From Geosiphon pyriformis uo1 (lineage: Eukaryota; Fungi; Glomeromycota): a stretch of 64,000 nucleotides of DNA. The position numbers and the translations under genes were made by a program. Within the stretch, counting starts at the first letter, position 1. Each line of letters begins with the position of its first letter. Under the pieces are notes generated by a model, which saw nothing but the letters and a program-made list of their open reading frames with translations, ran no database searches and had not been told where the DNA came from. The DNA lies in the NCBI GenBank assembly GCA_016748015.1, contig JAAOMT010000694.1, forward strand, positions 62,001 through 126,000. Reading direction: 5' to 3'. Below, piece by piece: positions 1-64,000 of the stretch.

Positions 1-1175
1 ATGCACACAGATTCTTCTTCAGCACACTTAGGAAGAGATGGAACAATACAAAAAACTCTTAAACATTACTTTTGGTCTCAAATACAAAAAGACATTTGAA
101 AATATGTAGAATTTTGTGATAGTTGTCAAAGAAAAAGAGGAACTTGCCCCACAGAACTTTTAAATCCAATCAAAGTTGGACAACTTTTTAACAAAGTTGG
201 AATTGATTTAATTGGACCATTACCTATCACAACTCAAGGAAATCGTTATATTGCAGTTGCAGTAGATTATTTTACCAAATAGCCTGAAGCTAGAGCCATC
301 CAAAGAGCAGATGCAAAATCAGTAACAAATTTTATCTATAAAGACATTATTTGTAAACATAGATGCCAATTGAACTCTTATCTGATCAAAGAACACATTT
401 TGTGAACAACTTGATACAAAAAATTTGTGAATAATTCAATGTCAAAAGACCTTTATTATCACCTTATTATACTTAAACAAATAGACTTGTAGAATGTTTC
501 AACAGAACATTATGTGAATCTCTAGCCAAAGTCTCAATAGACTTTGAACAAGAATAGGATATCTTTATTCCATCAGTGTTACTAGTATACAAAACACTAA
601 AACAAGATACTATAAAACACATACTATTTGATTTAACTTATAGAAGGACAGCAATATTACCAATTAATTTTACAGTGGAAACATACTCTGTGCAACCAAT
701 TAATGAAAAAAACTTTCAAAAAACACTTCAAAAAAGAGCCTATACTCTTCTTAGTACACTGGAAGGAAAAAGAAAGATAGCAGCAACTCATATTGAACAT
801 TCCCAAGCTCAACAAAAAGAAAGACATGACAACAAATTACCATTCATAACCAATAAATTTAAAGTTGGAAATAAAGTTCTCTTATACAAAACTAAGGCTG
901 AAAAACAATAGAGTAAGAAATTTGAAAACAAATAGGATGGACTATTTTATATTCACGAAATTCTAAACAATGGATTATACAAGTTAAGACTTGATGACAA
1001 AGTACTAGCAAAAGTTACACATGGAGATAGATTGAAACACTATCATTCCAGAAACAATCCTAAACTATTAATTCCACAAATTGGTACACATTTCTCTTTA
1101 GTTAATCCTGAAGATATTCCCCGAAATTTAGAACCAATAATTATAATAGAACAACAGCCAAACTTGAACACTTAA
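1..1175 (+). pseudogene. Integrase of A1, broken by stops and frameshifts
   Basis: H..H..C-D-S-C zinc motif, GIDLIGPLP, VDYFTK*PEA, K*DGLFYIHEILNNGLYKL, tail PEDIPRNLEPIIIIE. Confidence 0.92.
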
Positions 1176-1389
1176 TTCAACATAATTTTACAATAATCTT
1201 TTTTTTAATAACCCACAAAACATAAATCAAAAACAGTAAATAATTACAAAAAAACATTTAAACCCAAAAACAAATAAAAACTCTATACCCAAAAAATAAT
1301 TTTCTTTATTCTTTTTCAAACTTTGTTATTAATTAGTCATTTTTATCATAATTATTCTCCGAAATATTTAACAAATATCCCAAAAATTA

Positions 1390-2055
1390 ATGTTAGCTTT
1401 GAAAACACTTCTTGACTTATCCATAAAAATTAATGGAAGTCAAATTAATTACATTCAAAAAAAAACCACAGCCTCAATAGTAAATAATTTTCAGAACTAT
1501 TACTCTTATAGAAGAAAAACAAGAAGTCACTCTGGAAATAAATTACCAGAACTTTTGAAGCAAGCACTAAAAAAAAATCTTTTAATTGTTCCTATTGATA
1601 TTCCACCAAGTGCCACAATACAACAAAAACTTTTACTATTCCTTAATGAACAGAACAATAAACATACTCTTATATATAGATATTTTCTTATTGGAAAAAT
1701 ACTTTATGAACGAAAACTGAAACTTGAAGCAACCAACATCACTCCTGAGGCTATACAAAAACAAATTCACAATAAATTCAAAACAGCAGCTGGATTAACA
1801 AACACTTGCTACAAACTTAGAACAGTATCTAGACTCTATAATTTATTCAACACTTGTGAAAATGTCTTACAAAATCCAATACTCCATCCAATGAAGATTC
1901 AATATATTGGAAAACTCACAAAACTGAAATTTCAACAATTTTCAGACCAGATCATTTCAATTATTTTGGACCACTATCTTAATATTACAAATAGTGCTTG
2001 GACTTTGACAGAGCTCAATTTTGAGAAGGAAATTATGTTACCAGTAGAATTTTAG
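1390..2055 (+). CDS. ORF3 of A1, env-position protein of unknown function
   Basis: 221-aa open frame between integrase and 3' LTR; clear homologues at 50311-51018 and 43615-44320; last codons run into the LTR. Confidence 0.75.
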   Translation: MLALKTLLDLSIKINGSQINYIQKKTTASIVNNFQNYYSYRRKTRSHSGNKLPELLKQALKKNLLIVPIDIPPSATIQQKLLLFLNEQNNKHTLIYRYFLIGKILYERKLKLEATNITPEAIQKQIHNKFKTAAGLTNTCYKLRTVSRLYNLFNTCENVLQNPILHPMKIQYIGKLTKLKFQQFSDQIISIILDHYLNITNSAWTLTELNFEKEIMLPVEF

Positions 2056-3007
2056 CTATTAATTAGCATGAAATTACCTTTATAATTCCTATTATTAATT
2101 AGCATATATTATTATTATTTCAATTATCACTTATTATTTAATCAGATTATCAAATATCATTACTTAATCAATAATCCGATTTGTACTCTAGAAATTAAGA
2201 TAATCAAATTACACAATATCTTGAACCATTTAACATAGTCAAAATTCATCGAAATTAATGAAAATTGGCCGAAATAATCAAATAGTTCAGTGAAATAACT
2301 TGTAGTTTGCCGAAATGTATCTTTAGTTTTACCTAAATTGTAGCAAAAGAAAAGTGCAAGTTCAAAGACTAGTACTACAACAAGTTGTATAAAAGAAGAG
2401 CTTCTCTCTTCAAGAAAATGTATCTTCTCATAGTATCTTACCATAGCATCCTATCTTAGATATCTTAATTGAAACAAATCATCTTTTATACATTTAAATA
2501 AAAATTAAATAGTTGAGAAACAAATTCTTAAAATTATTACACTTGAAATTCTCTCAACACAACTAACGTTTTGAAATTGATTAGCTATCAATTTTAATAA
2601 ATTGTTAGTGACTCCAAACCTGGATAGAAAATGGTTTTTTTAATAAAATTTTATTTCTTTTACATTTTTTTTATTTTCTTTTTCTTTCTTATCATAATTA
2701 TTAGAGTAGCCTACAGATGAGATTCCTGTAGAAGAGTTGATTTTTACAGCAAAGTAACTACACATTTTTAGTGAGCTTCCAGATGGACAATTCCTGAAAA
2801 AGAGTTGACATTTACTACAATGTAACTACATAAAATAACTGGCAAGAAATTGGCCATTTCACTTATAAGCCCAGCAGTTCAAATTATAGGAGATAATTTG
2901 AAGATAAATTCAGTTATTGGAGGTCCAACTACTTTCTGGAAACATGAATTCACAGCAAATGAACATTAAAAACATTCAAGAAAAGAGACCAAAAACCTTT
3001 GGTAATA
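2036..3007 (+). repeat. 3' LTR of A1 (972 bp)
   Basis: Starts TGTTACCAG, ends GGTAATA (mutated GGTAACA); preceded by GAGAAGGAA purine tract. Confidence 0.93.
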
Positions 3008-5873
3008 CCAGATAGGTTTTTTTTCTTCTTCTTTGAACTTAATAAGTGGTGTTGTTGGTGTGGTAATTGGCTTGAAGTGGCCATATGTGGCTAGTACATG
3101 GGTGTGTTGACTGTTTTGACTAAGCTGAAGCTCTTGGATGTTCTAATCGAGTGTTGCATAAGTTTTAGACAGCCAGTCATTGCCAATGAGTACTTGGTAC
3201 TGAGTGGCTTCTATGATTAATACCTTGATCAGTACAATGATGCTATTGACTTTAATGAATAGGGCATCTATTTCACAAATTGAAGTCTTGGTGGTTTCAT
3301 CAGTGGTAATTATTCTTGCACTGGCAGCTCAATCAACTCGGCAACCTAATTGGTTCATGAGCTGTCTTGTGATGATGCTGCCAGCTAATCTATTATTTAA
3401 GATCAATTTGATGAGCTGACCATCAATTTTGGCATCAGTGTATATTGTTGTGATGGGTTTTTTCTCAAATGCAGTTCTACTGAACAAAGGAGTTTCTGTT
3501 GGTTCTTTAATTTTGAAGGGAAATATAGCTGCTAAGGACTTGTCTTCCATAATGGTAATGGGTGGTATGTTGCTGATAAGTGACTTCTGGTTTGTTTTCA
3601 AGTTATTAGATGGGGCATCTTCTGGAATAACCAAGAGACTTAAATAGTTCTGAAAACTTGGGTTTTGAGTATACCCAGTTCTTGAATTCTGCTGTCATGA
3701 TCTTGACAGCTGGTTGGATAAACTGGAAATTAGTTGATGAACAACCATTGCCAATCTCCAGTTTTGAATAACTTTAGATCTTGGGTTTCCTAATATTATT
3801 TGAGCAGAGTTTGATGGCAGTGTTTGAACTGGTGGTTGTTGATATATTACTTGTGGCTGTGGTTGATAAATAACTGGTGCTGCTGGTTGATAAAGTGGAG
3901 CTTAATATACCAATAGTTGATAAATTGGTGGCTGTGTTACTAGTAGGTAATTCAATTGATATATTTCTGAGTTGGGTTGATATTTTGGAGTTTGAAACTG
4001 GCAATTGGGATTTTAATATTGATTTTTTGATCGTTGGTTATCTATCCTTAACCTATAGTCAATCCTTAAATGCTCTTGTTTACCACAGTAGTGGCAAACA
4101 TGCATCTTTTGCTGCTATATTTGATTGGTCGAAGATGATAAACATGACTAATTTAGTGGGCAATTTATGCTTCCAAAATTGTTACATCATTAAAGTGACT
4201 GATAAATTGCATAATTGTCAGCTAAGTATTCTTTCAATTTCTGATTAATTGAATTACTGAGCTGTTTCAATTTGGAATCCAAATCAAATAATTTATTCAT
4301 GACTAGGTTAACGACTTGGGCATGGTTTGCTTCAAGTTCTGCTGATTTAAAATCTCTCGCATTGGTAACTGCATTCTGGAGAGTTTGTGGGTGCATTGGG
4401 TGTATGCATTGAAGAAGACTACTGCACAGTCCACAAATGAACTGGTTTAAAATCTGTGGTACTGTAAAATAGTCAGCTTAAATTGCTTGAATTTGGCATA
4501 AATTCCTGTGAAAACATCTCAAGTAAGTAGTAACTGCTTCAGTTTCTCTCTGTTTAATTGTGGTAAAGGTGTTGACTAGACAATTAATACTGTTATTATT
4601 ACTGAAATATTTCAAGAATGCAATCTTGAATTTCTGGAATATTTGAGGTTTGGTAGCTAAACTTTGATACCATGAGTTGGCAGTATCCTGTAAGAAATAG
4701 GGGATGGTTTGGAGTGCTCTTGTATTGTTCTATTCATTGGCCATAATGGCCTTTTCAATGTCATTGAGCTATATTTGGGCATTGTCTTCTTCACCAGTGA
4801 ATTTCTCAAGTTTTGCTATTGGAGCATAGGCCATTGGATCCAAGTTTGGTTGTTGAAGTTGTTGTTGTGGCTGTTGAAACAGCTGTTGTAGTTGTTGAAG
4901 TGGTTGAAATGGCTACTGCTAAATCAGTTCAATAATTGATTCAATTGGTGGTTGATTGATGACAATTACTGGAGGTAAGTTTTGCTGATTAATTGTTTTG
5001 GGGTTTGTATTGTTTGGGTTTTGAGGAGTTTGAAAGTTTGGAGTTTCAATTTCTGGATTTTCTAAATTTGGATCTTGCTAAGTCTGAAAGTTTGGGGTTT
5101 CAATGTCTGGGTTTTCTAGAATCAGATTTTAGTAAGTAAATTCTTGATCTTCGGCTTCTTTTTCTTTCTTCTCTTCTGATTCTGTTATCTCTCAGAGACT
5201 TGCATTTCCGAAATCTGGTTAAGGTGGTGGTGATCTGAATCCTGATGGCATTGGTAATTACAATTTAAATCCTTTAAAATAATTGCCATAGATTCCTAGT
5301 AATTCTGTTTTCTTTTGTTTACTTTGAAATAGGAGTCATCCAAATGTTGATGTTGCATTTGATGTGAATGTGCCTGTTGATAAAATGTTAATAGCACTTC
5401 TTAGTATATAATAGTATAATAGATTGGTTGGGGATTCAACTTTGGTTTTCTTCTAAGTGAGTAGTTGTATTTGTTTTGGTGTTATTGCTGGTGTTTGCAA
5501 TTTTTCTTTGCCTTTGTTTGCATAAGTGATTGGAAATTGTTGTTGTGTATATCTTTCAATGATTTGGTTTATTTCTCTAATGATTGGTGTGAAACTGTAG
5601 TTTTTTGGTAAGCTGGTATGTTGAAATAATTCTGTATAGAAATTTTCTCTTGTGGATTCAATGTTAACTGTTCTTCCTAAACAGTCTGTGATTTTGTCAT
5701 TGACATAAAAGTTGAAGGCTGACTCTGCTGGAAAATAGTTATTGTTTAATCCTAATTGTTGGCTGTACTATTAAAATAAGAATTTCGTAAATCCTAAATG
5801 GTTTGCTTCTATTCTTTCGAATTCTGTCACTTTTGGATGGGTGTAATTGGTGCTGGTTTTTTGTAGAATTATA

Positions 5874-5892
5874 CCTCACAGGAAGCACCAAA
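5874..5892 (-). promoter_or_regulatory. Primer-binding site of B1, TT-TGGTGCTTCCTGTGAGG
   Basis: Adjacent to the 5' LTR; complementary to a tRNA 3' end CCTCACAGGAAGCACCA, which resembles Ile(UAU) or elongator Met tRNAs (identity not verified). Confidence 0.8.
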
Positions 5893-6717
5893 TGTTACAG
5901 ATGATTATTTGGGGTCTTAAATCAAATAACAAACCTGTAACTTGGTACTCAATTGATTGGTAATATCTCAAGGTGTTGTTTTATCTGAAGGTTTTGTTAT
6001 GGAGTTTTTTGTATAATAGACAGAGATTTTAATAGTTGTTTTCAATAGCCTTCTAGAATTGCAATTCCATTGAATTTTTTTCTCAGTGTGATGGCTGGTA
6101 ATCTTCCTAGTAAGTTATCCTCAAATCTATGAGTGTTCTACCCTTGTTTCATGGGTCTTTTACCAGTTCCTATAATGTCTATAACTTAGTGCTTTAATTC
6201 TTAATCAATTAGGCAACCAAAAAGAAATACAAAGAAAATAAAAAAATGAGCAAAAGCAATTGCAAGTTAGTATCCCATCAATAGTCGTGATCAAGAGCTA
6301 TTATTCTAATGTGGTTAAGTATTAATTACTATCAACATAAAGTGTTGATAGTGGAAAGTAGATTAAGATAGTGAATAATTATTTATTGATATTTGTAAAT
6401 GAAAGATTGTTTAGATCAAATCTAAACTGAGAGGTCTGTTTTTTCTACTTCTAATACTACCACTATATATACATAATTGAGATTCTTTAATTTCTCAATT
6501 TTTTACACCAAGAATCCTGGAATTCCTAGAATTCTGCAATTTCTTTTGAGAGGAATCCTAGAATTCTAGAATTCTGCAATTCCTTGTATGAAAATCCTGA
6601 AATTCCTGGAATCTTGCAATTCCTCTTGAGAGGAATCCTGGAATTCCATATTTACTACAGCTACTTTTAATTGGCTAATTTATATGCTAATATACTTTCT
6701 ATATTTTATAAGTAACA
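5893..6717 (-). repeat. 5' LTR of B1 (825 bp)
   Basis: TGTTAC...GTAACA ends; homologous to 22182-23013, 31323-32171 and 38995-39835. Confidence 0.93.
6460..6650 (-). promoter_or_regulatory. B-LTR U3: three ~41-bp GGAATTC-rich tandem units followed by a TATA-like GTATATATAG
   Basis: Same repeat block and TATA-like motif in all four B LTRs. Confidence 0.6.
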
Positions 6718-7450
6718 CTGTTTATGTTGATCCCTTTTTTTTTCGCCAGTAATGTAGCCATTTCCATGTTTTTTTCTAAAGTAAAGATAGAACAAATAAT
6801 TTCTTTAAATTTTGAGAGGGTAGTAGTCCCTCTTAAAACCATTAACTAATGAAAATAATTTTCTGATGATTTGAGTTTTAGCTATGGCAGATTTGCCCTC
6901 TACTGCTGAAAAATTAATATCCAAAGTAAATGACTTTTTAACTGATACTTCAATTAAAGACTTAATGATTTTTGGGTCAAACCACTTTTTGTCTAAAGAG
7001 ATGAGCAAGCAAGAAAAAAGCACAATTTTATCATTATCTATATCAAAATTAGGAAACCTGAATAGAGAACTAAAGACAGCATTAGTATTAACACACTTTG
7101 TCTTAGGAGTAGTAGTAGCTGAGCCTAAAAAAAATCTACTATTCACACCAGACATGCTAATATTCTTATGATTACCAGACAAACTATCCACATCAGAGTA
7201 TATACTACCATCTGGCCCAAATTTATTCAAGGAGATATCTTTTTTATTATCAAAGTATTTAATATTGCCAAGAACAACTTTCTTCTTTTAAGAAAAAGAA
7301 CTACCAGCAAGACCATAAAAATCATTTTTGGATATCTTCTTTTTAGACATAATGCTATCTGCAATAGTCTCCAAGTTTATAAAAAATGAGTTATTAAGTA
7401 AAGAAATATTGATATAAACTAGCTGAAAAATAAAACTTCTTTTTTAGAAA
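6718..7450 (-). mobile_element. Degenerate non-LTR (LINE) ORF1 fragment, host of B1
   Basis: VKKSFTLDI and KLFSLVNGF match VKKSFILDI and KLFLKINGF at 14530-14650, which lie upstream of a LINE ORF2 start. Confidence 0.6.
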
Positions 7451-8560
7451 CTATGCTTTTTGAGAATTTTTGGAGGTAAGAGAGAAAAAAGTTTGTTTTA
7501 TTTAATTAATAAAATTTGTTTTGTTTTTAAAATTAATAATAAATCAATATATTAAGCAATTTAATTATGTATTAATTAAATTAAATTTTAATTAATATGA
7601 TATTATTATTATTATTATTATCTAAATAAAAAAAAGTATTATTTATAATCAAATTCAAATTAAATATTGTAATTAATATAATTATAATAAAATTAATATA
7701 AATATCAAAAAATAAATAAATATTAAAAAAAATATACTATTTTAAAAAAATTATTGTTATTATTTATAAAAAAAAAATTTGGTTTTTTGGTTTTTTTAAT
7801 TATTTAAGTAATAATAATAAAAAATTACAAAAAAAAATAGTTCAATTATTAATTTATTATTAAAAATCTTAAAATTTTTATAATAAATATATTAAAACTA
7901 GTTGTTTAAAAAAGATTTTAAATAGAAAAAACCTTTGTTTAAAGCCAAAAATAGTGTTTTATTAATAATTAAATACTGTTTTGTGTTTTTAATAATTAAA
8001 AAAAATATTTTAAAAAATACTGTTTAATTATTTTTATTTTTAAAAAACTTTTTAAGTATTAAAACTATTAAAAAGATAAAAACAAAGATTGATTGTTTTA
8101 ATTATAATTATAAAAATATAAAAAAAAGCTTTTTTTATTAAATAAAATTAAATTATTAAAATAAATAAAAATATATTAATTATAAATCAATTAATTTAAT
8201 TTAATAATAATATTTTTAATACACAAAATTATTGTTTTTTAATAAACTAATTTTTTTTTAAAATATTAAAAAATTAATTATTGTTATTAATAAAAATAAA
8301 ATAGTTTTAGCACTTTTTTTAATATTTTAAAATTTGTTATTGTTATTAAATATAAACATAAAATTGTAAATTTTAAAAAGTATTTTTTTATATACAAATT
8401 TAATATTACAATTTTTTATTTAATATTTATTTAAAATTGATTATTATTATTATTAATTGCGTTTTTTTGTTTTTAATATTGTTAAAGCATTAACAAAAAG
8501 TGCAACTTTATTTGATATTTAATTGATAAAATACATAAAAGACCTTTTTTTGGTTGATAA
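7450..8560. other. Extremely AT-rich low-complexity tract
   Basis: Almost no C or G; no ORFs in the track. Confidence 0.85.
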
Positions 8561-9079
8561 AACATTTGACATTATTGTATTGCCACTTTTTAATAGCATA
8601 CAAAGATTAAAAAGTTGAAAAGAAAACTATACAATAAAATGAAACTTAAGCACATGATATCTATATTTGAAACATATACAAAAGGTTAAATGCAACAAAT
8701 ATTAATCGGGGTTTAAATGGCGCTAGAGGAATTTTCCTATGGTTATGATCGTAGCTAACTATAGTTGATCGATTTTCTTACCAGATAAGATTTAAAAGTG
8801 TGGAGCCTTTGAAAATTAAATGCCATTCGTCAAATATAATCTTCAAGTTTCTAGGATTATCATTTATGATTGCGATCAAGATAATAAGTTTCAAATAATC
8901 AAAGATTTATCTGAAAGTTTAATGCTTTAGATTTTTCCCTCGTTCTGTATATAAATGATTGGCGACGTTCGCTCGCTTTTTAAATTGCGACTCTTTTACG
9001 TTCTAGACCTAATATATTGCCCTTTAATTTTATGAATATTTATTAATATCGGTATCATTTTCTTTTTTTGGTTCAGAAA

Positions 9080-11195
9080 ATGGAGGCTCCTTCGAGTCCT
9101 CCGCCCGTTTTAAGCTTACACACCTGGAGTGAAGCTGACGTTATGAAATATATTCAACGTGTTGAACGTCTTTATGCCAACGGTGATAACTACAGAGTGA
9201 TTGATAACCTTAAACTATCACCGATGCAACTTTTAAAAGTCACTCCTGCAGACTGTGAGAAATTGTTGCATTCAAGGACGACGAATGTTTTTCAAAACGG
9301 AACCTTAATGCGTGCCTCTGCAAGTCTTAAATGTAAGCGACTTCTTATTAAAGTTTAAGATTTCCAAAGTATACTTTCACAAAAATTAACTTATTTTTTA
9401 AACGTGATTACTAATAGTGGAAATTAATCGACAAGGTAATTTTTCGCCCCCTAATGCTTTACTTAAAAATAAGCTTTTTTTAGAGGGGGACGCGTCTTTG
9501 CTTACCAAAGTTTATTGATCTCCATGAATATAGTTGCAAGTCTGTTGCCATGGTCAACAGACTCGCCTTATTTCTCAACTGTTATGCAAATGTTGAAGGA
9601 TGATATTGGATTTGCTTTTGACATTTTTGAACATAACATGCAAGGTGACCTAGCAAATTACTTGAGGGTAGAAGTAGGTGACAGAAGTGAAGAAATAAAA
9701 GAGAAGTCAAATCACGATTCTTCTAATGGAAAAATTACTTTCATCCAATTTGTAAGTATGAATCTAATCTAATATCCGAAAATGAATTATTTTGCAGACC
9801 TGACTGATTTTTTGACAAATCTTTTTCTCAGGCGAATGTTGGTACAGAAAAAGAGACAGTCACAAAAAAACGAAAACGGGAGCAAGATGAAAATAAAAAG
9901 GAAGATAAAAAACGCAAAGAGCTTTCGATAGAAAAAGATCATATACAAGACATCGAGAAAGAACCACAAAAGCAACAGCAGTCCCAGAATAATACACCAT
10001 TACCTATTTTACCGGCGATCTGTCCTCCAGTTGAAGAGGAGGAGGAAGGACTACGCAACTTAATGAATGGTGATGTGGATCCAGAAGCTGAACGGGCAAA
10101 AATAAAAATAGAGTGTGGTGCACAAGCGGAGGAGTTGTTTCGTTTCAAATTTCTTTCTGATCAAGTCGAATATTGTTTATTGCATAATGTGATCTCTCTC
10201 ATTCGTTACCGAAGGCTCGAGAAGGCCGAACAAGGAATTCGGTATTTAATACTCTTTCTATTAGCTTCCTTGTAAGATTAGGAATCATTTTAATCTTGAT
10301 TTTTATTTTATTGAAAGGCACCACATTAGAAGCAAAATGCAAATCAAGCAGGAAGAAATTACTCCAAAAGAGAGAATGTTCATTAAGCGTTGTTTGCTGT
10401 GAGTATTTTCTCAGCTTTTATGTGCTAATTGTTGTTTGATTAAATGCGTGAGGCATTGAAAATGTCCAGATGTTTTCTTACTGCTGCTCAAGATCATTTG
10501 TTTTTTCTGAAATATCACGCATGAATTAACACAGTTATACATGATAGTTCAGTATCTTTATTTATCTTCACAATATGTTTTTATTATCAAGACTCACTTT
10601 GCCTTCCGATAGACCATACTATCCGGCGCGCCCGAAATTCCTTCATCCAAAGTCACAAAAAGTTCCCGCCTCATCAGCCATTGAGATGTTGGGCGCGTTC
10701 GGATTGTATGATGTCGAATCCCAGACATTTGTTGAAGTCAAGCAAGAAGATAATGTGATGAAGGCTTCTTAATATTTGCTTTTTTGTTTTGGTAACAAGA
10801 GGAGGACCAGAAGATCAAATCTCATTTGGAAAACCTTTAAGTGGACCACAGAATTCGGAAATCTCGACTGTTATCGCACTTTTACCAACAAATGAGGTCA
10901 GGATTATGGATATAGAATCCCGTTCCTGCCGAAGCTAATAAGACATTGAAAATTCATTTGGTCTTCTAGCCTCCTCTTGTTACTTGAAGATTCTGGTTAT
11001 GCTCAGTTGTTGTATCACATTTCTAACATTTTTTGATCCCCAAATTAGGGTCCTGAATTACCCATCATCCACAGCATCATTAACAACAGCAGCAGCAACA
11101 ATAACAACAGCAATAACAACAACATTAGCTCACCGCCAATAACAAAACATCTTACATTTGAAGAGCATCGAGCAGACTTGCATTCCATTTTCTGA
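9080..11195 (+). CDS. Spliced host gene, unknown protein (SAM-like N-terminus, KKRKR basic motif, Asn/Ser-rich C-terminus)
   Basis: Exons join in frame across GT-AG introns at 9752-9831, 10242-10317 and 10399-10591; donor at 9333; last exon 11049-11195; junctions near 9418-9485 and 10750-10800 unresolved; CpG-rich, higher GC. Confidence 0.7.
11083..11125 (+). repeat. AAC/AGC trinucleotide tract encoding NNSSSNNNNSNNNN
   Basis: aacaacagcagcagcaacaataacaacagcaataacaacaac in the predicted last exon. Confidence 0.8.
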
Positions 11196-11785
11196 AATAC
11201 CACAAAATTATCCACTCATTTTGTTTTATCGTGATGCCAAAATCGGGCCAACGGCAAACCATACAGCTTTTATATATATCATACACTCGTGAGAACTTTC
11301 TTGCTTTGATTATCCTGTGGTATCTTATTTTTGCTCTTCCAATTAATTAATTAATAAGAGATAGGTTTTTTCATTCTAAAATAATGACTTGATATTCAAG
11401 AAATTCTATAATTCTTATTGTCTTTTTTGGTCACGTATCAATAGTTTTTTATACTCTAACTTCGAAAACGAAGTTTGATAGCTTTGAAGGAGAGAGGAGG
11501 GTATTTCGAGATTTGAAGAATAAAAATAATTTACAAAAAGATTTTTTAATACCATTTGGGAAACTTCAATTGATCTTTGACAATACTTATTCACTCTCGA
11601 TATAATATGGGGCGTGCTGCAACAAAACCAGATAGGGTGATCAAGTGAATCTGGCAAGTTCTTACGCAAAGGGTGCTTTGCCTTCTAACGTTAAAGTTTG
11701 TTTCTACTAGGGAAGCGTCACGTGAGCTTTAATATGTCTGGTTGTCAAGGATCTGTATATTTATTGGTTCAAAATCCCGTTCTGG

Positions 11786-12787
11786 ATGTTCAAGATTTCA
11801 TCCTGTGAGTCCATCGGAGAGAACGCACGTCGCTTCTTGCTCTCGCATAGGTGCATAGTGTTTGGGCTACCTGTTACGTTTGTTTGGGACGGCAATGTGT
11901 GGAGATATGTGAAGAGAGATGATGTATGTGACTTGGTTATACGACAATGTGACGCTAATAGCAACAGTAAAGTGAGTGAGTTTCGAAGAGAGCTGCTCAA
12001 ATTTTTATTATGAAAATTAAAAATCTCTTTGTAACATGATAGCCAGGAAGTTGTTTTACATCTTTATGAAGTCTTTTTAATCTGTGTGCGGATGCAATTA
12101 AAAATGGCACGATAGTTTATTAAGGGGTTATGATTAAGGATGGCAGCTGCATGAAATACCAAAAGCGAGAGTGTAGAGAATAGTGATAATTGTGCAAAAT
12201 TGGAGCGTGCATACATGTACATTAATTCAAAGACAATTCCTTCTCTCTGGAATCATATAACGATAATAATAAGCGGGGACTGCCTGATTGATTCATTTGG
12301 TGCACCAAGCCTATAACCGAGAATTCGGGAAATCACTCGAAGAAAACAGAGATGACTTGAACATGATCTTTGGGCAATTTCTCGCTTGGTGCACAGGTGG
12401 TTGTAAGAACAATGCTGACGCTTGCTGTGCCCAAAGATTCTGTTTCTGCAACCAGTTTTCAGTGCCCAGAAGCCCCCTATTGCCAAGATCATCGAGCTAT
12501 GAGTTTCAGATACATCTTCTACCTGAAGTACCGATATTAATATGAATTTAACTATTTAAGGTGTACTTCTGGCTGCAACAAAGCGTTATTATCATCTCAA
12601 TTGCGACCATACATAGGACAGGCTTAAGCATACAGAACCAGAAATGCTTGCATTAGCTGATCTCACAACATTCAGTGGTGTTCAGTGGTACACAAGCGCC
12701 CATTGCAATGACTTTATTTTGAGAGCTCCAGAGTATGTGGGGAATCATATAGAAGAATCCCGGATAGAATTGTTGAATGCACAATAA
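11786..12787 (+). pseudogene. Possible second spliced gene or pseudogene, Cys-rich, unknown product
   Basis: Coding-like ORFs 11786-12013 (GTGAGT donor) and 12288-12545; final frame 12561-12787 has an in-frame TAG at 12614; middle part has stops in all frames. Confidence 0.4.
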
Positions 12788-13499
12788 ATATTGCTATCTG
12801 GGATTGAGTGCCAAGTCTTGATAGTATGTTCAAGTAGAAATTTTTTCATGGTTCGTGTAACATATTTTCTTGGAAGTGACGTAGTGCCATGACCACACGC
12901 AAACACATTTCTCATGTCCAACCATTTCTTTGCCTTAATTGCCAACATTATTACGTATTCTTGTTGTTTTATTTGTTAATTTTCAACCCTTTTGGTTCAA
13001 TTTAAACGATGACAGAATTCATGAACGAACGGTATCCAGACTATGATGACAAGTTTTTCTAAAACTAATAGTAGTAGTACTATTCTCGTTAGTAATTTTT
13101 GACTTTGTTACTTCTCTAGCCATTACTACATATTTTCAAGATGTCGATAGCAATCATTTTGCTTAAATTCAGGGGTATTTGTTAAAGTTACTAAATAAAG
13201 GAGTTGGTTAATATTTTTGTTTTTCAAATAAATCTTCCAAATAAGTTTGGTTAAAAAAATATACTGAATAGGCTGTATATAATTCAGCTAAATACATATT
13301 TAAGAATCAGTTTTAAAAGTCTTAGAATTGTTTACTGAAATGATTTTTAACAAGAAAACAAATCAAGCAAAAAAGAAGAAATTATTTCTGTTGTGTACTG
13401 TAAAGTATTTTTTTGATTATTGTAGCAAATATGAATAATTATCTATACAATAAAGAACAAAATAGGTTTGACAACCTTACAAAAAGCATCATTTTTATG

Positions 13500-14100
13500 T
13501 TATGAATCTAATTAACAAGCTAATAAAACAGTTATTAAGAACAATGAAAAATAATTATAAAAATTTTCAATCAAAAAGTAAATTGAATTTGTAAAAAATC
13601 AATATATGCAATTTATTTTAAAATTACTTGATTTTTTTGAAAATTTTGAAAATAAACAAATATTACTTTTTAATTATGTTTTTATTTAATAAATTATAAG
13701 AACAAACAAATAACTTTTTAAATTAATTTTAACAACACAAATAAAGAAAAATAAAAAATAAAAAAATAAAAAAAAGTAATAAAATACAATAAAATTTAAT
13801 AGTTAATTATTTGAATTTTGTATTTAAATTTTGTTATTTAATTGTTTTTTTTATAGTTAAAAAAAGTTTTGCTTATATAATTGTTAAAAAAAATTAATAA
13901 TTAGGTTTAAAATTAATAATATTATCTAAAATAAAATAATTAATACATATAATATTTATAAAAACTATAATTAAAAACTTTTTTCTTTTATCTATCTTAA
14001 TAATTATCAAAGAATTCTAATTCTAATAAAGAAGTTTTTTAGTTTTTTTTTATAATTATTCAAGTTAATATTTCTAAACTATTTCTGTTTAAATATGAAA
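13500..14100. other. Extremely AT-rich low-complexity tract
   Basis: Near absence of C and G, mirrors 7450-8560. Confidence 0.8.
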
Positions 14101-15925
14101 TTATTATTAGTCTTAGTATTATTATAAAAAAACTGCTAAAAATTCTGGTTTTAAAGTTGCTAACAAGAATATTTTTTTTAAAAAAAAATAAAAAAGAGGT
14201 GTTTTAAATAATAATATTGTTAATAAAAATAATTTTAATAAGAAAGTAAATAGAAGTTTTTGGAATTATAAAACTGGTAATATAATTGAATTTAATAGTA
14301 TTAATATGGAAAAAGAGTTTTTAATAAAAAAACCAGTGTAAACTATAATAAAAAAAATGAATTTAATGAAAAAAATTTGAACATGACATTAAAAAATCCT
14401 AGATTAATAACCAAAAAAGCCTTAGACATACTACTTAAGAAGATTAATTTTTTATATGCTAATAATAATGATAATATTTTTTTGATTGCTCTTCTGATTT
14501 TCATTTCATTATTAAAAAATCTGGTTAATGTGTTTGTTAAAAAGTCTTTTATTTTGGATATTGGTTTGAATAAAATTACTAAAAAATTATCTTAAAAAAA
14601 ACTTGTGGTAATAAAAAAATTGTTCTTAAAAATCAATGGTTTTAAGAAAACTTCTATCTTTTTAAAATTTGTTGGCATTATTAGAGCAAAATTCACTTCT
14701 GAATCAAGCTTAACACAGACAATAGATTTGGCAAAGACTGGGAATATTGTAATAAATACTAATTTCAAAAAATTTGCAATGCATTTAGATTGGGCTGTAA
14801 TAGTTAAAAAATGTCTGTGAAAACTTCTGTGGAGACTATATATACTGTACTTTCTAGATTTAAAATAATTAAGTCGATTAAAATACAATTAATAAGACTG
14901 TGACAAAAAACTATTGTTAAATTTGAATAATTTAATTATGTTAATTTAGTTATAGTAAAGTAGTTTATTTTAATTGAAAAAAATACTGTATAAATTATTA
15001 GAACAAATAGAGACAAAGAATTATGAGATACAAAAGACAATAATAAGGCACTACTTTATATACTACTAATAAAAACAAATACTTATAATATCTGGAATTT
15101 CATTGGGTTAATTAATAAAAAAATGTGTATTATTAATTATTATTCAGTTATATATGCTTAAGCCAAATGTGTGGTTATTTGTTTTAAATCTGTTAAGTTA
15201 TTAGATATTATTATAAGAATTATGCTAATATTAAAGAATACCAATTTACACTAATTTTGTTTAAGCTTTGTTAAATATACAAAGTATGGGAATTTGGGTT
15301 ATATATTATTAAGTTATACTATAAATAGAAATGTTTTTTTTTGATAATTTATCTTATAGAATTTTGTCAGAAGCATATAAAAACAGATTAGTTACCATCT
15401 ATGCCAAACATTTAGTATTTGTTACTTATTTTGTCTTTTTTAATAGTGTTTTTTAGGCTAAAGTTGTTGAAAGTTTTTCTTTTTTCTCTTTTTCTGTGTT
15501 AAATTGTTTAATAAATTTTGAAAATAAAGCCTTTTTTGCTTATGTTAAATAAATTAAAAATTAAGTTTGTTGCTTTTAAACATAGTCTTACTAGTTTTAT
15601 AAAGCAAGTTAATAAGCTGGCTAAGAAATTGAACACACTTAGACCAATAGTTTTTTAGTCTAGTTCTGCATGTTAATTATTGGTGCTTTTTTTATCACAA
15701 AATCAAGAGGCAAATATAGTAATAAATAAAAGTTTGAGTGCAACTACTAATAATAAAATTATTGTAGAAACAGTATTTTTGAATTTGTCAATAGTTTTTA
15801 AGTTAGAAAACAGTATAATAAGTTTTTTGAATATGATCTTAGATTTTTTGGCCAAAGTAGACAATTTTAGTTTGGGTTCAGAATTTCATTTATCTAAATA
15901 ATTAATCTAGTTTGGGAAATTGCTA
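14090..15925 (+). mobile_element. Degenerate LINE ORF1 and first codons of ORF2
   Basis: KKSFILDIGL, KFVGIIRAKFTSESSL, ALLYILL motifs; LVWEIA-like ORF2 start at about 15905-15920, then an abrupt switch. Confidence 0.55.
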
Positions 15926-18110
15926 AGAAAAAAGAAAGAAATACCAAAAAAATTACTAACAATATCAAATTGGCAAAGCTATATGTTAAAAAAATGTTCC
16001 AAAAGAAATTATCAAGGTCTTTGGTAGAAGATTATATGCCAAAATGGCTGTACTCAGACTGCTTCATAATTTGAACAACACAAATTTAAACAAATTTCAA
16101 AGACTTAGTCCACAAATAAACAATAAAAAAGACCAACCAAAAAAAAGAGTCAACCAACTATAAAAGGCTGAAATTAATGAATTAAAACAGCAAGTTGATA
16201 AAATGGCCAAACTGCTGAATGCAGTAACTGCCAAACTTAAAGTAACAATAGAAAAAAAAACATAATAGTTGTTCAACAGCAAAGTCACATTTCAGAGGAA
16301 AAGAGAAAGATAGAAAATAAATTGCTAAACCAAAGTATTATATCTAAGTCTAATTTAACAAAAAAAAAGGAGGCATACAACCCAGAAATAGAAATCAAGA
16401 AAATTAAAAAATTATTGGAACCTATTTTAGAATTACTAAAGCAAATGAAAAAACAAGGTAGCTAAAACAGTCCTACTGTTGAAGAACCTAAGTCTATGGA
16501 AACAGATAATGTGTAGCATATCTGATTTTAATACAAAACAGAACTACCCCAATAACAATACTTAGAAGACTTAATAGTCTTAGTAAAGCTAAAAAGATGC
16601 TACATTGATGTATTAAAGAACAATTTAACTTTGTAATTATCACAGAAACTAAACTGATTCTACCCAAAAAAAAAGATGTATTCTTTGGCTTTGATTAATA
16701 TCATGTCTTTTAGGAGTCAAGTACTAAAAAACAAATAAGAATTGGGATTGGTATACTAATCAAAAAATGTTGAATGCACCATATAAAAACAATCAGAAAA
16801 TATTATGAAAGACTGTTATATTTGGTGTTAAAATTTAGAGATAGAATTAGTGTGCATATAGTTGGATTGTACATGTCTGCTTCCAAATTGGCTACTAAAA
16901 AAGCAGTAGCTAAAGAAATCAGAAAACTTTTGGGAGACATTGTGCAAAACAAAAAAATAATTATAGTAACAGACAATTTAAATAAAAATCGGACATCTAA
17001 ATTACTTGAAAAAACATTTGTTACAAATAAAGTCAAAGCTTGTCTTACTGCTATAACATTACAACATATAAATTTGGTAAATACACATGGAGTATATGCA
17101 ATAAACAATTCAGAAAAGACATGGACATTAAATAGAGTACAAAAACGATTAGACTATGTGTTTACTGATGCAGTTACAATCTTACTAGTCATAAATCTTA
17201 AGGTAATTAATGTTAATAAATTATTTAGTACTGATCACAAAGCAGTAATAACAATTATCCAATCTGACAGGATCTTAACAGACACTAAAAAATCAAGATC
17301 TGAAAGAAAGAAGAGTAGCACAACTATGATTGATGTTAAAAAAACATTTAGAATACAATAGAAGATCTATGCAAAAGAAACTGATTGATTAACAAATGAA
17401 GCACAAAAAAAATCAATAGATAACAGCAATAATAATCTAAATCAGATGTGGCTTACAATCAAGAAAACTGTGTTACAAGCTGTTAATTGTTTACCAAAAA
17501 AAAAGTAAGAGCTTGATTTGTATACACAAAAAAAGAATGCATGGATTACAAGCTTGTTAAGATTATAACTGATATAATTAAACAAATAAGAATAAACAAT
17601 GCAGATATACATGATAACAATATTATGTAATTGTTGGTTAAATGAAAACAGTTAAAACCTGAAGCAGTAAATACATATCTGATAACTTTCTTAAAAGATA
17701 AACTTATTACAGAATTATTTAGCATTAAAAAAAAATACAGATTAATACTGTGCACTAGGATTAAATTACAACAGCAGAGACAGATAATGAACAATATTAT
17801 CAGAAAACTACAAAACTTTGAACTAAACAAAAGAACAATAATCAAAAGCATTCTGAACAGAAAAAAACAAAGAATAATACTAGACCATATCATTGAAGAA
17901 GGTGAATTTTATAATGATCCTAATAAAATCAAAAAGCTAGTAAACAAAAAAGCTCAAGATTGGACTAGAACAAAAATTCTTAAATCTAAACTATAGAAAA
18001 GTTGAGAATACAGGTTTAAGCCAATTGAAAGTATTCCAGACCATGCTTTTAATAGTGTAATAACTAAGAATAAATTATGGAATAAATATTGCAAATTACA
18101 AACTGAATAA
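15925..18110 (+). mobile_element. Second LINE fragment: ORF1 end, AP-endonuclease and linker; stops before RT
   Basis: APE motifs IITETKL, GIGILI, GLYMS, decayed GDLN, TWT..RLDYVF, STDHKAV (about 16630-17250); IIKSILNR..IILDHII linker. Confidence 0.85.
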
Positions 18111-18589
18111 GAAAAATCAGTAGATATTGATAACAAAATTAAAAAAATCCCATTGAGTGTGTTTAACATACATAAAATATTAAGGAATAGTGGTAATAAT
18201 AATAACAAATTCAAAATTAAGATGAGTAATAGAGTTATATGGTATAATAAAATACTGGTTGATGTTTTTTGTAGTAAAATTACTTTATGTAATAATATAA
18301 TACTTCATATATTTTCTGGTTATATTAGTATGTAATTAGACATAACCATTTTGTAATTAGCCATATCTTGTAATTTAGATTATTAAGTGAGTTGGCTTTA
18401 TGAAAAAGCCATGCTTTTTGAATATGGCTAAATTAATAAAAGACCAATATGGCTACATATTAACAAAAAAAAAAAAACAGTTGTAATACTTTTATTTTCC
18501 ATTATGATTGGAAAAACAATTAAAAAAATTTTACTCATTGACAAAAACTTGTTATATAAAAAGCAATTAGAACTCTATAGTTACCTTGA

Positions 18590-19240
18590 TGAAATTATAA
18601 AGAATATGAAACTTATAAAGAAAACAACTTCAAAGATACAGGCAGAAATTTTGGACATTATATAGTTAAATGTCTCAAGAGTTTTAACTATTGCTAAAAG
18701 AACCAAAAATCTAATATAAAGATTTGGTTTTTTTAATACAAAACTTATTTCATCTTAAATATTATATACTTTATCTATTAAAGACTTTAATAAACTAGTT
18801 AGCTTTGAATTAGACAAAACTCTTCAATTAAATTATCTCATAAATAGCTTGATTTTACCAGAGCTCAATCTCTTTGAAAAAAATAATGTTATGATTGAAA
18901 CTTATACTTTTTATTAGTTATTACATGTATTAGCCATTAATGTCATATAATTAGCCATTTTATTTTTAAATAGTGATTATTGACTTGATCAATAATCTAA
19001 TTGTTGATCTGATTAATGATCTAATTATTAACTTAGTTGTTAACTTAATCATTGACCACTTTAGATAGCTATATAAACAATAAATTTTTTAGCTATAGAA
19101 ATATATGTTAAAAATCAAGAAAATCAATTAAATAAAATAACAACTTTTATCTTAATCCTTTTTTTATTGCTAATTTTTCTTTTCCTATCTTTAAGTATTT
19201 AAACATCTTGAGATAAAAAATTACTTGTTGGTTATTTCCT
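18590..19240. repeat. Direct repeat copy 1 (~0.63 kb)
   Basis: Aligns by eye with 19630-20250; contains a degenerate 12-bp tandem array at about 18975-19060. Confidence 0.85.
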
Positions 19241-19629
19241 ATCTTTTTTCTAAAACATGTAATTGTAGCATTTAAAAATTATTGAATAAAACATGACTGA
19301 AAAGTACATTTAATATCTAATATTGAATTCTAAGAATGCTAATGTAAGACATAGAATTATACCAGTATGTAATCATTTATTGACAATATGAACTATTTTT
19401 CTACCTTCAGATTTCTTAGTTATCTTTTGAAAAGTATAGTAACTGAGATATTTTATAAGACTGATCTCACACATTGAATTTATACTTATTCAATTCATTT
19501 TTTAAAGTTGAATTCTCTTTGATTCCTTTCATCACTCTACAATTTTGTTTTTCTTTGCTATCTATTAACTTATTACTTCAACCTATAACAATATAAAAGA
19601 CAATTAAAACTCTATTATTACTTTAGTAA

Positions 19630-20250
19630 AATCATAGAAGACATAAAGCTCATAAAGAAACAACTTCAGAGATACAGATAAAAATTTTGGTCATTATATG
19701 GTTAAATATTCCAAGAGTTTTGACTATTGTTAAAAAAGCCAAAACTCTTATACAAAGATTTGGTCTCTTAGATACAAAACTCATTTTGCCACAGATATTA
19801 TATATCTTATTCACAAAAGACTTCAATAAACTAGTAAGTTTTAAACTAAACAAAACTCTTTAAATAAATTATCTCATAAATAGCTTAATTTTGTCAGAGC
19901 TCAATTTCTTTGGAAAAAATAATGTTATGGTTGAAACCCATACTTTTTATTAGTTATTATATGTATTAGCTACTGATGTTATATAATTAGCCATTTTATT
20001 TTAAATAGTGATTATTGATCTGATCATTAACTTAATTATTAACTTAATTATTGATCTAATCATTGACCTGATTATTGACCACTTTTAATAGCTATATAAG
20101 TAATGAGTCTTTTAACTATAGAAAGACATAATCAAAGTAATAAAATAAAACTCATTATCAATTACTTTATCTCATATTGCTTATTTCTTTTTCTTTACCT
20201 TCAAGTATTTGAACATCTTGAGATAAAAAATTACTTGTTAATATTTACAT
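19630..20250. repeat. Direct repeat copy 2 (~0.62 kb)
   Basis: Shared AACAACTTCA.AGATACAG near the start and AACATCTTGAGATAAAAAATTACTTGTT at the end. Confidence 0.85.
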
Positions 20251-20297
20251 ATCTTATCTTTTTTTCTTCTTGATTTGTATTATTAAAATTAGTCTAA

Positions 20298-21226
20298 TGT
20301 TACTTAAATAGAAAAACCAATCTAAAGTTATAAAAAAAATGTAATTAAAAACATGATAACATAAAATAGCATAGGGTAATGCAAAAAAACACAGAATAAT
20401 ACATAATAACTTAGAATAATTAGTAATAATGTAGAAAAACAAAACAATAAAAGAAATAGCAAAGCAATAACTAGCAAAAACAAAACAATTAAAAAGCAAT
20501 TCTGTAGAACCAAAAAGAATGTATAAAAACAAGTAGTTGTAAAAGTTAGAAAGACATCCAAACAAGAATCAATTTTTTTCTTTTTTATAATTATTATATC
20601 TTACACAAATAAAAAACTTATTTAAAAACCACAAAATTATTGATATATGATCATCAATTATTTTGTGTTTAAATCAAATTAATCTTTGTTTCATACTTTT
20701 GTTTCAAGACAGATGCTCTTAGCATAAATGTCTTAAATCTTTAATGACTTGAACCAATTACTCTTGATCACAATGATTGACAATACTAATTCATCATCTT
20801 TTTTTTATTTTTTTTTTATTTTTTTTTGTAAAACAACAACATAAAAAAATTGACTGTTTGAGAATAAACTTTGTAATAGTCTGGTAAAAGAGAGAAACTC
20901 CTCCTAAGTTTAAATATTAACATTATCTTAATAACTTACCAAAAGGACAAAAAAACATCATCAGACCCTAATGACTACACTTATTAACTTGGAAAAAATA
21001 GCTTACATTCACATACAAAATGTTACAACACTACAAAACATCTTTTTATGTTTTATAACCAAAGAACTTCATAGGTAAATTTATAACAATCAAACAAATC
21101 TTCAGAGACTAATAATATTGACACAACAAACCAGCCTACCAAAAGAAAACTCTCAAAAGCTCTTTAAAAACCCAAATTTTAAGCACCAAATATTACTATC
21201 ATATCCCACCAAGTTTACCCATAATA
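20298..21226 (+). repeat. Probable 5' LTR of C (~929 bp)
   Basis: Starts TGTTAC, ends ATAATA (decayed GTAACA) directly before PBS TTTGGTGCTT; partner LTR not in window, so the left end is less certain. Confidence 0.65.
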
Positions 21227-22181
21227 TTTGGTGCTTTTTGTAAGGTTATAAAAATCCACAGAGATAGAGCATTCCAGAAATTCACAAAAGTGACAACTTT
21301 TGAGATAGTAAGAAAAGATCATTTACCATATAAAAAAGCATTATTTTAATACTTTAGGCAAAATTTGAGAATACAACTTGAAGCTATCACTGCTGAAAAA
21401 AATTTTTGTCAATATCTACATGCAAAAATTGACTGTCTGTTAGGCTGAACAACAAACACAGAAAGAATTGGAGAACACCAAAAATTATTAACATACTTAA
21501 CAGAAATCATTACTCAAGTCATAACTGAAACTTTTCATATAATTAACAGAAAAATTAAAAAATACATAGCAAAATAGTATCCTTAAGAAAAAAGAAGACA
21601 ATTAGCAAAGCCCAACTTCATAGAATCCAAGTTTGAATCTGATAATACAACAACTGCATAAAAACAAGTCTGACTCATAGTTAATAAAAAGTCAAGATTT
21701 CTTTCATTAACTATTTTGTTATACTATCAGACACCAGAAAGTAGAATTCTATTCAACTAACTCATGAAAACACAAACAAAAACTCCAAAAACTCTTAAAA
21801 CTCTGTACTTCTAGGGTCATAATAATAATCTTTAGACAAAATCTCTGAAAAATATGAATTATTATTTAAGAATCTTACTCCAACAGCCAGCCAACCTGAT
21901 AAAAGCATATTCTCTTAGATATTACCACTAGCACAGCCTCTAATAAAGTTAGCAACCACTCCTACAGAAAAAACAACTATCTTGTTACCTATTAGTCCCA
22001 ACAAAAGAAAACAATCAGCATTAATATTTGGAAAACAATATAGTATCCTATCATCAATTCTCTTAGTCTCAATCAATAAACTATTTCTAATTAATCAAAA
22101 CATGGCTTACCAAAATATTGTTAGACTTGAGAAATTTTCTGGAAAAAAAAATAATACATATTCTTGGATTGTGGAAGCTGA

Positions 22182-23013
22182 TGTTACAGGTGATTATTTG
22201 GGGTCTCAAATTAAATAACAAAACCCATAACTTGGTGCTCAAAAGCTTATTTGCAATGATATGGATTTGAAGGTATTGTTATCTAAAGGTTTTGGTTAAG
22301 TCTTTTGTATAATGAACAGAGATGTAATAGTTGTTTATCCATAGCTTCCCAGAATCACAATTCTGTCAATTTCTTTCTTCAGCTTAATGGTCAGCAATTT
22401 TTTGGTAAGTAATCTGTATTCTTTACATGCTCTACTCATTCACAGAGATCTTTTACCAGGCAATTCTTAATGTCAATAATTCAGTGCTTAATCCTTAATC
22501 AATTAATAATCCAAAGAAATAACAAAAAAAATAAAAAAAATAAGCCAAGGCAATTTGCATGTTAGTATCTTATTAATAGCCATGATCAAAAGCTATTGTT
22601 TTAGTGGTATTTTAAGTATTAATTACTATTAACATGAAGTGTTAATAGTAATAGTAGATTAAGATAGCAAATAATTATTTATTTGATATTTGTGATGTGG
22701 AATGTTGTTTAGATCAAATTTAAACTGAAAGGTCTGTTTTTTCTATTTCTAACTCTACCACTATATATACATAATTGAGATTCTTCAATTTCTTAATTCT
22801 TCACACCAAAAATCCTGGAATTTCTGGAATCCTGCAATTCTTTTGAGAGGAATTCTGGAATTCTGAAATCCTGTGATTTCTTGTACGAGAATCCTAAAAT
22901 TCTTGGAATTTTGCAATTCCTCTAAAAAGAATCCTAGAATTCTACATTTACTATGATTACTTCTGATTGGCTAATTTATATGCTAATATACTTCCTATAT
23001 TCTATGAGTAACA
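22182..23013 (-). repeat. 3' LTR of B2 (832 bp)
   Basis: TGTTAC...GTAACA; pairs with 31323-32171. Confidence 0.95.
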
Positions 23014-23575
23014 TTATTTTTTTCTTTTAATATTGAGCTTTATTGAGATCTCCTAATTCTAATTCTCTATCTTTGAGTATTTTTTGAACTTTTTTTTCAA
23101 GAATTACTTGTGCTATTTTGTTCTATAATTCTTCAAATTAAGCATTGGTTATTTTTCTCATTTGGTTAATAATAATGAAATTTATTTCTGGATTGAGTAA
23201 GATTTCTGGTCGATCTTGAAATCCAGTATATAGCTGATAAATGGTTCTTGCTTGTGTAGTCAAATTGTTCTTTCTCACAAATTGTTCTAGTTGTTGCAGT
23301 ATTGTCCCAAATAAAAGTAACAAAAGTTTCTTGAAAATTGTTGTATCCACCAATTCCAAATTTCTATAGTCATTTCTTGATATTGGGTAACTTTTGGTTG
23401 TGTTTCTATTGCCAATTTCACTTTTGTGATTATTTTGTCAACAGTGTTTCTGTTTTTCTCTGTATTTTATCTTGTGGTTTTTTTCTGGTGTTTGTGTATC
23501 TGATAGTTTGTTGGTTGATTGTAATTTCTATTTTTTGTTGTTGGATTAGTTGGAAGAGTTGTTGTGTTAGTAAGT
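23014..23575 (-). pseudogene. ORF3 of B2
   Basis: QARTIYQLY...INQMRKITNA aligns with family A LRTVSRLYNLF...IQYIGKLT; same position before the 3' LTR. Confidence 0.6.
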
Positions 23576-23655
23576 AAATACTATCAATAATCTTCATTTT
23601 CTGCTGTCTTTTGTCATGTATATTATGTCTTTATATACTCCTTGGTTGTTCAATT

Positions 23656-25032
23656 TTACATGTTTGGTTCAATGATTATAATTGGTTCTAGATCTTGTGG
23701 AATCTTATTTGGTTTGACTAGTATTCTCTGTACTCCTAATTGTGAAATATTACTGATCAATAATAATATTGTACTGTGGTATTGTTTCAGTTAATCTCTA
23801 TGTGCTGCTTTGGTTAAAATTTTGTTGTTCAATCTTAATTTATAAGCTCTATTTCCAAGAATTTTTTCTATGTGAAATGGTCTATTCTATTTGGGGTCAA
23901 ATTTTCCACTCCATTGTTTTTCTATTTTGGTATGATGTAAAAGTACTTTGTCTCCAATTTTGAATTCAACTAGTTTTTCTGATAGTTGGTTATTGTGTCT
24001 TTTTTTTTGTTTTTTTTGTTTTTTTTGTATATTATTAGCTGCTCTTCATCATGTGTTTTTTAGTGTCTTTATTAAGTTATATGTTCTTCTTAACAATGTT
24101 TTTTGGAAATTTTTCTCTGTTATTGGTTCTGTTTAATATGTTTTGACTTCTATCTTAACTGGTAATGTTGCTGTTCTACCATATATTAATTTAAATAATG
24201 TTGCTTGTATAGTGTTTTGTTTCATTGTCCAATAAGCAAATAATACTGATGATATAATTAAATCTTATTTATTCTGGTTTTTTTGGCTGATTTTGGCTAT
24301 TGCTTCACACAATGTTCTATTGAATCTTTTAACTAATCTATTGGTTTGTAGATAGAATAGTGATAATAGTGGTCTTTTGATTCCAAATCTTTGACTTAAT
24401 TCTGCTAATGTTTTATTCACAAAGTGGGTTTTTTGATCTGATAATAGTTCTTTTGAGCATCCATATTGACATATCAAATCTTGATGAATGAATTCGGCAA
24501 CAAATTCTGCATCTGCTCTTTGAATGGCTTTTGCTTCTGGCCATTTAGTGAGATAATCCATGGCTACTGCAATATATCTATTGTCTCTGCTGGTTATTGT
24601 TAATGGTTCGACTAAATCAATTCCAATGTGATCAAATGGCTGTCCTACTTTAATTGGTCTTAACAGTTTGCTGGGTTTTGTTTCATCTCTTCTTTGACAA
24701 GCATCACAATTTTGAACATATTAGATGATGTCTGGATACATAGATGACCAGTAGTATCTTTTTCTAGTTTTTTCTATGATTGTTTCTTTATGAAAATGTC
24801 TTGTTGTTGGATCTGAGTGCATGTTGAATAGTATTGTTTCTTTCTTTGGTTCTGTGATTACTCTGGTTGGTTGATCTGAATTTCTTTTGTTCTTCTGGTA
24901 AAGTATATTTTGGTAATTAATAAAATATTTTAATTGTTGTTTTATGTTGTTTTGTTCCTTTTGAGATAATTTCTCCTTGAACAATTGGGTATTTATATAA
25001 TATTAGAGTTGTTGGTATTTTTGTATATTCAT
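23656..25032 (-). pseudogene. Integrase of B2
   Basis: HSDPTTRH..CDAC, DYLTKWPEA, LSDQKTHF, tail IPQDLEPIIIIE. Confidence 0.92.
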
Positions 25033-25074
25033 GTTTTGTTATATTTTTGGGTTGAAATGTTTTTAAATTTGTCT

Positions 25075-26350
25075 TATTCATGACAAACTGTCAGCATTTC
25101 TATTGTTTTTTCTCTTTTTATAATGTACTATAAATATATATGGTAATAGTGCTATTTTCTATCTTGCATAGTGATCATCTCCAAATTCTTGCTTCTGGAT
25201 TGAAGTCAATCCTTTGTGATTAGTGTACACATCAAACTTTTAACTCAAGTATTCTTTCCATTTGGTAACAGCCCAATAGATAACTAAGTGTTCCAGTGCT
25301 GGGGTTCCATAGTTTTTTTTAGCTGGACTTAAGCTTCTACTGGTATAAGCTACTGGGTGTTTTCTTTTATCTGGTCTTTTTTGTGATAGTACTGTTCCTA
25401 ATGCTTGGCCTGATGTATCAGTGGTGATGATGAATAGTTTGCTGTAATCTGAATACATCAACACTAGAGCTTGGATAAGTTTTCTTCTTAATATGTCAAA
25501 AGCTTTTTGCTGAGCTTCTGTCCATTTGTACTTCACATTTTTGGTTTGTAGATAATAGAGTGGCTGGGCCAGTTTAGAAAAGTTCTTGATAAAGTGGCAG
25601 TAATAGCCTGCGAACCCCAAAAATGCTCTAAGTTCTATCAAGTTGGTTGGTACTGAAAAGTTCTTTACTATTGCAATCTTGTCTGGATCCATTTTAATAC
25701 TATCTTTGCTTATAACATGTCCCAAAAACTTGAGTTCTGTTTTTCCAAAGAAACATTTGTTTGCATTCAACTTTAATTCTGCTCTTCTCAATCTTTCAAA
25801 CACTTGTTGAAGATAATATAGATGGTTATTAAATGTTTTGAAGAACACATTTGTGTTATCTAAGTAAACAATTATGGATTTCCACAGTAGTTCAGTATAG
25901 ACAATTTTCATGAGCCATTGAAATGTTGCTGGAGCATTCATTAAGCCAAATGGCATCACTTCAAATTCAAAATTTCCTTCTCATATTATAAAAGCCATTT
26001 TTTCTTTGTCTTCTGGTTTTATGGCTACTTGCCAGTAACTATTGTCTAAATCCAAAGTTGAGAATCATTTCTTTCCTCCAAAAGCATCAAACAGCTTTTG
26101 GATTTTTGGCGTTGGATAGTTATCTCCTTTGGTTACTCTATTCAGTTTCCAGTAATCCACACAAAAGCAGATTTTTCTATTCTTTTTATAGACTAGTATC
26201 ACTGGTAATGACCATAGGCTCATTAATGGCTGAATTAGCTCGTTGTTAAGCATCTGATTGATTTCTTAATGAATGATTTCATGGCTGGCTGGTGGTATTC
26301 TGTGTGCTTTTTGTTTAATTGGCATTGCATCTTTAGTCTTGATCTGGTGC
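25075..26350 (-). pseudogene. Reverse transcriptase and RNase H of B2
   Basis: CVDYWKLN, MPFGLMNAPATFQ, VYLDN, FLGH, TDTSG..G.VLSQ, NYGTPALE. Confidence 0.95.
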
Positions 26351-26889
26351 TAGATTATATCAGTTTTACCAAATTTGTTTTTATTGGCAAAGATGTTATT
26401 GAAATTGTTGAGTAACATCTTGAGTTGCATCTGTTGAAGTGGGTCTAAGTTTCCCAAGTTTATCTGTTCCAATTGTTTTGGTTGGAGTAAATAACATTCT
26501 TCTTGTCTGTATATTGTTTGAGATATGATATCTACATATTCACACAGTTGTGGAAAGTCTGATATAGCATCTGGCAGTTGGTCTTTAATTTTGGTGGTTA
26601 AGTATCCAATAATGATTTCTTCTGGTATCTTGATGACATTTCTCATATTGTTGTAAATAGAGATTTTAATGTAACTGTGGTTCTTGGCTGATATGTGTAA
26701 ATTGACTAATTCAGTTTTTCTTGATTTACAAAGTGTTACTTCTGTCTTAAAAATCTGAATCTGATCTTTTACTTTTCTTTCTATGATTACTATGTACTGG
26801 TCATATAGTGGAATGAAAATTGGTTGATGGGTGGAGATAATTTTTTCCTTGTCAATAATTTCTTTCTCTGCCATATTAATTGGTACATC

Positions 26890-27290
26890 TATTCTATCTA
26901 TTGATTTGAATTCCTGTATTCTTATAGCTGTAATCTTTAATTCTTCTCTGTTTTCTACTGATACTAGTTGAGTTATTTTAACCAGAAGTAGGAATATTGT
27001 CTGTGTTATTTTTTCATTTGGCTCTAAGATATAGACCTTTTCTAAGTTATTTTGTAACATAGCAATAATATTTTCTATATATTCTGTATCAATTATCCCT
27101 TTTCTGATGTTGATTCTCTGTTTTGCTAGACTACTTCTAGATGCTAGTTGAACCATAATTGTTGTTAGAATTTCCAGCGCTACTTTGAGATCAATACAGG
27201 TGCATAAATGTGGTTCCAATTTGATGGCATTTTTTTCAGAATATCTTAGATCAAACTCAACATCAGTATCATGTACGTGTTCTGGCATAA
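26890..27290 (-). pseudogene. dUTPase domain of B2 pol
   Basis: DVEFDLRY, SRSSLA, GIIDTEY, EKITQ, decayed RG..GFGS motif. Confidence 0.88.
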
Positions 27291-28559
27291 TACTTTTGTC
27301 ATTATTACTGAACCACTTCAATTCTTGCTCCTTGATAAAATCAGAAAGTGCAATGTATTGCTCAGAGTTTGAATCTGAGTTAGAATTATTATGGTTATTG
27401 CTGTTGTTATTTTGAATGAAACTGGAACTGTTGTTTTCATTATCATTGTTGTTGGGGTTTGAATTGGGATTGAAAATTGATTCCAATTCTGATGTACAGT
27501 TGTTGATTTGTTTGTTTTTCTTTGAAATCATGTATATCATGTGGATTGGTGAATTGTAAATGAAATCACACTTATTACAATATTAAAAGTCACAGGAAAT
27601 TAAGCAATGTTGACATAATTAAGTATTCAACTGTTCCAAATGCTGCTTTTGTTTTTCTCTAGTGAGTGCTAATCACTAATAATGTTTGTAGAATTCTTCT
27701 GGATTGTTCTCAATGTTGCCAAAAACATTGAAAGTTTGAACGTATTTAGGTTCAGGAAAAAATAAAGGATTGTTTTTGATTTCTAGTAGTTCACTAGTTG
27801 TTATGTCTTCTGCTTTCACATCTGCCATTCTCCAGAGTTCATGTTCGTTATAGAGATATCTTTCCAATCATTGCAATGCTCGTTTCCAGGTGTCATTGAT
27901 TGGTGTTCCTTTGTGTATCCAGTTGTTGATTAAGATTGTATACTGACACATTTTATTACACGTTTCTCCATGCCCAAGAATGTTATTTCATATTTTTTTA
28001 TTAGGCAAAATAGTTTCACATGCGAAACATGGTTTGTTGTTTTACTTTTCCTGTCATTTTGGTCATCCAAAGCATTTTATAATACATGAGCAGCAGTAGA
28101 ACTTGGTTGCCATTTGGTATTCCTTATCATTACTACAGTATGCACCTATTGATAACAATTTTTTGCTGCAATCAATGCATATAAGCTTTGGTCGACAATA
28201 GGTGGATTGTTGTGATGTAGTGTGGATGTAATAATTATAAGTGGTGCTGGTAGGTGTTGTTTTTTCTTCTTTTTTTTTTCTTTTTTCCTTGTCAATTTCT
28301 TTCCACTTCCAAGTTAATAAGTTGTCCAGATCATTGTCAGTTTTTCAAACTTGGTTAGCATTCCAAGTAAGTTTTTTTTTTTGTTTTCCTTTTCTATTGT
28401 TATTCCAAGAGAGTATTGGTGGTAGTTCATTGTGGTCTTCTTCAGCCCATGACACTTAATAGGCTTCCCAGGTAGGTTTCTTTTCTTTTTCTTTGAACTC
28501 AATGAGTGGTGCTGACATGTTAGTGATCTTGAAATAGTCACATGTGGCTGGTACATGTG

Positions 28560-31260
28560 TGTGTTAACCATTTTGGCTAAGTTGAAGCTCCTGTGTATTC
28601 CAATCAAGTATTGCATTGGTTTTGGATAGCTAGTCATTGCCAACAAATGCTTGATATTGAGTGGTTTTTATGACTAATACCTTGATTGACATGAAAATGC
28701 TATTGACTTCTATAGGAAAGTCATCAATTTTGCCAATCAGAGTTTTGGTCACTCCATTAGCAGTGATGATTTGTGCACTGACAGCTCGATTAACTTGGCA
28801 ATCTAATTGGTTTATGAGTTGTTTTGTGATAATACTGCCAGCTGATCTACTGTTTAAGATCAGTTTAATGAAGTGGCCATCAACTTTGGCATCAATGTAC
28901 ATGGTAGTGATAGATTTTTCTTTAAAAATAGCTTCACTAAACAATGACATGGTTGATGGTTCCTTAAGTTCAAATGGGAAAATGGCATCCAGTAATTTGT
29001 TTTTGGTAATAGTAGCTGGTAGAATGTTGCTGGTAAGTGTTAATTGTTGGTTGGTTTCCAGGTTATTGAGTTGGGTGTCTTCTGAAATAACCAGAAAACT
29101 TAAATAGTGTTGGGAATTCGGGTTTTAGGTGTGCCCAGTTCCTGAATTCCAAGAACGTAATCCTAATTGTTGTGTGGAAGAGCTGGGAATCAGTTGGTAA
29201 ACAACCATTATCAATCACCAATTTTGTGTGACTCTCGATCTAGAGTTTCCTAATATCATCTGAGCTGAGTTTGATGGCAGTGTTTGAATTGCAGATGTTT
29301 AATAAATTATTTGTGGCTGTGGTGATTGATATATTACTTGTGGTTGCAGTTGATAAACTGGAAGTTGATATATAAGTAGTTGATATATTGTCTGCTGTGT
29401 TATTGACAAGTAAGTGGATTGATATTGTTCTTGATTTGAGTAATGATTTGGAATTTGAACTCTGTGATTGGGGTTTTGGTATTGATTTCCCAATTGTGGA
29501 TTACTATAAGAATGGCAGTTAGTTTTAATGTGACTTTGTTTACCACAGTTGTGGCAGACTCGTATCTCTGACTGCCATGGCTGATTGAATGATGATGATA
29601 AACATGACTAATTTTGGAAATGATTTGTGTTTTCTGAATTATTGCATTATTGTGGTGGTTGATAAATTGTATGATTGTCAGCTAAGTATTCTTCTAATTT
29701 CTGATTAATTAAATCACTAAGTTGCTTCAATTTAGAATTCAAATTAGATGATCCATTTATCACTAGATTTACAGCTTGAGCATGGTTTACTTCAAATTCA
29801 GCTGCTTCAAAATCTCTGGCATTTGTAACTGTGGCTTGAAGGTCTGCTGGATGTATTGGGCATATGTACTGAAAGATGCTACTGTGCAGTTCTCTAATGA
29901 ATTAATTCAGGATTTGTGGCACTGTAAAATAATCAGCCTATATGGCCTGAATTTGGTGCAGATTTTTGTGAAAACATCTTAAATAAGTGATAACAGCTTC
30001 ATTTTCTCCTTGTTTAATGGTGGTGAAGGTATTTGCTAGGCAATTGATACTATTATTATTGTTGAAGTATTGTAGGAATGCAAGCTAGAATGCATTAAAA
30101 TTTTGCTGTTTATTGGTTAAGCTTTAATACCATGAGTTAGCAGTATCTTAGAGAAAATAAGAGATGGCTTGCATGGCTCTGGTGTCATTCCATCTGTTAG
30201 CTGCAATGGCTTTTTCTACATCATTCAGTCATACTTGGGCATCATCTTTTTTACCAGTGAATTTCTCGAGTTTAGCTATTGGAGCATAAGCCCTTGGTAT
30301 GATCAGTTGTTGGTATAGTGGTTGAAGTTGTTGTTACAACTATGGAAGTGGCTATGGTGGTTGTTGAAGTAATTAAAGTAGTTGTTAAAGAGATTGCTAA
30401 AGTGGCTGCTGTTGAATTGGTTCAATAATCAGTTCAGTTGATGGCTAATCAATGACAATTACTGGAAATAAGTTTTGTTGATTAATTGTTTTGGGATTTG
30501 AATTGTTTTGAGTTTGCTGAGTTTAAATGTTCAGAGTTTTAACTTCTGGATTTTCTAAGATCAGGTTTTAATAAGTAAATTCCTGACCTTCACTTTCTTT
30601 TTCTTCTGATTCTGTTACTTCCCATGAACTCACAGTTCCAAAATTTGGTTGAGGTGGTGGTGATCAAAATTCTGATGGTGTTGGTGATTGTGATTTAAAT
30701 CTTTCAAAATATTTGCCATATGGTTCTAACAGCTCTGTTCTTTTTTGTTTACTTTGAAATAAGAATCATCCAAAGGTTGATGTTGTGTTTGATAGGAACA
30801 TGTCTGCTGAGGAGATATTAATGGCACTTTTAAGTATATAATAGTATAATGGATTGGTTGGTAATTCAACTCTGGTTTTCTTCTAAGTGGATGGTTATAT
30901 CTGTTTTGGTATTACTGCTGGTGTTTGCAATCTTCCCTTGCCTTTGTCTGCATAGATAATAGGGAATTGTTGTTGGGTGTACTTTTTAATGATTTGATTG
31001 ATTTCCCTGATAATTGGTGTGAAACTGTAATTTCTTGATAAGCTGGTATGTTGAAACAAATCTGTATAAAAATTTTTTTTTGTGGATTCAATGTTAACTG
31101 TTCTTCCTAAGCAGTTTGTGATTTTATTGTTGACATAAAAATTAAAGACTGATTCTGCTAGAAAATGGTTATTGTTTAATTCTAATTGTTGGCTGTACTG
31201 TTGAAACAAGAATTTGGCAAATCTTAAATGGTTTGCTCCTATGATTTCTGATTCTGCTAC
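28560..31260 (-). pseudogene. gag and aspartic protease of B2
   Basis: AYAPIAKLEKF, CHNCGKQSHIKTNC knuckle, LILNSRSAGSII (decayed DSG). Confidence 0.9.
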
Positions 31261-31322
31261 TTTTGAATAATTGTTGTTAATACTGGTTCTCTGTAAGATT
31301 ATACTTCACAAGAAGCATCAAA

Positions 31323-32171
31323 TGTTACAGGTAATTATTTGGAGTCTTAAATTAAATAACAAAACCTGTAACTTGGTGCTCAAAAGCTTATTTACAATAA
31401 TGTGGATCTGAAGGTATTGTTATCTGAAAGTTTTGGTTGAGTTTTTTGTATAATAGACAGAGATACAATAGTTGTTTATCTATAGTTTTCCAGAATCACA
31501 ATTCTGTCAATTTCTTTCTTCAGCTTGATGGCTGGCAATCCTCTGGTAAGTAATCTATATTCTTTATGTGTTCTACCCACTTGTAAGGGTCTTTTATTAG
31601 ACAATTCTTGACATCAATAATTCAGTGCTTAATTTTTAATCAATTAGTAATCCAAAGAAATAACAAAAAAAATAAAAGAAATAAGCCAAGACAATTTGCA
31701 TGTTAGTATCCCATCAATAGTCATGATCAAGAGCTATTGTTCCAGTAGTGTTTTAAGTATCAATTACTATTAACATGAAGTGTTGATAGCAATAGTGGAT
31801 TAAGATAGTGAATAATTATTTATTTAATATTTGTAATGTGGAATGTTGTTTAGATTAAATCTAAACTGAGAGGTCTGTCTTTTTTATTTCTAACTCTACC
31901 ACTATATATACATAATTGAGATTCTTTAATTCCTCAATTCTTTACATCAGGAATTTTGGAATTTTTGGAACCCTATAATTTCTGGAACCCTGCAATTCCT
32001 TTGAAAGGAATTCTGGAATTCTGGAATCCTGTGATTCCTTGTATGAGAATTCTAAAATTCCTGAAATCTTGCAATTCCTCTAAAAGGAATCCTGAAATTT
32101 CATATTTACTACAGTTACTTCTGATTCGCTAATTTATATGTTAATATACTTTCTATATTCTATGAGTAACA
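31323..32171 (-). repeat. 5' LTR of B2 (849 bp)
   Basis: TGTTAC...GTAACA, adjacent mutated PBS; one extra short U3 repeat compared with the 3' LTR. Confidence 0.95.
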
Positions 32172-35100
32172 CCAAGAAAGCAATTACCACCAACAATTGG
32201 AATAATAACAGAACAATCCAAACATTGTTTTTTTTTCTGATGAAAATGGCAAATTCATGGTACCAAAGTCTTGAAAAGAAACCAACTGACTTTGCTGCTT
32301 TTAAATTTGCTTTTTTGTGATATTTTTGTGATCTTAATACACTCATCAGATTACAAAATCAGTTTAATATAGTAAAACAAAAAGATCATAAAACCATAAC
32401 CACTTATTTTGGACAATTTAATTAAATCCTTCAACAGATTTAAACAATTGAAAGAGACTATTACACACCTGGACAAATTTTTAACCAATTTATTAAAAGA
32501 TTAAGAAGTAACATCCTATAATCAATAAGATTTTGACATTCAACAAACTTACAAGAAGCAGTTTTTTTTGCTTACAACTTTGAATCAGCAGAACAAGAAG
32601 CCAATCACATTCAAGCTATTAATTTGGCCATCAATAGAACCTCTAATATTGATAAAAACTTACCCAATTAAGTGAGAAATTAATTCAGAAAATTGAGAAA
32701 TTCTTAGTTAATACTACAGGAATCTATTAGTCATCTTAGTAAAAAGACAACAACAACAGATACCAATCACAACAAAATTATTAATAACAACAACAACTCT
32801 GGAGATCAAATTCCTGCAACTGTTACTATTTTTAAAAATCCAGACATATTGCCCAAAATTTTCAAAAGAAAGTAACTAACCAAAACTGAAAAAATCAATA
32901 TTAATAACAACCAAGATATCCTCAAGCCATAGGACCACAACACTCAGCTCCTTAATATCAATTGCCACAGTACTCACAACAAATGCTTCAGAATTACTAT
33001 CAGCCACTATTAGCAATGACTCAGCCAGTATCTTAGTACCAAAACTCTGTATATAGTTAATTAAAACCACAAGCAATTGACTACAATTAAGGATGACAAA
33101 ACATCAGTGAAAATTAATTACAATCTATCAGTGGGCCATCCCAACTAATCAATCATAGCAATACAACACTCTGACCAATGCCAACTGGATATCTCAATCA
33201 AATCTTGTATCTTGGTCTTACCAAAACTCCAAATTTTAGTAATGTTACATCTTTAGAAGAGAAAAATGTAAGTAAACTTTCTAATTTTTCGACTCCAAAA
33301 ACCATCTTAACTACCACCACCATTCCATCTGCTACCATTATAAAAGACACCACTCTGGCTGCTATATTTTTCTTTGACCTTGATAATCTAAAAAACATCA
33401 CTGACTTTTTTAGCAGAATTGTTATTAACCAAAACAAACCAATCATGGTAATGTATACTGACACTTGAATAGAAAAAATAGACATTAAATTGATACTTAA
33501 CAGTGAATTTGCAGATAACATAATTATAAAACAATTTATAGATCAATTAGGTTACTGAGTGAATCAAGCAGCTACTGTCCAAATTATTACAAAAAATAGA
33601 AATACCAAGATTTCAATAAGAGAGATTGACAATTTTTTCTTCAAAATTAGCAGAATTCAAAAACTTACTAATGTTTTCATTATAGAAGCTATTCAATATT
33701 AAGCTTTTATAGAAAATAAATGGCTAATAAAAGTCTATGCTATTTTAAATTAGAATATACAAGAGCTTCAAATCATTTTTAAAAAACAACATGCTTAAGT
33801 ACCTGCAACATGTAAACACTTCCAAATGACAACCCTAAAACAATTATTAATCAAATTCAATGAACTGATTTTCCAATTAAACTTAAAAACATACCAGATT
33901 TCCTGGGTAGACAATTTTCAAACAGAGCTTTCATCAACCCCTACTTGGGAAGATAAAGAAAAAAAAAAAGCTAATAAAAAACATTAAGTTCTATCACCAA
34001 TTTATCAAACACCATATTAAAGAGATCAACTATATCAATCTTTAATACTAATTTGTATTGATTGTAAAAAAAAATTATCTTCAATAGACATCTGTGTTGG
34101 AGACAACAAAGTTTGGTTGACTGCCATAAAATATTATTGTTAACTGTGTGTATTAAAAAAATTCAGACAACTAAAACAGTAGAACAAATAGGACAATACT
34201 TCTTATTTAGCATATAGTGAAATTTTACCCAATAAAGTCTATAGAATAATGTTTCTAGAAGAAAAAAAATCTGTGATAAGTCTTGTTATTACACTATCCT
34301 AATCAATAACTAGATGCAAAAAAGAACTTTGTTTGCTGCAGTATATTAATAGATAATAAACTAACTGGAGAACTATTTTTATAATGAAAAAAAAATTTGG
34401 AAAATGGCTCTAACAAAATGTGAAGAAACCACCATCAAAAAAATACACACTATTAAAAATATCTTCATAATTATTGAAAAAATAGATGACCTATTCACAA
34501 ATAACTTAAAAGCATTTTAAGACCAATACTAAGAATTGGCTTCTATTTGAGAGAAACAAAAGCAAAGACTAGTTGACCTTAATACAAAGTTGTGCAATTA
34601 TTGTCTGATTTTTTGTCATTTTTAGTACTGCAATAAGTATAATTTCTTATTTAATCTATCTTAAAAAATGTTATATCCTATTGTAGAATTATCAGAATTC
34701 AAAGAAGACCATGAATTAATCACTGAAGACATGTCATTTCAAGAGCCAAATAAGACTGTTAAAATAGAACAATACCTTGTCTACTCTGATTTTTCTAAAG
34801 AATTGAAATTAAAATGATATAGTGACAACTATAAAAAAATATGCCTGGAGAAAACACATAAAACTGATCCTAATTTCGACTTAAAATATTTTGGACAATT
34901 ACCCATAGTTATAGCTCCATATTTTCTTATAACAATAGACTTAAAGATAGTTTTAGAAATTTCTATTAGTATGATGATACAAGTTACATTTCAATTTAGT
35001 CTGAACAAGAAAAAAATTGATGTAAAAAAAGAAATTATTAACACCAGATACACAAGAAACATTATTATGATGTTATAAAACAATTCAGACTAATTCTACA

Positions 35101-38100
35101 AAATTGAGTCACAAAAAAAGATTGCTCAAACTATCTTTTTGCCTTTTATAAAAATATCCCAATTAATTCCAGTTATTATACACAAAGAATTAGGTCTTAT
35201 CACCAAAAGAATTAATGGATTTAAATTGAGTAGAAGAGGAAATATATCTGTTAACTTTATCAAAAAAGACAGCAACCAGATAAAACTCATATACACAGAC
35301 ACAGTTATTTTTATTCCCTTATATTAACAATATATTCTTAAGATAGAGAGAAAGATCCAAGATCAAATCATATTATTCAAAGCCAATTCAAAAATCTGCT
35401 TTCTAGCTGGCATAGCCAATCTGTATATATCAATTAAAGCTTATAAACATTTAAAAATTCTTATTTATAATTACATTAAAGATACTATCAAAACCCTAAA
35501 AGGAACTTTCATTGGTTCTATATCTCTAAACATTCAAAATTCAAAAAAACCTCAACTCATTTCAAATTTTATGCAATTATTCTTATTTTGTAACATTATT
35601 TTGCAAATATAGAATCTGCCAAAAGAAAGTTACTTGTTCACACTAAAAAAAATCAACAAATTAAATTTGAGAAACTTAAGCACCCTATAGCAAATACAAT
35701 TCAAGATTTTTTTAAATTAGTATGCTAATATCTTTGTTAGCAAAAATGAGTTCAGATATACCAATATTATTAAACATTAAATTGACACAAAAGATATACA
35801 ACTCATTAGGCAATAAACTTATAGAGTAAATTCAACAAGTAACAATTTAATTAAACAAGAAGTATAATGAATGTTCAATAACAATCTGATTAAAGAATTG
35901 TTAAGCTCTTGGTTTTTTCCAGTTGTATTAGTCACAAAGAAAAATGAAAAAATAAGATTTTGCATGAACTATTGAAAACTAAATAGCATTATTTGGAGAT
36001 AATTATCTCACTTTTTTTATTCAAGAAATCTTGGACAATCTGGAAAGTAAGAAATAGTTTCATCATTAAAACTTGTCAGTAAATATTGGCAATTCAAAAT
36101 AGATCCAAAAGACAAAAAAAAAATGACATTTACCATGCAGAATGAAAATTTTGAGTTCAACATAATGTCTTTTGGGCTTTACAACACCTCTGCTATCTTT
36201 TAATGGCTAATGAATGTTGTGTATAAAAAACTCCTATGAAAATCAGTCATAGTATATTTGAATAATACCAATGTATTCTCTGAAATCTTTGACAACTATT
36301 TACTTTACCTCCAATAAATTTTCAAATGCCTTTGAGGCACAGGACTAAAACTCAATCCTAACAAATGCTTTTTTGAAAAGAAAGAATTAAAATTCTTAAG
36401 ACATTTAATCAGCAAAAATGAAGTCAAATCCAAGTCAGACAAAGTACAAAAAGTCAGAAATTTTCCAGTCCCAACTAATCTATGAGAACTAAAAGAATTC
36501 TTAAAACTGGCTGGATACTATTGTCAGTTTATTAAAAGATTTTCAGATATTATCAAACTTCTCCACCACTTACTGTCAAAACATGTGTCATACTTTTAGA
36601 GAAAAAAACAGCAAGAAGCATTTGATAACCTCAAACAACAATTAATTACAGTACCAGTCTTGATCTATTTTAACTTTAACAAAAAGTTTATAATTGCAAC
36701 AGATGCTTTGAAAAATGCATTAGGAGTGGTTTTGTTCTTAATTGGACTAGACAACAAAAAACATTCAATTACATATACCAGTTATAATACAAGTTCAGTG
36801 AAAAAAATATACAGTGCAATAGATTTGAAATGTCTTGCCATATATTGGGCCATACACACTTGGAAATACTATCTTAATCAATTATTTAACATATAAACCA
36901 ATCATAAAGAACTTATTTAATTACTTAACAAATCACAACCAGAAAAAAAATATATATAATGAAGTACTTATCTACAACAATTTCTATATAAAGCTTATTA
37001 CAAGAAAAGATCCAAAAATGCCAATGCTAACAGCTTGTTAAGAATAATACAAGTCTAGTCTCAAATTCATAGATACAACTACTTATCAGTGATTACATTA
37101 GTACTTATTAACACTTCAGTTAAAGAAAATATTATCTCAACAGAAACAGAGTATTGTATAAAAACAAGCCCAAAAATATTTTATTCAAAATAACCAACTA
37201 TATTATTAAAAACATTGAAACCATATTACTCCACAACAGATTATAAAAGATGATGAAAAAAAACTATTTTACATAGCATGTATTCTAATCCAACTACAGG
37301 ACATTTCAACAAAAATGCTACCATGGAAAGAACTATAAACTAATACTATTGGCCAACAATATATAAAAATATTTTTAAATATGTGCTCAATTGTGACTTC
37401 AGTTAAAAAAAAAGAGGAACAAAACTAACAGAACCACTTCAACACATTCCAATTGGAAACTCATTTAATAGAATTGGAATCAATTTGGTTGGTCCTTTCT
37501 CAATTACATCTAAAAGAAATTATTACATAGCTGTAACAATAGACTATCTTACAAAATGGCCAGAAGCCAGAGCAATCCAAGTGGCTAATGCCAAAACAAT
37601 AGCTGAATTTGTACATCAAGCCTTAATTTGCTGACATGAATGCCTAAAAAAATTATTATCAGACCAAAAAACTCACTTTGTCAATAGTATATTAACTAAA
37701 CTAAGCCAACAGTTTGGAATAAAATGACCTTTATTATTATTATACCACCTACAAACAAATGGACTGATAGAATGATTTAACCAGATGTTGTGTAAAGCAT
37801 TAGCAAAAATAAGCTACAAAAATGCACAAGAATAGAACTTATTCATATCTTCTATATTATTTGCATACTAAACATTAAAACAAGATATGGTTTAGTTTAC
37901 ACCATTTGAATTAGTTTATAGAAGAAAAGCCATCTTATTTATTGAATAAAAAATGCTGTTTTACTCAACAGAAGTAATCACCAAAGAAAATTTTGAAGCT
38001 ATCTTGTACTAAAGAACATATTAGCTCATAAAAACATTGAAAGACAATTGCAGAACAGCAGCTGACAATATTAGTAATGCTCAAAAACAACAGAAAAAAA

Positions 38101-38994
38101 GACATGATAACTACTTACCCAAACAACCAATAGAATTTAAGATTGAAGACCAAGTACTGTTGTATTATACAAAAGTTGAGAAACAGTGGAGTGGAAAGTT
38201 TGACCTGAAGTGGAATGGTCTATTTTACATACACAAAGTTTTAGGCAATAGAGCTTACAAATTACAATTGGAAAACAGAATTTTAAAAAAAGTAGTACAT
38301 GGAAATTGGTTAAAAATTTATCATATAAAACAAGAGTCATTATTATTTGTATCTCAACTAGAAACACAAATTCTATTAATTAGATCTGAAGATATACCAC
38401 AAGATTTGAAACCAATTATTATCATCAAAACATAATCAATACATAACTATTTAATTGAAAATTTAAGTATATATAACTATTAAAACAACAAAAATAAATC
38501 AATAGAACTTGTAACATAGACTTATTAGATTAAATTCTACAACTTTTAAAACAACTATTTGATGCAATTCAATATTTCATAGCTCAAATAAAAATCACAA
38601 TTAATAAAAAAAAGATACAATACAAAGATAAAAGCAAAAAAGAGGTGGATAAAAGTTCAACTAGAACTGAACAATTCCATTCCTATAAACAACTCCCCAT
38701 TTCAGTAATTGGTGCTCTGCACAATAATCAAAGAAAGGGGGAACAAAAAGAAAAAAAGAGATATGTTATGGAAAAAACCTGACACAAATAAGAAGAAAAA
38801 AAAGGTAACAGAAATGGATATGTGTTGGGAAAAGCTCAAAAAAATTAAAGAAGCTTTAAGCAGGATAACCAAAAAATTAGCAACAGAAGAATAGACACCA
38901 AAAAATGCCAGAATATAGAAAAAAACTGCCACTAGTCTATTGGTTCTATAAGATTAGTAAACAATTAAGATTAAGTTCACCATATAAAAACTGC

Positions 38995-39835
38995 TATTAC
39001 TTATAAAATATAGGAAGTATATTAGCATATAAATTAGCCAATCAAGAGTAGCCATAGTAATGTGAAATTCCAGAATTCTTCTTAGAAGAATTGCAGAATT
39101 CTAGGAATTTCAGAATTCTCATGCAAGAAATTGCAGAATTCCAGAATTCCAGGATTCCTCTCAAAAGAAATTGCAGAATTCCAGGAATTCCAAAATTCCT
39201 GGTGTAAAGAATTGAGAAATTGAAGAATCCTAATTATGTATATATAGTGATAGCATTAGAAGAAAAAAAGACAGACCTCTCAGTTTAGATTTGATATAAG
39301 CAATATTCCACATTACAAATATTAATAAATAACTATTTACTATCTTAAATTTACTCTTTACTATTAACTCTACATGTTAATAGTAATCAATACTTAACAT
39401 TTTGAAACAATAGCTCTTGATTATAGCTATTGACAGAATATTAACTTGCAATTGCCTTGGCTTATTTCTTTATTTTCTTTTATGTTCTTTTGTTAATTCT
39501 TTTGTTTTACTAATTAATTAAGAATTAAAAAGTGCTGAGTTACAGACATTATAAGGACTGGTAAAAGATCTGTGAAACAAGGGTAAAGAACTCATAGATT
39601 TAAAAATAGCTTACCAGGAAGATTACTGGTCACCATGCTAAGAAAGAAATTTGACGGAATTGCGATTCTGGGAGGTGACTGAAAAACAACTATTGAATTT
39701 CTGTGCATTATACAAAGAACTCCACAAAAATCTTCAGATTATGAAAACCATCAGAAACCAACAGCATTATATTAATTGAGCACCAAGTTACAGATTTGTT
39801 ATTTGCTTTGAGACCCCAAATAATCACCTGTAACA
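38995..39835 (+). repeat. 5' LTR of B3 (841 bp)
   Basis: TATTAC (mutated TGTTAC)...GTAACA; reverse-complement homologue of the other B LTRs; preceded by CTGC. Confidence 0.93.
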
Positions 39836-42621
39836 TTTGGTGCTCCCTATAAAGTATAATCTTACAGAGAACCAGCATTAACAACAATTATCCAAAAGTG
39901 ACAGAATTAGAAATAATAGGGACAAACCATTTAGAATTTGCTAAATTCTTATTTTAACAGTACAGCCAACAATTGAGCTTAACCAATAATCATTATCCAG
40001 TAGAATCAGCCTTCAACTTTTACATCAATGAGAAAATCACAGATTTTCTAAAAAGACCAGTTGACATTGAATCAACAAGAGAAAATTTCTATACAGAATT
40101 AATCCAACACACCAGCTTACCACAAAATCACAGTTTTGTACCAATTATCAAGGAAATCAATTAAAAAATTAAAAAATATACTCAACAACAATTCTCTATT
40201 ATCTATACAAACAAGGGTAAAGAAAAGTTACAAACACCAGCAACAACACCAAAAGAAATACAATTACCAATATAAAAGAAACAAAAAATTGAATCTCTAC
40301 TATATTTATTATATTATCACATACCCAGAAGTACCATCAACATCACATTAACAGACACATCTATATCAAACATGACATCAACATTTGGACAACTACCATT
40401 TCAAAGTAAACAAAAGAAAGCAGAATTATTAAAAATCTATGGCAATTACTTTGAAGGATTTAAATTGCAATTGCCAATGCCATCAGAATTCCAATCACTG
40501 CTATCTTTACCAGATTTTGGAACCGCAAATTCTTGAGAGATAATAGCATCAAAAAAAAAGAAGAAAAAAATCAAGAATTTAATTATCAAAATCTGATTGC
40601 AGAAAATCCAAAAGTTAAAACTCCAAATATTCAAACCCAGTAAACTCAAAACAATCCAAACTTTGAGTTAATTAATCAGTAAACCTTACTTCTAGAAATC
40701 ATCATTAATCAACAACCAATTGATCCAATTGCTAAACAACTTCAATAGCTGCCAATACTACCTTAGCAATTACCACTTCAACCATTATAACAATCAAACT
40801 TAGATCCAATGGCCTACACCCCAATAGTAAAACTCAAAAAATTTATTGGTAAAAAAAACAATGCCCAAGTGTGGCTGAATAATATGGAAAAGACTATTAC
40901 AGCCAACAGATGGAATAATGCCTGAGCCATACAAGCCATTTCATACTTTTTTTAAGATATTACCAACTCATGATATTAGAGCTTAGTCAACAAACTTCAA
41001 GATTTTAATGCATTCAAGCTTGAGTTTTTGAGATATTTTAGCAACAATAACAGTATTAATTATTTAACTAATACCTTTATCATCATCAAGCAAGAAAAAA
41101 CTAAAGCAGTCACTACTTACTTAAGATGCTTCTATAAAAACTTGTGCCAAATACAAGCAATTGATGTAAATTACTTTACAGCACCACAGATTCTGAACCA
41201 GTTCATCTATGGACTGTGCAGTAGTATCCTCCAACACATATGCCCAATACACTTACAAACTCTCCAAGATGCAATTACCAATGCATAGAATTTCAAATCT
41301 GCCAAACTTGAAGCTAATCATGCTTAAACCATCAATCTAGTAATGAATGGATTATCTAAATTAAATTTTAAGTTGAAACAATTTAGTGATTCTATTAACC
41401 AAAAATTAGAGGGATATTTAGCTAACAATTAGACAATTTATTAATTTCCACAATAACACAATAATCAAGGAAACACGAATTGTTTTTAGAATTAGTTATA
41501 TTTATTATCCTCAACCAATCAACAGTGACAACAGAAGACACATGTTTACCACTACTGTGATAAATAAAGACATTTGAGAATTGACTGCAGATTAAGAATA
41601 GATAACCAACAATTGGGAAATCTATATTGAAACTCTGATTACCAGTTTCAAACTCTGAGATATCAATCCAATCTAGAAATATATCAATCAAATTACCTAC
41701 TAGTAATGCAGCCACCAATTTATCAACCACCCATGTATTAGACTTCAGCACCAGTTATTTATTAACTGCAGCCACAAATAATATATCAACTCCAACAAAT
41801 TTCTACACTGCCACCAAACTCAGCTCAGATAACATTAGGAAATCTCAGATTAAAAGTCACTCAAAACTGGAGATTGGCAATAGTTGTTTTCCAACTAATT
41901 CTCAGTTTATTTAACCAGCCATCAGGATCATACCAGCAGAGCTCAGGAACCAGATATACCCAAAACCTGAGTTCTCAGAACTATTTAAGTCTTCTGGTTA
42001 CCCCAGAAAATGCCTTATCCAATAACATAGAAACCAACCAAACACAACCATTTACCAACAACATACTTCCAGCCATTATTACCAATAATGAATCACTAGC
42101 AGCAATCTTCCTATTTAAACTTGAGGAACTGTCATTCATGTCCTTGTTCAGTGGAGCCACATTCGAAGAAAAACTGATCACTGTCATGTACACTGATGTT
42201 AAAGTTGATAACCACTCCATCAAACTGATTCTAGATAATAGATCAGTTGGCAGCATTATCACAAGACAACTCATAAACCAATTAGGTCACTGAATTGATT
42301 GAACTGTCAGTGTAAGAATAATTACAGCTAATGGAGCCATCAAGACTCCAATTGGTAAAATAGATAACTTATCCATTGAAGTCAATGGCATCATCATACC
42401 AATCAAGATATTAGTCATAGAAGCCACTCAATACCAAGTACTTGTTGGTAATGATTGGTTGTTTAAAACCAATGTGATGCTTGATTAGAATACACAAGAG
42501 CTCCAACTTAGCTAGAACGGTTAACACACATATGTACCAGTCATGTGTGACCACTTTAAGCCTATTATTACACCATCAGCACCTCTTATCAAGTTCAACA
42601 ATGAAAAAAAAACCTACCTGG
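38995..42621 (+). mobile_element. Family B element B3, 5' part (LTR, gag, protease)
   Basis: LTR, PBS TTTGGTGCTCCC at 39836, MAYTPIVKLKKF, protease 42180-42560; interrupted by A2. Confidence 0.93.
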
Positions 42622-43634
42622 TGTTACCGGAAGTTTTTGGTCTCTTTTCTTGAATGTTGTAACTGTCTGTTGGTTGCAAATTCACGTTTTCTAGAAGTAG
42701 TTGAACCTCCAATAACTGAATTTATCTTCAAATTATCTCCTATAATTTGAACTGCTGGGCTTATATGTGGAATGGCCAATTCTGTGCCAGTTGCTTTGTG
42801 TAGTTACATTGCAGTAAACATCAACTCTTTCCCAAGAATTGCTTGTCTGGAAGCTCACTAAAAATGTGTAGTTACTTTGCTGTAAAAGTCAACTCTTCTA
42901 CAGGAATCTCGTCTGTAGGCTACCCTAATGATTATAATAAACAACTAAAAAAAAAATAAAAAAAATGTAAAAAAAATTGAATTCTGTTAAGGAAAACGTT
43001 TTCTATCCAGGCCTGGAGTCACTAACAGTTTACTGAAATTGGTAGCTAATCAATTTCGAAATGTTAGTTGGGTTTTTGGGGATTTTCCAAGTGCAATAAT
43101 TAAATAATTTGATTTTTCAAATTATTTGATATTTATTTATTTCTGTGTGTATAGAAATAGTTCTAAGTAATAAATCTAAAGTAAGATACATTTTCTTGAA
43201 GAGAAAAGCTCTTCTTTTATACAACTTGTTGTAATACTAGTCTATGAACTTGCACTTTTTCTCTTTGCTCAAATTTCAGCAAACTAAAGATACATTTTGA
43301 TGAACTACAAGTTATTTCGCTGAACTCTTGATTAATTTGGGTAAACTATTCATAATTTCGGCGAATTTCTGTAAATTTTGGCGAATTTCTTATAAATTTC
43401 GGCGAATTTCTGTAAATTTCGACGAATTTTAGAATGTTACAAAGTTCAGAGTATTGTGTAATTTGATCATTCTACTTTCTGTTATACTAATTAGATTATT
43501 TTAATTGAATCGTAATATGTGATAATTGATTAAATAATAAATGATAATTTGAAATGATATTAATATACTAATGAATTATAGGAATTATAAGGGTAATCTC
43601 GTGCTAATTAATAGTTAAAATTTTACTGGTAACA
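42622..43634 (-). repeat. 3' LTR of A2 (1013 bp)
   Basis: TGTTACC...GGTAACA; polypurine tract GAGGAGGAGA adjacent; four internal ~19-bp units. Confidence 0.96.
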
Positions 43635-44320
43635 TAATCTCCTCCTCAAAACTGAGCTCCGTCAAAGTCCAAGCACTATCTGTAATATTGAGATAGTGAT
43701 CCAAAATAATTGAAGTAATCTGGTCTGAAAATTGTTGAAATTTCAGTTCTGTGAGCTTGCCAATGTATTGGACTTTTATTGGTTGCAGTATTGGATTTTG
43801 TAGAACATTTTCACAAGTATTAAACAAATCATAGAGTCTAAAAGCTGCTCTAAGTTTGTAGCAAGTGTTTGTTGGTCCAGCTGCTGTTTTGAATTCATTG
43901 TAGATTTGTTTTTGTATAGCTTTAGGAGTGAGATTTGTTGCTTCAAGTTCCAGTTTTCATTCATAAAGTGTTTTTCCAATGTGGAAGTATTTATAGATAG
44001 AAGTGTGTTTATTGTTCTGTTTATTGAGAAGTGATAGAAGTTTTTGTTGTATTGTAGCATTTGGTGAAATGTTAATAGGGGCAATTAAAAAATTTTCTTC
44101 TAGTGCTTGCTTCAAAAGTTTTGGTAACCTATTTTCAGAGTGACTTCTTGTTTTTTTCTATAGAGGTGATAGTTCTGTGAATGATTTGCTACTGGGGCTG
44201 TGATTTCCTTCTAAATGTAATTAATTTAACTTCTATTAATCGTTATGGATAAGTCAGGAAGTGTTTTCAAGACTAACATTAACTTTTGAGATATTTGTTG
44301 AATATTTCGAGGAATAATTA
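43615..44320 (-). pseudogene. ORF3 of A2, with stops
   Basis: Near-identical to 50311-51018. Confidence 0.8.
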
Positions 44321-44456
44321 TGATAAAATTGACTAATTATGAAAAGAGAGAATAAAAAAAATTATTTTTTGGATATGGGATTTTTATTTGTTTTTGGGTT
44401 TGGGTGTTTTTTGTAATTTATTTACTATTTTTGTCTTTGTGTTTTTATTGTAAAAT

Positions 44457-45842
44457 TTAAGTGTTCAAGTTTGGTTGTTGTTCTATTATAATTATTGGTT
44501 CTAAATTTTAGGGAATATCTTTAGGATTAATTAAAAGGGAATGTGTACCAATTTGTGGAATTAATGGTTCAGAATTGTTTTTGAAATGATAGTGTTTCAA
44601 TCTGTTTCCATGTGCAACTTTTGCTAGTATTTTGTCATCAAGTCTTAACTTGTATAATCCATTGCCTAAAATTTCGTGAATATAAAATAGTCCGTCTCAT
44701 TTGTTTTCAAATTTCTCACTCCATTGTTTTTCAGCCTTAGTTCTGTGTAAGAGAACTTTATTTCCAACTTTAAATTCGTTGGTAATAGGTGGTAATTTGT
44801 TGTTATGTTTTTCTTTTTGTTGAGCTTGGAAATATTCAATATGAGTTGCTGCTATTCTTCTTTTTTCTTTTAGTGTACTAAGAAAAGTGTAGGCTCTTCT
44901 TTGGAGTGTCTCTTGAAAGTTTTCTTTATTGATTGGTTGTATTGGGTATGTTTCTACTGTGAAGTTAATTGGTAATGTTGCTGTCCTTCCATAAGTAAGA
45001 TCAAATAGTATGTGTTTTGTAGTATCTTGTTCTAGTGTTCTGTATGTTAGTAACACTAATGGAATAAAGATATCCCATTCCTGCTCAAAGTCTGTTGAGA
45101 CTTTGGCTAGAGATTCACACAATGTTTTGTTGAAACATTCTACAAATCTATTTGTTTGAGGGTGATAAAGTGATGATAGAGGTTTTTTGACATTGAACTG
45201 TTCACAAATTTTTTGTATCAAGTTGTTCACAAAATGTGTTCCTTGATTAGATAAAAGTTCAATTGGGCATCCATGTCTACAAATAATGTCTTCATAGATG
45301 AAATTTGCTACTGATTTTGCATCTGTTCTTTGGATGGCTCTAGCTTCAGACCATTTGGTAAGATAATCTACTGCAACTGCAATATAACAATTTCCTTGGG
45401 TTGTGATAGGTAATGGTCCGACTAAATCAATTCCAACTCTGTCAAAAGGTTGTCCAACTTTAATTGGATTTAAAGGTTCTGTGGGGCAAGTTCCTTCTCT
45501 TCTTTAACAATTATCACAAGATTCTACATATTATCGAATGTTTTTTTGCATGTGAGGCCAAAAATAATGTTCAAAAGTTCTTTGAATTGTTCCATCTCTT
45601 TCCAAGTGTGCTGAAGAAGGATCTGTGTACATGTTGTATAGAATTGTTTCTTTTTCATTCTCTTGTACTAATCTGAGTAGTTGGTTTGGGTTTTTACAAT
45701 TTTTGTAATATATTTTGTTATGATGTATAAAATATTGTTTGGATTGGTGTTGTAATTGATGTTTTTTACTTGGAGACCAATTTTCCAGCATGGTGAGAGT
45801 CTCCAAATAGTTTTTGATGTTGTTGTAGTTTTTTGGATCCAT
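44457..45842 (-). pseudogene. Integrase of A2
   Basis: ORFs 45531-45842 and 44697-45230; KWDGPFY-type motif; LEPIIIIE tail. Confidence 0.93.
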
Positions 45843-45919
45843 TGTTGTTGATTTTGTTGTTTGTTCTGCTGTTAAGTTTGTTGGTGTTTTGTTAGTGTTA
45901 ATGTTGGTATTAATATTGT

Positions 45920-47200
45920 CTCATTCTTGAGAGGCTATCAACATTGGTGTGTAGTTTTCCTGGTTTGTGATGTACAATGTATCTGTAGTCTGCTAGGAAG
46001 TCATTCCATCAAGACTGTTTAACACTTTGTTCAGTTTTCTTTTTATTAAGCTATTTGAAGCCAATATTGTCAGTTATTATGTCAAATTCTTTTCTATTCT
46101 TTAGGTATTGTTGAAAGTGTTTGAGAGCCCAGATGACTGCAGTGGCTTCCAATTCAGTTGAGCCATATTTGAGTTCTGTTGGCTTGAGTGTTCTGCTGGC
46201 ATAGACAATAACTTGTTCCTGGCCATTTTTATCCAATTGTAATAAGATGGCACCAAATGCTATGTGTAAAGCATCAGTGGCTAAGTGAAATTGTTTGTTG
46301 AAGTCTGGGTAAGCAAGAACTGGGGCTGTTGTCAATTTTGTTTTGAAAGTTTCAAAAGCTTTTTGTTGTTCTTCAGTCTATTTGTATGGTATGTTTTTGT
46401 TGGTAAGATAATTGAGTGGTTTGGCAATTTCTGAGAATTCTTTTATGAATTTTTGATAGTAAAAGACTAATCCTACAAATCCTCTTAGTTCTGTAGTATT
46501 TCTGGGGGTTTGAAAGTTTTTGACAGCACTGATTGTTCCTGGATTTGGTTTGATTCCATCTTTACTAACTATGTATCCAAGAAAAATCAAGCTTGTTTTT
46601 CCAAAGTGACATTTCTTAATATTTAACTTTAATCCTGCTTTCTGTAATTGTTGAAAAACTTCTCACAAGTGAATGAGATGGGCTTCAAAGCTTGGTGAGT
46701 ATATATCAGTATTATCAAGATAAACAATTACTGATTGCCACAAGAGCCCTTCATAGACAACATCTATGAGTCACTGAAATGTTGCTGGTGTATTGCAGAG
46801 TCCAAAAGGCATAACATTAAACTCATAATTTCCTCTTTGAGTGGTGAATGCTGTTTTGGGTCTATCTTTTGGGTCTATTTCGACTTGCCAGTATCCACTT
46901 TCCAGGTCTAAAGTTGAAAAGAACTTGGCTTTTTCTAGAGCATCTAGCATGTCATCAATTCTTGGAAGAGGGTAGGCATCTCCAATTGTAACATTATTCA
47001 GTTGTCTATAATCAACACAGAATCTGATTTTTCCGTTTTTTTTTTAACTAAAACTACTGGTGAGGTCCAAGAACTTCTTGATGGTTGAATTAATCCATTA
47101 TTAAGCATTCTTTGGACTTCTTCTCTGATAAATTGGTGGCTGGCCGGTGGCACTCTGTAAGCTTACTGTCATTTTGGTGGAGCATTTCCTGTATGGATCT
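45920..47200 (-). pseudogene. RT and RNase H of A2
   Basis: [48 protein letters not shown]. Confidence 0.95.
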
Positions 47201-47749
47201 GATGTTGAACCATATCCGTTTTTCCCAAGTTATTGTTGTCTTTTGCAAATATATCTGCAAATTTAGCTATCAATTGTTTCAATTGTCTTTGTTGTTGAGA
47301 TTCTAAGGAACCCATGTTGATTTGAGAGAGTTTTTTTTCCAAAAAGTGGTAGTTTTTAATAGTAGGAATGATATTTGGATTTGGGAGTAGTGTGTGCCTT
47401 ACAATTTCGATGAAATTAGAGACAATTTGAGGGTTTTCATCTTGAAAAATATTGCTGTGTATGATTCCAATTTTTAATTTGTTTAATAAGATAATAGGGT
47501 AATTATTGGGGTTGTAGAATGTAACTCGAAATTTTTTCATTCCTTTGGGAATATAAATGTTTGGAATTGAGATTTCATGCTTTAAACAAATTTGTTTATT
47601 GGATTCAAAAATTTGTTGTGTAGTGGTGGGTTTTGAGCAAGTATAAATTTTGTAATGTTCTCCAAAAGGTAAAATGGTAATTGGCTGGAGAAGTTGAAAA
47701 ATCTGGTGAGATTTATTTTGTGCATTAAGAGCTATGTTTACTGGAACTG

Positions 47750-48140
47750 TAAATTGTCCAGTTGAACTAAAACCTTGAGTTCTTCTTTCACTTTTTCCCA
47801 ATTGTTCTCTGTTGTTTACTGATTGTAAATCCGAAATGTTGATTAAGGGTAAGTAAATTGCTTGAGCAATTTTTTCAGCATGTTCAATTTTGAATGGTTT
47901 GTCTGTTTCATTCTGTAACATGATGTTAATATCTCCAGTGTATTCTGCATCTATAACTCCTCCTCTAATATTGATTCCTTTGCTTGCCAATGATGATCTG
48001 AAGGCAATTTGAATCATTGCTCTTGGTGGTATTTCAAGAGCAATTTTGAGATTGATTTTTGTCAAGGACTTTGGTTGGAGAACCAAAGTATTTTTTCCTG
48101 GATATCTTAGGTCATATCCAGCATCCATTTCGTGTGCTTT
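47750..48140 (-). CDS. dUTPase domain of A2 pol
   Basis: DAGYDL, RSSLA, GGVIDAEYTG, EKIAQ, RRTQGFSSTG: the five motifs of trimeric dUTPases. Confidence 0.93.
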
Positions 48141-48289
48141 TTCTGGTCTGATTCCTTGGCCATAATTGTCAAAATATTTAAGTTGTAAAGGTGGTTGCTT
48201 TTCAAGAAGATAGATGGGGGTGGTTGGTAGTTCTTCTACTAGTTCAGATACTTCAAATTCGATTTCATTTTTATCATTCTCATCTGGCA

Positions 48290-48920
48290 GAAGAATGCTA
48301 AGAGCATAACATTCTAAACATCATTGGTCATTACAAAGCATAACACATTCTTTACACAATTGAATATTCATTTGCTCTAATGGTTGAATTTGAGCTTCTT
48401 TGGTCGGATATGTATGGCTTGCAATTTGGTGGTAGGTTTTTACTTCATCTTCATAATCAAATCCAGCTAATTCCATGATATACTCAATATATTTAGCTTC
48501 TTTCATTTGGCAGACATTTTTTTGGATGGCTCCATTGATCAATGCTATTGCTAGATCAAAAATCATTTCAGCATCATGAGAGTAGTGGTAAAGTTTATTG
48601 AAAGCACTGTTGTATGCTGCATCAAATGGTGTTTTTCTTCTGACTTTTTCCGAAATTAATAGAGCATATTGACAGATTTGATCACATACTCCTTCTCTCA
48701 TTGCTACATCAATCCAATTGCATTCTTCTGGTAGCATTTCTTCACATGTAAAGCAAGGTGTGTTGTCCTATTTTCCACTTCTTTTTGGAGATCCAAATCA
48801 TTCTCTATGGCATGCTTTGCAAAAGTAACAGGTACGAGTTTCATATTCCTTTTCTGGAGAAATACATGCTTCCATTGATGAAAGTTTTTTGTTGCAATCT
48901 TTGCATTTGAGTGAAATATA
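48290..48920 (-). other. Cys-rich domain between protease and dUTPase in A2
   Basis: CKDC, CYFCKAC, CFTC, CDQIC, CKEC..C..CLEC. Confidence 0.75.
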
Positions 48921-49355
48921 GGGTGGTTGTTTCCGTGGTTCTGGTGTAGAATATCTAACTTTCTCCCATCTTCTTGATTCTTTAAAAATCTCTTGTTCTG
49001 TTTCCTCAGCCCAATTGGATGGTAATCCAAGAGCCATGTAGGTTTCAGTAAGTGGCATTTCTTTCTTCTCTTCAAATTCAAATACTAGGGCTTTTTCTGA
49101 TCATTTGTTAAAGATATCACAGATTACAGGTACTATGGTATATTGTTCTTGATATGAGATTTTAAGTTCTTGAGTTTCCCAGTTCAGGTTTGCATTGGCC
49201 TTGAGAAGCCAATCATTTCTGACTAGAGCTTGGTATTAAGGTGCATTCATAACAAGAACTTTAACTGGAATGGTAATTCTATCAATTGTAAAGGAGAAAT
49301 CATCAATTTCTCCTACTGAAGTCTTTATCATATCATCAGTTGTGACAATAACTGT

Positions 49356-50330
49356 TGTTACCAGAGGTTTTTGGTCTCTTTTCTTAAATGTTGTTGATGT
49401 CTGTTTGTTGTGAATTCATGTTTTCTGGATGTGGTTGAACTTCCAATAACTGAATTTATCTTCAAATTATCTTCTATAATTTGAACTGCTGGGCTTATAA
49501 GTGGAATGGCCAATTCCATGCCAGTTGTTTTGTGTAGTTACATTGTAGTAAATGTCAACTCTTTTCCAGGAATTGCTTGTCTGGAAGTTCACTAAAATGT
49601 GTAGTTACTTTGCTGTAAAAGTCAACTCTTCTACAGGAATCTTGTCTGTAGGCTACCCTAATGATTATAATAAACAACTAAAAGAAAAATAAAAGAAATG
49701 TAAAAGAAATTGAATTTTGTTAAGGGAAACGTTTTCTATCCAGGCCTGGAGTCACTAACAGTTTACTGAAATTGGTAGCTAATCAATTTCGAAATGTTAG
49801 TTGGGTTATGGGGATTTTTTAAGTGCAATAATTAAAAAATTTGGTTTTTTTTTTGAATTATTTGATATTTATTTCTTTTTGTGTGTGTAGAAATAGTTCT
49901 AAGTGATAAATCTAAAGTAAGATATATTTTCCAGAAGAGAAAAGCTCTTCTTTTATACAACTTGTTGTAGTACTAGTCTATGAACTTGCACTTTTTCTCT
50001 TTGCTCAAATTTTGGCGAACTAAAGATACATTTTGATGAACTACAAGTTATTTCGCTGAACTATTGATTAATTTGAGTGAACTATTCATAATTTCGGCGA
50101 ATTTCTGTAAATTTCGGCGAATTTTTGAATGTTACAAAGTTCAGGGAATTGTGTAATTTGATCATCCTACTTTCTGTTATACTAATTAGATTATTTTAAT
50201 TGAATCATGATATGTGATAATTGATTAAATAATAAATGAATAATTTGAAATGATATTAATATACTAATGAATTATAGGAATTATAAGGGTAATTTCATGC
50301 TAATTAATAGCTAAAATTTTACTGGTAACA
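49356..50330 (-). repeat. 3' LTR of A3 (975 bp)
   Basis: TGTTACCAG...CTGGTAACA, polypurine tract adjacent. Confidence 0.96.
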
Positions 50331-51018
50331 TAATCTCCTCTTCAAGACTGAGCTCCGTCGAAGTCCAAGCACTATCTGTAATATTGAAATAGTGATCTAA
50401 AATAATTAAAGTAATCTGGTCTGAAAATTGTTGAAATTTCAGTTCTGTGAGTTTGCCAATATATTGGACTTTTATTGGTTGCAGTATTAGATTTTGTAGA
50501 ATATTTTCACAAGTATTAAACAAGTCATAGAGTTTAAGAGCTGTTCTAAGTTTGTAGCAAGTGTTTGTTGGTCCAGCTGCTGTTTTGAATTCATTGTGGA
50601 TTTGTTTTTGTATAACTTCAGGAGTGAGATTTGTTGCTTCAAGTTCCAGTTTTTGTTCATAAAGTGTTTTTCCAATTTGAAAGTATTTATAGATAGGGGT
50701 GTGTTCATTGTTCTGTTTATTAAGAAGTAGTAGAAGTTTTTGTTGCATTGTAGCATTTGGTAAAATGTCAATAGGGACAATTAAAAGATTTTCTTCTAGT
50801 GCCTGCTTCAAAAGTCTTGATAATCTATTCTCAGAGTGACTTCTTGTTTTTTTTCTATAGGGGTAATAGTTCTGTAAATGATTTGCTACTGGGGCTGTGG
50901 TTTTTTTCTGAATGTAATTAATTTGACTTCCATTAATCGTTATAGATAAGTCAGGAAGTGTTTTCAAGACTAACATTAATTTTTGGGATATTTGTTGAAT
51001 ATTTTGGAGAATAATCAT
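50311..51018 (-). CDS. ORF3 of A3, open 235-codon frame
   Basis: ORF track; homologous to 1390-2055. Confidence 0.78.
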   Translation of the reverse strand: MIILQNIQQISQKLMLVLKTLPDLSITINGSQINYIQKKTTAPVANHLQNYYPYRKKTRSHSENRLSRLLKQALEENLLIVPIDILPNATMQQKLLLLLNKQNNEHTPIYKYFQIGKTLYEQKLELEATNLTPEVIQKQIHNEFKTAAGPTNTCYKLRTALKLYDLFNTCENILQNLILQPIKVQYIGKLTELKFQQFSDQITLIILDHYFNITDSAWTSTELSLEEEIMLPVKF

Positions 51019-51161
51019 AATAAAATTGACTAATTATGAAAAGAGAGAATAAAAAAAATGATTTTTGGATATGGGGTTTTTATTTGTTTTTGGGTTTGGG
51101 TGTTTTGTAATTATTTACTATTTTTGTCTTTGTGTTTTTATTAGAAAATTATTGTAAAATT

Positions 51162-52546
51162 TAAGTGTTCAAGTTTGGTTGTTGTTCTATTATAATTATT
51201 GATTCTAAATTTCGGGGAATATCTTCAGGATTAATTAAAGGAGAATGTGTACCAATTTGTAGAATTAATGGTTCAGAACTGTTTCTGAAATGATAGTGTT
51301 TCAATCTGTCTCCATGTGCAACTTTTGCTAATATTTTGTCATCAAGTCTTAACTTATATAATCCATTGCCTAGAATTTCGTGAATATAAAATGATCCATC
51401 TCATTTGTTTTCAAATTTCCCACTCCATTGTTTTTCAGCCTTAGTTCTGTGTAAGAGAACTTTATTTCTAACTTTAAATTTGTTGATAATAGGTGGTAAT
51501 TTGTTGTTATGTTTTTCTTTTTGTTGAGCTTGGAAATGTTCAATATGAGTTGCTGCTATTCTTCTTTTTTCTTTCAGTGTACTAAGAAGAGTGTAGGCTC
51601 TTCTTTGGAGTGTCTCTTGAAAGTTTTCTTCATTGATTGGTTGTATTGAGTATGTTTCTACTGTGAAGTTAATTGGTAATGTTGCTGTCCTTCCATAAGT
51701 AAGATTAAATGGTGTGTGTTTTGTAGTATCTTGTTTTAGTGTTCTGTATGCTAGTAACACTAATGGAATAAAGATATCCCATTCCTGCTCAAAGTCTGTT
51801 GAGACTTTGGCTAGAGATTCACACAATGTTTTGTTGAAACATTTTACAAGTCTATTTGTTTGAGGGTGATAAGGTGATGATAAAGATCTTTTGACATTGA
51901 ACCATTCACAAATTTCTTGTATTAAGTTGTTTACAAAATGTGTTTTTTGATCAGATAAAAGTTCAATTGGGCATCCATGTCTACAGATAATGTCTTTATA
52001 GATGAAATTTGCTACTGATTTTGCATCTGCTTTTTGGATGGCTCTAGCTTCAGGCCATTTGGTAAGATAATCCACTACAACTGCAATATAACGATTTTCT
52101 TGGGTTGTGATAAGTAATGGTCCGACTAAATCAACTCCAACTCTGTCAAAAGGTTGTCCAACTTTGATTGGATTTAAAGGTTCTGTGGGGCGAGTTCTTC
52201 CTCTTCTTTGACAATTATTACAAGATTCTACATATTGTCAAATGTCTTTTTGCATGTGAGGCCAAAAATAATGTTCAAGGGTTCTTTGAATTGTTCCCTT
52301 TTTTCCCAAGTGTACTGAAGACGGATCTGTGTACATGTTGTATAAAATTGTTTCTTTTTCATTCTCTTGTACTAATCTGAGTGGCTGGTTTGGTTTTCTG
52401 TAATTTTTATAATAGATTTTGTTCTGGTGTATGAAATATTGTTTTGATTGGTGTTGTAAGCAGTGTTTTTCACTTGGAAACCAGTTTTCTGACATAGTAA
52501 GAATCTCCAAATAATTTTTAAGATTGCTGTAGTTTTTGGGATCCAT
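51162..52546 (-). pseudogene. Integrase of A3
   Basis: DYLTKWPEA, LSDQKTHF, SPYHPQTN, GSFYIHEILGNG, IPRNLESIIIIE. Confidence 0.93.
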
Positions 52547-52609
52547 TCTTGTTTGGTTATTTTGTTGGTAAGTTGGTAAGTTGTGGTGGAATTGTTGTTG
52601 GTATTAATC

Positions 52610-53900
52610 TTGTCTCATTCTTGAGAGACTATCAATATTGGTATGTAGTTTTCCTGGTTTGTGGTATACAATATATCTGTAGTCTGCTAGGAAGTCATTC
52701 CATCAAGACTGTTTGGTACTTTGTCTAGTTTTCTTTTTATTGAGCCATTTGAGGCCAATGTTGTCTATTATTATGTCAAATTCTTTTCTATTCTTCAGAT
52801 ATTGTTGAAAATGTTTAAGAGCCCAAATAACTGCAGCAGCTTCTAATTCAGTTGAGCCATATTTGAATTCTGTTGGCTTGAGTGTTCTGCTGGCATAGGC
52901 AATAACTTGTTCTTGGCCATTTTCATTCAATTGTGATAAGATGGCACCAAATGCTATGTGTGAGACATTAGTGGCTAATTGGAATTGTTTGTTGAAGTCT
53001 GGGTAAGCAAGAACTGGGGCTGTTGTCAATTTTGTTTTGAGAATTTCAAAAGCTTTTTGTTGTTTTTCAGTCTATTTGTATGGTACATTTTTGTTGGTAA
53101 GATAATTGAGTAGTTTGGCAATTTCTGAGAATTCTTTTATGAATTTTTGATAGTAAGAGACTAATTCCACAAATCCTCTTAGTTCTGTAGTATTTCTGGG
53201 GGTTTGAAAGTTTTTGACAGCACTGATTGTTCCTGGATTTGGTTTGATTCTATCTTTACTAACTATGTATCCAAGAAAGATCAAGCTTGTTTTTCTAAAG
53301 TAACATTTCTCAATATTTAACTTTAATCCTGCTTTCCGTAATCATTGAAAAACTTCTTGCAGGTGAATGAGATGGGCTTCAAAGCTTGGTGAGTATATAT
53401 TAGTATTATCAAGATAAACAACTACTGATTGCCACAAGAGCCCTTCATAGACAACATCTATGAGTCGCTGAAATGTTGCTGGTGCATTGCAGAGTTCAAA
53501 AAGCATAACATTAAACTCATAATTTCCTTCTTGAGTGGTGAATGCTGTTTTGGGTCTATCTTTTGGGTCTATTTCGACTTGCTAGTAACTACTTTCTAGG
53601 TCTAAAGTTAAAAAGAACTTGGCTTTTCCTAGAGCATCTAGCATGTCAATTCTTGGAAGAGGGTAGGCATTTCCAATTGTAATATTATTTAGTTGTCTAT
53701 AATCAACACAGAATCTGATTTTTCCATTTTTTTTTAACTAAAACTACTGGTAAGGCCCAAGGACTTCTTGATGGTTGAATTAATCCGTTATTGAGCATTC
53801 TTTGGATCTTTTCTCTGATGAATTAGTGGCTGGCAGATGGCACTCGATAAGCTTATTGATGTTTTGGTAGAGCATCTTCTGTATGGATCTGATGTTGAAC
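52610..53900 (-). pseudogene. RT and RNase H of A3
   Basis: [42 protein letters not shown]. Confidence 0.95.
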
Positions 53901-54439
53901 AATGTCTGTTTTTCCCAAGTCATTGTTGTCTTTTGCAAATATATCTGCAAATTCAGCTATTAATTGTTTCAATTGTCTTTGTTGTTGAAATTATAAGAGA
54001 CCCATATTGATTCGAGAGAGTTTTTCTTCCAACAAGTGGTAGTTTTCAGTAGTGGGAATGATATTTGGATTTGAAAGTAGAGTGTGCTTTACAATTTCGA
54101 TGAAATTAGAGACAATTTGAGGGTTTTCATCTTGAAAGATATTGCTGTGTATGATTCTAATTTCTAATTTGTTTAATAAAACAATAGGGTAATTATTGGA
54201 GTTGTAGAATGTAACTCGAAATTTTTTCATTTCTTTGGGAATATAAACATTTGAAATTGATATTTCATGCTTCAAACAGATTTGTTCATTGGATTCAAAA
54301 ATTTGTTGTGTAGTGGTGGGTTTTGAGCAAGTGTAAATTTCGTGATGTTCTCCAAAAAGTAAAATGGTAATTGGCTAAGGAAGTTGAAGAATCTGGTGAG
54401 ATTTATTTTGTGTATTAAGAACTATGTTTACTGGGACTG

Positions 54440-54830
54440 TAAATCGTCCAGTTGAACCAAAATCTTGAGTTCCTCTTTCACTTTTTCCCAATTGTTCTCT
54501 GTTGTTTACTGATTGTAAACCCGAAATGTTGATTAAGGGTAAGTAAATTGCTTGAACAATTTTTTCAGCCTGTTCAATTTTGAATGATTTGTCTGTCTCA
54601 TTCTGTAACATGATGGTAATGTCTTCAATGTATCCTGCATCTATAACTCCTCCTCTAATATTGATTCCTTTGCTTGCCAATAATAATCTGGAGACAATTT
54701 GAACCATTGCTTCTGGTGGAATTTTGAGAGCAATTTTGAGATTGATTTTTGTCAAAGACTTTGGTTGGAGAATCAAAGTATCTTTTCTTGGGTATCTTAA
54801 GTCATATCCAGCATCAATTTCGTGTGCTTT
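54440..54830 (-). pseudogene. dUTPase domain of A3
   Basis: DAGYDL, GGVIDAGY, EKIVQ, ERGTQDFGSTG. Confidence 0.92.
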
Positions 54831-55789
54831 TTCTGGTCTGATTCCTTGGTCATGGTTGTCAAAATATTTAAGTTGTAGAGGTGGTTGCTTTTCAAGAAGA
54901 TAGATGGAAGTGGTTGGTAGTTCTTCTACTAGTTCAGATACTCCAAATTCGATTTCATTTTCATTATTCTCATCTGGCAGAGAAATGCTAAGAGCATAAC
55001 ATTCTAAACACTATTGGTTATCACAAGACATAACACATTCTTCACACAATTGAATGTTTATTTGCTCTAATCGTTGAATTTGAGCTTCTTTGGTCGGATA
55101 TGTGTGGCTTGCAATTTGGTAGGTTTCTACTTTATCTTCATAATCAAATCCAGCTAATTCCATGGTATACTCAATATATTTAGCTTCTTTCATTTGGCAG
55201 ACATTTTCTTGGATGGCTCCATTGATCAATGCCATTGCTAAGTCAAAAATCATTTCAGCATCATGAGAGTAGTGGTAAAGTTTATTGAGAGCACTGTTGT
55301 ATGCTGCATCAAATGGTGTTCCTCTTCTGACTTTTTCCGAAATTGATAGAGCATATTGACAGGTTTGATCACATACTTCTTTTCTTATTACAACATCAAT
55401 CCAATTACATTCTTCTGATAACATATCTCCACATATAAGACAAGATGTGTTGTCCCATTTTCTACTTCTTTTTGGAGATCTAATTCATTCTCTATGGCAT
55501 GCTTTGTAAAAGTAACAGGTATGAGTTTCATATTCCTTTTCTGGAGAAATACATGCTCCTATTGATGAAAGTTTTTTGTTGCAATCTTTGCATTTGAGTG
55601 GAATATAGGGTGGTTGTTTCCATGGTTCTGGTGTAGAATATCTAACTTTCTTCCATCTTCTTGATTCTTCAAAAATCTCTTGTTTGGTTTCTTCAGCCCA
55701 ATTGGATGTTGATCCAAGAGCCATGTAGGTTTCAGTAAGTGGTATTTCTTTCTCTTCTTCAAATTCAAATACTGGAGCTTTTTCTGATT

Positions 55790-58216
55790 GTTTGTTAAAG
55801 GTACCACAGGTTGCAAGTACTATGGTATATTGTCTTTGGTATAAGATTTTAAGTTCTTGAGTTTCTCAGTTCAGGTTTGCATTGGCCTTGAGAAGCCAAT
55901 CATTTCCAACTAGAGCTTGGTATTGGGGTGCATCTATAACAAGAACTTTAACTGGAATGGTAATTTCATCAATTGAAAAAAGGAAATCATCAATTTCTCC
56001 TACTGAAGTCTTCTTCATACCATCAGCTGTGACAATAACTGTTTGAGCTGGTCTGTCTACATTTCATTTGAGTTGTTGCATCAGCTGGTAAGTGATGATA
56101 CTTCCAGCTGATCCACTATCTAAGATTAAGTGAATGGGCTTTCCTTTCACTGTAGCTTCTGTGTACATAGCAGTAATTGCTTTCTGTTCATTGACTGCTG
56201 CATTACTAAGCAGAAATAGTGATTCATTTGCTTCAAATTCAAATGGAAATATATCTGACAGATTAGCATTTTGGGCAATTTGAGCTGGTGGAATGGTGTG
56301 GTTGGAAGAGTTTAATCTTAGCACTGCAACTTCATCTTCAGAAAGTGCAGTTTGTTAAAAATCCGATTCCTCTGGTATTGTAAGATAACTGGGTTGAGTG
56401 TAATAGTGATTGGGTCTTTGCTGACCCGAATTTCGGGGAACCAACTGGTTATTTGGATTGATTCTGTTGTGGTTATTCTGCAATTGATTTTGGGATGTGA
56501 ATTGGTTATGTTGAACCAATCTTCTTGCTGATACTTGATATTGTTGAGTGGGTGGTGTCTGATATGGCTGAATTGGTAAAGGTTGCTGATATTGTTGCTG
56601 CATTAATTGTGGAGCTGGTAGATAGTAGTTTTAATTTTGTGGTCTTGGTGAATAATAGATTGGTGGTAGAGATTGGTAATAGGATTGTTGTGGTGAAGAG
56701 TAACGTTGATTACTCCTGTTTTGTTGGTCTCTTTGTAATTTCTTACAATCTCGTTTCCAGTGTTCTGAAATTCCACAATAATGACAATTTTGAGATTGGT
56801 TGTTGGATGGTAATCCAAAATTGTTTTGGTTGTATTGTTGTGGTGGTTAATATCTTTGTGGTTGTTGCTGCTGTTGTTGTTGGTTTGTAAAATAGCTTTC
56901 AACTTTCTTTGTGAGTTGGTCTATCTTTTCTTCAGCTGCTGAGCTGGTTTCTCCAATTGCAAGGTTTACAAGCTTGGTGTGATTTGCTTCTTCCATTGCC
57001 ATTTCATAGCTCTTTGCATGTCTAATAGCAGTTGCTAAGTCTGCTGGAGCATGTGGACAGACTTTCTTAATCAGTTTGTCTTTTAACCCTGTTATAAACT
57101 GATCCAGAATTTGAGCATCAAAATAGTAGTCATTGGTTTCTAATTGTCGGATTTGTCTGAGAAGTTTGTTAAATCTTCCAAGATAAGTCATAACAGATTC
57201 AGATGTTTCTTGTTTGATATTGTGAAAGCAGTTTCTGAGAGTGATAGAGGTATTGTTGTCGGTAAATTGTTGTAGAAAAGCATCTTTGAATGCTTGCCAG
57301 TTTTCAAATGGCTCTTCTAAATTTTCAAACCATTTTTCTACTGTTCCTTGGAGAAAGTAGGGAATTGCTTTGAGCATTCTTGCTGCAATCCAACCATTGC
57401 ATCTTCTGCTTTTTGAACTTTGTCAAGTCATTCTTGAGGGCTGGTATCATTGTCTTCACCAGTGAATTCTGGGATTTTTGCAATATAAGCAGTTGTCATT
57501 TCTTCTTTGTTTTCTGTAATTTCTTCTGGTTCTGATTCAGTTTCTTCACTTTCCAAGCTTTCTGAGTGATTACTTTTGTTTTCCTGTAAGTAATCAATGA
57601 TATTGGCACTTGTTAATATTGGTTCCTGCTGTTGAGTAGAATTTCTAGGTGACTGAAAATCTTCTGGTCTGGAGAAACGGCTAAGTGGTAAACTTGGTGT
57701 TTGTGATTGAACAAGTGAAATTAGAAATGGTGTAATAGAAAGTGGTAATTTGACACTGGTTTCTTGTTCAGGTGTTTGCAAGTGTTTGGCAGTTGTCTTT
57801 TGTAGTGTTGGAGTGTTTGAAGTGGTTCTTGAGTATTGCTTCAATCTTTGTTTGCCTTTGTTGCTTGTTTTTGTTTCTGATTCAAAGTCAAAAGAGTATT
57901 TAGACTGTACTGGGTATTTTTCTTTACAATACTCAATAATGTTAAAATTAAGTTCTTAGAAGTAGGTAGCAAATGTTTCACTGTTCAGGTCTTCTGTTCC
58001 CAATTGTGAATAGTGCACTAAATTATTGTAGAGGTTGCTTCTAACTTCTGAAATGTTGTAGTTTCCAAAAAAATAATTGTTGATGCAGTTTTCAATATAT
58101 TGGTATGCTGATTTCTTTACAACTTCAATTCCGTCTGGAATGTTGAATCTTTGCTTGCAGTAGGTGTAAATTGACTGATAATACTCTAGAGTTGCTGTGT
58201 TTGGTGTGGTCACCAC
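55790..58216 (-). pseudogene. gag and protease of A3, in one frame with pol apart from mutations
   Basis: YIAKIPEFTGED capsid, CHYCGISEHWKRDC knuckle, Q/P/N-rich linker, LILDSGSAGSII. Confidence 0.93.
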
Positions 58217-58261
58217 TTTGAATTTGTTGTTGCTGTATTATTTCTGTGGAAGAGCACCAAA

Positions 58262-59236
58262 TATTACCAGAGGTTTTTGGTCTCTTTTCTTGAATGTTGT
58301 AACTGTCTATTGGTTGCAAATTCACGTTTTCTAGAAGTAGTTGAACCTCCAATAATTGAATTTATCTTCAAATTATCTCCTATAATTTGAACTGCTGGGC
58401 TTATAAGTAGAATGGCCAATTCTGTGCCAGTTGCTTTGTGTAGTTATGTTGTAGTAAACGTCAACTCTTTCCCAGGAATCGCTCATCTGAAAGCTCACTA
58501 AAATGTGTAATTACTTTGCTGTAAAAGTCAACTCTTCTACAGGAATCTCGTCTGTAGGCTACCCTAATGATTATAATAAACAACTAAAAGAAAAATAAAA
58601 GAAATGTAAAAGAAATTGAATTCTGTTAAGGGAAACGTTTTTTATCCAGGCCTGGAGTCACTAACAGTTTACTGAAATTGGTAGCTAATCAATTTCGAAA
58701 TGTTAGTTGGGTTTTGGGGATTTTCTAAGTGCAATAATTAAAAAATTTGGTTTTTTTTTTGAATTATTTGATATTTATTTCTTTTTGTGTGTGTAGAAAT
58801 AGTTCTAAGTAATAAATCTAAAGTAAGATATATTTTCCAAAAGAAAAAAGCTCTTCTTTTATACAACTTGTTGTAGTACTAGTCTATGAACTTGCACTTT
58901 TTCTCTTTGCTCAAATTTTGGCGAACTAAAGATACATTTTGATGAACTACAAGTTATTTCGCTAAACTATTGATTAATTTGGGTGAACTATTCATAATTT
59001 CGGCAAATTTCTGTAAATTTCGGCGAATTTTTGAATGTTACAAAGTTCAGGGAATTGTGTAATTTGATCATCCTACTTTCTGTTATACTAATTAGATTAT
59101 TTTAATTGAATTGTGATATGTGATAATTGATTAAATAATAAATGAATAATTTGAAATGATATTAATATACTAATGAATTATAGGAATTATAAGAGTAATT
59201 TCATGCTAATTAATAGCTAAAATTCTACTGGTAACA
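58262..59236 (-). repeat. 5' LTR of A3 (975 bp)
   Basis: One end mutated (TATTACC on +); PBS TTTGGTGCTCTTC adjacent. Confidence 0.96.
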
Positions 59237-61415
59237 CTGTTTGAGCTGGTCTGTCTACATTTCATTTAAGTTGTTGTATCAACTGGTAAGTGATGATACT
59301 TCCAGCCAATCCACTATCTAAGATTAAGCGAATGGGTTTTCCTTTTACTATAGCTTCTATGTACATAGCAGTAATTGCTTTTTGTTTATTGACTGTTGCA
59401 TTACTAAGCAGAAATGGTGATTCATTTGCTTCAAATTCAAATGGAATATATCTGACAGATTGGCATTTTGGGCAATTTGAACTGGTGGAATGGTGTGGTT
59501 GGAAGGGTTTGATCTTGGTATTGCAACTTCACCTTTAGAAAGTGCAGTTTGTTGAAAATCCGATTTCTCTGGTATTGTAAGATAACTGGGTTGAGTGTAA
59601 TAATGATTGGGTCTTTGCTGACCAGAATTTTGGGAACCAACTGGTTATTTAGATTGATTCTGTTGTGGTTACTCTGCAATTAATTTTGAGGTGTGAATTG
59701 GTTATGTTGAACCAATCTTCTTGTTGGTACTTGATATTGTTGAATGGATGGTGTCTGATATAGCTGAATTGGTAAAGGTTGCTGATATTGTTGTTGCATT
59801 GGTTGTGGAGCTGGTGGATAGTAACTGTTTTGATTTTGTGGTCTTGGTGAATAATAAATTGGTGGTGGAGATTGGTAATAGGATTGTTGTGGTGAAGAAT
59901 AACGTTGATTACTTTTGTTTTGTTGGTCTTTTTGTAATTTTCTACAATCTCGTTTCCAGTGTCCTGGAATTCCACAATAATGACAATTTTGAGATTGGTT
60001 GTTGGATGGTGATTCAAAATTGTTTTGGTTGCATCATTGTGAGGGTTGATATCTTTGTGGTTGTTGTTGCTGTTGTTGTTGGTTTGTGAAGTAGCTTTCA
60101 ACCTTTTTTGTGAGTTGGTCTATCTTCTCTTCAGCTGCTAAGCTGGTTTCTCCAATTGCAAGATTTACAAGCTTGGTGTGATTTGCTTCTTCCATTGCTA
60201 TTTCATAGCTCTTTGCATGTCTAATAGCAGTTGCTAAGTCTGCTGGAGCATGTGGACAGACTTTTTTAATCAGTTTGTCTTTTAACCCTGCTATAAACTG
60301 ATTCAGAATTTGAGCATCAGAATAGTAGTCATTGGTTTCTAATTGTCGGATTTGTCTGAGAAGTTTGTTAAATCTTCCAAGATAGATCATAACAGTTTCA
60401 GATGTTTCTTGTTTGATATTGTGAAAGTGGTTTCTGAGAGTGATAAAGGTATTGTTGTTGGTGAATTGTTGTAGAAAAGCATCTTTGAATGCTTGCCAGT
60501 TTTCAAATGGTTCTTCTAAGTTTTCAAACCATTCTCCTGCTGTTCCTTGAAGAAAATAGGGAATTGCTTTAAACATTCTTGCTGTGATCCAACCATTTGC
60601 ATCTTCTGCTTTTTGAACTTTGTCAAGGCATTCTTGAGGGCTGGTATTATTGTTTTCACCAGTGAATTCTGGGATTTTTGCAATATAAGCAGTTGTCATT
60701 TCTTCTTTGTTTTCTGTAATTTCTTCTGGTTCTGATTCAGTTTCTTTACTTTCCAAGCTTTCTGAGTGATTACTTTTGTTTTCCTGTAAGTAATCAATGA
60801 TATTGGCACTTGTTGATATTGGTTCCTGCTGTTGAGTAGAATTTCTAGGTGACTAAAAATCTTCTGGTCTGGAGAAACGGCTAAGTGGTAAACTTGGTGT
60901 TTGTGGTTGAACAAGTAAAATTAGAAATGGTGTAATAGAAAGTGGTAATTTGACACTGGTTTCTTGTTCAGGTGTTTGCAAGTGTCTGGCAGTTGTCTTT
61001 TGTAGTGTTGGAGTGTTTGAAGTGGTTTTTAAGTATTGCTTCAATCTTTGTTTGCCTTTGTTGCTTGTTTCTGTCTCTGATTCAAAGTCAAAAGAGTATT
61101 TAGACTGTACTGGGTATTTTTTTCACAATACTCAATAATGTTAAAATTAAGTTCTTGAAAGTAGGTAGCAAGTGTTTCACTGTTCAGGTCTTCTGTTCCC
61201 AATTGTGAATAGTGCACTAAATTATTGTAGAGATTGCTTCTAACTTCTGAAATGTTGTAGTTTCTAAAAAGATAATTGTTGATGTGATTTTCAATGTATT
61301 GGTATACTGATTTCTTGACAACTTCAATTTCGTTTGGAATGTTAAATTTTTGCTTGCAGTGAGTGTAAATTGACTGGTAATGCTCTAGAGTTGCTGTGTC
61401 TGGTGTGATTGCCAC
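59237..61415 (-). pseudogene. gag and N-terminal protease of A2
   Basis: ORF 60034-60756 capsid, CHYCGIPGHWKRDC knuckle, LILDSGLAGS. Confidence 0.93.
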
Positions 61416-61460
61416 TTTGAATTTGTTGTTGCTGTGTTATTTCTGTGGGAGAGCACCAAA

Positions 61461-62455
61461 TGTTACCAGAGGTTTTTGGTCTTTTTTCTTGAATGTTGTA
61501 ACTGTCTATTGGTTGCAAATTCACGTTTTCTAGAAGTATTTGAACCTCCAATAATTGAATTTATCTTTAAATTATCTCCTATAATTTGAACTGCTGGGCT
61601 TATAAATAGAATGGCCAATTCTGTGCCAGTTGCTTTGTGTAGTTACGTTGCAGTAAACATCAACTCTTTCCCAGGAATTGCTCATCTGGAAGCTTACTAA
61701 AAATGTGTAGTTACTTTGCTATAAAAGTCAACTCTTTTACAGGAATCTTGTCTGTAGGCTACCCTAATGATTATAATAAGAAAAAAAAAGAAAAAAATAA
61801 AAGAAATATAAAAGAAATAGAATTCTGTCAAGGGAAATGTTTTCTATCTAGGCCTGGAGTTACTAACAGTTTACTGAAATTGGTAGCTAATCAATTTTGA
61901 AATGTTAGTTGGGTTTTTGGGGATTTTCCAAGTATAATAATTAAATAATTTGATTTTTCAAATTATTTTATATTTATTTTTTTCTGTGTATATAGGAATG
62001 GTTCTAAGTAATAAATCTAAAGTAAGATACATTTTCTTGAAGAGAAAAGCTCTTCTTTTATACAACTTGTTGTAGTACTAGTCTATAAACTTGCACTTTT
62101 TCTTTTTGCTCAAATTTCAGCAAACTAAAAATACATTTTGATGAACTACAAGTTATTTCGCTGAACTATTGATTAATTTGGGTAAACTATTCATAATTTC
62201 GGCGAATTTCTTATAAATTTCGGTGAATTTCTGTAAATTTCGACGAATTTTAGAATGTTACAAAGTTCAGAGTATTGTGTAATTTGATTATCTTACTTTC
62301 TGTTATACTAATTAGATTATTTTAATTGAATTGTGATATGTGATAATTGATTAAATAATAAATGATAATTTGAAATGATATTAATATACTAATTAATTAT
62401 AGGAATTATAAGGGTAATTTCGTGCTAATTAATAGCTAAAATTTTACTGGTAACA
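61461..62455 (-). repeat. 5' LTR of A2 (995 bp)
   Basis: TGTTACC...GGTAACA; PBS TTTGGTGCTCTCCC adjacent; three internal ~19-bp units. Confidence 0.96.
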
Positions 62456-64000
62456 CTGGGAAGCCTATCAAGTCTTGTAAACTAATGAAGATCACAATAA
62501 ACTATCACCAATATTATCTTGGAATAACAATAAAAAGGGAAAGCAAAAAGAGAAACTTACCAAAAATATCAACCAAACATGGTGGACTGATGACAATAGT
62601 ACTGAGCTGACACCAACTTGGAAGTAAAAAGAGAATAACAAGGAAAAAAAAAAAAAAAAGAAGAAGAGCCAGCACCAACTACTACTATCACTTATATTCC
62701 ATACACTTATACTCCACCACAACCATCTAACTATTACTGACTAAAACTAGTATGTGTCAATTGCAACAAAAAATTGTTGTCAATAAACATGTGTTGTGGC
62801 AATGATGAGGAATACTATATAGCAACCAAATTTTACTGCTGCCCATGTGTCCTAAAATGCTTTGAATGACCAAAATGACAAGAAAAATGAGACAACAAAT
62901 CTTGTCTCACTTGTGAAGAACTCTTTTAAATAAAGAAATATGAAATAACATTCTTGAATGAGGAGGAATCTGTAATGAATTGTGTCAATACACAATTTTA
63001 ATTAGTGACTGAATGAGAAAAAAGATACCTATAAAAGCCACCTAAAAAAGAGCTGTAAAATGCCTAGATAGTTGTCCACACAATAATGACAAAATCTGAC
63101 AAATAGCACTTGCCAAAATTGAAGGAACATTATTAGAAGAAATAAAAACAATCAAAAACAACTCACCAGAATCCATAAAATTCGACTGGAACCCAAACCT
63201 AGATATTATTCTAGAGCCTATAGACTCAGAGCAATTCCATTAGCACTACCAAGAATTAACATCCATTTAAGAAGAACAAGAGCAATAGTTAGAAAAAATA
63301 AATACATAACTATGCAACCATTGTTTGATCTCATGTGATTTTCAATATTGTAATAAGTGTAATCTTATTTACAATCTATTACCATGTATGATCTACACAA
63401 TCCCAAAAGAAAAAGAACCAATCAGCAGCTGCACATCTAAATTGAAATCAATTTTCAATTCCAATTTAAACTTCAACAATGATGATGACAAAAACAATGA
63501 TTCCAGCTCTATGCAAATTGGCAATAACAACAATGATAATTCAGACTCAGATTTAAACTCCGAACAATATATTGTGCTTCTTGATCTTACCAAGAAACAG
63601 AAACTAAAATAGTTCAGCAATAATAATAAAGATATTATGCCAGAACATGTACATAATACTAATGCAGGGTTTGATTTAAGATATCCAGGAAAAGATGTCA
63701 TCAAATTAAAACCACATTTTTACACATACATTGATTTGAAAGTAGCCAAAGAAATTTCAGCAACAACAATGGTTCAGTTAACATCCAGGAGTAGTTTAGT
63801 GAAAAAAGAAATCAATATCAGAAGAGGAATAATTGACACAGAATATGTAGAAAATATTATTGCTATGCTACAAAATGATTCAGAAAAAGCCTACATTATA
63901 GAGCCAAATGAAAAGATAGCACAGACAATATTCTTGCCATTAGTTAAAATAACTCAATTAGTATCAGTAGAAAACAGAAAAGAATTAGGGATTACAGCTA
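62456..64000 (+). mobile_element. Continuation of B3 pol: Cys-rich domain, Asn-rich linker, dUTPase (runs off window)
   Basis: CVNCNKKL, FYCCPC, CNHC..CDFQYCNKC, NAGFDLRYPG, SRSSLV, GIIDTEY. Confidence 0.92.

Follow-up and report, generated by a model that had tools for sequence, protein, structure and literature searches.

The analyzed stretch of DNA, here called the window, comprised 64,000 nt (C357:62001-126000, with C357 being the window's own contig) of a 128-Mb Geosiphon assembly with a GC content of roughly 30%. Self-BLAST and repeat finding revealed that it holds two related LTR retrotransposon families, named A and B. Family A elements are about 9.9 kb long and consist of 1.0-kb LTRs, a gag region of 2.2 kb, and a pol region of 5.7 kb. 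The LTRs are direct repeats with the termini TGTTACC...GGTAACA, and the TSDs have a length of 4 bp. In Pfam searches, Retrotrans_gag / Ty3_capsid domains were found at 56847-57377 and 60034-60756, and on the minus strand a dUTPase (54375-54776) was found upstream of an rve integrase core (51401-52075). Family B elements have a length of about 10 kb and LTRs of 0.84 kb, and the minus-strand ORFs of the element B2 encode RVT_1, RT_RNaseH_2, and dUTPase (Pfam). Based on the LTRs and TSDs together with gag, dUTPase, and the integrase core in the case of A, and on the LTR pair together with RT, RNase H, and dUTPase in the case of B, both families are dUTPase-bearing Ty3/gypsy elements (Metaviridae).

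The arrangement of the elements is summarized in Table 1, which also lists the insertion events found elsewhere in the assembly. B1, B2, and B3 are all full-length family-B elements with both LTRs present. The 5′ LTR of A1, the family-A element inside B1, has been split by later insertions nested within it, which amount to 17 kb. The insertion into B3 had been described as one element, A2, in the first-pass annotation. The insertion itself was confirmed, but it does not represent a single element, since the outer element A2a carries a nested element, A2b (TSD CTGT), at its gag/pol border. A PPT-like purine run abuts the 3′ LTR of A2a, and a PBS-like TGGTGC adjoins its 5′ LTR. The site of A2b in A2a was also compared with the insertion site in family B, but the two are not homologous, since A2b sits about 310 bp upstream of where the counterpart of the B site lies.

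Table 1. Elements and target sites in the window, and insertion events in other copies of family B. Plain numbers are window positions; "B" denotes coordinates on family B.
Feature	Position	Strand	Details
A1, 3′ part of a family-A element	1-3007	+	3′ LTR 2036-3007, ending ...GGTAATA; BLAST against other A copies
A1, whole block	C357:37705-65007		27.3 kb; start 24 kb upstream of the window
A1, right TSD copy CCAG	3008-3011		left copy TCAG at C357:37701-37704
B1, 5′ LTR and gag part	3008-6718	-	aligns to B sense coordinates 1-3705
B1, pol part	C357:31361-37704		
B2, uninterrupted full-length family-B element	22181-32172	-	LTRs 22181-23013 and 31322-32171
B2, empty target site	28468-28471		CCAG on the plus strand, CTGG on the B sense strand
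B3, 5′ LTR and gag part	38997-42621	+	terminal TSD copy CTGG 42618-42621
A2a (outer A element), 3′ LTR and pol part	42622-49355	-	3′ LTR 42622-43634, pol part 43635-49355
A2b, complete 9.9-kb A element inside A2a	49356-59236	-	TSD CTGT; LTRs 49356-50330 and 58262-59236
A2a, gag part and 5′ LTR	59237-62455	-	gag part 59237-61460 (Retrotrans_gag / Ty3 capsid), 5′ LTR 61461-62455
B3, pol part	62456-64000	+	starts with second TSD copy CTGG 62456-62459; 3′ LTR ends at C357:130832
C404, full-length B element	B 3702-3705		TSD CCAG/CCAG
C663, 11.4-kb element of a third LTR family	B 3702-3705		TSD TCAA on both sides
C688, B LTR	B 3702-3705		
C785, B-like LTR	B 3702-3705		
Site 6138, CTGG	B 6138		3 events (B LTR, A LTR, third-family-like LTR); sequence-verified
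Site 7633, CCAG	B 7633		1 event (A LTR); sequence-verified
Site 8461, CCAG	B 8461		1 A junction and 1 probable; partly from a 20-nt matched string
Site 8011, CCAG	B 8011		2 probable; 20-nt junction strings with 0-1 mismatch that cannot be native sequence
Site 7499, CCAG	B 7499		2 probable; 20-nt junction strings with 0-1 mismatch that cannot be native sequence

The first-pass annotation had claimed that A1 and A2 occupy the same nucleotide of two B hosts, and BLAST placed both junctions at B sense coordinates 3702-3705, to which the empty site of B2 corresponds as well. The end of A1 at 3007 (...GGTAATA) is followed by CCAG (3008-3011) and ATAGGTTT. The start of A2 at 42622 was likewise verified, as ...AAACCTAC is followed by CTGG (42618-42621) and then by TGTTACC. 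At the other end of A2, ...GGTAACA extends to 62455, after which the sequence continues with CTGG (62456-62459) and GAAGCC, in agreement with the proposed TSD. Both inserts are antisense to their family-B host and have a 4-bp TSD each. At A1, the junction was as described, but the two TSD copies are unequal, TCAG versus CCAG. Taken together, the 4-bp TSDs are CTGG/CTGG for A2a, TCAG/CCAG for A1, CTGT/CTGT for A2b, CCAG/CCAG for A3, and CCAG/CCAG for Bx. The empty site of B2 was also found as predicted, with the sequence running unbroken through CCAG at 28468-28471, and in BLAST, the alignments of the two halves of B3 overlap by 4 bp at this position of B2. One detail had to be reversed: the 3′ LTR had been thought to face the host protease, but the orientation of ORFs, PBS, and PPT shows that the 5′ LTR of A faces the pol side of the host instead, and that its 3′ LTR abuts the gag side.

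It had been suggested that the occupied sites might go back to a B[A] composite moving as a unit. Such a composite would have arisen once, and its further copies would be due to segmental duplication or to retrotransposition of about 20 kb via the B LTRs. Several observations are in congruence with this possibility. The two inserts share nucleotide, orientation, and contig and are about 35 kb apart, both junctions are spanned by a single BLAST HSP, and the distance between A1 and A2a (about 0.20) is numerically similar to that between B1 and B3 (about 0.19). However, the LTR distances are incompatible with one insertion. Both LTRs of an element are identical at the moment of insertion, and therefore, a common origin requires that the distance between A1 and A2a does not exceed that of either element's own LTR pair. 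The K2P distances between the LTRs of A1 and A2a were 0.19-0.20, whereas the within-element pairs yielded 0.075 for A1 and 0.056 for A2a; thus, the two elements do not stem from one insertion. For every element compared, the nearest neighbor of each LTR was its partner in the same element. In addition, after copying of a composite, the divergence of the A pairs should be no lower than that of the B pairs, but it was only about half as high (host pairs: 0.123 for B1 and 0.164 for B3). The A inserts are younger than their B hosts, which is the order of nesting into resident copies and the reverse of that produced by composite copying.

The relatives of the elements elsewhere in the genome led to the same result. 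The start of the A2a LTR has more than 30 copies with 94-98% identity, while A1 reaches 81%. B3 has an identity of about 75% to B1, which is exceeded by at least 38 other B copies (79-84%), and in both of the two that were read directly, the site is empty. A2a and B1 thus each have many closer relatives than the partner that a composite would assign to them. Other B copies hold B or third-family inserts at the identical nucleotide, and in BLAST, B1 and B3 cease to be similar at the element ends. Neither the inserts nor the hosts form sister pairs. In summary, A1 and A2a are separate insertions and not copies of one composite, which was rejected and to which we assign a very low probability.

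An occupied site could also have been moved from one host to another by gene conversion or ectopic recombination. The number of B copies and their similarity (75-84% identity) would permit occasional events of this kind. However, there is a difference of 20% between the inserts, which represent different subfamilies or families, and both TSD copies have been preserved at each locus. The host sequences of B1 and B3 beside the junctions are no closer to one another than the rest of the element, and no tract of much higher similarity between them was seen around the junction. A transfer of this kind is therefore regarded as scarcely credible.

Additional cases were sought by junction-pattern searches of the whole assembly, after which the matches were fetched; all resulting counts are lower bounds. 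Four further B copies elsewhere in the assembly turned out to be hit exactly at B 3702-3705 (Table 1). Among ten fetched junction candidates, two (C785 and C688) were real and eight were noise. The pattern matches in C773, C463, C454, and C531 were due to chance, as their junction flanks are not B, and the candidates L036-L039 proved to be native sequence or unoccupied sites. Including A1 and A2a, at least six independent events have occurred at B 3702-3705; their independence follows from the fact that the inserts are unrelated to each other beyond the family level. The case of C663 was especially informative. The host site had undergone two transitions before insertion, and the TCAA on both sides shows that it was already mutated at that time, which identifies the target as an old copy residing in a chromosome. 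The possibility that cDNA was the target, with host and insert integrating together, was discarded for this reason and because the LTR pairs of the A inserts are clearly younger than those of their hosts. As a separate observation, in the Bx/By pair, the LTR pair of the insert (0.173) was nominally older than that of the host (0.136), but the difference amounts to only about 1.6 SE.

Six events involving at least three families raised the question whether B 3702-3705 is a dedicated hot spot, either structural or factor-bound, with a fixed antisense orientation and a preference that goes beyond a general CTGG bias. Candidates for its basis would be a distortion of the DNA, the binding of a host factor, or a conserved 20-nt block after a purine/A-tract (a cPPT-like position at the gag/pol border). 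Indeed, about 20 nt at the site are better conserved than the adjoining sequence, and they directly follow an A-rich purine run. The orientation could be read in five of the six inserts and was antisense to the host in all five cases, but this bias is not significant (two-sided p about 0.06). It is not explained by the motif alone, as family A shows no significant asymmetry between CTGG and CCAG; a ratio of 9:2 in a first sample, which had been considered as a cause of the antisense orientation, became 19:13 genome-wide. The host site of C663 argues against a dedicated site as well, as it already read TCAA when it was hit.

The frequency of insertion at the site was evaluated against the abundance of family B. 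A pattern for the empty site had 1,335 matches in the whole assembly, compared to 0 for a control, and thus at least 1,335 copies of B exist. Only about 0.45% of 1,341 copies are occupied at this site, which is difficult to reconcile with a dedicated hot spot. If most copies are full-length 10-kb elements, family B makes up about a tenth of the genome. Each copy contains about 77 CTGG/CCAG sites, and several of these have also been hit repeatedly (Table 1). For the CCAG site at 6871, no clear event was present among the matches listed. The event counts per site are lower bounds, and the sensitivity was unequal between the patterns. In particular, native B sequences resembling LTR ends prevailed among the matches listed for the right junctions of sites 8011 and 6138 as well as for the left junction of site 6871.

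Of the seven sites examined, 3702 had the highest count, with six events versus at most three elsewhere. However, this comparison is affected by ascertainment bias, because two of the six events had first drawn attention to the site. Without these two, the count is 4, while the control sites yielded 3, 2, 2, 1-2, 1, and 0. The count of 4 is comparable with those of the control sites, and site 3702 is not special in this respect. Taken together, the high count, the uniform orientation, and the conserved flank lend some weight to a dedicated hot spot, but the low occupancy, the control sites, and the mutated target in C663 make it an unlikely explanation.

The target sites of family A were found to follow a general rule. 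Among 74 flanks on the external side of A LTRs, 72 had a Y-R center in the 4-bp TSD, compared to a background of 23% (p about 1e-43). Genome-wide, 520 LTR starts matched a 19-nt probe exactly; 235 of these were internal (PBS-side) and roughly 285 external. The external LTR ends were preceded by CTGG in 19 and by CCAG in 13 cases, which together represent 11%, while the 4-mer background is 0.6%. The use of CTGG/CCAG by family A is thus about 19-fold above the background frequency. Nevertheless, the targets obey a strong N-Y-R-N rule without a single dominant motif, and CTGG is not palindromic. It was considered that the Y-R center might represent a decayed CpG, but this is unlikely, as the TSD copies agree at each locus and the 1,335 empty sites read CCAG/TCAG.

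These results qualify the proposal that family A has a preferred site inside family B. The independence and the non-randomness of the insertions were substantiated, but a preference that is specific for family B or for one nucleotide was not. As other CTGG/CCAG sites of B have also been hit repeatedly, the preference is better described as one for a short sequence class (N-Y-R-N). No support was found for the idea of one retrotransposon parasitizing another.

In our opinion, the shared nucleotide is probably explained by ordinary nested integration, in which a target bias for a short motif is combined with a hugely abundant host family. A1 and A2a would be separate integrase-made insertions of different family-A subfamilies into resident chromosomal copies of B. 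A, B, and the third family would integrate with a 4-bp stagger and almost only at N-Y-R-N, with CTGG/CCAG being strongly favored. Each conserved CTGG/CCAG site in B would thereby have been offered more than 1,000 times, and several independent hits per site could be expected. That A1 and A2a share one nucleotide would therefore be a consequence of the target bias and of the enormous copy number of B.

A rough estimate was used to compare this explanation with the observed counts. If family A has inserted about 1,400 times and the B copies together offer roughly 100,000 CTGG/CCAG sites, about 0.3 A hits per site would be expected. About 0.7 or more A hits per B site were observed, and B and the third family add further hits. 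This back-of-envelope expectation is several-fold below the observed rate, which counts against the explanation by motif bias. Given the excess over the expectation, TE-rich DNA is likely to be preferred to some degree in addition. Nevertheless, motif bias multiplied by copy number would, on this rough calculation, account for the recurrent hits at identical nucleotides to within a small factor. The target bias appears to reside in the integrase and may by itself be enough to explain the counts. The presence of two occupied B copies in one window is individually unlikely, but about one such case would be expected over roughly 2,000 windows. In summary, the coincidence goes beyond uniform random insertion, yet it is predicted by the target-motif bias and the copy number of B and is thus largely ordinary.

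The nested arrangement resembles that of other TE-rich genomes. Younger LTR elements inside older resident ones, as in maize, are commonplace, and the LTR pairs of the hosts are also older than those of the inserts for A in B, A2b in A2a, and A3 in A1. In contrast to nesting of the maize type, identical nucleotides are reused here, because target choice is biased and the host family is present in very many copies. Integration that is reproducible to the nucleotide is also known from tethered, site-specific systems, e.g., Ty3 at RNA polymerase III start sites, Tf1, and Ty5. However, no Pol III gene or recognizable tether is present at the site, and neither a tRNA gene nor an Rfam RNA that could act as a Ty3-like tether was found in the window. 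Moreover, many different sites have been reused, and therefore, a sequence bias fits better than a tether.

With regard to domain content, the elements resemble the dUTPase-containing fungal Ty3/gypsy elements that have already been described, i.e., those of Phanerochaete, Tuber Tmt1, and Postia PosPlaTy3 (PMC2864245), in that gag, dUTPase, RT/RNase H, and integrase are combined in an LTR element. Unlike the cited examples, the elements analyzed here stem from a glomeromycete. With regard to target choice, the closest similarity is to the gypsy-group errantiviruses of Drosophila (gypsy, ZAM, Idefix, and the two-ORF derivatives), which generate 4-bp TSDs and use targets such as TATA, CGCG, and ATAT (PMC5408687). 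The Geosiphon elements likewise have Ty3/gypsy-type integrases, a 4-bp TSD, and a recognizable short target, and sites are reused. However, they are fungal and dUTPase-bearing, their bias is looser (N-Y-R-N, with CTGG/CCAG representing about 11% of the insertions), and CTGG is not a palindrome. Sequence-specific integration has been described as exclusive to errantiviruses and their derivatives (PMC5408687), and thus, the Geosiphon case would lie outside of this group.

Taken together, the results correct an attractive reading of the locus, as they reveal neither the parasitism of one retrotransposon by another nor the movement of a 20-kb composite unit. For the dating of insertions, they imply that identical junctions must not be equated with identity by descent. 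They indicate that a very abundant group of Ty3/gypsy elements in Geosiphon picks its targets by a short sequence rule, which helps the annotation of nested TEs in glomeromycetes and provides a case from fungi, and thus from beyond the insect errantiviruses, in which Ty3/gypsy integration is sequence-biased.

The long terminal repeat (LTR) pairs of families A and B, two related dUTPase-bearing Ty3/gypsy LTR retrotransposons, were compared within each element. In the five B pairs (B1, B2, B3, By and Bx) 519 transitions were found versus 20 transversions, and in the four A pairs (A1–A3) 188 versus 20, so that the differences are transitions almost throughout. C-to-T changes in these LTR pairs were seen alike in the CpA, CpT, CpC and CpG contexts, and CpG makes up only 0.5% of the dinucleotides. 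Taken together, these changes amount to repeat decay of a RIP-like or deaminase-like kind, and therefore LTR divergence is a poor absolute clock here.

What appears to be a tandem LTR-int-LTR-int-LTR array turned out to be a nest: A2b is a complete A element inserted at the gag/pol border of A2a, the A element in host B3, in the same orientation and with the target-site duplication (TSD) CTGT. Nesting was also found at A1, the A element in host B1. About 120 bp into its 5′ LTR, the sequence is interrupted by further nested insertions spanning about 17 kb (C357:37827-55275, on the same contig upstream of the window), among them the element A3.

Coordinates of the features (bare numbers are window positions)
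Feature	Position	Remarks
LTR pair of B2	22181-23013 / 31322-32171	among the pairs compared
TSD copies of A2b	49352-49355 and 59237-59240	CTGT
A3, full A element	C357:39294-49132	subfamily other than that of A1; TSD CCAG/CCAG
Third-family LTR element, 11.4 kb	C663:699862-711257	known from its ends
Purine-rich/A-tract run, then block of about 20 nt	B sense 3660-3725 (28450-28515 in B2)	around the shared insertion site

A third LTR family was represented by an element on contig C663 with the termini TATTATAGG...CAGATAACA. BLAST revealed no similarity of the A or B LTRs to this element, and a related LTR end is present on another contig (C771:461650).

Around the B site shared by the insertions, the block that follows the A-tract is conserved above its surroundings in the six diverged B copies compared. 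This segment at the gag/pol border might possibly represent an internal polypurine tract or another cis element.

Genome-wide, about 2,500 LTR starts belong to family A. For family B alone, at least 1,335 copies that keep the 22-nt site were found in a whole-genome search; if the copies are mostly full-length 10-kb elements, family B would make up roughly one tenth of the assembly, which totals 128 Mb.
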